Shown in pieces: positions 1 through 64,000 of a stretch of 64,000 nucleotides of DNA. The notes beneath the pieces were generated by a model. That model made no database searches, was not told the origin of the DNA, and was given only the letters and a program-made list of their open reading frames with translations. Every line of letters starts with the position of its first letter. The stretch's first letter is position 1. The stretch covers positions 14,074,001-14,138,000 of the forward strand of contig CM102285.1 in assembly GCA_046563655.1 (NCBI GenBank). The letters are read 5' to 3'. The translations under genes were made by a program, and so were the position numbers. Origin of the DNA: Yuukianura sp. NJ FZ-2021 (taxonomy: Eukaryota).

Positions 1-3000
1 TCCGGAAAGTCACATCTTCCAACATCTTCCCGCCAATCTTCCATTCTATCCAGCAGTTCGCTGCCGACCCACAGAAACGCTTCCAGCGACAGACGGCGTT
101 CCAGCCACAGCGCATGGTCATACGAAAACGTTCCTCCGAATTCAGCCGGAAGTTGGCCAGCATCTATTGCCTTCAGTAAACACTCTACACCCAGCAGATT
201 CGTCTGAAACACATTCCAAAAATCAAAATCAATATTTTTAGAAACTCCAACATGAAGAATCTCCACAATTTCAATACATTAGGATTTCATCACCCACAAA
301 ATGAATGAATTCATAAATTCGGCTTTTCCTTATCAAAATCTCAGTTTGAATTGAAAACTGCGCATAATTTCAAAAACGTTTGCAAAACGTTACCTCAAAA
401 TGGTATTTCGTGGCTCCCAGAGAAGTTCTCTGCTTTTGCCAAAAGTTCTCTGGTTTGATGATGTACACAATATGAACCAGTGACGGAAAGTGTTCGTCCA
501 GGACCTTGAGAATCGGTTTGACACTGGACCAAGTACCACCTCGCATGTCCACCACCACACTGAATCCCCGTTCCCTCGCATCCTCTCTGCAAAAACAAAA
601 AGCATTCAATTAGTAATCGTCACATTAAGCTTGTACCACACTTATTTTACACAGATGAAAGATTATCTTTGGAAAGAACATTCAATTCATTCCAGTTTAG
701 TCCAAGTCTAAATCTAAGTCACAGAGGAGGACAACGCAAGGACATGGACACGTCCGATAATACTTGTTGTACTCAAATGACTTGGAATGGACCAAGTTGG
801 ACCATTTATTAGACACATTCCAAAATTTTCAGAAGCCACAAATCGGTTGGGATAAGGTTTAACGAGCATCATTGTAGCCCTACAGTGTATCCAGTTTGCG
901 GCTACAATAGGTGACTACGTTAAGCGGCTACTTGTGTTGCCACTTAAGGTCAGGTTTGTTACGATAGAGCAGCTACAACTGTTGCCACCGATGTGTAGCC
1001 ACACAAGGTCAAAGCTGTGCTGGTTAGATTGTCGTTTATGACGCAATGAACCTTTTTTCTCAAAGTTTTTTGGTCAAAATTGTCGAAAATTTTTCGGGGT
1101 CAAAAAAAATTGTTTGCTCCAAACGTCCCAAAAACGTTTGTAACATGATACAAAGTGAACAAAACTAAAAAAAAATTGTCAAAAATGTTTTACCAATAAA
1201 CTTTCAGGTACACAAAAGTTTCACTGCTCCAGAAGCCAGAAACGAAAATCTGCAGCTACACTGTGTGGCTACAATGACGCTGGCTAAGCCTTACTTCAAC
1301 CTAAAAGTCATAAGCCTCCGAGATTACTGTAAACTACTCGACATAACCAGCCAATAGTCTTTTTGTCATTTACCCCTATGACCTCCTTCCTTTCTTTTAG
1401 TCCTTTTTACTATGCACAGCATCCAGTAATCTCTCCAGATTGATTATTCTCAGAAACTGAATGGAATGTTTAGCAAGACTCAGCAGACGGACTTTATCTA
1501 AAATTCAACTAGCACAAGAAATGAAACATTTTTGAGACGATGCAATGCGGAATGCAAACCACGCCAGTAGTGTCCACCCTCCTAATCATCCCCATCCATA
1601 CACTGCCACCGGATAAACTTTCTTGCTACCGTTAACTGTCCTCAGTCGGCCAGAAGCGGTGGCCACCGTAGGTGGTTAACAACAGCGAGAGCCATGGACC
1701 GGTCTACTGGAACTACAACGTTCAGTTTCAAATGTCAGGAGCAGCAGACACAACGCCTCAAGTGGGACATCTACACAACAAAGAAGACGACCCCATTAGG
1801 TAAGAAAACGATGAAAACGTAAACCTGACGTTACTAAAGGTCAAACGTTTTGAATTACACGATCAGTTACCACGTAATTGTTCATTAGCCACATAAAGAT
1901 TATTAATCGTCCATTACCTTATCCAACCTACACAAAGAAGACAGTTAACCTAACATTAACAACTTCCTGGAACAATATCCAGAATTAATTGCTTCTCCGA
2001 TTTCAGTAATTTGAGAACCAAATTCTTTTAGTTGCAGACTGTGATTCAGACGACAACCAACCGATCGACATGAGCCTCAGCTCCAGGAAACGAGCACTTT
2101 CTCCCGCCAAATCCAGCGCTACTGTCACCGTCACTGACGAAGAAGCCGTTGTTACCCAAAGCATCAGCGCTCCAACTCCAAAGAGAGTCCGACTGTCCAA
2201 TACCAGCAGCTCCACTACCGAAACTCGAAGGAAAAAGCGCAAACCACTTCGGAATTTGGGTGCTGTTGCCTCGTCCAGTACTAATACTGCCAGTACTACT
2301 GCCACTACGACCACCACTGTCAATAAGAAGTCCAGAACTGCCCTTATCATTTCACCTGAGGAGTACTCCGATGAAGGGATCAATAACCACTTTAGAAGAA
2401 GTCTTAGCAAGTACTTAGTCAATAGCAGTCAAAGTGAATCTCCTGAGAGTAAGTTCAGCCAAAGTCAACAATATCACTTGAATCTGGAGTGTAAAAACTA
2501 ATTGGATTTTGTTAATTTGAATGTTTCAGAAGTTGACGAGCATTTTCTACGTTCTCTTGGATGGGAAGTATGGTGGAAACTGTTGAGCCAGGCCAAACCA
2601 CCCCAGAATCTATCTTCTTCCCCATCACCAACAATTCGACCTACAGTTTTAGTTCTAGACCAGAAATAAACTAAGGCCATAAGGCTATCTTCTGCTTTGA
2701 TGTTGAAGATTCAAAGGTAAAATCCAATAAAAAGATATAAGTCATAAAAATATGGATGAGCAGCCACTGGACCTCAACTTCTAAAAGATTCTAAGATGAG
2801 CAGCAATGGATATCAAATTAATGACTTACGGTGGAATGGAAACGAGGTAATGAATGAGTCGCTTGAGATCTTCTGGCTGGACACGGTCTCTTCTGGGAGA
2901 GTTTGGAAAAAGTAGGACTGGACCGCCGCGTTTGTCACGTCCGCCGGGAACGAGTCCGAGATGATCTTGCAGCAGGCCGAGGACATCTTCTCCGCGTGGT

Positions 3001-3008
3001 CCATCCAT
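1..3008 (-). CDS. trio: Trio/Kalirin-family RhoGEF, N-terminal SEC14 (CRAL-TRIO) region; runs off the left edge of the window
   Basis: Exons 3008-2830 (MDGPRGEDVLGLLQDHLGLVPGGRDKRGGPVLLFP), 586-394 (RGFSVVVDMRGGTWSSVKPILKVL...IIKPENFWQKQRTSLG) and 203-1 with GT-AG borders. These match the Trio N-terminal SEC14 domain as I recall it. Confidence 0.88.
845..1301. mobile_element. MITE-like element (family A) with imperfect ~45-bp terminal inverted repeats, in a Trio intron
   Basis: Left end ggttgggataaggtttaacgagcatcattgtagccctacagtgt; reverse complement of right end ggttgaagtaaggcttagccagcgtcattgtagccacacagtgt. Related copies at 57148 and 59606. Confidence 0.65.
1694..2669 (+). CDS. Vgll4: Vestigial-like 4 / Tgi-like protein with two Tondu (TDU) motifs, nested antisense in a Trio intron
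   Basis: Phase-compatible exons 1694-1799, ~2032-2448 and 2530-2669. They encode QPIDMS (PxDLS-like), TDU1 EGINNHFRRSLSKY and TDU2 KVDEHFLRSLGWEVWWKL, with TAA at 2667-2669. Confidence 0.8.
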
Positions 3009-4379
3009 TGTCTAAAATAAACAAAACAAAATCAGTTTGTCATACTTTTGCTTATTAAGCTCAGAAATGTCAACTCTTTGCTCGAGATGTTGACTGTTGA
3101 GGGTATGCCGATCGTTCTGAATTTTATGACGGGCATAAAGTTAGGATTTCGCGGAGCTAGCAAATAACTTAATGGCTAAACGCTTCCTGGATAGAAAGCC
3201 ATAAACATGAAAGTTGTTTATGAAAATGGAAGTAGTAGATAGCAACCAATAGTGACTTTAACAAGCTTCGTCAGTTCCGAGAACTTATTCATTCCATGCA
3301 CTATGGTCATCCTTCCGTTTCTAAGATCCAACGACAGGTTGTAGACTATACGTTTTAGAATCTAGAAGAGGTGCAAGTTTCAGTTAAAAATTAATGTTTT
3401 TGGTTCTTAGAAAACGCATAAGCAAGTTGCCAGTCCGACGACACTATCCACCAAGAAATTCCAAGTCTGAGGAGAATCCAGGACCGGAACTGTCACACGA
3501 ACCTCCAGTCAGCGATCCTCTTGAGATTCTACATTTAATTCATGAACACCAAACAAGAACAACTGCAAATCAAAGTACCTTCGCTTTTAGTCGTCACAAT
3601 GTCGTCAAGGTCCCGATGCTGGAGACAAGTACTACAATGCTGCGTGGAGTAGGCCCTGACGGAATCCAGCGTCGTCAGCCCTACCGAAGTTCTTCTTCCG
3701 GGGAAGAGGTCAATGTCCAAGGTTTTATTTGTATCTTCTTCGTCTGCTACTTATTCATTCTTCTTCTAACGTTCTTGAGACCTACTAAGAAATCAAAAAT
3801 CATCATTCAATAAATTTACTAATCTGGGTCAATTACTTCAGAATTTTATGATGATTACCTTAAAACTCACGCACAATGTGAAACACCTAAAAGCACAAGT
3901 CACTTGCAACGGACCTCAATCAGAGCGAAACGAATCAGCAATTAGGCGAGGAGAAAGTTAAAATTTATCAGTAATCAGTTAAAAATCGATTACTTTTGTC
4001 AATTCACTAGTTAAGTTGAGAGAAAATCCAAATCTGGAATTTAAAACTAAAAGTATACACTGACTGTTACATGCGACGAATGTCAATGTTTATTTTGTAC
4101 AATGGTAAGATAAGATTGATTGTCGTTGTAAAGGCTCAACACTTATACACTTGCGAAGGCGTTGGAGTTTAGTAAATTAGCTGATTAATCGATTACAAAT
4201 TAATCAGATTAGTTAGTTTTAAAATTTTCAAAATGTCACTTTTTAAAAATAAGACGGAAGGGATGTTCCCTTTTTGTTCATCTTCCTTCCTTGAAAAAAG
4301 GAAAAAGAAGGAGATGTCATTTCATCGGAATGTTTTTAACAGAGACACTCACACACCCTACCAAACAATAGGCACCCAC

Positions 4380-4720
4380 TTACTCATACATGGGCAAATA
4401 TCGATTACTTATGTAATAGAAGTAATCGATACAAAGTAATCGAACTAAATAACCCTTGCAAGTACATTCTCAAACATACAATTATTTCCCAACTAATAAA
4501 TGAATATTCAAGCATAATCCGTACCTGAAGAATATTCAAGGTTACGATTCTTCTCGCGATTACTTTTGGACGTAATCGATATAAAGTAACCGAACTAAAC
4601 AATTACCCGTCCAAGTGCAGGATTGATATTCTGAAATATAGAATTATTTCATGAATATTCAGGTACGTATAATCTTAACCTACAGGATATTCAAGGGTAC
4701 GATTATTTTGACGATTACTC
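4380..4720. repeat. Degenerate tandem/inverted repeat built on gattact / gtaatcgat / gaatattcaag units
   Basis: Repeated gtaatcgata(c/t)aaagtaa(t/c)cgaactaaa (about 4422 and 4572) and several gaatattca(a)gg units. Confidence 0.55.
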
Positions 4721-4770
4721 GTTGCTGAAAAATCAAAACTCATCGATTTTTTCAAAGGAAATTAAATGTT

Positions 4771-6806
4771 TTACTGTGTTTTTGGTCTTGCACGAGGTTC
4801 AGGCTCGTCATTAGTAACATTAACATTAATGTCAGTAAGCGATTCTGTTGTTGTCAAATCAGGGAGTGAATCGGATGGTCGCTGCGATTCGATTTCTTCT
4901 GGGTTCAGGTCACTGTCTACAGGTTTGTCACTCTCAGCAATGAACGTGGAGAATCGTACACTTAATTTTGGTTTTAACTTGGCCACGGAAGCTTCCTGTA
5001 CTGGAATTCGTAGGATTCCGGATGGTATGCCTGACGCTGGACAGGAATCGTTGACTGGAGACGACGACTGGGAAGGATCTGTCGGAAATCCGAAATTTTG
5101 TTCGAGGTTTCTAAGTTTTTGCTTCATTTTGTCAATTCTTGATTTTAGTTGATCAATCTTAGACGTTGACGCACACTCCTGGATGTCTGCTGGACTTGGA
5201 CGAGTTCTGGTTGAACTTTTCGGATACTGACCTTGTAGAAGTCCTTGGACAACCGATTCGAGCTGGTCTACTTGCTCTTCCAAGTCGTTTGTTGGCACAT
5301 TCTTGTCAACATTTTCATTACCGGTATCGACTATACTTGAGGAGGCCGCTGCTGAGAGAACGTTGCAGTTAAAGTTCAAGTCTTCTTGGGATATTTCCAA
5401 ATCTTCTGCTTTCTCAAGCATCAGCGCATCAACATGCTTAATTTCCGAATCCATATGAATCGCTGATCCTTGAATGGCCTGCAAAGACCCTCTGATGTCC
5501 AGATCTGTCTCAAGAGATCCTTCAAGCCTTTGATGCAGTTGACACTGTTCAATGTCTTGATTCAAAAGTTCTTCTTCAATTAATCGCTGGATTTCAAATT
5601 CAGCTCCGATGGTAAGCTGAGGACAACTTTTGGATCCGCCTGGAACAGAAGAAGCTTCGGTGATCCCGTCGTCGGATATGTCATCAAGCTCATCTTCACT
5701 GAATTCATCCGAGTCGTAAAGATTTTGACTGTCAAACACTGCACTCTTCGCTTTAGCTGCAGCCAATTGCCTTCTCCATGTCAACGACTTTTCAATGAAA
5801 GAATCGGTTAGCGGATCACTTGATGTTGCTGACGTTGGATCTTGGACTGGTGAACAAGCATCGGCAGCACTTTCGGTCAACTTCAATTTTCCAGTGCTCT
5901 GAGACTTTTTGAAGCTTGGTCCTGAGCCAGAACTTAAAATTCCTTTCATGATTTCGACTGCCAGTCCAGTTCCTACTGGCGCAGCACAAAAGTAGATCTG
6001 TGATAAATCAAATCGATAGTTTTCAAACTTAGTTAGCATTAATGTGATACGTTATGTAGATCAGATTGACATTTTTGTTAGTCTTACTAAACGTAGACGA
6101 CAGTTGGGATGAACCTGGACTCGGATTGTTTCTTTGTACTTGGTACCGTATGCCTTCTGAGTTAGCGATGCCAGGTCAATTGCTACTTCATTCCAGCCGT
6201 TGTCCAGGGTAATTGGAACATGACAGGAAAACGTTTTTACGCGTGAAGTTTTGTAGGCATTGGAGAACAAGAACCGTCTTCTGTTAGAAGTGTCGTCGAT
6301 GATCTGAAAGTTATCCCAGAATGTCACCCATGTTGACGTAAACTTGACGTCGTGACGAACGCCAACGGTCAGGAGCTGACCGTTAGCTGAGTCAATTGAT
6401 AAAGGCGTACCTTACCTGGACGGTAAAAGCTACATTCCTGTTTAAGTTCTTGATGACAAAGACCAGGTAGGGCAGTGTTATACCCAAACTTAGAAATGGC
6501 GGACTGGGCGTAGTGATGTAGGTGGAGTGAAGGTTCCCCATAGCGTACAGATCTAGTGCCATGTTCTTATCCTCGTCAAAAATCCGGCGTATTTCTCCTC
6601 TTCGTTCCTTGAACAGCAAAAAAAAACGTTTAGATTTATTGGAGAAACGTTTAGAGCAAGGATTATGGTTTTAATTTTTAGTTTTTGAAAACCTGTCTCT
6701 CCCAAATCGACAGCGGTGATTCCATTGTTGCATAGAAAATGGAAACGAATCCGATGGCTGGATATCCCCCGAAAATCGTTTCTCTCTCCCCACGTTCCAC
6801 CTCCAT
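4771..6806 (-). CDS. CFAP20/Bug22-family (DUF667) domain protein with a ~400-aa acidic, coiled-coil C-terminal extension
   Basis: Four exons: ATG 6806 ...YPAIGFVSIFYATMESPLSIWERQ | ...GEIRRIFDED...LGITLPYLVFVIKNL | IIDDTSNRRRFLFSN...LDNGWNEVAIDLASLTQKAYGTKYKETIRVQVHPNCRLRL | IYFC... The last exon (5997-4771) stays open for ~408 codons. Confidence 0.8.
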
Positions 6807-7734
6807 TCCACATAAAATTTAGAAAAACACTACGCTCAGTGACTTGCCAAACGTTCTTCAGTTACTTACCTGTGCGAAACCGTTTTGTCAGGAAGTCTAG
6901 AAAATAAAAATATAAACAAAGGAGTTTTAAATCAATTGAATTAAATTTAAATTGGGCATGGCGACAGAATTCGGACTTCCGCGAGTTTTTCCACGGAAAA
7001 TCAAAGCCAACACCCCTATCAAGTGCGAGTACTTGTATACTAATTACTGTTTTGGTTTGTTAATTTAAGTAAGTTAGCTTTAATTAAGGTTAAAATTTAA
7101 ATAAAACCTAAAGTTAAAGTTAAAGTCTAAATTGAAAAGTCAACATTCCAAAAAAAAATTGAAAGCTATTGTTCGTAAATTACCATTTCCAGACTGGGGC
7201 AACGCGAGACGATTGTCTCAAAGCTAAAACTCCTGTTAAAAATTGCGCGAAAATTTTAAACCACACCGCCGAATTTTTTTTTGTAGAAGTCAACAAAAAA
7301 TGAAACTGAAAAATTCGATTTTGTTTTGATTTTTTTGACTCTTGATTGTTTTGTCCAGTTCTCCAGTTCTTCCAGTCAAATCAAAAGTCCCTGTCAAATC
7401 TACAGCCTTATCACTTCGTCTTTGAGGAAGAAGGTAATAAGTCCAAGCCAGTTGAAGAAAGGGAAACAGGAAACAGCAATAACAGTAAAATTTTTGATTT
7501 CGGACTTTGAATTTGAATTGATTTTTTGATAAATCAAAATTTTGATTGGCTCTTTGTTCTCTTTTGTACAGTTTTCACATAAACGGCCGTGCAGGGTCAA
7601 TTGGTTAACTTGATTCAGTCGTACTAGGTAGCTAAGAATACGGTAAGCTACTACACTCAGCATTTAAACGGTTTTATTTATTTGTGTTAAGTTAACTCAA
7701 TTTGTTGTACTTTGCACCTTCAGCTGCGTTCAAA

Positions 7735-9483
7735 ATGGCAAGTGAAACGGAGCTGAAAAAGTACTGGGAGAAACAGCAACTGATCAAAGTCAAAGTACCG
7801 GATTTAAAAGCCTATTTGAAATCAGTCGGACTGCCAATGGCTGGAGAACATTCAAATATTGCCAAAAGAGTTGGGATGTGGATGGATGTCAAATTCTTGG
7901 ATTTATTCGTCACTCAGGAGAACGGAGAAAAGAAGACACCATTTACTCTAAAGCAACCAGAATTACGAAAAATCGTTGCTCAGTTGGGTATGGATCCAAC
8001 AGGCGACAAGGATGAGTTGTACGATCTACTCATTGAGCATTTGAAGAAAAAGAAAGACGGGAAAGGCCCTGGAACATCCTCATCCGCTGGAAGTTCTGCC
8101 TCAGCATCGTCTGAATCCATCGGGGTTACAACGGCTAAGCAAATTCTAGAAATGCAAGATGATCTGGAAGCTGTGCTGAGTGTCTCAGGAATCAACATCA
8201 CTACGGCCTCGTCAGTCGGAAACATGCGAAAAGCTTATCTGAAGCTCTCTCTCCTAATTCACCCGGATAAGTTGCAGTCTGAGTTTCCTGAAGCAACAAA
8301 GGCTTTTCAATGTTTAGTAAACGCCTACGAACGCCTGTCTCAACCGGAATTGTTCTTGGAAGAAGAGAAGGAGACCAAGAAGACCAAAGAAAAGAAGATT
8401 ATGAGGTCAAACGATGGTTGTCATCGCACTGGAATTTTTTGTCCACGGTGTCGCGGCGAGTGGGGACTGCCTGACAGCGGCGTGGAGCCGTTCGAGTACA
8501 ACTTCATGATGATGGGTCTCAAGACTTACAATTGCGCCGGTTGCCTGTTTGAATTTGGCTGTATGACGGCACTCCACAAATGTCCACTGTGTCGCAAACC
8601 ATTTGAGTATCATCCCACCGACTACCACCGTAAAATTTTATGTGGCAATGCCAAATGCAAGACAGAATTTGGATTCTGGGTGTTCACTGTCTCTGAACGG
8701 AAGGAAAAAGAGTACAGACAGGAAATCAGGAAGAAGCAGGAAGAACGATTGAAGAAAAAGGAGCAATTGGCTGACAGATCGAAACGAGCTAAAGCTCGTG
8801 GGACGGATGCTGAAATTGGAGCTAAAGGGAAAGACAAACTTTTTCTGCTGAATCTACTTGATGACTGTCCCAAATGTGGTGAAGAAGTGGACAGTTCATA
8901 TGATGACAGAAAAGAACATTTGATGAATTGCAACGATCAGCGTAAGATGGACGCTTACGCGAAACAATTGAAGCAGCGAGAGGCAGCTGAAGAGAAAAAG
9001 AAGAAACTGCAAGAAGCACAAGAAGAGGCCCAGATTGCTTCGTCGTGGGATTTTCTTGGCGGGAAAACCAGTGACCTTTGGCTCCTCAGTGAAAAACAAC
9101 TGAAGATCATGTGCGAATCTTACCAAATCAGCACTGACAAAGCAAGCAAAGATGAACTGATCGCTGCCATAGTGAGACACAAGAATGCTGTGGATTCTAA
9201 ACGGATGTTGACCCAAGGCGGTGAAACGGGGGAACTCGCTCCTGGATCTTCAAAACGTCAGAAAACGTTGCGGCCGGAAGATTTGCCGAGCAACATGGAG
9301 ACAATGAGTGTGGCTCAACTCAAGTCCGTCGCAGCTTCATTTGGAATTGTGACAACCAAAACTACTAAAGATGGAATCATATCTCAAATTGAACAAGAGT
9401 GCTTTGGAAAAGATGAACCAATTCTACGATTGACTGATGGAAAGGCCAAGGGGAAGACCAATGCCAAGAAAAAGTTGAAGTAA
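7735..9483 (+). CDS. Intronless 582-aa J-domain protein with four SAP/HeH-like motifs, Cys-rich zinc-binding clusters and coiled coils
   Basis: caaaATGg at 7735. J-domain MRKAYLKLSLLIHPDK...ATKAFQCLVNAYERLS with HPD at 8260-8268. Cys motifs CPRC, CAGC, CPLC, CGNAKC and CPKC..H..C. Basic C-terminus KKKLK. AATAAA at 9651. Confidence 0.8.
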   Translation: MASETELKKYWEKQQLIKVKVPDLKAYLKSVGLPMAGEHSNIAKRVGMWMDVKFLDLFVTQENGEKKTPFTLKQPELRKIVAQLGMDPTGDKDELYDLLIEHLKKKKDGKGPGTSSSAGSSASASSESIGVTTAKQILEMQDDLEAVLSVSGINITTASSVGNMRKAYLKLSLLIHPDKLQSEFPEATKAFQCLVNAYERLSQPELFLEEEKETKKTKEKKIMRSNDGCHRTGIFCPRCRGEWGLPDSGVEPFEYNFMMMGLKTYNCAGCLFEFGCMTALHKCPLCRKPFEYHPTDYHRKILCGNAKCKTEFGFWVFTVSERKEKEYRQEIRKKQEERLKKKEQLADRSKRAKARGTDAEIGAKGKDKLFLLNLLDDCPKCGEEVDSSYDDRKEHLMNCNDQRKMDAYAKQLKQREAAEEKKKKLQEAQEEAQIASSWDFLGGKTSDLWLLSEKQLKIMCESYQISTDKASKDELIAAIVRHKNAVDSKRMLTQGGETGELAPGSSKRQKTLRPEDLPSNMETMSVAQLKSVAASFGIVTTKTTKDGIISQIEQECFGKDEPILRLTDGKAKGKTNAKKKLK

Positions 9484-9949
9484 GAAGTTAATTTAGTTGT
9501 CCAGGAAGTCCAACAACCGGTATGTTTTTTTAAGCGATTTCCATTCTTACCGAATACCGATTTTTAGCTTTAACTAGTTTCTTAATTCCTTTCGCAGTAA
9601 GTTTCTCACCCCCATAAGTGTATTTAGATAGTAACAAACAACATTTGTGGAATAAAATTAATTTCAAGTAATCAATTAATCAAAATTAATGAAGCTCTAG
9701 ATTAATTATTGTTGATTAGAATGCGTTTTGGTTGGGGCAAAGAGAGAAAAGGCGGGAAATCCTGATTTGAATCGGAGGAAAGTGAGGAATTTGTGATGAT
9801 AAAATCTGGAACATCTTTTTCATCATTCGATGTGTCAATTTATCGTTGTTGTGCTGTCGTTACCGGTGTATTTATTTACCAGCTCGTTTGGTCTTGGTCA
9901 TTCATCGCAGAACGATAATTGAGAGTTCAATTAGATTCACGACACCGAA

Positions 9950-12900
9950 ATGGCGAGTTCGAATGCTACTCCGGATAAGGTAAAACAAAATTCAACGTTT
10001 ACTCACTGAGAGACTGACAAGTGAAATTTGTCAAAAACATTTGTAAAGCTCAATTTTGATTTTTGTAGGTTCAAGCAGTTCCGGAGTCTATCAATTTTCC
10101 GGGTGAAGAAGATAAAATCTTGGGGCTGTGGGCTGAACTAGACGTTTTTCAAAACTGCCTACGTCAGTCCGCTGGAAAACCACGCTACTCATTCTACGAT
10201 GGGCCGCCATTTGCAACTGGATTGCCTCATTATGGTCATCTTCTAGCAGGAACCATCAAGGTATTAAGCAAAGATCGAAGTAAATCACGGTCACCTAAGA
10301 AACGTATCAATGGATTGTGATTTTTTGGTCATCAGGACATTGTGACTCGATTCGCTCATCAGAACGGTTTCCACGTTGAGCGACGGTTCGGATGGGACAC
10401 TCACGGTCTGCCGGTAGAATATGAGGTACGTTTTTACACAGAGAATCCAAAAACTTCTGATTTTTTCAGTTTGGTACAAACTTTTCTTTTCACAGATCGA
10501 TAAATCGTTGGGGATCAAGGGACCGGAAGACGTTGCCCGGATGGGGATCAAAGCCTACAACGACGAATGTCGTAAAATTGTCATGCGATATGCTGGAGAG
10601 TGGGAAACCATTGTTTCACGAATGGGAAGATGGATTGATTTCAAGAACGACTATAAAACGCTGTATCCATCGTTCATGGAATCCGTTTGGTGGGTTTTCA
10701 AGCAACTGCATTCCAAAGGACTCGTCTATCGTGGGTTCAAGGTCATGCCATACTCTACTGCTTGTTGCACTCCATTGTCCAACTTTGAAATGAGTCAAAA
10801 CTACAAAGACGTAGTGGATCCTGCCGTCATCGTGTCTTTTCCATTGCTTTCAAGGAATAGCACTGTCAGTCTTCTGGCTTGGACAACTACTCCTTGGACA
10901 TTACCATCGAACTTGGCTCTGTGCGTTCATCCTACGCATAGTTACGTCCATGTCAAGGGTACGAAGTTTTAAAATACAAACTACGATTAAAATCCAACTG
11001 AACTTCGATAATCTTAAGACTTTTTTTTTAAATCACTGGGGTTTAATTTTCTAGAAACATCGAGTGGCAAGGAGTACATCATGATGGAGGCGAGGTTGGA
11101 CGCACTTTTCAAGAAAGAGGATGAGTACACCATTCTGGAGAAGTTTCCTGGAAGCAAGCTAAAAGATGAGAAGTATGAGCCGATACTGCCATACTTCGCT
11201 GAACTGGCAGCACAAGGTGCTTTTCGAGTACTTGTGGACGATTACGTTACGCAGGATTCTGGAACTGGAGTGGTTCATATGGCACCATATTTTGGAGCTG
11301 ACGATTACAGGCAAGCAAAAATTCATCAAATTGAATTCAAAACGTTAACAAAACGAAAATTAATTTTTTAATTTTTTTTTGTTTCATAGGATCTCGTTAG
11401 CCGCTGGTGTGATCCGCAAAGACCAAGAAATGATTTGTCCGGTTGATTCAAAAGGCCATTTTCTTCCGCCCGTGACAGACTTTGTTGGAGTTTATGTCAA
11501 GGATGCTGACAAGGGCATTTGCCATCTTCTGAAGAAAAATGGACGTTTAGTTCATCAATCGACGATCAAGCACAGTTATCCATTTTGTTGGCGCTCTGAC
11601 ACTCCGTTGATCTACAGAGCCATTCCATCTTGGTTCATCCGAGTAGAAACCCTTGTTGATCGACTTCTGGAAAACAATTCAAAAACTTACTGGGTTCCTG
11701 ACTTTGTCAAAGAAAAGAGATTTGGAAACTGGTTGAGAGATGCTAGAGATTGGGCTGTGAGTAGAAATCGATACTGGGGAACTCCTTTGCCCATTTGGAG
11801 TTCAGAAGACGGCGAAGAAGTAGTTGTTATTGGAAGTTTAGAAGAACTGGCAACACTTTCAGGAAAACCGGCACCGGAGGATTTGCATCGAGAAACGGTA
11901 GATGAAATTGTCATTCCATCCAAAACTCCAGGAAATCCGCCGCTCCGAAGAGTTCCGGAAGTGTTTGACTGCTGGTTCGAATCAGGCTCAATGCCTTATG
12001 CTCAGGTCCATTATCCATTTGAACGAAAAGGTGAGCGCCAATTTTCAAAATTCTGATCCAAAATTTCTGAAATTTTGGAATTCAAAATGTTCAACCTTCT
12101 TTTTTGTTTTTAGATGAATTTGAACAGTCGTTTCCGGCTGACTTCATCGCCGAAGGAATTGATCAAACACGCGGTTGGTTTTACACTTTGCTGGTCATTT
12201 CGACAGCACTTTTTGACAAACCGCCGTTCAAGAACCTCGTTGTGAACGGTCTTGTGCTGGCCGGAGATGGACAAAAGATGTCCAAACGGAAGAAGAACTA
12301 TCCGGATCCACTTGATGTCATCACAAAGCATGGAGCAGACGCACTTCGTCTCTATCTCATCAACTCTCCGGTTGTCAAGGCCGAAAATCTACGGTTCCAG
12401 GAACAAGGAGTCAAGGATCTTATCAAAGACGTCTTCTTACCTTGGTAACTTCAACTCAAAATTGAAGATTTTGAACTTCTGGAAAATGAATTTTTTTAAA
12501 TGTCGTTTTTACAACGTAGGTACAATGCCTATCGCTTTTTTGTCCAAAACGTCATTCGAGTTGATGTGGAAGACGGAATTTATCTGCAATATGACGGAGA
12601 ACTGGCGTCGTTTCGAAACCTGCCTCCAGGCGACTGGAACGTGATGGATCGATGGGTTCTATCGGCAGTGCAGTCTCTGGTGGCTTGGTTCCATCAAGAA
12701 ATGGAAGCGTATCGACTGTACACTGTTATTCCACGACTCGTGAAGTTCGTTGATCAGCTGACCAATTGGTACGTTCGGCTCAACAGGAGGAGAATCAAGG
12801 TAAGCTTTGCTTAAATCTTTGACTTTTTTTGAATTTTGAAATTGAATTTCACTTTTTTGAATTTTGTTATAAATTTTTAATTTTTTGGTGAATAGGGAGA

Positions 12901-14100
12901 AGATGGAGACGCCGAAAGCAAGAAGGCGCTGGAAGTACTTTTTACTGTACTGGAAACTTTGAATCGCTTGATGGCTCCGTTCACTCCGTTCATTACTGAG
13001 CACATGTTCCAAAACCTAAGACGTCTCCGTCCAACATCTCCTGGAGATTCCATTCACTATCTGATGCTGCCCAAACCATTGTGCGTTTTTTGAAATTTTG
13101 AAAAAAGTTGGCATTTTGAATGTAAAGTTTGTTTTTATGTATGCAGAGATTGGCTGGTTGATCCTGAAACGGAAGAGGCAGTTGGTGTCATGCAGTCGGT
13201 TATCAATTTGGGACGACTGGCAAGAGACAGAGCCAATTTGCCGATCAAATCGCCATTGGCTGAAGTTATTGTTGTCCATACTGATCAAAATGTGCTGGAT
13301 GAGGCGAGACGACTGGAGAAGTACATTCTGGAAGAACTGAATGTCAGAACACTTACAGTTAGCAAGGACAAGGCAGCATATAATGTCCGACTTTCGGCTG
13401 AGCCGGATCACAAAGCTCTTGGTCAACGATTCAAGAAGGAATTCAAAGCGATTCTGGCTGGAGTGAAGGTAAATGTTGATATAAGAATTTTCGCACAATT
13501 TTTTTGAAAAATTGTAAAATCTTTGTTAAAAAAAAATTTTGATTTTTTTTTATAGGCTCTTGGTAGTGAAGCCCTTGAAGAATGTCTGGAGAAGAACGGA
13601 GTGACAGTTTGTGGCCAGTGGATTGAACTGTCTGAACTTCATGTGAAGTTTGTAGTGGACGAGACATCAAGTTCAAAGGACTTGGAAGTGACATCGTCCG
13701 GTCCACTCCTTGTTATTCTTTCGAAGAAGAGAGACCAGACTCTATTGGATGAAGGAGTTGCCCGGGAAGTCATCAATCGGATGCAAAAACTAAGGAAGAA
13801 GGCTGGACTTGTTCCGACTGATCCAGTCGTGATTCACTACAGTGCTGAAGGAGCCCTGGAAGAAGTCATGGTGTCTCAAAAAGCATTTATCCAGAAGAGC
13901 GTTCGAACGGAACTTATTCCACTCAAAGACGTCCCTGCCGATACAGTTTACATTATAAAAGAAGACTTCAGTGACGTGGGTTTTCATTCTACATACTAAA
14001 CATATTAATTGAACTGCGTACAATTAATCGATTAACCCTTTGTTTCTTGCAGATCAAAGAAATGGGATCGCTAACTGTAGGACTTGTGAGTTCTCGGTAA
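9950..14100 (+). CDS. IARS1: Cytoplasmic isoleucyl-tRNA synthetase, ~12 exons, ~1085 aa
   Basis: [14 protein letters not shown] (HIGH motif), [11 protein letters not shown] editing motif, [26 protein letters not shown] and KMSKR. ATG at 9950, TAA at 14098-14100. Confidence 0.97.
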
Positions 14101-14546
14101 AAGTCATCTTTCAACAGCAGCATCTCAGTTCTGAATTTGTGAATTTAGACTTTAAGTTCGCTCCAGTGCTTGTCTTTTTTGAAATAAATTGAACTCACTT
14201 CATCAAAGCATAGAGATAAAGCTTTTATTTATCTAATCGATTTATTTAAATTAATTAACACTCAAGTTACTCAAGAGGATTTTACCGATATGCAAAAGCA
14301 CATACCTATTTAGCATCTGCGGGGAATCTTTTGAAACGCGAGTCAAAATATTTTGGCGGGCGTAAAAAGTGTACAACATAACATAAAAACTTGTTTACTT
14401 TTCACAAAATCACAATCAATTCACAGTGCGGGATCACCTACGTTATCGGTAAAGTTGATTATCGTCATGATCTAGTAAATTACAGTATTGAATTAGTTGA
14501 AATACATTAATTATTGTTAATTTGTCGCATAAATGAATCGAAGGTG

Positions 14547-17500
14547 ATGCGACGAAGTAAGGCGAAAACGAAAGGACAAGGAGATGGGAATGAATTAGAA
14601 AGTAAGTTTTGTCTACTTTTTGTTTTATCGTCGATTAGATGTTCAGAACGTAAGCTAAATTTCTTGTATTGACCGTGACCTTGGTTTGTTTTCTTTTCCA
14701 GTATTGAAACGAGAACTGTCAAAAGCTCGAGCGAAAGGAGATTTCAAAGAAGTGTCGAACTTACATAACCGGATTGGCATTTTGTATCGAGAGATTTCCC
14801 TTTATGAAGAAGCACTTGAAGAACATGAGGTTATCAAATCATTTGAATCAGAATCTATCTAAGCTTTATCTTCACTTAGCCTACGTTTTGATTGATTTGC
14901 AGGAAGAAGCGATTATCACAAAGAAGTATTTTCCAAACGATGTCCTTGGTCTTGCCGTGGCCCTTCGAGCGAAAGGCGAAGTGTACATTGACATGAAGGA
15001 AGAAGAAAAGGCTCTGCCGCTCATCAAGGAGTTTTTACGTAATTGGTGAAAAATATCCTACGCTTCCGGATGATTTTGTAATTTTGTTGACCTCTGAATA
15101 CAATTTTTCAGGTCTGTCACAATCGGTGGAGAATTTGGTAGAACAACAAAGGGCTCATGTCACCCTTGGTCGCGTATACCTTTCTCTGGCTCTCCGTTTT
15201 CTAGAAGATGGACTGGAAGACAAGAAGATACAGTGCCTCAATAAGGCTGAACGAGAGTTCTTGATTGCCAAAGATCTGGCCAGTAATCCCCAAAAGTATG
15301 ACATATGACAGTCTAAATCTATCTCCTGATGTCGAATGTTTCAAACTGGCACCGTTTTTCATCTGAATTGCAGAATGCGGATATCCGATGCCGAATCTGT
15401 GGAAATGCGGTGCGGCGTCTACATCAATCTTTTCATAGTTCTGGACTGTGCTGGACGTGAAGAAGACAGTATAACTTACCTCCGGAAAGCAGTTGAACTG
15501 GCCGAAACGTATTCCCTTCACGATCTCCTCTTCCGAGCTCACCTTAGTTTTTACGACGTTTATTTCCGGAAGAAACAGTTTGAACAAGCCGTTAACTCTG
15601 CCCATGCAGCTGCCAGTACTGCCAAATTACTTCGAGATCCACAACTGCAGGCTGAGGCTGAAATACTGCAAGCTAAAGCAAACTTTCTCAAGAACCATGT
15701 CGAAAGTGGTGTAAGTGTGCTCAAACGAATACGAAAAGACAGAAAGAAGTTGTCATTTGTTGAAGATGAGCTTGAACCGCTGCTTCGATCGGGTGTTCGG
15801 ATAATTCGTACCGAAGATAAGCTGCACAAGTGTTCCATTCGATCGGAAAAATTGAAACTTTACGAAATCCTTGGTGACAAGTACGTAGAAATTGGAAATT
15901 TTCTTCAAGCAACTGTCAACTATGAACTTGCCCTCAAGGTATGACTTTCTGTAAAAATATTTTCTACAATTTAAACTAATTATCACTATCACAGTAATTA
16001 ACAAGTTTTATACACTTTCCAGACTCTAGAAGAAAGTCACACCGGAAACGACAAGAAGAAGGCTGCACTGCTGTTCTCATTGGCTGAAACGCTGAACGAC
16101 ATGGGGAAATTCAGTGAAGCCAAAAACGTTTATCTGACGGAACTGCGTCTTCACGAAGACTCGAATCCATCGGAAGCTTTCAAAACGCAGACCAGACTGT
16201 GTTCTTTACTGGAGAAAGGAGATTTTCCAGAAGAAGAAGTTTTCCAAGCACATCGCTCTGCACTGAACTTCGCCAAGGACAGTGGAAGTCCAGCCAAAGA
16301 ACTTGTAGCGCTTGACAACTATTCAACATTCCTCAAAAGCAAAAATAGAAGACTGGAGTTGGGTGAGTACAGGTTGACAATTAAAAACAGGAAGCGATTG
16401 AAGTATCGGAAGTACATTTATTTCCATTGAAGTATTGGCAGCATATTGAAGTATTTTTTAACTTTTCAGATAAAGTGCTTAGGCAAGTGGAGAAATTGAA
16501 AGAAAAGTATCCGTTTATCGAAGAAGAGAATTCAGAAAAGACTGATGATGGTGGAAATCACTCTGACGGTGACAGCGGGAGTGAAATTGATCTCAATCAA
16601 CTGACATCCGATGAAGGCGAAAGTGACGATCCAGAAGAAAGTGTCCCAAGGGCTATCACAGTGGCCAAGAGGAAGTTCAGGGTCAACGAAAAAGGCGAAA
16701 CGCCGCTTCACGTATGTCAACTTCAACTTTGTAGAACGAAATGCTACAAACAGGAAACGTTTTTTTACCTGTCCATTTTTGAATTTTTTCCCAGGTTGCC
16801 GCCAAAAAAGGTGATTTGAAAGTAGTATCGCGGTTGCTTCGTCAAGGTCACGATGTCAACCCTCGTGACTCCGCTGGGTGGATTCCACTTCACGAAGCTG
16901 CCAATTTCGGTCACTTAGCCGTTGTAGAAGAACTTATCAAAAATGGAGCTCGGATTAACGATCAACCTGCTGGACCAAATTGTGACAAGATCACTCCTCT
17001 TCACGACTCCGCTGCAAACGGACACCTTGATGTCGTGGACCTCCTTATCCGAAAAGGAGCCAACGTTTTACTCAAAGATGCCAATGGAAACTACCCAATC
17101 GACAGCCTTCTAATCTGCTTCATTCGGAGTAAAAACGATCTGACATCAGAAGAGAAGCAGCGATTCGAAAAGACTTTGGATCTTGTCAAGAACAAAATGG
17201 CTCAAAATGGCAAGATTTACACGAGAGAGCACGAGAAAAGAGCAAGGAAGAAAGCCAAAGAAGGTGACGACGGGACAAGAGATGAACCAAGTTTTTCTGT
17301 CCAAGTTGACAAAGGAGCCAAGATTCCAGTCAAAGCGGTCGTAGATGACTTTGATCCGGATGATGGTGAAGATGCTGTCGATTTGTATTCGAAGACTATG
17401 AAAGGGCTACGTGGCACTGGAAAGAAGCGGGAGGAGGAACTACTGGAATCAACTGGAACAGAGAGAACTTCCAGGAGAACTAAAAGTGCCCAAGCGCTGA

Positions 17501-18861
17501 TTTCAGAAGATGCTTATGTAGATGATGATTGGTTGGACGATGATCTTGGAATGAGAGGCAGAATCAAACGAAAACGGGATGACAGAAGTGACGAAGTGGA
17601 AGTGTTCCCGAGAAGGAAGAAAGAAAACAAGCGCCGTGACGAAGGCGACACGATTGAAGTTGACGACGACGATGTGACCGTGGTTCATGAAGAGCCTGGG
17701 ACCAGAAGAAGTACAAGAAGGACCAAAAGTCAAAAAACGAAGTTCCCTCTAAGGAAAAAACCGTCCAGGGTCCATATCGTTTCAAGTGACAGTGACGACG
17801 ACGACAGTGGTCGAACGGAGCGAAGTGTAATCGCTGATTCTGATCAGGAAGAAGAGATTCGACCTTATTCCAGCCCAATCGCTGGAACTTCTACTGCTTT
17901 ACAAGACGAAGTGATGGGCGTTGACTTCTCATCGCTTATTTCAGATTCAGAAGAAGTACCAGAAATTGCCAGCACATCACACTCCAGCCGTTCACGAGGT
18001 TTTGACACTGACAGAGACAGAGAAGTGGTACAGGTCTCACCGAGACCTTCCACTTTATCTTCAAATGGACCAGCAGTTTCAGTATCATCATCATCATCGT
18101 CTTCTACATCTTTAGTATCTTTCAGTCGTCCGGACATAAGAGTCAAAGATGTCAAAGCTCTGTGCAACTCACTCCAGTGTCAATATACTTTAAAAGAAAT
18201 CAACCTCAGTGGAGCTCTGTTGTTCGACGAAGGAATTAAATCGCTCAAAACGGTACTGCCTACGCTCAAATCGCTGGAAATTCTTGACCTTTCGCTCAAC
18301 GGTGTCACCACTGAGGGTCTCAATCATCTCCGAGACGGTTACAGTAACAAATCAAATCAAATTGTAAGTCATGAAAAAGAGTAAAAGCAAGTGAAAAGTT
18401 GCAATTTTTCAAAAATTACCATTTTAAAAAAAATGCAATTTTTCGAAAACTTTCAGTTTGTTGATTTTTTTTAGAATCATATCGTATCCTTGAATCTCAA
18501 CTACAATCCACTTGGACAAGGCGCTGGACAGTCGCTGACTGAACTTTTAGCACGGTTCGTAAATCTCAAAAAACTGTTTCTGGCTGATGTCGATTTGAGT
18601 CCAAACGCTTTTGGAGATTCAACGCTGCCAGCACTCCTTGCCAGTAAGAAATTTTTATGACATTCACCAGTGAAAAATGATTGTTCTGAACAGATACTTT
18701 AATGCCACATGTTTCCAGAACTGCAACTGGAGGAACTGGATCTTCGGTATAACGAAGTCGGTGAAACTGAAAAGCAAGTGCTGCTGGACTCTGGAGTGTT
18801 TAATCAAATGCAAATCTGGAACAAAAAGAAGTTCGATCCGCAATTTCCATTCAGACTTTGA
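14547..18861 (+). CDS. TONSL: Tonsoku-like protein (TPR, ankyrin, acidic linker, LRR)
   Basis: N-terminal TPRs (EQQRAHVTLGRVY), ankyrin repeats (VNEKGETPLH, GWIPLHEAANFGH, CDKITPLHDSAANGH), DDWLDDDL motif and C-terminal LRRs (LEILDLSLN, LEELDLRYN). TGA at 18859-18861. Confidence 0.9.
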
Positions 18862-18951
18862 AAAATACGGAATCTGTATCTCGGTATCAATGTCAGATAA
18901 AGTATTAATTAAGATCAAAGTATTTAACGAAACCATTGACCTTGCAAATGC

Positions 18952-19830
18952 TTATTTCAGACGAACGATTTGATTGGTTCCTTCATATACTGGCAGATTA
19001 AGGCAGTATTTCTTCTCAATTCCTGGTGGAATGAATCTTCCCCCGAGGAAGTGATGTTGGCCAGTAAAAAATTGGGCACATTTCTTCGGAGCTGAGAGGG
19101 ATATGAGTAAATCCGGCATGAAATTGTATTCGGAATCAGTCGGTGGTCCATCTTCGACGTTCCAGCCACTCGGAATGTCAACAGAAGCCACAGGGGCTCC
19201 TGATCCTCCTCCAGAAGATACTAATTTCATCAATGGTTCATAGGGAGGGCGTACCGGAGGTTTAAAACTGAATCCAAACAGGGCATCCACGACCAATCCA
19301 AACTTCCGATCGCTGGAAAAACGAAGATGTTGTTACATTAAACAGAACATTTGAATTATCAATTAGCAATTGGATACTTGGTACTGGTACCTGAAGTCCT
19401 TGGCATCATAAGAAACGGTGATATCATTCGCAAGTGCTTGGTGGACCAAGTTGACATACAGCGGTTTCGAAGGGACAGTGGACATCAAGAGACTGATATT
19501 CGAAAAACCGAAGTGTTTCAGATGCCGAGCCGCTACGATTCCGTCTCCTCCGTTATTTCCTGGTCCACACACAACAAGTACTGGAGATGACTTGATGCTT
19601 GGATATACTTCTGTAATGGCTGCTGCTACAGATAGTCCAGCCAGTTCCATCAGCTGGTCCACTGAGAATTTGTATTCATTGAACAACTCTTCATCCAATT
19701 GAATTGCTTCTGCCTGTCCAAGGAATCGAGTAGCTCCTGTCGACATGTTAATCCGTCCTGGACTAAAACGTAATGAGGTCAGATGTTTTGTCCAATTGTA
19801 GCAACTGCGTAGAGCTAGAAATGGCAGCAT
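18952..19830 (-). CDS. NAXE: NAD(P)H-hydrate epimerase (YjeF_N), two exons
   Basis: [66 protein letters not shown]. One intron at ~19313-19390. Confidence 0.95.
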
Positions 19831-20528
19831 ATACGTCTGGATGTCGATTTCTTTCCAGTATTCGTCTTCTAAAAACAAAGTATTTGGTAAGCCAAATACG
19901 AAAATGTTCAGATAGATAAATCGTTGAACTTGCATCTAAAGATGAAATTATCTGTGACAATTACTCCGTCTTCCGACTTCCGACTTGTAAGCGACAAACT
20001 ATCACTTCTGAGTTCTGAAGTTCAGAATGTTGACCTGTTTGACCTGCAAAACGAAAAAAAAAAGTAAAAGTTGCTTTATGAAAATTTATATACAATTTAT
20101 ACCTAATATATACACTTATATTGTATTTAGAGCATGTTCAAATGTAATTGTTCTATTGTTAGAAATTCAATTAAAAATTACTTTTGTGTGACCTTTGACC
20201 TTGAAAGTTTAAAAGTAGAGTCTCCCCTCACTTTCAACACGAAACTACAGTTTATACTTTTATCAAAAAAGTTATGTGCTAGGAAACTTTAAAGTGAACG
20301 GCGTCGAATCTTTTACATTAGAAAGCGTCTCATAAATTCTCATAAAATTTTGTTTCAATTAGCAATTTTGTTGCTTTAGTTTATGCATAACTTTTATAAT
20401 TTGTATAATCCTAGTAGTTTTACTATAATTGGACTTCAAAGTGTTTTTTTTAAATTAAAAAAATAAGAATGGAGTACTATGCATCTGTGTACTTTTTTGT
20501 TATGTTTGTGAAAGATGCCGTAAAATGT

Positions 20529-20538
20529 CTATTTTTAG
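20529..20538. promoter_or_regulatory. MEF2 consensus site upstream of muscle actin
   Basis: CTATTTTTAG matches CTA(A/T)4TAG. Chance occurrence is possible in AT-rich DNA. Confidence 0.45.
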
Positions 20539-20723
20539 CCGCCTAGATCCCATTTTTGGTTTTCTGTACAAGAATTTGTTCTTGTGAGTCAATTCCTGTG
20601 TCTGGGTAATCCAAGGGAAAAGATGCAATGATTCCGACAACGTTTCCTTTCTAAGACATTTTGAGCCTTTAGTTTTAGAACAGTCTAACTAGGATTCTAG
20701 AACAGGAGTGGAGCAAGTCCAGT

Positions 20724-20733
20724 CCTTATTTGG
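20724..20733. promoter_or_regulatory. Distal CArG box (SRF site)
   Basis: CCTTATTTGG matches CC(A/T)6GG. Confidence 0.55.
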
Positions 20734-21478
20734 ACTCATTCGTAAGCCAAACAACTCACAAAATGCATCTTCAACACTTAAAAAAAACGGGAGTAAAAAT
20801 AGGACGTAAACGCATCTGCGTTTGGAACTGGAGAAGTCTTTGGCCCATAAAACATCAAAAAAAGGAGAAACAGGAAGTATAATGACCGTCTATCCAATGA
20901 AATGTCATAGGTCAAGAGCCATTTCACACTCAAAGTAACCAAAAACTTAACCACTTGGAGACTAATTAACATTGTGTTTTGCATCGGTCGTACCCTCATG
21001 GATGAATCCTTTCCAATTCCAAGATCTAATTTTTCTGAAATTTTCAAAAAGCAGTCAGTTTTGAATTAATTATCCGGAGTTAACTAATGAAACACAGGGC
21101 TGAAACCCCGGATTTGCAAATCATGCTCAAATGAAAACGAAAAGTTTGAAAAGCGAAAAAATTTCGAAAAATTTTGATTTTGCACTTTGATTTTGACGCT
21201 GATTCAGTTTGGACTCTTGGACCAATTCGGATTTTGGATGTTGTCGAAGCCTTTGTTGTGACTCATGGACATGAATCATGGAAAAACTCTAGTTTCTGAT
21301 TGGTTTAGCCTTATGAAAAGTGGAATTAATTGAAGTAGAAGTTGACTAAAGTTGATTAATCATAAAAGGGCATCATCCGTGGAGTGTTTTGTGGGAGGAG
21401 GAGAGTTAAGCAGTGCTTGTAGTGAGTAGTGGTTCTAAATAGAGGCTTGGGAGGCCAGCGTGTGTTAGCTGTGGATGG

Positions 21479-21567
21479 CCTTATATGGCCAAGGGAGGTT
21501 GGTCGTGCCCTCCTCGGTTATTTTTGTCTCCCGGGTAGCAGTGGAGATCCAGAAGGCATTTAAATAG
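21479..21567 (+). promoter_or_regulatory. Actin proximal promoter: CArG box and TATA-like element
   Basis: CCTTATATGG at 21479-21488 and TTTAAATAG at 21559-21567, followed by a non-coding first exon ending at the donor cag|gtaaac (21643). Confidence 0.7.
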
Positions 21568-21655
21568 ATTCACACCAGGCAATTGGGACCTGATTCGAGA
21601 TCTCTCCGCAGAAGTAGAAGCATCTTCTAACTCTCTCCTCAGGTAAACTACAGTT

Positions 21656-21720
21656 CAGGATAAAGTTAACACAACTCAGGATAAAGTCAGGATAAAGTTC
21701 ACAAAACTGAGGATAAAGTT
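21656..21720 (+). repeat. Short tandem repeat (c/g)aggataaagt, four copies, in the actin 5'UTR intron
   Basis: Four visible copies of aggataaagt. Confidence 0.7.
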
Positions 21721-21931
21721 CAGAACGTTTTGGAAGTATCGAGCTGAAGGCAAGAGGAAACAGGGAGGCCGGGAAGGCAGAAAGTTTTCTGGAGAAAATT
21801 TAGGAAATTTTGAAAATTCCAAAGAATTTTAAAGGAATTCTTGAGAATTTGGAATCCAAAGAGTTGAAGATCAGCGCCCTCTTTGTTTTTGGTTTCAGCA
21901 GTTCGTGGTGTTCAGCGATTCTCCGCAGTAA

Positions 21932-24018
<2,087 letters not shown>

Positions 24019-24781
24019 ATACTTCCAAAAGTCATCAGCGTTGCGCAGGTCACGAGGCAAGGTCACCCAGTGTCTCTTCTTTTTGCAAAAGGTCATTCAT
24101 TACCTCCTCTTGTGTCCCCCATCATCATGTTTTGTGGCCATCAATCATCTTCTCATTATTGTATAGTTATTCTGTTGAATTAACTTACTCCTCCTTGGGA
24201 CATCTCCTTATTAATTGTTAATTACTATCAAATTCAATTAAAATAACAATGGAATTGTGAGACTCGATTTCTTGACCTCCGTGACCTCAAAAATCTGGGT
24301 TTTGTTTTAAAAATTTATTCAAACTTTTCATCTAATCTTAGAATCGCTGCAAGTCTAAAATTCCGGAAAGCAAAAAATTCCAGAGTCAAAATTCCAGAAA
24401 CTCTAAAATTTCAGTAGAAAATGGCAAAACTTTCAGATTTGACACATAGATTTTTTGAGAAAGCTTAAAATTCAAAAAAAAAAATGTATCAATCAAAACC
24501 AGAATTTCGTAAGTTTAAATCTTTCACAAATCTTTTCCATTGATGAATTGGGCTTTTAGAACAACTTTGGTACAGTTTTATGCCAGAATTTTCTGCGTTT
24601 TTTCTATTTTTATTTTTCGGATTTTGAACATTTACATTTTCTACTCCTTTGGTGCTTTCGACTTCAAAGAAAGTTTAAACTTGGCAAACGTTTTGCCATT
24701 AGACGCCAAGATTTTCAAACTTTTGAAAAATAACTGCGTTTTGTTCAACTTTATGAAAAGAATGTTTAGCTCGAGTTGTTT

Positions 24782-26435
24782 TTAGAACAGCGGAGGACAT
24801 TCTGGAGCCATGAAGTCCTTGGGGCCAACGAGGTCAAAGTTGGCTTTCGAAAGGTCACGGAGGAACTGACAAGCGTTTTCTGCAACGCGCATGTCCACGC
24901 CCAACTTTTCCGCTAAAAAGGCATAACCGTTGACAAAAATTTCGTAAGGGACGTAGGGGTCCACTCCATCAGGTTGTTCCGTCACGGTGTCACAGAAGAC
25001 ACACATAGCTTCAACGACATGCTGAAAAACAGAAACTCAGTTTTTAAAAATTTTAAAAAATGTTCAAAATTTTGAAAAATTTTACGTCATTGACAATAGA
25101 CGCTGCAGCGACAGCGACAAACTTTGTCCAGTCAATGACCCCGTCGAGAGAATTCAAATGCAGGAGTTTCGTCAATTCAGCTCCGTCCAGACACAGTCCC
25201 ATCCACTTCTCTTGGATTTCCCTCTCCAGCACTTCAGTGTTCTTGCCCAACTTTTTCAAAATTTTGACAGTTTAATAAAATGTTGTTTTTGAAAATGAAA
25301 TTTTGAGTAATTCTTACCTGTTTGTGCAAAACGCGTAGCAATCCTTTGGTAAGTCCGCAGGGCGACTCCACAGTGGGATACTCCAGACGATCTTTGGACG
25401 GCGGCGTTTCGTCATTGGCCAAAGCCTTGAAATAAGCCACGGCCCACCGCAGCAAGTCACGTGGCTGCGTTCGAATTGCCGCTTTTGTAAACGTTTTCAA
25501 AACGTGTGGCAACATTGGTGGGATTTTGATTTGTTGGCAACAGTATGACTCCATTTGCAAGGTTTTACTGGTCTCTTCCTCCGAACACACGAAGACTTTC
25601 GGCTTGTCATCTTTCAAGGTCATGTCAATTTCAGGAGGCGGAGCTTCCATACTTGGTCGTTTTTCTTCGGTCGGCAGCATTTCTTCTTCGGAAGTTTCTT
25701 GAAACAGCTCTTTAGGAGGGTATTCATCAAGCCCCTCCCCCTCTTCCTCCAGCATGTCGTACAAAGTGTCGCCTTGGCCGTACTTGGCGTAAATTGCTTC
25801 TTCTTCGTAGTCTTCTCCAGCCATTTCCCCAAATCCACTGTGTTTCCTTTGTTCCGATTCCGTTTCTTCTTCTGGAACTTCCGGAAACGGCTCTTGTTCC
25901 TCAATTTTAGGCTCTTCAAGTTGTTCCTGTACCGGTTCGTCCGGCAAAACCGGTTCTTCCTCTTCGTCGACTGAAAATTCCAAAGGAGCCGTTTCATCTT
26001 CGCCGGTTTCGATGAGTTCCGTATCGGCCGGAACTTCGGTTTTTTCAGTTCCATCTAAACTTCGCCGGGCTCCTTCTGATTCGGCTCCTAAACTTCCACG
26101 ACCTTCGGATTTCCCGCCTGAGCTTAATCGTTGTTTTTCTTCCGAAGTTCGTCGTGTTTCGTCTGGTGTCAAGTCCGAAGTTCGTCTGACTTCTTCCGGT
26201 TTTTCTTCTGAAGAACGTCGGCCTTCGGATTTTGCCTCTGAAGTTCGTCGTTCATCTTCTGGCTTTGCTCCCGAGCTTTTTCGCCTCTCTTCGGATTTTT
26301 CTCCTGACGACGTTCGTCGGTTTTCTGAAACAAAAAATGAAATGATTTTTCATTGCAGGATCTCGACTTTTTTTTTGTTACTAAAATTCGGTTGAACGAT
26401 TTTTGCTAACCCAAATTAGGCGCTTCTGCCTCCAT
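24782..26435 (-). CDS. Ropporin-1-like (RIIa dimerization/docking domain) protein with a long Arg/Ser-repeat and Glu-rich N-terminal extension
   Basis: YCCQQIKIPPMLPHVLKTFTKAAIRTQPRDLLRWAVAYFKAL...KDRLE...GLTKGLLRVLHKQ and IDWTKFVAVAA resemble ROPN1L. ATG at 26435, four exons, stop at 24782. Confidence 0.85.
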
Positions 26436-26636
26436 GACCTCCGTTGACCTTTGAATTTTCGAATTCAAGTGTAGCAGCACCAAAATCAACTGAAAAGGTG
26501 ACACTGAAAAACTTTTGAACAATACAGTCCTAAATTCACTCAAAATATTTTGAAAATCGAAAAGGAAAAATAAAAATAGAAATAGGAGTTTGGATCTGTT
26601 GGATGTTTTGAAAGTTGTGTAATTCGAATCACATCG

Positions 26637-26650
26637 GTTGTCATGGTAAC
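26637..26650. promoter_or_regulatory. RFX X-box upstream of the ropporin-like gene
   Basis: GTTGTCATGGTAAC, a near-palindromic X-box about 200 bp upstream of the ATG at 26435. Confidence 0.7.
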
Positions 26651-26738
26651 GACTTGAATTTAAAAACTAGAATTTAAACATTAAGGCTTACGAATACCCT
26701 GGAAACGGGGGGTCAAAATACCGCTGTAACACCTCCAC

Positions 26739-27019
26739 GCAAAAATGGTTTTGGTCAGCCTAGGAATGTCGTACAGTGACCCACAATATATCAAACTTTA
26801 GGCAAAGACTTGATCTAGTACTATTACGTTGCAAACTTATTTAATTCCAAGTGCAACTATGCAGAAAAAGGGGCTGAATATTTGTGTCCATTTTTTTCAT
26901 TGTTAGAATTATAATTTCATAATTTTAAAACGTAATAGTACTAGATCAACTCTTTCCTGAAGTTTGATATATTGTGGGTTACTGTACGACATTCCTACGC
27001 TGACCAAAACCATTTTTGC
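26739..27019. mobile_element. Foldback/MITE-like element with ~92-bp inverted arms and a ~100-bp spacer
   Basis: gcaaaaatggttttggtcagc...ctagtactattacgtt (26739-26830) is mirrored by aacgtaatagtactag...gctgaccaaaaccatttttgc (26929-27019) with few mismatches. Confidence 0.8.
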
Positions 27020-27312
27020 ATTTCAATGTCGCAGCCTCAGAAAAGTTGTTGACAAAACCCAAACGACGGCAACCGAACTTGCGTCAGTTTTGTTTGTTTG
27101 AAAGTGCATACTTTTTTTTTTATCATATTTGCACTGATCCTTTTTCACCACTCACGAGGGTGTTTCTTTTTGTCGACGTCTGCAACTTTTACTAACTGCA
27201 CAAGCTCGGTTATCGTGGTTACTAAATTTAACGATTATTGTTTATTAGACGCATAACACACGTCCTTAAGATTAGGATGGACAGATTCGCTTAAACGCAA
27301 TTTCCCATAAGA

Positions 27313-27630
27313 CTTCTGGTGCATCTCCTGTATGATTGGTTAGACGCTCAAAAAACTACGACCACACTTTTCGCAGTAGCACACGCTGATGATCAAAACA
27401 TCGGACAGCTAGGTGACGAAAACAGTACCCTTCGTCCAGAAAACTTAGGTTTTCCGGAAAATGTTTCTGAAATCCTCGGGAAAATCCAGAAAAACTAGGT
27501 TTTCTGGGCGAAGGGTACTCTTTTCGTCACCTAGCTGTCCGATGTTTTGACCATCAGCGTGTGCTAATGCGAAAAGTGTGGTCGTAGTTTTTTGAGCGAT
27601 TAGCCAATCATACAGGAAATGCACCAGAAG
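27313..27630. mobile_element. Long foldback/MITE-like palindrome with ~145-bp arms and a short loop
   Basis: cttctggtgcat...gctcaaaaaactacgaccacacttttcgca...ggacagctaggtgacgaaaa is mirrored by ttttcgtcacctagctgtcc...tgcgaaaagtgtggtcgtagttttttgagc...atgcaccagaag. Confidence 0.85.
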
Positions 27631-27970
27631 ATTGGGTCAGAGTTCACGAATTTCTTGTTTACAATTTAAAATTTCGTATTACGTCACCAAGAGTTGGGGC
27701 AACCTGAGAGTTGAGGATAAAAAATGCCTCATCCACTTTTTCTGGCAATTTTAGAAAAAACGCAAATGTTTCTCAAATTTGAAATTTAACGCAGTGATTC
27801 GTGAGTTAGCTTGAGTTGTGCAAAATTTCAATCGTAAAGAATCCACCCGTCCGGGTTTTTCATGATTACGTAGTTGTAAATTCCCAATTCTCAGTCGTTG
27901 CCATGTCTACAAAACATTCTTTGGCGTTATTTTTATTGACCTCCTGTCTCTCCTTAAATGTTTAAATTCT

Positions 27971-28013
27971 AAAGTTTTCAATGTTTATAAATTTTATAAA
28001 CATTGAAAACTTT
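27971..28013. repeat. Perfect AT-rich palindrome (21-bp arms, 1-nt centre)
   Basis: aaagttttcaatgtttataaa t tttataaacattgaaaacttt. Confidence 0.85.
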
Positions 28014-28366
28014 TTTTTTCATTGCAAACTATTTTCAACTCTCTATAAAAGAAAAGAAAAAAAAACTTCCTCATTCATGAATTTAATAAATTAACGCAAT
28101 TTACAGTAAAACTCCATCTATTTACTTTTTTGAATGTAGGAAATTACTACATTATTTTTTCTCACAAACTTCGTTTCATGGGAACCGATGCCCGTGTGGT
28201 TTTCGTGACCTTGTTTGTTTTCGTCAAAAACCTTTCCGGTTCCCCATAATTCCACTTTCCGTATCCATTCATTTCATTCATTTTCTTTGTTTTCATAACT
28301 CTTGATTTTGAAATTTTACACTTCTCACGAGTGTACTTCTCAATTAATTGAAAAGTTAATTGAACA

Positions 28367-29464
28367 ATGGGTTTTGGCGTGGCAGTTTTGTTCGTGGGAG
28401 TCTGTGTACTTGGTCAACTGGGTTTTGCTTTAGCAGCATTCGAAGCTAAAGATTGTATAACCACCCCAACCGGAACAGTTCTGGTCAGTTTCTAAAAAAT
28501 GAAAAAGTTTTTTTTTGAAATTTGATCATTTTTAACATTTATGAACATTAGGCAGACGAATTTTCCGCGGATTTACTCAAGTGGGCTCAAGAAGGGGTCG
28601 AGGCCCACAACAAATTGCGCAAGAAACATGGTTATAAATATTTTCAAAAAAATAAATAATGAAAAATGATTTTGAAAAAGTTTGTGGTAAATTTTAGACG
28701 CTCCTCCTTTGGTGTTGAACCCCAAGGTGAGTTTGCTTTGAACTGAATAAAGCGTGTGTATAAAGCGGTACATTCCAAACTATTGTTATTACTTTGACTA
28801 AATTCGATTACTTTGATTAAGAATCGATTACTTTCAGATTTGCAACAGTACTCAGTGGACAGCCAATCGGAACGCAAAAGACGCAAAGATGAGACATACT
28901 GGAGAACTCATGCGGCTTGACTATGGAGATGGAGGTGACAAAGGGATCAATTGTGGGGAAAATCTGTACGCGACGGGTGCCGACAAGCTGACGCCAGCCA
29001 GTGAAGCTGTACAAGCTTGGTACGCGGAAGTCAAATACTACGACTATAGTAAACCAGTGTTTGCAATGAATACTGGTCACTTCACACAAGTCGTCTGGAA
29101 AGGTCAAGTTATTCAAAAACTAACAAATTTTATTTTTAAAAAAAGGAACTTTAGAAAATCTAGTTGGAAAGTTTAAATTATTTGAAAAATTTCCTGTCCG
29201 CTTGTTTAGGATCCAAAGAAATGTGCATGAGCTACGCAAAAGCTAAAGATGGCCAATTCCGCTACTATGTTGCAGCTCAGTACTTTCCACCAGGTAGGAA
29301 ACTTTTTTTAACATTTTGGTATTTGGTTTTTGAAAATTGAATTTTGTTTTTGAACAGGAAACTACGAAGGAGAATTTACAAAGAACGTATTGGGCTCAGC
29401 TAACGACGACCACTTCAAAACTGGAATCATTTTGATTTTGATTCTTCCTGTACACTTTTTTTAA
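28367..29464 (+). CDS. CAP/SCP (GAPR-1-like) domain protein with a signal peptide and hydrophobic C-terminus
   Basis: Signal-like MGFGVAVLFVGVCVLGQLGFALA; AHNKLRKKH, CGENLY, WYAEVKYYDY, TGHFTQVVWK, YVAAQYFPPGN; ends GSANDDHFKTGIILILILPVHFF. Six exons, including one of ~29 nt. Confidence 0.88.
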
Positions 29465-30014
29465 AACCGTCCTTTCAACATTTTTCTAAAAACGTATTTT
29501 ATTTAACCCACCACAAAGTATTCCAATATTTTTCATTCAATAAAAGGCGAAACACGCTTCATAACGATGATCCAGGTTTAAACGTAAAACGCTGGCGTTT
29601 TATGGAATGCTCTTTCTTTTAAAATACAAATCTCATCTTACCCCAAGCGACAATCGAAAATTGTAAGCAATATTTGCGACAAAATGCAACTTCCTCAGTC
29701 ATGAAGAACGTTTTTTCATGAAGAATGTCATCATACCTTCTAACTTTCTAGCGTATTACTTTTGGAGAAAGTTATAGTTCGGCTCAAAAAATAGAAAAGT
29801 CTATAAACATTATTTTTTTTTTCAAAATTTTTGGGATTCGACAATTTTACAAAAAAGAAATCGAGTTTCTTCCATACAAAGATGAGGAGTGAGCACTATG
29901 AAAAACATAACTTTGATATTTCAAAATATTCTAAGAAATAGTACGTAGCTGTTTAGTCAGTCCGATTTAAGGGGTCAGCGACTTCCCTTCTCCTGACCTT
30001 GACCTCTGTTCTGT

Positions 30015-31460
30015 TCAATCCGCACTTTGTGCTGGCGGTGTCCAGCCGGTTCCAGTAGTTGGTGCTGGAGGTGGAGGTGCCCAGCCAGTTCCAGTAGTTG
30101 GTGCTGGAGGAGGTGGGGCCCAGCCACTTCCAGAATTTTGACTAGTCATTGGCCAACCTTCCTGTCCAGAACTTTTCCCGCCGCTTGACCAACCTTCTTG
30201 TCCAGAACTCTGTCCACCACTGGTCCAACCGCTTCCAGAGCCCTGTCCAGAAGATGAAGTGGGCCAACCTGAGCTACCTTGACTACCTCCGCCAGAACTG
30301 GACCATCCTCCAGAACTTTGTTGACCTCCGCTTGACCATCCCTCAGAGCCGCCTCCAGAAGAAGAACTTGACCAACCTCCACTTCCACTTTGTCCAGACA
30401 TTTGCCAACCGGCTGGAGGACCTGAGTTTTGTCCAGAACTTGAATAGCCTCCGCTTCCGCTTTGTCCTCCGCTGCTCCATCCGTCTGATCCTTGTCCGGA
30501 AGAGCTACTCCAGCCTCCTCCTCCTCCAGAACCACTTTGCTGTCCAGAAGTTTGCCAACCTGAAGGAGCCGTACCAGTTCTCCATCCTGATCCTCCGCTA
30601 CTACCTCCACCTCCGCTTGACCATCCTCCAGAACTTTGTCCTCCTCCTCCTCCACTGGAATATCCTCCAGAACTTTGTCCTCCTCCTCCGCTGGACCATC
30701 CTCCTGAACTTTGACCTCCTCCCCCGCTTGACCACCCTCCAGAACTTTGTCCTCCTCCTCCTCCTCCGCTTGACCATCCTCCCGAACTTTGACCTCCAGA
30801 TTGCCAGCCGTCAGATCCTCCACCTCCTCCTCCTCCGCTGGACCATCCTCCTGAACTTTGACCTCCAGATTGCCACCCATCCGAACCCTTACCACCTCCT
30901 CCTCCTCCACTTGACCATCCTCCAGAACCTCCTTGTGGTTGACGCGGCCTGTAGTGACGAGTTACTCTAAACAATTTTCAAAGAAAAGGAATATCAGAAT
31001 TCTGGAAAATTCCAAGAACTCGGAAATTGAAATTCCGATTTTCCGAAAAATTGATTTCACTTTTCACTAAAACTCAAAAAATTTATATTCAGTCATTCAA
31101 ATTAACTTAGAATAGAAATTTAGAAAACTGAAATCAATTTTTCTTAAACTTACTGTTTGACCCTGAACAGAGGAATTGTTGGAAGACTAATAGATGCCCA
31201 AGCTACTCCATCCAGAATCAAAATCAGAGACAACAGTAACTGAAAATTAAAAAAAAAGAATATTTTTGTTAGAGTTTTTTTTTTTTTGAACTCTTGACAT
31301 TACAATTTCAAATTTGAGAAAAATTTAAAAAGTAAAATTCAAAGTTAGAACTCAAGGATTTTGGAATTCAAGCCCATTACCTAACTACATACGCAGTTAA
31401 AATTCATATGGAATTGAAAACATTTTTTCTTACAGTGGCGTTTGCTGCGGAATTCCGCAT
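30015..31460 (-). CDS. Secreted Gly/Ser/Trp-rich repetitive structural protein
   Basis: Exons MRNSAANAT | LLLSLILILDGVAWASISLPTIPLFRVK | VTRHYRPRQPQ followed by (QSSGGWSSGGGG)n and GWAPPPPAPTTGT twice. Splice phases are compatible. TATAAAA near 31606-31612. Confidence 0.82.
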
Positions 31461-32148
31461 CTTGTAACTTTTGAGACTTCAAACTTCTTCACCAGGTCAC
31501 CAGGTCACTTGTAGAGATCAAACTTAACTTATAGAGGTCTAAAGTGACTAGTGTTTTTGGACAGACACTTGATGACTGGTCACCTCCTGCCACTTGAGCC
31601 TCCATTTTATAAAAGTTAACTTCCTAACATGACCTAAGTTAAAAAGTTAAAAGTTAAAAAGTTGTTCCTAGTTGGCTATTCACAATCGCCTCGTTGCATC
31701 TTAATCTGTGCAGAAATCAGCAATAACAAAAACCCATTAATTTTTCTGCTCCAAAACACTGAAACAATCATAAGTTCCAAGTGAGCACCTCCATTACAAT
31801 AATTAGATTAAACCATCATTACAAGGAACACCTACAACGCCAAGAAACTCAAAATTATGAAACTTTTCATCTCTTCTTTTTCATTTTTCAAAATTTTCAT
31901 TTAAAGAAGTCAAAAATTGTGTTTTTCGCTTTGGAGCTGTTCAATTTTGTAAAAAGTTCTTTTTGTGCCAACTTTTCCAATTCTTCAAAGATTTTTAGGC
32001 AATTTGTGGACTTTGAGTTCTAAATTCTTCGAAACTTTCTTTATCTTGCCAATCAACTGCTTTAAAATTCTAAGCTTTTTAAAATTTGGTTATATTTGAA
32101 CAAAAACGTTTTCAGAAAACTCGTTTTTTTTTTCAAAAATTGTTTTTT

Positions 32149-33774
32149 TTAGTAGTTTCGACATGGAACGGTGATTCCATCGGGCTCAGGTTTGCTGATG
32201 TCAAGGCGCATGGGCGGTTCGTTTTCAAATCCATCCTTGAAGTAAATCAAAATTGTTGGAAAGTGGTCCAGTCCCAGCTCGTCAATGATGATGCTGTTGT
32301 CCATCAGTCCGTTCTGGATCAGGTCAAAGGTCAAAGGTCAAATTTTTGAATTTCGATTTTTATGAAATTTTTAAAAAAGTAAATTCTACCTCTCCCAAAC
32401 TTTTGTTCATGTGAAGTGTATTGCCCCAAATGTCTTTCCAAACATAATTGTGAGCGTTGCTGTTGTAATTTCTTGCATAGAAGTCAACCAGCTCATGAAG
32501 CATTTGGAAATTGCTGACCTGAATAGAACCAAAAATTTTCAAAATTTCAAAATTTGAAAACTACGTATTTCCTCGCCTATAAAACATATAATACCCATTT
32601 CATCACGTATAATATCAATATGCACAAAGAAGTTCTCAAAAATAACCACAATATGACGAAGACGTAAATTTTAAAGTTCAAAATATACTTTTTTTTTTGT
32701 AAGTTTTCCTAACTTTGTAGTGATTTCTTCGTTTCAAAAATTTCTTTTTTTCAAAATTTCTCAGATAATATGCGTCTGGTACAAGAGGAAATACGGTATT
32801 TGGAAATTTTGAAGCCTAACCTGCATAACTTTCTCGTCGTAGTCCATCGTGTTAATGATGCGTAGAAAGTGCTTTCTCTTGCCCAGGTATTCTCCTTTTT
32901 GTTCCATTTTGATCCAGTCGTCAATGCGGAAAAGACTGGCCTTCTCCAGTTCCAGCGTCCTTCGGCGCATGCTCGTGTGACTCTGGGACTTTGCTGCACG
33001 CAGATCAGCCTGCGACGCCATGATGCTCAAGTTTGCATTTGAAATTGATGGAAACACCATCGTGGAGCCTAGAAGACGCATGTCCGAAAAAATGTCAGAA
33101 CCACGGACCGAAGCATGCGTCGTCGGAAACTTCGTCGTGGCGTTACTCATCACTGAAGAAAGAAAGCCAAAGTCAGATTTAACATTTAACTACCGTGTTT
33201 CCTCGCTTATAAGACGCGTCTTATCTGAGAAATTTCGGGAAAGAAATTGGAATACAGGAAACCTGACAAAAACTTCGGGGTATTTTTGAGTATTTCTGGG
33301 AGCGTCTTATACGCGAATGCGTCTTATACGCGGTGAAATTCTGTAACTTTACATTTTTAGCATATCATAACACTTTTTCATCTTACGGGAACCAGTAACC
33401 CTGGCGTCGTTTTGGTCACGTCCACCAACCAGCGTAACTTGTGAGGGTTGCGGAGCCACTAATACTGGCCGATCAGCGTCCTTCTCAGCAGCATCAGCGA
33501 AACTTGCATGCGGCGGAGTTTTTTCGCGCTTTGAATCTCGTTTCGGTCCGAACAGACTTCCGCGTCGATTGAGTTGGACGTTAAGTTCAAAATGTCGCTT
33601 CTGCTCAGGCGTCAAGTATTTCATGGATTCTTCTCGAATCTGGTCCTGCGTGATTGGTTTTCTGTCCAAGTTGGGTTGCGCAAGATGTGAATAGGAACTT
33701 GACTTATTGGCCTCTCCGCCCCCGCCATGTTGACCTTTGTACAGTACGGCCATTTCGTCTTGATCTCGCGCCAT
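32149..33774 (-). CDS. CYB5D1-like protein: C-terminal ubiquitin-like domain only, no recognisable cytochrome b5 domain
   Basis: Spliced product ...LGKRKHFLRIINTMDYDEKVMQ|VSNFQMLHELVDFYARNYNSNAHNYVWKDIWGNTLHMNKSLGE|NGLMD...HFPTILIYFKD. This resembles the recalled CYB5D1 C-terminus (RIINTL...YNSHAASYTWK...NLNMDFTLEENGI...PAILLYFND). Confidence 0.65.
32562..32798. mobile_element. Tc2/pogo-like MITE (family B), intronic copy 1
   Basis: Ends ta-cgtatttcctcgcctataa and tacaagaggaaatacgg-ta form inverted termini flanked by TA. Confidence 0.65.
33191..33345. mobile_element. Tc2/pogo-like MITE (family B), intronic copy 2
   Basis: ta-ccgtgtttcctcgcttataagacgc ... gcgtcttatacgcggtgaaattctg-ta, with internal gcgtcttat repeats. 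Confidence 0.65.
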
Positions 33775-34924
33775 TTTGAATTCAAAATTCTCTTGACTTT
33801 TTCAAGTTTTTGGTCAATTTGAAGAAATTAAGTCAAATCTGAGCCAAATTCAAAAGACACGCTTTGTAGATTTTCGATTTTCTAATAACAAGAAAAATCA
33901 GTGACTTTGTCCAATTTTCAAGAGTCCTAAACCTACTGCTATTTTTTAGTAGCAAAATTTTTGGAATCGACCAAACAAGCAGCATTTTGGAGAAAAAAGT
34001 GAAGGATTTCCGGATTTCCCAAAATTTTGAAACGTAAACTGCAAAAAATCAAAATTACATCATTGGTTTGGCAACACAATCTGATTACAAAAGGAAACCA
34101 AAATTTTGAAACCGAATTCATCAAAAATGCCAAAAAGTACTTAAAATTATGATTTATCTTCTCGTCATCGTCATGCTTTGCAATTTTTCAACGAAATGTG
34201 CAAAAAAAATTTATGCCAGAGGACTAAAAAAAGATAAATGAGTTCCGCCACTAAAATTCGCATTATAAAAAAATAAGAGCAAAAATTCGCATCTGCTTCG
34301 ACAGGAAACGGAAGTGAAAATTTTGTCTTCTCAAAATTTTCATTTTACTTTCGAAATCTTTCCAAGCGAATTTCCTGTAAACAAAACTCTAAAAAACTTG
34401 ATTTGCTTTTCATGAATTTCTTTTTCAAGTCATGAATTACTTGTGCAGTTTAATTTTGAATTCCAAGACAAATACTTATTTTTTTCAATTGTCAAATACA
34501 ATGAGAATAAAGACTACTCGAAATCTTAATCTCACACGAAATACTTGTTAAATAATTACCTACTAATTGTAATTACTAATTGTAATTAGTTAATTACTAA
34601 TTAGCACTTTTAAATAATGCTGTAAGAATAAATCATCATCACCTCTCGCCTCACTCATTGAACTAAACTTAATCATTTTCAATGTCAAGATTTTCAGGAA
34701 ATTTTGAAAAAGAAAAATTTAGACTCCTAAAATTATTTTTTAGACTCCTAAAATTCCTGAGGGGAATTCCAAGTGAAAATAAGACCATAAATCGAAATCA
34801 CGACAAATTAGAAATTCTTTTCAAAAAATTTCAGTTTTTTCTCAAAAGAGGAACTAATAGTGGAGAGAGGGTTGAAGCAATTACTTAATTACTTTGGTTA
34901 ATTAACTTAATTGTTACGCAGTTA

Positions 34925-37900
34925 TTAATTTTCCTTGTCTTCCGCCTGAGCCTTCTTCTTCTCCCACTGCATTCGTTGCGTTTCGTGTCCAAAACCTTCA
35001 TCATAATTTCCTTTGATTTTGAACAATTGCTTAAAATGGGGGGTACAGTAAAGTGTTCCCTTGTTGGACGTAAAAGTATCCATCCTGGGTAAAAAGAAAA
35101 GTCATTAATTACTTTTGAACTTCAAGTAATTACTATAATTACAAGGTAATTACAACGTAGTTCAATTGCAAGTTAACTTTCAGTAATTACTCAATTACGA
35201 AGTATTTCAATTGCAAGTTGGACTTCCAGCAATTACCATTGCAAAATATTTCAATCGCAATTTCAACTTAAAGTAATTACTAATTACAAAGTATTTCAAT
35301 TGCATGTTGAACTTCCAGTAATTACTAATTACAAAATATTTGAATTGCAAGAAGAACTTCCACTGATCCCTAAGTACTATGTGATTACAAAAGTAGTTCA
35401 AATTGAACATCCCATCAACTACTAATTACTTTGTAATTACAAAGTATTTCAATTACGAACTTACCGAAGTTGACACTTGCAGTGAGAACACTTCAGACAA
35501 TTTTTGTGGTAAATCTTCCCTCCAACCTCAGTTTTCTCCATAACGTAAACACGTTTTTCACAAATGACACAGTTCTCCATTGCTACTCCAGAGTTCGTCA
35601 GTTCCTGGAAATTCAAAAAACAAAACTTTAGAAAATAAAACCTCAACTTTTTTTTTTCAAAAACTGGAAACAATTTTTGAGGAACAGGACATGACAAACT
35701 TACAGACGACAGGAAATTGATTGGCACTGAGGCAGGAAGAGGTTGAGAAATTTATAGAACTAAAAAGTGTGGAGGAAGGAGGAAAGTTTTTAAGAAAAAT
35801 CCAAGTTAGTACTCCTACTACTCAAGAATCTACAAATAGGCGATCATCGGAATGTCTGACCTTCGTTTGACCTAAAGCGTTGGTGACCTTGAGCGTAAAG
35901 ACAATCTTGGAAGATCTTCAAAGGAAAAGTAATCCCCAGCGACAGCAGCAGCAGTGCGCACCCGTTGGTAGATTCAAAGGCATAGACTTTTAATTTAAAA
36001 GCAGCAGGAACATCCCGAATCCCGAAGTTTCAAGCAGGAAAAGCGAACTGATCCGAGAAAAGGAGGAAAAAGTTGAAGTAGGGGGAAAATTTTATGGTTT
36101 TACACAACTAGAGAACTGAATGCTCAGAGTTGTGGAAAGATGTGAATCAAAATCCTTGTTTCTTCATACTATTTATAATCCTTCCAGAAAAGTCCACTTT
36201 CGGATATAAACTTGTTTTAAAAGCTTGAGCAAATGCAGACATGAGGAGGAGGTGTGGCAAGATACAAGCTTTTACCCGGATGCGCCCAAGAAATTTTTGA
36301 CGAGCCAGTGAAAGACAGAAACCACAAAACCAAAATTTCATTATGTAATTTTGTAGTTTCGAAAATTTCGTGAGAAATGAAAAATGAGCTTGAAATTTTA
36401 TTTTGAAATTCCAAAAGAAACTGAAGTTTTTTGAGCAGCAAAACAAGAAAAAAAGACAGAAAGTTGGAGGTGTGTAACTACCAAAAAAAAATGAAAATTT
36501 CGATTCAAAATTAAAATCGAATAATTCTAGGCGTTTAAAATTTTTGGGTAGAAAATTGTTGAAATTCTTGGTTAATTAATTTTTTTTTGTTAATTAAGCA
36601 CCCGTATTTTCTGAAGTTAAAGCATAGTGAAATGCACCATTTCGCCCCCCATAAGCTCCCCGAAAAGTTTTCAAAGCATGAGAAGCAAAAAGTATTTCTA
36701 AAGTAGTAAGTACTTAAAAGTAAGTTTTCATTTTTGAATTTTCTGAAAACCGTAATTTTAAAAATTCCAGTTCCAGTGTTGACTGCTTTACGTCGTACGC
36801 TGATCGTCGCTGATTCAGTTTCTTACCACAAAGCGATTCACTTTAATGTCTCGTCGCTTTCGTAACTTTTCTTCCTCTTCTCGCTTGAGATTTTCAAATT
36901 TGGCACGCAGATCTTTCGTAGACTCAATTGAAGCTTGGTCCTTATCAAAAGAGTCGTTGGCTGAAGTGTTCCTCTCAGATTCATCGGCCTCCCACCGCTC
37001 AAATTTCGCACGGAGTGAAGAAGCACGAGCCAAACTCTGGAAAAATCATTCAAAACAGACTCATTCAACCTTCAACCACAAAAGCAACGACACCTTGATT
37101 ATCACTAAAAGTTAAAATGTGTCACTAATTGACATGGCGTGCTGGTGTGCTTCAGTGTCATCCAAGACAGCATACTTGGTAAGCTGGTGGTGCTTGATAG
37201 ACGGTACAAGTGACACCAATGTACAAGTACTTTTTGACATGATTAATCGATTAATCAAAAGTTGTCAACTTACCCCAACTTCCTTGATGAGGTCTTCCTT
37301 CAAAGGACTTGGTTGTGGAGATTCGATACTTTCTTCTTCGGAACTCTCGTCATCTTCTGCTGGACGAAGAGGTTCCCTGGGTGGAGTAAATTCTTTGAGT
37401 GGTCGGACAACTTTCTGATCCTGAGCACCTTTCTGTTCCAATTGACGGAAAACAGACAGCATTTTGGATGCAGTGCGAGTAACCGGGATGGCAGGTTCGG
37501 CTGAGTCGGAACTCCGGACAATGGACGGATCGCGATAAACTTCAACCTCTGGCTCTTCGATCTGGACACAATCAAGATAACAAGTTGAGATCTAAGCTCA
37601 TCAATTGATTGATGTCAACTTTTGATTACTTTGTAAGTGTTACCTGTTCCTCTCTTGGAGGTGTGATTCTAAATACCTTCTTCTCAGCCTTCTCCTGATG
37701 TCTACCTTCTTCGAAGAACTTAAATTTGGATCCAATGTCCACCGGTTTAACAATTTCTTCAATCACTTCTGAACTTCTGATCACATCTGCCTTCTGCAAT
37801 TGCAACAATTTGTTAAGTAATTGACAGGAAATAGGGTATAAATTCTGTGAGGAATTGGATATCTTACGCTAAGGCTCTCAGTTCTGTCAATTCGTTTTGG

Positions 37901-40900
37901 TTTAGGCAGTTGAGCTGGCGGTGGTTGAATGACACCTCCTTTATCCAGATCCTTGAACAGTTGACGAGACTGTTTGGCTATGGCCGACTCAAACACTTCT
38001 CCCTCCAACTTGGAATCTCCCTTGGACCCGTCCTTGAAGTCCCCCTTTTCAAACATCTCCTTGAGTCCCTTGGCAGTGTCACTCTTGACAATTTCGTCTG
38101 GACTGATGGGTGACTTGGATTCGATAGACTCAGCACCCTCTACAGCCTTTTCGTACATTTCCTTCAACTGAAGATTCTTTCCGTGCAGCAAGCGACTTCT
38201 AAACTTGGACTGCTCCTCTTTTCGATGTTCAGTGATGATTTCAGAACGATTGCTCATTCCCTGGGCCCACTTGTTGCGAACCTAATAGTACAAGTGACAA
38301 TACAAACGAGAATTAGCAAACTTTAATTCCCATAAACAAAGTCTCTCTCTAGATGAAAAAGAAACAGTTGATCGGATTCTTACAGAGTCAATGGCCTCCG
38401 AATTTATTTCGTCCAAAATATGCGGCTGAAATAGATAAAAAAAATCGCCATCAGTGACCTTTTCGAGTCACATGATTCTTCAATAGTTTTAATCTAGTAA
38501 TTGACGTTTCATTTTTCAAACAAAACGCTATATAGATGTTTACATGCTAAAGTTGGATGTGTAACAATGCCGTTAAAAATATGATGCTTTTCGTCATTCA
38601 GAACTGGTTTCGTATCTAATTAACTCCGTTTCACACCTACCGTTTACAAATTTAGCTAAAGCAATCTTATCCAGTTACAGTCAACCTGGATTACTTTGGA
38701 TAACTGGATCTTCTGAAGCAACTTGGAACTTGGAAGGATGACACAAATGTAACTCATGTACACCGTACACGTAGACAGCAAGGTGTACTGTACAAAGTAC
38801 GACGTACAGACAGTAGGATAAATTGAATTGACAAAGACAAATATTGACAACGCCTATCCCGGTTTATGTAAATGAGCCTCAGGCTATAGGTTTCCCCATA
38901 GAAGAACCAGACTCAGGTGAATTGACATAAAAAACTGCAGCAACAATAAGGTAAACAATTGAACGGCTCCAACCCTACTTCAACCAAATTGCACAGCATG
39001 AACTTTCACCTTTGTTACCAATTCAATTGTCAATTGTGTAGAAACTTGAATCATTTAACTTAAGTAATGGTTTAACGCTTTTGGAGCATCAATTGGTTCA
39101 CACAAGGATGCAGAATTGCAAACCATTACTAATTTCTATTATTTCCCTTCCATACCAATTCGGAAACGTAACAATTTCGTTTTCTACTGTCAAAATTGGG
39201 CAATTACCTTGCGACTGTTGTCAACTTCGTCATCAGACGATTGTTCCTGGTCATCCGAAGGACCATGTCCACCAGCCAAAGCTTCATCCGGTACTCCAAT
39301 GTCCATTCCGACCTTGGACTGATACTTGGCCAACTTGGCTAAAACACTTCCAGATCTAAGACAGTTAAAAAACAGTGTGAAAAACCAACAAAATTAAAAC
39401 TTTTCCAACTAAAAGTAACACTTTGCTTAAAATCTTGACACTTTTTGGTTTTAAAAAGAGAGGAAGTGGCTGACCTTTTGGGTTGTGGTGGTGGTTCGGT
39501 TGGCTCCTTTTCCTGATGCTGAAAGTTTTCAAATAATTGAAACTTGGATTTGAGGTCAAGATGTAAGTCTTCCAATCCCTTGTCCACAACTTCACAGGCT
39601 ACAAAGTAAAAAGACAAATATAGAATGCAAAAGACAGAATGATGATGAACTTGACTAATAACTTACAAACTAAACCTTGACTTATGTCATTTGTCAACTT
39701 TTCTCTAGCAACTAAAAACTTCTAATGTCCTAGAAGCTGTAAATTATGGTCATGTTTCAAAAGTTGACGTCAGGGACTCTCTTGGAACAAGATAAAAAGA
39801 GACAATGGAATAAAAAGTCTATGCCTTTTTATAGTATCGGTTGACAAATGACTAAAATCCAGTTGGAAAATGGTAATTGTAATGGAAATTATATGTTAAA
39901 CTTTTTAAACTTTTTGTGTGCCATTCATTTCCCAGATGCATTTTTTAACCGCAAATGATACCGTAGACACTACAATTCAAAAGAAAAAGTTGCATCTCAC
40001 CCTCTCTAATGTACTAAAAACTCAACTTTTATAGAAATGATGTCATTCTTTTCTACGAAAAAGTCAACAGTTGGCGTCTTAAAGTTGACCTTTCGCGCGT
40101 TAAGACACTAAAATTTGACCTCTGCCGTCTTAGCATGACGCAATAACGTCACACTTGGCGTCAAAGACGATGACGTATGACGTTTTCCACTAAATTCGCC
40201 AAATTTTATGACTCCTCCCCCTAAAATTCTATGCTTCAAAAACTTTAATTCTTTTTACTGCTCGAATAATTGTCGTCGTAAATTGAGGAATGACAAAAAA
40301 CAATGAAATTCAATAACCAACTTCAGTCATTTCCTATTTCATGCGCAGCAGCACAATTTATGCTGCGCCACGGTGGTGATTCAAGCGTGTCTCACACCGT
40401 GACATACCAAATGGGTGTGTTGGACTCCCATCCATCGTTACAAATCACACTGTCAAAAAAATTATGCTTAGCGGCTCCTCTTTAACGACTTCGGCTTGTG
40501 ACCAGAACCGTGACCAATCAAATTGTGAGGACGACGACAAAAATAATAAGTACAGCTCTTAGGGGGTACTTAAAATTTTAGCATTGTTATTAAAAGTTTA
40601 GTATTGTTATTATGTACCTCTGACACACCCTTCCGGTAGTGGAGCTGGCTGGGATTCACGGATGATGACCTCTGTCCGGTCAATCGGTTTCTCTTGACCT
40701 TCTTCAGGCACAACGGCCTTTGGCTGGAACAGTTCCTTAAAGTGGGGACGACAGTACAGGAGCCCTTCATGCGACGAGTAGGCCTCAACACTAGCAAAAA
40801 TCAAAAGTAATCATAAAATTTAATTAACAAATCGTAAAATTTAATTAATCAAACACATGGGCGGGGTCACAGCCCAGAGGCTTCGTAAGTTTTAAAAATG

Positions 40901-42775
40901 GCGGCAAAAAGAGTATCAACTTTAACTTACCTAAGCACTTTACTGCACACTGAGCACCGGAAACATGTTTTGTGCCATTCGGCTTTCTCGGCCTTGAGAC
41001 ATTCCATGGCAAACACTTGATGTCCACATTTCTTACACACTTTCTTCATCTCTTCCACTGGTTTCTTCTAAAAGCGACAATTAATCAATCGATTCATCAA
41101 TTAATCAATCAATTCAAAACGTATAAAGGTCACGGTTGCCATTTTTTCAGTAAGTTCAAGGTCACTCACCTCCACAGAATCGCCTTTGGCCACCCCCGGA
41201 GATGCCGGGGACGGCGCATGCCCATTCGTCTGCTTCTCCTCCAACATGTTCAGTTTTGACAAACTAGATTTCTAAAAATTCAAAAAAAAAGTTTTTCAAA
41301 CTCGCCAAAAAAAAATTTTTTTTAAATAAAACCTGTGTTTTTCTTAAAAGTGGTCGCCGTTAGTTGCTTGAAAAGCAAAATCGTTGCTTACCCGGCACTG
41401 GTCCTCGTCCAGAGAACTTTTCGGACGCTAAAAACACAAATTTTAAGCGCATGCGTGTCACTCTTGATTAGTTTCAATTAAGGTAATGTTAAAGTTAAGT
41501 TAGGATTTTGCTCGTAGTAGGTCATTAGAGCGAAAACAATAGTCGCTAATTAAGTAAGTTGGCAACAGTGGCAGGTTAAGTTTTTTTAACATGGCGTGTC
41601 ATTGGTAAATGTGGTTCAGTATTGCCAACTTGCGAAATTCGCGCTTATTGTTTTCGCACTAATGACGCGGAACCGTTTTTGCTTACTTTTCTAAGGGAAT
41701 GGCTGCTGTGATCCTCTCTACCGCTCAATTCAGAAGTGTCGGCAAAACATCGTCTCTAATTTACAAGTTAGTTTTTGTCAATTAGTGACACAAACCCACA
41801 ATTTGAATCCCTGATTAAGACCATCATAAGAAGCTCAGAGGCTACAAATTAGTTAGTAATTGGGTTAGTCGTGCTTTTTTCTTACCACTTTCTCAACTGA
41901 AACGTCTCTGCAATCGTCGTCCGGAAGAGTACTTTCCTAAAGTACACACGAAACAAATTCACAAAGTAAGAAAACGGGGTTAGTCTAACTCGGATTAAAA
42001 CCCGTTAAGCCAGTTTTTATAAAATTTGAACACAAAGGTCAATCAACCGATGCTCCAACCATCACATACACACGAGTTCAACTTTTGAAGAAAAAAACTG
42101 ACATGAGTTCAACTTTTTCAAAAAAAAAAAAGTGCCATGCAGTAAGTTAATGATGTGAGGAAAAAAAACAAAACAACAAAACCGTTTTTGTGTTTTTATG
42201 AAAAACGCATTGTAGAAAACAGAAAAATGGAAGCAAAAAGCCAAATTTGACCCACTTTGTAAACTTAAAAGCTCTCGAATGTCACGGGGTCATCGGGTTA
42301 ACAGATCTTGAAGTGTCAGCATTTGACAGGGTTAGATCATGTTAACTGACAAGATTAACGTTGACCCGATGACCTTTGCAGAAAATAAGTTGAAATTCGA
42401 CTTACGACTGAAATGGATTCAGTTCTGCTCGATTTCTTCTTTTTTACTTTCGTCGTCGTCGTGGTCGCGGTCATTGTCGTCTGCATTTGAGTTTCAACCG
42501 GCCCGTTTTTCTGAAAAAATGAAAATTCAAAATCAAAAATCAGATTTTTTGAAAAGCGAAGTTGGTTATAATTGTTAGTTTTCACAAAAAAAAACTTCAA
42601 AAAGTGTAAGTTTTTAAGTTCTCAAAAATGTTACGCATGCAATTGTTACATTCTCCGGGATGTCGCCGGCGACATTGTCGTCGTTGTGCTCCGCGAGGTC
42701 ACCGTCAGCATTCACCGGGTCAAAATGGAGGTCATCCGGCCGGGGTTGAGGCGAAGGACTTTCACACGCAAACAT
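34925..42775 (-). CDS. Multi-exon LIM-domain actin-associated protein (LIMA1/XIRP2/LIMD2-like LIMs at both ends); N-terminus uncertain, alternative starts
   Basis: LIM1 VCKKCGHQVFAMECLKAEKAEWHKTCFRCSVCSKVLS|VEAYSSHEGLLYCRPHFKELF. Central repeats LKSKFQLFE, LKEMYEK, IGSKFKFFE, LRAKFERWE. LIM2 CVICEKRVYVMEK...HKNCLKCSHCKCQLR|...LYCTPHFKQLFKIKGNYDEGFG. Candidate ATGs at 41247 and 42775. Confidence 0.8.
35105..35456. repeat. Intronic degenerate tandem repeat (~45-50 bp; agtaattactaattacaaagtatttcaattgca)
   Basis: About six diverged copies fill the last intron of the LIM gene. The taattac motif also repeats at 34550-34600. Confidence 0.75.
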
Positions 42776-44329
42776 CAACTCCTCTTCTTCTCCTCCCCAA
42801 CTTACCTCCATTGTTAATTAGATTTGCAAAGTAATCCAACGATTGTCCAATCAGCGATTCAGATTTCAGCGGTTGACCAATCAGAAATCGACCTAAGGAA
42901 AAATCCAAATTGAACTTTAGAAAATCTTGACTTTTGATTAAAAAGTGTTGACAATTGAGTTCACAAAAAATGTTCAGCTCCAAGATTTTTTGTGTTCACT
43001 CTCCTCACGAATTCCTTCTGAATCAACTTTTCAAAATCTCGAATTTTCCAAAAGATCAGTGAATCTTTCCAAGAACTAAATTTTGTAATACGTACACAGC
43101 GTCTGTCACTTTGCCAAAAAACATATTCCTACGACTTTACTATTTTTAGAACCCGAAAAAATCCACCGACTCCCGGATATTTTTTAACCGGTCGTTTTCC
43201 TCTCGCTCTCTCTGGAATTTCAAAGATCAAAAACCGAAAAAAACTCACCAGCAGTTTCTTCGATTCCCAAAGTCTTTCAAAGTTTTTTCAAAAGCTTTCC
43301 TTGGCACGGGCACTGACACTCAAGTATTTTGAACTCTCCGAAGTTTGTGCTTGACTGACAAGACTACTCCACTTCTTCAGCAGTCAAATGCAGCTTAATG
43401 CGGGGGTGAAGATCTCAAGTTCAGTATAAGATGTGCTCTCTCGTGTGAAAAACGCTTCTTATGCACCAAACTTCTTAAGTCCTGCACCAAGCTTCTTAAA
43501 ATTCTTCTGCAAGCTTAACTTCTCAAGAGTTGCAGTTGGACCGCCTTGTTTGGAAATGACTTCTCCGCTGTCCGCTGCTAAGTGATTCGAGACAATAAGA
43601 TGAAGTTGTTCCTTCCGGCGATGCTTGTTCCTCCAACTTCAGCAGCACATTCACCTTCTCAGTGTTCAGAGGTATGCAGTGGACCTGAGTCAGAGAAGAG
43701 GAGAAAAAGTTTACTTTCGATGCAATGCAACAAATACAAAATTAAATTAAGACTTAACACGACCACCACCCTCCTCTCTTCTTCTCTCACTTCTCAACCT
43801 CAATCCTAAAAACTTAAGAGAAGATCAATTGAAATATGCAGGGCATCATGAGAAAAATACTGTTTGTTGGGGTTACGTTCTTCTTTTTTGTCATCCATAT
43901 GAGAATAATCCCCCCTTGAGAGCTTGGATCTGCATCTCATCCCCTTCTTCCCTGAGCGGTTAGGTTGGTTAGGTTATGATGGTTAGGTTTTAGATGGTTA
44001 GGTTGAGCTCATCGTATTCCCATTGCATAGGGTGACTAACGGGAAAGTTATGGATTGTCATGTCCTTCTCACTCCCTTCTACAAGATGAACCTTGGATAA
44101 GTTGGATCCCCTCTTCGTCGTAATTCTCAGAAATCCGCTTCCTCTTTTGGTCCGTGGCCTCTGTGCTTCTAAACAATCTTTTATTAGGCAACAAACAAAA
44201 ATAAGTTATGAAGTTATTGGCAATTGAGTAATGTATAATAAATTAAACACTTTGATTCCTTGTCAGCACACGTTGTTAGTGTCACGTCCAAGTCCTTGAA
44301 GTGTCAGGGATTGTGACATTGGATTTCGC

Positions 44330-46224
44330 TCATACCGGAAAGTATTGCACTGCAGATGACACGCGCGTAGAAAGTGGAGGTTGGCTGAACGGACTGAGCC
44401 AGCCAATAGAAAAGCGGCCAAAGACGGACTGCAGGCTCTTCCACTTCGATTTCTTCCGCCATCTTGCTTCTTCTTTCTTCAGTTGCTCAATTCCCTACAA
44501 ATGAAACAATAAACTGCGTTAAATTACAATTGTTATCACGTGGGACATCAATCAAAAGATGTCAATCATTGATTAATTAAGTAGATGAATCAAAACGGAA
44601 CAAGGGCGAGAGAACGGAATTCGAAAAGCGGAAAAACGGTTTAACTTTTTAGCGGAAGTGGTTTTAGATCATGCGAAAAATTTGACCGACTTTGGGCTAC
44701 TTTGGACTTTAAAAAGTCAGTCGCTTTTGACTAAAAACTGGAAAAAGTCAGTGACTTTTGACTAAAAACTTGAAAAAGTCAGTGACTTTTTGACTTTAAA
44801 AAGTCAGTGACTTACGGTTTCGTCGTTGGAAATGGCATTAAGTTGTGTTCCCAACATTACGGCTGTGAAAATTGTGAAAAGCAGGGCTTCAAAGATGAGG
44901 AAAATGAGAAAGACGACGGTGGCTGGCGGAGTGTAGCTGCCGCATTCTTTCCATTCAGTCTGAATACAGTTGATGAAGTGATGAACTCCGAGGATCATGG
45001 AATGAATTGATAGCAGGGCAATGTAAAACTAAAAAAAGCAACAGTGAATTAATTCATGAATCAACAACATCTTATTCATGATTCTGAGGAAAAACACTCA
45101 CGTTGAAGAGGACGAAGAACTTTTGGTTGTTTTCTCCCACGCAGTTATTCACCTAAAATTCAAATCGGCAAATCAGTCTTTTAGTCCCACTTTTAACGTT
45201 GACAATTTCTAAATCGTGACCGTTAATAATTAATGACCGTGTGAGGCTTACCCATGGACAGTGATGATCTACAAACAGAAAGAGAAATCAAGACAAAGTT
45301 AAAAAAACAAAAGTTTTTTTTTGAAAATACTTGATTTTAAAATGAAAAACTTATCCACTGACCCATTTTTCTAATACATCTTTGGCAAACGGAACAATGA
45401 TGGGCTCGTTCAGGTTTAATACTGCAACATTTCGGACATTTGTAAACGATTTGACCTTGGCGTAGCCCCATTTGCTGAATCATCTCTCTCGTGGCATTTC
45501 CTCGCGGCACGGCGCCCTTAAATAAATAACAGAATTTTCGATTAATCAAGAAACAAATGACATTTACATTAAAAGGCAGACAATAGAATTGAAATCTTAC
45601 CGGATCAGTGAACATTGTTCTGAAGTGGGAACTCAAAGCGAGAATGGCAATAGCTTGCCAAATGACTCCATTGATGTTTCTGTAAACCGGGTAAGAGCTG
45701 CTGAACAGGATTATTCGCATCACAACAAATTCGGCGTAGAATACTAAGAACCAGGTCAATATTGCACAGATAAAGCCACAGATATCCTAGAAATCAGAAC
45801 AATGTAACCTCAGTTGTCGTTTTTAAAACGATTTTAGTAAAATTCGCAAATTAAGTAGCATACCCTGACACACCAAACGGAATTGTTGCAACACTTGTTG
45901 TGTACATCCCTTTGGTCTCTCGTTCTGACATGGGAAATCAATGGTTCTTGATTATGATGATCAGTATATGAACTGTAAGTATCCTGCTCATATTCGTCAT
46001 CTTCATCGTCGTCGATTACTTGATATGAAGATCCAGCATAAGTACCGCCCGGGCAATCACCAAACTCTCCACGGGGTGTATACCTTCAGAAATCAAAAGA
46101 TTAGAATCAAGTCCTTGATTTTCTTAATTTCTGGTTCACCTAAAAAGTCTTACCCGGACGAGGTCCTTTTGGTAGGCGTAATATTGTCATCGGTAAGATA
46201 AAATTCGGGATCATATTCATTCAT
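44330..46224 (-). CDS. ZDHHC3: DHHC palmitoyltransferase, ZDHHC3/7 (GODZ) type
   Basis: [90 protein letters not shown] at 44330. Confidence 0.93.
44700..44812. repeat. Intronic ~31-bp tandem repeat (aaaagtcagtgacttttgactaaaaact)
   Basis: Three to four copies, each with an internal palindrome aaaagtca-g-tgactttt, running into the splice donor. Confidence 0.8.
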
Positions 46225-47725
46225 AATTTATGAATTGCACAAGCCTAGACTAGGATGAACAAAAGTACTGCTGAAGTGGCTGAAAAAAATAGAAAAAAAA
46301 ATCAGTTAAAAACAAATCAATAACAATCTAATTCACTAACTACTAAACTTAAAATTACCCTTTATGCCGTTTGACTTCATAAGCGTGCCACTATAGTACC
46401 TGGATTAAAGTGGCTCAATAATTCAACTGCACTCGATAGGTTACCGGAGCACACTTTTATTAATGTTCAAAACTTAATCAATGAAGGTGGAGCGATGTTC
46501 AGTCCAATGGAGTTTTGTTTGGTCTTAATTGACTAATTAATTTTGTTCCGGCAGAAGATAGGTACATGACAAATGAAGGAATAGATACTAGGCAAATCTC
46601 ACCGCTGCTATCACCTACTCCACTTGGCGTGCTCCACTGCTGAATGAGTAGTTAAGTTGATTTTTGATAATCAGTAATCAGGTAACGGTGATTGATTTGG
46701 AATGCAGCGTTTCACCCCCATCTCTCCAATTGTCCAATTATCAATTGACTGAAATGAAAATGACAACAAAGAAAAGTAACGTTAACGAAGTTTATAGGGA
46801 TATAGCCGCAGAGGGGGTGGCTTCTGCGTCTGCCCCGCCAGTAGGACTGGAAGTGGTGGTGGGTTTGAACCAGCTGCTTTGCCACCCTTAACACACCGAC
46901 CTCAGCAATGCCACGTTTATACTTTTTTTTATTACGCTTTAACTGTTTTCTTGTGTTAGTTTTAGTTAATTAACGTTTCCATTCTTAATTAAAAATAGTA
47001 TGATTCTAATTTTACTCAAGTTAGCAGCTTTCTTATTATTAAAATATCCAAAAAACGGAAGTTTTATAACAACGTTGTTGCCACGTTTAAATGACGTAAA
47101 CAAAGGGTGGTGGGGTGGTGGGTTGGTGGCTTTTGGCAGACCAAGGGAACATTTGCATGCAATGTCTATCCACCCCACTTCCCTTGTGGACGTTAATGGA
47201 CACTTTAATACTGGAGGAATTCCCCCTTCCGTTCCTGCTATATAACTCAACTCCGATATGCAAATCACAAAAACATTTTAATTTTTACACAGTTCTCATT
47301 CAGTGATGATTAAATTATCTAACGGGATACCTGGAATCACTGTTTAGCACTAGCAGTTAGACGAATTCCATTATCCAGTATCTGACTCGGCCCAGCTGAA
47401 GAGATCACTGTTTGCTAAATGACGGAAGTCGTTAATTTGACCTTCAAATTACCAACCAGACTAAGGTAAAAACCATTGGTCTTGCTCTTTTACCTCATTC
47501 GCCAAGTATAGCATTGGTTTATAACTTCCGCAGTGCTTTCAGAACGTAGTGAAACAATTGATTGTCATATGAGCTTACTATTATCAGAATTTGACTTGAT
47601 TCATGACTTTTTGCAGAGGCATGTAGACGTTTTCGTCACGTCGATACTGGAGACGGGTGTTGGGATTGATGCGAACTGGGATTCGGTGTTGGTAGTTTTA
47701 GTCAAGTGCGTGGCTCATCAGTACC

Positions 47726-50700
47726 ATGAGCTCGGAAACTCCCGGAGTTACGTCCACTTCTGGAGAAAACGTTTCTCCAATTCCAAGCATGTCACGAGTT
47801 CGTAGCTTCTCGGATGAAATCACAATCTATGAAATCGCAAATCCTATTCCATCTAAACCGATCCTAAAACCACTAAGCTTCGAGCTCCCACAAGACACAA
47901 GTTTCTTCAAAACGTCACCTATCAAAATATCACCTCAAAAGTTATCTCCAATGAGCAGTAGTTGTGGAAGTCAGAATCCAAAGATCTTGAGTCCCTCGAC
48001 TCTATCAATACTCAATCCACTACGTGACACTGTCCATAGTCCAGCAGGGGAACAACTACCTCAATTTGTTCCTTCTCCATCATCTCATAATGTTCTGCTG
48101 ATACCTTCTAAGCCAGAACTGACTGTCACGGTAGTAAGTAGTCCAACACAATCTGAAGGATCGACGAATACTTTGCAAACATCGACAACGTTACGATCAA
48201 GATCACCAGTCCAAGTCCTTCCTGCTCCAATTCCGCATTCCAGTCCTCCGGAACAGCCGAAACTGGAACGAGACTTGGAAAATGCTGCGACTTTTGCGAG
48301 TAAACCGGAAGTTGAGGAAGAAAAAGTAACGACTGTGAGAAGCAGAAGACAGCGACGTGTTTTTATGCCTCACCAACAAAAATCAATGTACAGGACGAGA
48401 ACGATGGTGAAGGCGAGTCTTGCTGCTCAAAATGGTAAGATTAACAATTTTTTGTTTGAACTTTTTCGACATTTTGGTTAGATAAAACGTTTTCTTGATT
48501 TCAGAAAAAGACGAACTGGCTTCTCAGAAAGTAAAGATTGAAGTGCCTTCAGCAGTGGTGAAGCCAAGCAGTAAAGCTTTGAATGTGAGCTTACCATCTC
48601 CGACTCTCCCAAGTTCTAGGAGCGGGAGAAAACGAAGTCAACGTAAATTGTCAACAGCGGAACAACTTCAACAGCTAAGAGAAGATCATTCAATTGATCT
48701 GGAAAGTCCAGGCTCAATTTTAAAACTTTTAAATCTAAAACATATTCTCACAAAACACAACTTTTCTCGTCTGCCTTTGGAAGATCAAATGAGACTGGTC
48801 CAACTCCTTCCTGACGTTGACACTGTTAAGGAAAAAGACAAACCTGATCGGTAAGCTAATTATTTACTATCCATTGAGAGTGAAATACTAAGATGTTGAA
48901 TTTTTGTAGACTCAGGGAAGATGCTTTGGACAATTTATTTTACAATAAAGCCTGTGACGACTGGAAAACGAGACTCATCGCTGGAGAGTTCACTCCTGAG
49001 AGCAAGCTAAAACAGAAACAGGAAACAGAAAGGGAAAAGGCGAAAGTGGATCCCTGGAAGGTTTGTTACTAATTGCAATCGTTAATTGTATTTTTAACCT
49101 AGTTATGCTTTTTTTTTTAAATATGTACACTCATGTTTTGTTTTATTGTTTTTGTTTAGAAAAAGCACTTTGAACCGATTTGGGGATTCAAGGATGTGAT
49201 TAGGCTTCCGAATGAGCCACCAAAACCTTTACCTTCGTCCACCGTCACCAAGGAAGAGCCACCATTAGCCCCACCAGAACCAGAACCACCAATTGCACAG
49301 CCGGAGAAGGAAGAATCTCAAGTAAAAGTTACAATTTCCGAAGTAAATGTCACTGAAGTCCCAGAAATAGACACTCCACCGGTTCCTGTTCCACAACCTC
49401 CGTCGATTCCTCAATCCCCGTCATCAACTCCTGGAAAACGTCCGTCTGATTCTCATCTGATAGACCAAGAAGATGAAATTCTCTCAAAACGAATTCGCAT
49501 AACTCCTCCCACTCCTTCTCCGCCTCTGGAAGATCAAGATCAAGGTTAGTTTTACTAATTGAATTACTGCAATTAACACCAATAAGGGCAAACTAATTAT
49601 TATTTTGAGCTTATCGATCCCGAGTTAAAAAGTTTTGTTACTTTTACCAGGATCAGCGAAAGAAGCAGAGAAAAGTGTAGCGATTTCTAACGAAGATGAA
49701 GGTGACAACAGTTCTGCTCCGTTGCTGGACTTTGTTGAAGTGGAGGAAGAAGTTAGCGAGTTCAGTGGAACACCAATTCCAATGGTAGATAACGAAGTGA
49801 CAATAGAAAACTCTCCGTACGGCTCATCGTTATGTCCAGATGAATCTCCAGAAGTTGAGTATGTTCTTCAATCCGTCACAGTGGAAGAGGAAGATAAATG
49901 TCCAGAAGACTTTTCTGAAGAAGTGTATGTAGAGACAACTCCAGCTTCAGAATTAACCGAGGAAGTGTCCACGAGTATAAGGAATCTGAATGATATCGGC
50001 TGTTTGCAAGAGACGGAGATACTGGAAACCTTACCGGAAGGAATAGAAGAGCAAATTAATGCAGAAATACAAGAAATGGTGGCTAATGCGGCCACGGCAG
50101 AGTACAGTTCTACCATGGAAAGGCAGGATGAAGCCCAAGACCAAATCCAAGGTCAACAAAAGCTGGAGGAAGGCCAGGTTGAAGTGGAACTGGATAGTGT
50201 GCAGGAACAACTGGAAATCTCTGTTAGTTTGCAAGAGGAACAGAAGCCTGTCATGGACGACTCACCTTCGATTGATGCCAACTTGGAGGCACAAGAACTT
50301 CGTGTCCAAGACGACCTCCAAGATCAACCGAGTTTACAACAGGATGCACAGATTCAGCAAAGTTTCCAGGAACAGCCTCAAACGTCGTCAATTTTCCAGA
50401 AAAATGAAGAAGTTCGGTCAGATTTTCAACAGGCTGCGGATAAAATTGAAGATAGTGTACTGGAGATGGAACCAATCCAAGTAAAACCGGAGACACATCA
50501 GGACGAAGTTCCGAATATAGCAATAGAAGTACCGCTAGCAATGTCGGTACCCATTACGGATCCTCTACCGGTACTGACCGAAACGGTACCATCTTCGGCT
50601 GAGGTATCGTTGGTCAACACGAGTACATCCTCTGTGGTAGTGAGTGACGTTTTAGTGTCGTCTCAAACCGGATCAATTCCAATGTCACCTCTGATGGCTA

Positions 50701-53700
50701 CAAGTCCTATCCGCCTTCCAATGTCAATGTGTCAGGACAACGTCGTAACAGCTGATCGGCTCCTCCAATCACAATCAAGAATTGTCCACATGGTTACCCT
50801 GTCAGCTCCAAATGGTCCACAGTCATCTTCCGTCCGACTGGCTCCTCCTCTACAACCCCAACAACAGCCCCCACTTCAACCGATATCGATACCGATACCG
50901 ATATCGGTGAAGTCTGTTTCCGGACCCAAGGAACCGCCAGTTGTTATTCGCAGTATCGTCCCGAAAGTTCTGTCGGAGTTTATTCCGGTACAACCAAGGG
51001 CTTTAGCTTCTACTGGACAACAACCGACGTTGAGTCCACTGTCAAAGGTGAATGGGCCTGGAATTCCTGGAATTCAAAATCCAAGTTCACCTGGAAATGT
51101 AAGTAGTCTACTTTGTAGCAACAAGAAGAGCAACCGCCAGAAATCCACAAGACAGGTACGACCAGAGTCCGTCCATGGACGGATCAGCTGACCTTCTCTG
51201 TCCATTCTCCTCCGTCTTTTTCTCATTTCAACAGAGCCACTCAGGCAACTACACTACTGCTACTATGTCTTGTCTCTTGGCGATTCGGCTTACTTCTATC
51301 ACAGTTTTCTAGTATTTTAGAAAAATAGGAGAGAGTCTATGAGTTTTATTACGTTTGACCGATTTTGTTTAAAAACGTTGTTAACTTGAGTTTTTTTTTA
51401 TTTTCGGTTTGGTTTTTCCAGGCTAAGCCAAAATCAAATACGGTTCCACCGGGGTCCGTCAATTTGGACAGATCGTATGAAATTTGCAAACAAGTGATTG
51501 AAAATTCGCCAAATCGGATGCATTTACAGAAACAATTGGTCAAACCGCAACCTCCTCCGCTAACTCCGAACAGTCGAATACCGAGACAGTAAGTTTTTGA
51601 TTACAATTTACAGAAGAACTTCTCTTTTAGCAACTTCGTTCTTGTCGTCCGAAATGCTCAACTTCGCTTTCGCGTGGGGTGAAGTTTCAAGTGACCGAAA
51701 ATGGTCCGATACCTTTGATGCAGTGTTGCTGGATATCCACTTTTTTGACGTTTCGTCCACTGTCCAGGATAATATATTTCATCCGGTTTTATCCGGAAGA
51801 AATGGCTGGATAAAATGGATAGAACTGTTCCGGATAAAATTTATCCATCCGAAAGCACTGCAGTGATGTGGCGTTTAATTGGTATCGGGGAGAGTTGCTA
51901 AACGAGAAGTTTTTCTGTAATGCGAACTACTAATTTTAAGATTCTTTGGGATAGATTTAGGTTAATTTTTGGTTTTATTGTAGGGAAATCGGAAGTGGTG
52001 ATGCAACTGCTGTGATTCAGATGAATAGAAGAGTGTCGACACCAACCCTGATCCAGTCCAACTTAGGTCAAATGCAAATGACAGGAGGTGTTGGTGGGCC
52101 TGGCCAGAAAATGATGCTGGTAAATCATCAAGGAATGGCTCCACTCATACGCCCCATCCAACAACAACTCACTCCGACTCTCAACCACCACCAAATCGTT
52201 GTAAGTTCTGCCAGCACCTCAAATGGAATAGGCGGTTCAAGGGCTCTGGGTATGAATGTCACATTCACTACTAAGCACAATAATCCCACAACTAACAACA
52301 ACCAAACAACCACGCTCACTTCCACTCCCAGTATCATTACACCCCAGCAGCTAGCACTGCTCCTCCAACAGCAGCAGCAGCATCAGCATTCCAACCATCT
52401 CTCAAGGTCACCCACGCAGCAAGGTCAGCAGGCACTGCCACTTCAGAGACAACGAACGCCGTTATTTATCACGCGACCTCCTCAGACTGCGCAGGGACAG
52501 CAGTCAGCACAAGCGAAAATTTTGAACACTTCGCAGTTTTCACAGCAGTCGAGAATCGTTTCACCGCAGTTAGTCCAGTTTCAACAATCTCAACGATCAG
52601 CTGTGCAGGGACAACAAGAAGCTATGCAGTTTCCTGTTAGAGCTCAGATCATGACATCAAATGGAGAGACACTGACGATTCATCGGGCTGCTGCTGGAAT
52701 GCAACCAGTTAGAGTCACTTCGCCAATACGCATGAATACTGGTGACATAGGAAAAGGAAGTAACCAATCACTAACGATTATCAATCGGTCAACTAACTTT
52801 GGCGGCGGAGATAATCGAGTCCAAACGATTCAACAGCCAATCAATGAAACTCAACCGTCATCAAGTCAGTCAAATCCTGCGCAGAACTTGGCAGATTTCA
52901 TAACTAATCAATGGACAGCTTCCGGTATTCGTCCGATTTCTCCTCTTGCATTTGATACTTCTGGGGGAGGTGACAGGGTGATTCTGCAAGGTCGCATACC
53001 AACAACACCCAACAAATCTAGAGAATCTCAACAACAACAACAGAATCAACAGCAACAGCATCCCAGCTCTCCTCAACAACAACAGAATCCTAGTCATCAT
53101 CATCATCAACTCAATGTCTCTGAAATCTTCATTCCGAGTAATCAAAGATCACACTCAATTCCAAACACTCAGCATCAGCATCATCATCAGCAGTTAGGGT
53201 TAGAGGTGATGGAAGGTCATGAAGCACTAGCTGAAGGTCAAGGTGGTGGTGGGCAATTTAGTGTAATCAAGCACCATAAGAATAATTCTGGCGGTGTAGA
53301 GTTCATTCACATTGATAGAACAGCTGTTGAACGTCTCAATTCACAACAACAACAACAACAGCATGTAAATTCAACTAATACTGGCAACAGTAATGCTCAT
53401 ACTAACCACAACTATCCCCGCTCAGTTGTTGAAGGTGGTGGTAGTTTAGTACAACAGGTGAGGATAATCGACGATTATTAATCGACTATATCACGGTGTC
53501 TACGCTGTCAGAGACTTTGAATTCTGAATTTCCCGCGTTTATCCAGTTGACGATCTACCGTCAGTTCAATTGCATGTGGATATCCAATATCCAATCACAT
53601 ACATATCTCTGCTTATCTCTCCGTTGTGTGTCACCCTGTACACGTAAATGTCGCTTATCGCTGCATGTTCAACTTTATCCTAAATTCGATAAATCAACTA

Positions 53701-55010
53701 TCCTAACAGTTCGATAATTCTTGAATTCTTCCGACTTCTGTTGTCTGTACTGTTTGCTTATCGTATCTTATCATTTTGTTACATAATTATCTTATCGATT
53801 ATCCTGTCTTGTCGTTTATCTCATTGTCTTTTCGATTGTCTTGCCTAATTAATTACATTCTTATCTGGCTTCATACGATTCTTATCTTATTCTTATCTTG
53901 AAATATTTTTTTTGAAAATGTGTTTGAATTTTCTAAAGTTTTGTATTTTTGTAGAGCACGAGACTTGATGGACAAGGAGATCCGTTGCAGCAGCAGCACT
54001 ACGTCATTGTTCAGACGACGGGTAGCAACGGAATGCCGCAGAACTTGGTTTTACAAGCGTCGTTGCTCATGCCACCGCATCAGATAAAGGAAGAATCGAA
54101 AGATGCTGGAGGACCTCCAAGAGCCGCCAGTGCTCCTCCGACGAATCCAACTATGCTTATTACGCAGCATCAGCAACAACAACAACAGCTTCAACAGGGA
54201 CAGTCGAACTGTAACGTCCAACAGGAAAACAAACTCATTTCGCTTCCGGTGGCTTTTCAAGACTTTTCGGGACTCAGGGTAAGCAGAGCATATTTGAGAG
54301 ATATGAAGATAGTTTTCTGGCGATTTTGGGTAAAGAAGATAACTTATCGAATTATCTCCTGTTTTTTTCTTTGTGTTCAGGTTTTCAAAGATGAATCCGG
54401 AGGAAGCGAAGATTCCAGAAGAATGGACTACTGTATGACAAATACTCCGCCTGGTTACACCCTAACTCCAGTCAGTTCTGCTCCCGGACCACAAGAAATA
54501 GTCCGAGTTCTGAGTCGAAGTTCCACCGGAAGTCCAGACGTCTGGAACTACAGTCCAGTCCCCTCCAGTGGTCATATTGTGAATGTGAACTTAAATGGAT
54601 CCAGTGGATCCGCTAGAATAATCCCTGGACAACATCCTGTCATCAGCATTCCAGATACAACGAATGGATCCTCCAGTTGTAGTGGAATGTCAAGTGACTT
54701 TGACCTATTCAGTGCAATTGCCTCAACGGGAGGAGGGACTGAGAGTATCAAAGTTGAGAACAATGGTGACACAAGGTCAATTCTTATCCCTATGTCCGTA
54801 GCTATGACGAATAACAATCGACAGCATTTTCATCAACCACTGTCCAGTATTGGACAACAAGGACCCTCTCCCACACATCCGTCGTCCAATCAAAATTGCA
54901 TTTGTGACTTACGAGCCATGACGACTTGTCGAAAATGTGGAGCTTACTCACATTCTGACTGTATTATGAAGAATGGTATGGAACTGTGTACGAGTTGTGT
55001 CATTCGATAG
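47726..55010 (+). CDS. Asx: Additional sex combs (ASXL family): DEUBAD domain, Q-rich regions, C-terminal PHD-like finger
   Basis: IDLESPGSIL...LVQLLPDVD, FYNKACDDWKTRLIAGEFTPE, VDPWK|KKHFEPIWG, PPGSVNLDRSYEICKQVI and terminal CICDLRAMTTCRKCGAYSHSDCI...LCTSCVIR. Confidence 0.93.
51721..51860. mobile_element. Short hAT-like MITE in an Asx intron
   Basis: Termini cagtg...cactg, internal (t)atccgg/ggata repeats, and 8-bp flanks ctttgatg / cagtgatg (6 of 8 identical; possible decayed TSD). Confidence 0.5.
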
Positions 55011-55916
55011 CTTATCGAGTTAAGATATATCGGTACTGTTCGGTAGACTATCGATTATCGAATTAAGATATCCATAGGGTTCGAGAGGCTATGGAATTGA
55101 GATTTCGGTAGAAATGCAAAGGCTTCGATACTCTGGAATTCTAATATTGGTTGAACTGAACTCGATAGCCTATCGATTTATCGAATTAAGATAACGGTAG
55201 AATTCGATAGTGTGAAAGGAAAACAAAGCAATTATCATCACAATTACTAATTGTTAACATAACTTAAAATTTTATGTTGTGGTGAACCGGTAAGGGACGA
55301 AGCGAAGAGGACGAAACCCACCCTAAATCCACATATGGAAACCCAGTTTTAGATTTTAGAGTGTATTAGAACGTGTTTTAAAATTTAGAAAAAGTTAGAA
55401 ACATGATTTCGAATTTAAAAAACTAAGTTTTAGATTTAAATTTTAAATAGTAAGGTTCAGATATAATTATGGAGAGGCTATTTTTGAATTATTGAAGAAA
55501 ATTATTCGTTGTAAACATCTCCATCAGCGCCAGCAATTGATATTGAAAACGCAACTTCAAAGTGTCTATCTCTGTCTATGTAAAAAAAAATGTTTGTTTT
55601 TTAAAATATGTGTTTCTGTGTTTTAGCACTTTTACTTTTTATGTTTGAGTTGCATGTTATTTTATAAATAGTCCGTTATTTAATAGTATAAGTGTTAATT
55701 AGTTTAATTAGTTGATGAATTATTTGTTGTATCGTCTGTTTTTTTAACTTTCATCTCCTCCCAGTTCAAATCCCGGAAATAAAACATCCAGTTCAACTTA
55801 TCACAAGAAAAACCGGCAAACCTCTGTTTTTTTTACTTTCCTGTGAATTCTGAAACTTTGGTAAATGCAAATGGAAACTGAAAAAGATTGTTCTTGAAAT
55901 TTCCCGAAAATTTTGC

Positions 55917-56893
55917 TTATAAGTTGAACTGTTGAATGGTTTCGGTAATTCTGGGATTTGTGAAGTAGTTTTCTTTCAAATCTTCAAGATGATTGTCAAA
56001 ATCAATTAGTTGACGGTAGGCTTTCGCTTGAATCAAAGCTGACACGGTGGACAGACTGCCTTGTTCGTCTGGGAGTAAACTTATTCGTGCTTCTTGGACC
56101 TTCAAAAAAGTATTTTGTGTTAAATATTTTCAGTACTTCGAATGTGAAGATGCTAGTTCAATTGTTATACTTTATTGACTTTGTACTTCAAATGATACTG
56201 ATTTCAATACCTTGAACTTTCCATCAGCATATTTGTAGATGATGAAAGGAGCTTCTTCCATGTTGGAATCCAATTTTTCGTTGTCAATCTACAACATGAA
56301 CAAAGTGGACTCACTAGTACAAGTATTCAGTTGATTTTTAGCATGTCAAGCATTTAGCATGTAATGAGGCTTACCATTACGACTATTACGTTAGGGTTAA
56401 CTTCTTGAAGCTTGTCGACAATACGAGACGCAATGAAATCTGGACTGTAAATGTTAAAAAAGGAATTAGAAGAAGAAAACAGTCCAGTAATGGCGTTGCA
56501 GTGGAACAATGTGCTTGCCTATGGTTATCAATGTCGTGATTTGCTTGATAGTATCCTACCACTTCCGTTTTGGAATCCTTACAATGCTGTTCCACCTAAT
56601 GATAAAAAATCAAAGTAAAATACTTTTATTACGAAGATTAATTGGAAAATACAAGGACAGGATTAGAACTTAAAAGAACTAACCTGTGCCAGTGCAATTT
56701 CCATCGTTGGAGTACAAAACTTGGACATGTTGATGTGTGTCAATGGAATGGCATCTTCACATAAGCAATGTTGACCCCCATGTTCATTGTCTGAAATTTT
56801 CCTGATGAGCAATCCATTGACGCTGAAGGCGGGATACTTCGTAGCATGCAGAACCATCTTCGCTATTGCTTCCAATTCAAACGACACTTCCAT
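55917..56893 (-). CDS. EMC8/9: ER membrane protein complex subunit 8/9 (UPF0172)
   Basis: AKMVLHATKYPAFSVNGLL, DAIPLTH, PTMEIALAQV, VVGYYQAN, LIDFDNHLED...TNP. Five exons. Confidence 0.92.
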
Positions 56894-57147
56894 GATTGCT
56901 AATTTATGAATTACCTTCCAGAATCAAAGTTTCACTGTAATCAATCTACTATACGTTAGTTGTTTTTACAAATGCAAAGTCGAAATTGGTAAGTCTTGGA
57001 CAAGGACCAATCCAGTTCACGAATAGCCGAAGATTCGGAAGAGCTAAACGAGGACCGAAGTTAATTATTAATCGATTAACGAGAGACAACGAAGGGAAAG
57101 ATAAAAGATGAGTAGACAAAACAGTATAACGGTATGATTGATAATTT

Positions 57148-57372
57148 GGTTGAAGTAAGGATAAGTGTACCATAATGTATTTTCGTAGCGTAGCCATCAC
57201 GGCTATCCTTGGTGACAACAATAGGTGACTACATCTAAAAGTGGCAACTTATGTCGTAGTGACTTTTACATAACGTCAAGTCAAGTGGCAACAAGTTGCA
57301 AGCAGATGCAGCCACCCTTGTAGTGGCGACATTATGTGAATCCAACAATGCTCGTTATACCTTATACAAACC
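57148..57372. mobile_element. MITE-like element (family A) copy between the divergent EMC8/9 and ENTR1 genes
   Basis: Starts ggttgaagtaagg and ends aatgctcgttataccttatacaaacc. Internal acaataggtgactac is shared with the copy near 905. Confidence 0.65.
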
Positions 57373-57858
57373 AATAATTTTTTGAGTTGTTCTAAAAATT
57401 CGACACATAACGCACCCAGCTGTTTAAAAAATCGATTAAGACTTACAACATGCTGTGATTAGTTAAAATAGAGTTAACATTAGTTAAATTAACGCAAATA
57501 ATTTAGCGAATTTATAATTAATTACAGTAATTCTCCTGATGTGTTTTCTTACATTTCGTTTTTGTTTCGTTTTACACCTGCCTTTTGCCCATGCTCGAAT
57601 CGACTAGCGGAAACTTTTCATATCCAAACTTTTATCTTGATTAAATTTACGGTAAAATTTGCGTAAAAGATAAATCAAATTCCAGGACTAAAGATAAACA
57701 AATTATCGCGCGATAACGACACGAAGGACAACAAACAACCAACGCGAGATGGACAAGGTCATAGGTTAACCAGTTCCACCTTTGTTTTGCATCACCCTGT
57801 TCTTTTACATTGAAGCGCAACAACTTCGTACTTTCTTTGTTTCTTGCAACGTCAAATC

Positions 57859-59232
57859 ATGTCATCGCCGAATAAAAGGTCAACATCCAATAGCAGTGAC
57901 GAAAGTGATCAGGAAAATGGTAAAACCCCAATTTTTTAACACTTTTGAAACTTAAATGTGAAACTAATTGAGTAATTTTTGATTTACAGGAAGAGAATTA
58001 CCGCCTACATCTTCAAGACGTGACGACAACTCAATTTCTTTCCGCCATTTTCTTCAGCAGCAGTCCGACGTTGTGCCAACTGCTAATCCTCGCAGGCCAC
58101 CAAGTAAGGACTAAGTTTAGCATAAATGTTTTCAAGGTCAAGTAATTGAATACCGGATGAATTGATTAAACAAAGTGCTGCGTTGTTTCAGGAGGAAGCA
58201 AGGGTAATGGCGCCCTTATGGACTTGGTTGACGTTCATGGCGGACTGCCAGACTTTGTTCAGGATCACCTCGTAGTGGAAGCCCAAGCTGGACGTGAAGG
58301 TAACCATTCCCTTGACGGTCAACCAGTACCGAACCCCGTCTCTCCATTGGATCTCGCTGTCATAAATGAAGTCATGCCCAACTTAATGAACAGTTCTAGT
58401 CAACGTCACTCCAATTCCACAACCAGGTACGTTTTACCTTGAGTGACACAGACACCACCGTCATCAATTTTCTCTTTAGAGAAAAACGTTTAGAAACGTT
58501 TTGGTTTGTTTATAGTGGTGGTGGTGACGGGTTAGACGTGGAACAACTTGGAGCTTACGGCCCCATTCCCTCCGGCGGTGGACCATCACTGCCTGACTTT
58601 CTTTCAGATGGACCCATGCACTGTGACGCAACTGGCAGTAACGATGTTGTGTCTGATGTCCAAGGAATGTCAAATCGCTTCGTCCCTCTTCGCTGCTCTA
58701 CGGGCAGTTTAGGCAGATCTCAACTACGCTCATCTTCATCTCAAAACGTTGATTCACTTTTACAGCAGATAAAAAGACTAGAAAATGAACTTCAACAGAG
58801 AGATAGAACGTAGGTTTTCAAATTGTCATTACAGCATTTTATATAATAACGTTTTCTAAAAATTTTTACTCTACTCTTTTTTTTAGGATTCAAACTTTGG
58901 AAAATCTAATTTTTGAACAAAAGGCTGAACTGGTGGGACTGTATGAACAAATTGCGGAAAATCAGAACAGTGATTCCAGCAATTGCAACCACCAACATTC
59001 AACATCATCTTCGTCCTGTCACCAGAATACTGCTGCAGCATCGTCCGGTCACCACAATGCTGCTGCAGCATCGTCAGCCATAGTTACAAACGGCAGCATC
59101 TCAAATCCAACTCCCAGTCCTTCGACTAATAATTCTAGGCGTATCCAAGAATGTGCCACGAGAGCAGAATCTCTACTTTGCGAACTACTGAAAGAAATTC
59201 GGCAACTGAAAAACGAAGACGACAGCAACTGA
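57859..59232 (+). CDS. ENTR1: Endosome-associated trafficking regulator 1 (SDCCAG3)-like
   Basis: NSISFRHFL, GLPDFVQDHLVVE and SLPDFLSDGP motifs plus C-terminal coiled coils. ATG at 57859, TGA at 59230-59232. Identity is from recalled arthropod motifs. Confidence 0.7.
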
Positions 59233-59605
59233 TGAGATACTTTTGCTAAAAACTAAACTGAAGGGAACTTTTTAAAACAGAAACTTTTTTTAATTTTAAG
59301 ATTTATTCACTTTGGTTCATTTTGATTCCTTGAATAATTTAAACTTCCATGACTTTAGTTGACATTTCATAAATCCTATTTCTCATCCTACCTGAATTAT
59401 TATTTAATTAGCATGAATTAATAATTACTTTCCTTCATAAAAGCTAAATGTACTTAAATTATGAATTACATTGACATTCACAAGGAGTCCAAATATTTTC
59501 AAAAACTGAAATTGGAGATACTAAATATCACTTTCTAAAAATTAAATCATTTTAGTTTGAAATTCAAACTTTGAATTGATACCTGATCAAAAATTAATGT
59601 AAATC

Positions 59606-59712
59606 GGTTAAAGTAAACCAGAATTACATCTGTTGTAACTACACAGTGTAACCACTTGGTGGATACAAATATGGCGTTGGTTACAACAGATGCAACTCAA
59701 GTTTACTTCAAC
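59606..59712. mobile_element. Short internally deleted copy of MITE family A
   Basis: ggttaaagtaaac...catctgttgtaactacacagtgtaacc...gttacaacagatg...gtttacttcaac. Self-complementary and similar to the TIR at 1255-1301. Confidence 0.55.
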
Positions 59713-59934
59713 ACAGAAATAATTGCCCCAAACCCAATCGTAATTTCCTAAATTCCAGGCCGTTGTGCTTTTCAATTTCAATAAATTACTTAAGTTTATA
59801 CAGTTAAGTGCAGCCGATAGTGAAAGTTCAGTGTTAGCAGCAGACTAAAAATTCGATTGGTTAGTTAATTAGGTTGACAGTTTAAGATAAAGGTGTAGGA
59901 AGGTGTAGTTTTAAGTGCTTACTAAAACGTAGTT

Positions 59935-61716
59935 TTACAGCTCATCTTTCAGTAGAGTGTAGCGATTTGGGGAGGGTTTCAGTTTCTGGAACGTCGACTC
60001 CGGTGGAGTAGTCGGCAACCCGTCGGCTGGAGCCGCTGGAGCATCCGTTTCGGTATCTTCAGCTTCTGGTTCATCCGGACCATAATGGAACTCTCGATGG
60101 AGTTTTCCTGACTCGAGGTCACTGATGAACTTGAGAACTTTCCCAGGTACTTCCATGTTTTTCATATTTGGAAACAAATACATATGACGAAAGCTGTCAA
60201 TGGCAAGGAGAGGAAGGTCAGCCTCTGATTTGCCCAAATGATGAAGTGGGTGAGCAAACTTTTTGCCATCAGCTGTTAGAAAATTGATGGAATCTAGAGA
60301 GAAACAATCGAAATTAAATTTTGGCGGTATAAGCAAATCAAAACGTTTTCGGTTCCATTTTGCTTACCTTTTTTGACTATGAGGTCGTTGGCTACAAGGG
60401 CGTTGAATCGCTTGACAGATTCGGTGTCTTTTGGATCATGGAAGAAGATGAGGAATGGCAGACCTTCTTCCGTTAGTTCTTCAGCGTTTTCAAAAGTAAT
60501 CTCACGAACGAGTGGAACACATTTGCCTTGTACCCATTTCAAAAGTTCATCAAAATTAGATGCATCTCCGGAGAAAGTTTCGTCCGTGTCTACAGATCGG
60601 GTACGGTCGGGTCGAAACGCAATGATGTCGTGGTCCGGTGGATGCATCTGTTTTGAAGCATCGCTGTAAAAGAATTTCAACCCAATTTGAGAACTTGTAG
60701 ACAAACTTGATAAGACATATCGAGATAAGGTATAAGATAAGTCGATACTTGAGATAAGTAGTTTGAGATAAAACTTACCCAAATCCGATAAAGAAGTGAC
60801 AGTCATCTTTGAGTGTCGTGGCTACTTTCTTGTACGTCGGAAAAGCTGGAGTAGAGTTGCTCGTCATGTAGCCAATAAACATCCGTTTGTCACCCGGAGA
60901 CTACAAAAAATTGGAAAATTTTGGATGTGAAAGAATTTAACAACAGTAAAGGCATCTTACATCGATTTCCATCAATTCCTGGAGAGAATGAAACTCGTGT
61001 AGTGGATTTTGCATTTGTTTCTTGATGTATTCCACGAAGGCTTCTGCTGTTCGAGCTCCTCGGTACTCTTTCTTCAGCGGAACGCCGTTACGGATCAACT
61101 TCAACGTTGGATACTTGGAAACTTGATATCTACTAGAAATGTCAGCTGTGAAGTGAAACAAACAGCAATTGTTAGGAACAAAGACACAAAATAAACACAT
61201 TTCTAACTTCAAATCGCACTCACAATGTTTATCGCAATCTACACGACCAAGTATAAGTTGACTTCTATCTGGGAACTCAGCATGTAAAGTATCTGCAGCT
61301 TCATTGTAAATTGGAGCCAGCATGTTGCTAAACCTACACCAGTCTGCATAGAAATTGATGAATACCAACTCCGTATTCTCTGTAATTCATAAACAAATGG
61401 CATGTTAACAAAGCAGACGCTCTTGGTACATTTAAGTTAGTAAAGTAATTACTGATGACAGAGTCAAAGGTGGACGATTCCAGTTCAACTGCTCCACTGT
61501 CGGTAGGATTGTTGAAGGCTACAGAAACCTTGAAACATAAAACAGAATGCATTTACTTCACTTTTTTTTTCCAGAAAAAGGATACAAAATTGACCGGTAT
61601 TCCCCACTCCATATGCTAAATTAATTGCTTACCAGTAAAACCCAGATTAGTAGTAGCTTCATTGGTGAATTTGTTACAAAAGAAGAAAATATTTTCCATC
61701 CCTTCGGTGCTGACAT
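59935..61716 (-). CDS. ERP44: ER resident protein 44 (thioredoxin-fold chaperone)
   Basis: FYADWCRFS active-site motif, KYPTLK, VPLVREITFENAEELTEEGLPFLI, IDSFRHMYLF, SGKLHREFHYGPD and C-terminal KDEL. Signal peptide MKLLLIWVLL|VSVAF from ATG 61662, with an in-frame upstream ATG at 61716. Confidence 0.96.
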
Positions 61717-62680
61717 ATTGGCCGTCCCCGTAATACCCGCAATTCAACCAGCAAGCACTGCCTGAACTCACTGACTTTCTACATAAAAAGAAGAGAAATC
61801 CAGTTAAGTTCAATTGTTTCAAAGCATCTTGACAATCACTACAAGAGTCATTAAACTTTCCAACTCACAAATGACAATGAGAATTTAAATAAAATTAAGT
61901 ACTACAAAGAATCAACGATCTTACCAACTGATGATTTTGAAACAATTGGACCGACGTGTGCTGGAATTCAAATTGGGAGAGACAAGGGTGTGAAAAGCAC
62001 TTTAGTTGAATCCCAATTGAATATGTTAACTACCTTCCAGGAAACCACAGTTGAGCTGACAAGTTGGCTGTAAAAAAAAAGTCTTTAGCTTTGATGTTGG
62101 CTGAAAGAAGAAACTGTAAAACCGAATTCCAATGCAAAGCCGCACTCCAAATGAACAGTCAAAAAAAAAGTCAGGTGCGGTGGTGGAATGTTGATAAAAG
62201 AACCAAAAGCCACCCAGCCCACCCCCTACACAGTCTCGAATTAATGCAATGTTGCCGCTTTTTCTATCACCGATTTTAAAAATTAACGAACTGTCGCAGG
62301 ATTTAATTGCAACTGTCAGTTAAAATTGGGCTTTATGTTTAGTTCCGTTGGTTTAATTAATCATAATCACAAATTGCAAAGTTAATTAATGATTTTGTGT
62401 TAAAATTTATGTTTACCCCTTGATAAATCCCGCTGTAGTTAAGGTGACAAACCCGCTTACCACAACCTTCTTTGCCGCGAAATTTGAATGCATTTAAAAC
62501 CAAAACAAATAAAAATGAATGAAGTTGAAAACACCTGATCGATGATGCAATGAGGAAGTTGTGAAATTAAATTCAATCTTTGACTTGACTGGAGACGATT
62601 AATCGATTAATCATATTCAAAGTTTCAACGTTTTAATTATCTTGCGTGGAGTAGTACTCCCTACGCGCAGTTAAGCTACA

Positions 62681-64000
62681 ATGATAAAGTTAGTAGTATC
62701 ACCGGTACCGATGTCCAAACTGCCGCCGGGTGTTGGTGGTATTGCGTCAATGTTTGTCAACACAAGGGCGTTCACCAATAATCCAGTGATGTCCTTTAGT
62801 AGGTAAGTTTTAGATGCAAGCTAATATGTTTTACGGTTGTTGGTTGATACTGTAACTAATAAAATGAAATGTTTCTTTAGATTCCAATCTTCTACGACTT
62901 GTTACAGTTACGCAGTTTCTTCGATTAGACTAGGGCGAATCAATGCGAAGACCATTTCATTTCCAATGACAAGCTGGATGCAACAACCAGTGAAGAATCT
63001 TCATCGCTGTCAGCATCATTTGGCAGATGGAAAAGGAGGAAAAGGACCACTGGATGCAACAACCGTTCCACAGCCAGTTCCCGTCAAGAAACACTCTTTC
63101 CTCAAATTCATTTCTTCTCGCTTTCTCAAATTTTTGGACCATTATCAGAAAATACTGGAGAAGAAGTTCCCTGGAGCTATGAATGTTTACAGAGTCTTCG
63201 TCGTTGGCTTCAAAGTATGTCGATACTAATCTGAATTACTGATTACTGAGTTTAGTCATTAGTAACTCTTTTTTCTTTCTATAGGACTTTACAGTTGAGA
63301 CGAAGGATTACATGATGCTGAAGAGCCGTGTCATAACCGGTACAACTGAATTGACTGAACTGAGTCGAAAGGAAATCGAAATTTACTACAGACTGCCAGG
63401 AGAGATTCTGCGTGTTGGACCAACACTTTTAATCTCAGCTCTACCCTTTGCCAATTACATCGTGTTTCCTATTGCGTAAGACTAAGACACTACCAAAAAC
63501 TATAAATGTTTTATCAAAAACCGAACGTTTGTTTCTTTTTAGGTATTACTTTCCAAAGAAATTGCTTTCGTCACACTTCTGGTCTCTACAACAAAAGTCA
63601 CAGTTTGCTCTTGAATTTCATAAGCAAAAACTAGTCAACTATCGCCCACTATTTCGTCATCTTCAACTCAACGTCGCAGATGTACTGGACAAAGACAGGA
63701 AAGTTGTACTTCAAGACGCTCTTCACCAACTCGGTTGTGGTGCTCATCCTACCGTTGACGAAATTCTACAATTCAAGACACTTTTCGAATCGGACAGATA
63801 CAGTTTACAAGCGATTTTTGGACCGCATGTCGTAAGTTATTAAATAGCGACTTTCCTTACTTCAAATTCTATGTATAACGTTGGTGTTTTTTTTTATACA
63901 GAAAGCCCTGTGTCGAGCTCATGGAATGCATTGCCATTATTTCAATCGACGTAGACTTGGTGACAGAGCAGAGATGCTGCGTGCCATTGATTCCGTTTTG
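62681..64000 (+). CDS. LETMD1: LETM1 domain-containing protein 1; truncated at the right edge of the window
   Basis: LEKKFPGAMNVYRVFVVGFK|DF, LSRKEIEIY, PTLLISALPFANYIVFPIA|YYFPKKLLSSHFWSLQQKSQF. The N-terminus is basic and hydroxylated, like a mitochondrial presequence. Confidence 0.88.

What the first reader, a model, noticed from the sequence alone, without database searches (positions are those of the whole stretch)
7735..9483. Unfamiliar J-domain co-chaperone: SAP-SAP-J-zinc cluster-coil-C2HC-coil-SAP-SAP
Seen: an intact HPD J-domain flanked by four similar helix-extension-helix motifs (VKVPDLKAYLKSVGLPMAG, LKQPELRKIVAQLGMDPTGDKDEL, LSEKQLKIMCESYQISTDKASKDEL, MSVAQLKSVAASFGIVTTKTTKDGI). 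It also has a CPRC/CAGC/CPLC/CGNAKC cluster without the DnaJA CxxCxGxG pattern, a CPKC...H...C finger and a Lys-rich terminus. Established: J-domains stimulate Hsp70, and SAP motifs bind DNA or RNA. Inference: an Hsp70 recruiter for chromatin or nucleic acids. I do not recognise this architecture among standard animal DNAJA/B/C proteins, so it is the strongest candidate for an undescribed system here.
Basis: partly seen in the sequence, partly recalled or inferred. Interest (0 to 1): 0.8.

Follow-up and report, generated by a model that had tools for sequence, protein, structure and literature searches.

The report
Uncharacterised SAP–zinc J-domain co-chaperone gene
This is an intact gene in a springtail-like arthropod for an unstudied Hsp70 helper protein that probably docks on DNA or chromatin; its family is common in protists but, among the named animals found here, occurs only in springtails and fungus gnats.

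Summary
Window 7735-9483 (+) is one uninterrupted 582-aa ORF. It encodes two Pfam-significant SAP domains, a J-domain with an invariant HPD, and a roughly 100-residue Cys/His domain with 12 conserved ligands and no Pfam family. A long helical hairpin follows, carrying a CCHC finger at its tip, then two more SAP/HeH-fold modules and a basic tail.

It is not a one-off. The architecture is conserved end to end in 65 aligned homologues, and the zinc domain defines 245 clusters, almost always directly after a J-domain. Named members come from a choanoflagellate, nucleariid, oomycetes, algae and a euglenid. The only named animals are Folsomia and sciarid flies. The window's own IleRS groups with springtails.

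The arthropod genes form one clade next to Aphanomyces, not next to the choanoflagellate. That suggests gene transfer or hidden paralogy.

I found no paper on the family.

Best reading, which is inference: a nuclear class-C J-protein that recruits Hsp70 to DNA or chromatin, possibly reading ubiquitin. It is a new variant of a known kind, of moderate to high interest.

The parts
7572..7641 (+). 5' non-coding exon (minimum extent)
   Evidence: a contig of run X2 joins 7641 to 7723, with 70 letters on the short side.
7642..7722 (+). 81-nt intron in the 5' UTR, GT..AG
   Evidence: One search shows the joint in X2. Searches show GTAAGC ... TTCAG in the sequence.
7735..9483 (+). Intron-less coding sequence, 582 aa plus stop
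   Evidence: In one search, X2 contigs cover 7723-8334 and 8557-9651 with no internal joint.
7735..7896 (+). SAP module 1 (residues 1-54)
7921..8064 (+). SAP module 2 (residues 63-110)
8116..8349 (+). J-domain (residues 128-205), HPD at 176-178
8398..8694 (+). Family-specific Cys/His domain (residues 222-320) with 12 conserved ligands, probably binding three zinc ions
   Evidence: for the invariant ligands; pLDDT 86-97 per block of ten residues; no Pfam family; 245 clusters carry it.
8695..9054 (+). Long antiparallel helical hairpin (helices 321-371 and 402-440), rich in Lys, Arg and Glu
   Evidence: secondary structure. In one search residues 319-444 align as a helical hairpin.
8857..8937 (+). 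CCHC beta-beta-alpha finger (residues 375-401) at the tip of the hairpin, UBZ-like
   Evidence: C378 C381 H395 C399 invariant; strands plus helix 389-398; best whole-finger matches are the optineurin zinc finger (E 0.27 and 0.023) and SLX4 (E 1). These matches are weak.
9064..9213 (+). HeH/SAP-like module 3 (residues 444-493)
9271..9408 (+). HeH/SAP-like module 4 (residues 513-558)
9430..9480 (+). Basic, disordered tail (residues 566-582)
   Evidence: 7 Lys/Arg in residues 561-580; pLDDT below 50.
9484..9651 (+). 3' UTR (minimum extent), with AATAAA near its end
   Evidence: an X2 contig runs to 9651. One search shows the sequence.

Best explanation
The locus is a functional, expressed host gene of a springtail-like arthropod. 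It encodes a class-C (type III) J-domain co-chaperone of a conserved, so far uncharacterised eukaryotic family.

Proposed mechanism, which is inferred:
- The four SAP/HeH helix-extension-helix modules, two at each end, and the basic tail hold the protein on DNA or chromatin in the nucleus.
- The CCHC finger sits at the tip of a long helical hairpin and recognises a mark on the target, most likely ubiquitin.
- The J-domain, with its intact HPD, triggers ATP hydrolysis in Hsp70. Hsp70 is thereby loaded onto a protein bound there, to remodel or remove it.
- The invariant three-zinc domain directly behind the J-domain is the family's hallmark and probably contacts the client or a partner.

Evolution: within animals the gene looks patchily distributed (springtails, sciarid flies), and its nearest relatives are protist genes.
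For: Shown.
- Intact ORF.
- SAP and DnaJ above Pfam cut-offs.
- Confident model, mean pLDDT 87.3.
- HPD and 14 Cys/His invariant in 65 of 65 homologues, two more at least 90% conserved.
- The whole architecture is conserved from arthropods to algae.
- The zinc domain occurs in 245 clusters. Of the 150 listed hits I scanned 40; 34 of those 40 have a J-domain directly N-terminal and none has another credible partner domain.

Host gene, not contamination.
- It is flanked by an intron-split IleRS that groups with springtails (SH-aLRT 100).
- The window also carries ankyrin and Asx-PHD genes.
- GC content is like the rest of the window.
- A contig from a second study and a second organism (X5) bridges 6485-7974.

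Expression (inferred).
- Run X2 carries 9 GT..AG joints over three adjacent genes, one of them 7641>7723 of this gene.

Purifying selection.
- 8 of 8 listed coding differences between runs are synonymous.

Inference for a chromatin/ubiquitin role.
- SAP and a UBZ-type finger occur together in RAD18, FAN1 and SLX4 (abstracts of PMC3273806 and PMC4201288).
- ZRF1/DNAJC2 is a J-protein that binds ubiquitinated H2A (abstract of PMC8393682).
Against: - No biochemical or localisation data exist for any member.
- The finger's likeness to ubiquitin-binding fingers is statistically weak: optineurin E 0.023 with a profile, SLX4 E 1, and most hits match only the CPxCG knuckle.
- As I recall it, the Asp two residues after the His in RAD18- and WRNIP1-type UBZ4 is not conserved here (A3).
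- SAP/HeH folds also bind RNA (Rho-N, SARNP) and in one case Hsp70 itself (MANF, abstract of PMC6358605), so DNA is not the only possible ligand.
- The fold of the zinc domain was not identified.
- X2 is on record only as 'DNA?', so transcription rests on my reading of its spliced contigs.
- Only 40 of 430 differences were shown, so the 8 of 8 synonymous count is a sample.
Confidence: 0.5

Rival explanations
1. RNA/RNP-directed J-protein. The SAP/HeH modules bind RNA or ribonucleoproteins (as in SARNP/Hcc-1, SF3B2 and the Rho N-terminal domain), and Hsp70 is recruited to remodel mRNPs or spliceosomal complexes.
Confidence: 0.2
2. Nuclear quality-control hybrid. The central zinc domain is a RING/FYVE-like cross-brace module that acts as, or recruits, a ubiquitin ligase. 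The protein would then couple Hsp70 to ubiquitylation of chromatin-bound clients rather than merely reading ubiquitin.
For:: the only sequence hits of the zinc domain in the PDB are RING fingers (TRIM56 E 0.2, TRIM23, TRIM25, NOT4); the profile's best hit is the Hrs FYVE domain (E 0.18), aligned over the C..C...FG..T..H.C..C..F core. Foldseek lists TRAF6, HOIP RBR and KAP1 at E about 1.
Against: All these matches are non-significant. Ligand spacing does not fit the canonical RING C3HC4 pattern (my inspection). No Pfam RING, IBR or FYVE hit.
Confidence: 0.12
3. Nuclear-envelope or lamina tether. The C-terminal modules are HeH/LEM-type (the Ish1/Heh family), anchoring chromatin at the nuclear periphery with Hsp70 help.
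For:: Ish1 ('putative nuclear envelope organisation protein') at E 9e-05 on residues 452-478; some homologues carry precomputed PF12949 HeH or PF07498 Rho_N.
Against: The score is below the Pfam cut-off (23.2 against 26.6). No helix outside the assigned domains is available to span a membrane. The HeH fold alone does not imply envelope localisation.
Confidence: 0.06
4. The SAP modules bind Hsp70 itself, as the MANF SAP binds the BiP nucleotide-binding domain. This would make a two-handed regulator of the Hsp70 cycle with no nucleic-acid role.
For: Abstract of PMC6358605: the SAP domain of MANF associates with ADP-bound BiP.
Against: There is a single precedent, and it is from the ER lumen. Four copies, basic tails and a CCHC finger are better explained by polymer or chromatin binding. 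There is no test here.
Confidence: 0.05
5. Not a working host gene: contamination, an assembly chimera or a decaying recent insertion.
For: The CDS is intron-less in an intron-rich neighbourhood, and the nearest non-animal relatives are protists.
Against: There is a spliced 5' UTR intron. Contigs from two studies tile the gene and its flank. GC is normal. The ORF is intact with all invariant residues. 8 of 8 sampled coding differences are synonymous. Orthologues exist in Folsomia and three sciarid species, on contigs of 3.7-28.5 Mb for Folsomia and the two Bradysia species.
Confidence: 0.02

Closest known systems
DNAJC2 / ZRF1 / MPP11 (J-domain, ubiquitin-binding region, two SANT domains)
   Same: A class-C J-protein that is directed to chromatin and reads a ubiquitin mark (monoubiquitinated H2A; abstract of PMC8393682). 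This is the same logic as proposed here.
   Different: Homology does not extend beyond the J-domain. There is no SANT or Myb hit here. ZRF1 has no SAP module, no three-zinc domain and no CCHC finger, and it also works on the ribosome.
RAD18, FAN1 and SLX4 (DNA-damage scaffolds with a UBZ4-type CCHC finger and a SAP domain)
   Different: Their effector is a RING ligase or a nuclease, not a J-domain. No significant sequence relationship was found.
Type I DnaJ / DNAJA zinc-finger-like region
   Same: A cysteine-rich, zinc-binding domain follows a J-domain.
   Different: DnaJ has four CXXC motifs that bind two Zn (abstract of PMC4428491). Here there are 12 conserved Cys/His ligands, no GxG after any CxxC, no G/F region and no DnaJ C-terminal domains.
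DNAJC24 / DPH4 (J-domain plus CSL zinc finger)
   Same: A small metal-binding domain lies directly C-terminal of a J-domain. Its J-domain is a weak PDB hit (2l6l, E 0.12).
   Different: A CSL finger has four Cys in about 60 residues (recalled, not tested). Neither a zf-CSL hit nor SAP modules occur together with it here.
Hypothetical proteins LOC110853154 (Folsomia candida), LOC119082060 (Bradysia coprophila), Bhyg_16788 (Pseudolycoriella hygida) and H257_03886 (Aphanomyces astaci)
   Same: True family members with the same architecture: 63-66% identity for the arthropod proteins and 47% for the A. astaci cluster representative P0243.
   Different: None is characterised. No paper in the searched library mentions these identifiers.

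Membership tests
J-domain proteins (Pfam PF00226 DnaJ) | Profile match above the curated cut-off | tested here: met
   39.6 bits against 27.8, residues 155-205.
J-domain proteins (Pfam PF00226 DnaJ) | HPD tripeptide between helices II and III | tested here: met
   H176 P177 D178, invariant in 65 of 65.
J-domain proteins (Pfam PF00226 DnaJ) | J-domain helical fold | tested here: met
J-domain proteins (Pfam PF00226 DnaJ) | Stimulates Hsp70 ATPase | not testable with these tools
   Needs a biochemical assay with an HPD>QPD control.
DNAJA / type I DnaJ | Four CxxCxGxG repeats, a G/F region and DnaJ C-terminal domains | tested here: not met
   CPRC-R, CAGC-L and CPLC-R, none followed by xGxG; no DnaJ_C or DnaJ_CXXCXGXG hit.
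SAP domain (PF02037) | Profile match above the cut-off (N-terminal pair) | tested here: met
   45.6 bits against 23.9, two stretches. Ku70, Hcc-1 and SLX4 SAP folds.
SAP / HeH fold (C-terminal pair) | Helix-extension-helix fold and a profile match | tested here: inconclusive
SAP domain | Binds DNA | not testable with these tools
   Needs EMSA or similar.
UBZ4-type / NEMO-optineurin-type ubiquitin-binding CCHC finger | C-x2-C ... H-x3-C ligands on a beta-beta-alpha fold | tested here: met
   C378 C381 H395 C399 invariant. Two short strands plus helix 389-398 in the model.
UBZ4-type / NEMO-optineurin-type ubiquitin-binding CCHC finger | Significant sequence relationship to known UBZ fingers | tested here: inconclusive
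   Optineurin zinc finger E 0.27 and 0.023 with a profile; SLX4 E 1; ZUFSP E 1.9. No Pfam UBZ hit.
UBZ4-type / NEMO-optineurin-type ubiquitin-binding CCHC finger | Binds ubiquitin | not testable with these tools
   No ubiquitin sequence was available for a complex prediction; needs a binding assay.
RING / FYVE / IBR cross-brace zinc domains (for residues 222-320) | Profile or fold match | tested here: inconclusive
   Only weak hits: TRIM56 E 0.2 and Hrs FYVE E 0.18. No Pfam hit. The domain-only model failed (pLDDT 45.9), and the whole-model searches were filled by other domains.
The SAP-J-zinc family itself (unnamed) | A J-domain immediately followed by the conserved RSNxGC...CPRC...YNF.M.G.K.Y.C..C...FG..TA.H.CP.C...F.Y...D.HR...C....C...FGF domain | tested here: met
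   Zinc-domain hits reach E 2.3e-44.

The most novel reading that the evidence does not exclude
A protist-derived gene, closest to those of Aphanomyces oomycetes and a nucleariid, was captured by soil arthropods and is shared by springtails and sciarid flies, echoing the terpene-synthase transfers reported for the same taxa. It encodes a previously unrecognised kind of chromatin surveillance factor: a DNA-clamped J-protein whose hairpin-tip CCHC finger reads ubiquitin and whose new three-zinc domain presents ubiquitin-marked, DNA-bound proteins (for example trapped or cross-linked complexes) to Hsp70 for extraction. This would be an Hsp70-based counterpart of the p97/SPRTN route.
Probability: 0.15. 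Interest if true: 0.8.

Novelty: new variant of a known kind. Interest (0 to 1): 0.58.

Why it matters
J-domain proteins decide where Hsp70 acts, and few are known to act on chromatin (ZRF1/DNAJC2, and DNAJC9 from my recollection). This family adds an architecture that joins four DNA-type tethers, a UBZ-like finger and an unclassified, invariant three-zinc domain to a J-domain. It is widespread in protists (245 clusters at 50% identity), yet I found no paper on it.

It offers a testable link between Hsp70 and ubiquitin-marked chromatin or DNA repair.

Its animal distribution also matters. The named animal members are only springtails and sciarid flies, they sit next to oomycete genes in the tree, and a common clade with the choanoflagellate copy is rejected. 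This makes it a candidate for eukaryote-to-arthropod or within-arthropod gene transfer, parallel to the terpene synthases described for the same taxa (PMC11665903, abstract).

Tried and rejected
- **Own genome and earlier findings.** Neither was available.
- **Sequencing runs.** No RNA holder was listed. I relied instead on the spliced contigs of X2.
- **Domain-only structure.** The model of residues 215-410 without an alignment was unusable (mean pLDDT 45.9).
- **Fold searches with the whole model.** Foldseek against the PDB gave no match at E <= 0.001. VIA-align wide gave no row inside residues 225-320. Neither shows a new fold.
- **Zinc domain.** The PDB sequence and profile searches gave only E 0.18 or worse. 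The Atlas search on this part gave no usable hit.
- **CCHC finger.** The profile mostly picked up CPxCG knuckles of C2H2 designs.
- **Rosetta-stone idea.** An Aphanomyces astaci entry fuses the protein to a nocturnin-like EEP domain. I rejected it as a gene-model artefact: the reference strain has two separate genes, and the fused model lacks part of the finger.
- **First guess that the window is a sciarid fly.** Rejected. IleRS is 67-68% identical to the listed mosquito proteins but 75% to Orchesella, and it groups with springtails.
- **Heat-shock elements.** None of the 58 window-wide matches lies in 6900-7735.
- **Upstream ORF 4774-6051 (-).** The search for homologues found none at E <= 1e-5, so it gave no taxon information.
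- **Literature.** No paper on a SAP-plus-J-domain protein was found with the terms, and none mentions the six identifiers.
- **Complex prediction.** Not used. No ubiquitin or Hsp70 sequence of this organism was in hand, and no binding claim depends on it.
Full report
**1. The observation**

Window 7735-9483 (+) is one open frame of 582 codons ending in TAA.

Pfam places a SAP domain (E 4.9e-12, 45.6 bits, cut-off 23.9, two stretches, best at 72-104) and a DnaJ domain (E 5.7e-10, 39.6 bits, cut-off 27.8, residues 155-205). Nothing else is above threshold. Ish1/HeH on 452-478 scores 23.2 against 26.6. PDB sequence hits (31 at E <= 1) are J-domains.

An AlphaFold2 model built on a 65-sequence family alignment is confident: mean pLDDT 87.3, pTM 0.60. 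Low confidence is confined to the linkers 111-124, 206-214 and about 495-512, and to the tail.

VIA-align against 48,161 PDB representatives gave these matches:

|---|---|---|---|
| 1-54 | Ku70 SAP (also PIAS1, SF3B2, DEK) | 7.0 | 2.1 A / 52 |
| 54/63-115 | Hcc-1 SAP; SLX4 SAP | 6.3; 5.8 | |
| 121-213 | J-domains | 11.0, 10.2 | |
| 319-444 | long antiparallel helical hairpin | | |
| 444-488 | Rho N-terminal HeH domain | 6.4 | 1.6 A / 45 |
| 513-558 | C-terminal part of T4 endonuclease VII | 5.5 | |

The CCHC finger (C378, C381, H395, C399) forms two short strands and a helix at the tip of the hairpin.

**2. It is a family, and a large one**

The word-indexed search returned 98 proteins at E <= 0.001.

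Alignments of 18 and of 65 near-full-length members show the same order of parts throughout. In the 65-row alignment these columns are invariant: HPD (176-178); C229, C236, C239, C267, C270, H281, C283, C286, C303 and C308; and C378, C381, H395 and C399. C276 and H298 are conserved in at least 90% of rows.

That gives 12 ligands in the central domain, so probably three zinc ions, plus one more in the finger.

A full phmmer scan of 1.84 billion representatives with the zinc domain alone (105 aa) found 245 proteins at E <= 0.001, 162 at <= 1e-10 and 44 at <= 1e-30. Of the 150 listed I scanned 40 against Pfam, picking the longest and the weakest. Of these, 34 of 40 have a DnaJ hit (E <= 0.001) just N-terminal of the zinc domain and 13 of 40 have SAP. 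The 6 without DnaJ carry no other domain except one SAP and may be fragments.

The J-domain plus zinc-domain pair is therefore the core of the family, and the SAP modules are frequent additions.

The one apparent fusion is with a nocturnin-like EEP domain in P0243. It comes from Aphanomyces astaci gene models. The reference strain has two separate genes, and the fused model lacks part of the finger. I set it aside as an artefact.

**3. Whose gene is it**

The window is animal DNA. It carries an intron-split cytoplasmic IleRS (10069-13978), an ankyrin protein and an Asx-type PHD domain.

- The 230-aa IleRS exon is 75% identical to Orchesella, 73% to Folsomia and Daphnia, and 67-68% to the listed mosquito proteins.
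- In a 31-row tree the window's IleRS, together with one unnamed metagenome protein, is sister to Orchesella + Folsomia. The four-row clade has SH-aLRT 100.

The host is therefore a springtail or a close entognathan relative, not a fly as I first guessed from the best named J-protein hit.

The gene belongs to that genome.
- Its GC content (0.43) matches the window.
- Contigs of four runs from two studies tile it. One contig of the second study, from a different coded organism, bridges the upstream spacer and the first 240 coding bases (6485-7974).
- Run X2 is on record only as 'DNA?'. It carries nine joints with canonical GT..AG (or CT..AC) ends across three adjacent genes: three in the upstream minus-strand gene, five in or just before IleRS, and one at 7641>7723 just before the ATG. 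Runs X1 and X3 of the same sample do not show these joints.
- I infer that X2 is cDNA-derived. On that reading the gene is transcribed, has an 81-nt 5' UTR intron and an intron-less CDS, and runs to about 9651, next to an AATAAA.
- All 8 coding differences among the 40 rows shown (of 430) are synonymous.

**4. Distribution and history**

Named members come from these organisms:

| Group | Organism |
|---|---|
| Springtail | Folsomia candida |
| Sciarid flies | Bradysia coprophila, B. odoriphaga, Pseudolycoriella hygida |
| Oomycetes | Aphanomyces astaci, A. stellatus |
| Nucleariid (my recollection of the label) | 'Nk52' |
| Choanoflagellate | Didymoeca costata |
| Chrysophyte | Mallomonas annulata |
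| Eustigmatophyte | Nannochloropsis salina |
| Green alga | Cymbomonas tetramitiformis |
| Euglenid | an 'EG_transcript' entry, which I read as Euglena |

The Atlas's nearest clusters list Ctenophora and Haptophyta as commonest taxa, on very few records.

No named vertebrate, Drosophila, nematode, land-plant or dikaryan fungal protein appeared among the names I saw. Most hits are unnamed, so this is not proof of absence.

Identities of the window protein are 63-68% to the arthropod proteins and at most 47% to everything else.

Trees:
- In the 65-row and 86-row trees the arthropod proteins form one clade (SH-aLRT 100 and 99). It is sister to Aphanomyces (99), and next come the nucleariid group and P0015 (99). 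The choanoflagellate sits far away among algal sequences.
- Forcing arthropods + Didymoeca into one clade costs 222.8 log-likelihood units (p-AU 3e-5). Two caveats apply: I named the group after seeing the tree, and hidden paralogy would give the same result.
- A careful 18-row tree splits the arthropods into a springtail-type group (window, Folsomia, one unnamed protein; 82/83) and a sciarid group (92/99). It carries a long-branch warning for Aphanomyces.

The data cannot separate these histories:
(a) one old capture from a protist followed by loss in most hexapods;
(b) capture in one soil arthropod lineage and transfer to the other;
(c) an ancient paralogue kept by few lineages.

The abstract of PMC11665903 reports canonical terpene synthases in Sciaridae, Collembola and Acariformes and proposes gene transfer from Acariformes into Sciaridae. 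That is a precedent, not evidence.

**5. How it most likely works**

Shown:
- a canonical J-domain with HPD;
- four SAP/HeH folds;
- a CCHC beta-beta-alpha finger;
- a conserved multi-zinc domain;
- charged helices and basic stretches.

Established knowledge:
- J-domains trigger ATP hydrolysis in Hsp70 and thereby load it on whatever the rest of the J-protein holds.
- SAP motifs bind DNA, and in some proteins RNA.
- CCHC fingers of the UBZ4 and NEMO/optineurin kind bind ubiquitin.
- SAP and UBZ occur together in RAD18, FAN1 and SLX4 (abstracts listed).
- ZRF1/DNAJC2 is a J-protein that binds ubiquitinated H2A (abstract of PMC8393682).

Inference:
- The protein sits on DNA or chromatin through tethers at both ends.
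- It senses a mark, probably ubiquitin, with the finger at the end of a roughly 50-residue stalk.
- It hands a DNA-bound client to Hsp70, with the zinc domain next to the J-domain as the likely client or partner surface.

The weakest step is the ubiquitin reading. The best whole-finger matches are optineurin (E 0.27 single sequence, 0.023 with a profile), SLX4 (E 1) and ZUFSP (E 1.9).

The zinc domain's only similarities are non-significant ones to RING fingers and to the Hrs FYVE core.

**6. Comparison and novelty**

It is a member of the J-domain superfamily: three of the four defining features were tested and met, and the fourth needs biochemistry. It is not a DNAJA-type protein, because the CxxCxGxG repeats and C-terminal domains were tested and not met.

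It works most like ZRF1/DNAJC2 in logic and borrows the SAP + UBZ grammar of DNA-damage scaffolds, but it is homologous to none of them outside the J-domain.

I found no paper describing a SAP-plus-J-domain protein (terms) and none naming six of its database identifiers. Supplements and non-open journals were not searched.

I rate it a new variant of a known kind. The effector is ordinary. The targeting apparatus, the unclassified zinc domain and the animal distribution are not.

**7. Limits**

- There is no biochemical evidence.
- Most homologues are unnamed.
- Transcription rests on my reading of one run.
- The direction and number of transfers are open.

Noticed in passing
window 10069-13978 (+): Cytoplasmic isoleucyl-tRNA synthetase gene. 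Run X2 shows joints at 10258>10334, 10423>10494, 10957>11054 and 12028>12112, and one at 9977>10067 just upstream of the matched coding region. In a 31-row tree it groups with springtail IleRS.
   Followed up: yes
window 4774-6700 (-): Upstream divergent gene with three CT..AC joints in X2 (5997>6088, 6303>6416, 6606>6692). Its 426-aa open stretch has no Pfam family and no homologue at E <= 1e-5 among proteins of 234-746 aa.
   Followed up: partly
window 9042-9075: In runs X2 and X5, other contigs share only about 33 bases here (the conserved W-D/E-F-L-G-G coding stretch) and continue differently on both sides (loose ends). This could be a paralogue, a repeat or chance.
   Followed up: no
run X2 (coded), laid on window 5000-12500: The run is on record as 'DNA?' but its contigs lack the introns of three adjacent genes, so it behaves like a cDNA library.
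   Followed up: partly
window 55886-55913: Four overlapping matches to the heat-shock-element pattern GAAnnTTCnnGAA (0-1 mismatch) form an array of alternating GAA/TTC units. It lies between the Asx-like gene and an ORF at 56663-56923 (-). From memory that ORF resembles EMC8/9 (UPF0172).
   Followed up: no
window 49629-55010 (+), 16783-18381 (+), 15330-15941 (+): An Asx-type PHD_3 domain (E 5.6e-11), an ankyrin-repeat protein, and a TPR / cohesin-loader-like exon (below the Pfam cut-off). These are ordinary animal genes and help show that the window is host DNA.
   Followed up: partly
P0243 / P0437 (Aphanomyces astaci entries): Several strain assemblies carry a gene model that fuses the J-protein to a nocturnin-like EEP protein (PDB nocturnin E 1.1e-36). 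The reference strain has two genes six locus tags apart (H257_03886 and H257_03892). This is probably a gene-model artefact.
   Followed up: yes
P0258 (954 aa, unnamed): A long family member with an acidic N-terminal extension and two copies of a KOW-like segment (Pfam KOW2_Spt5, E 3.5e-4, below cut-off) flanking the standard core. The C-terminal module also appears duplicated.
   Followed up: no
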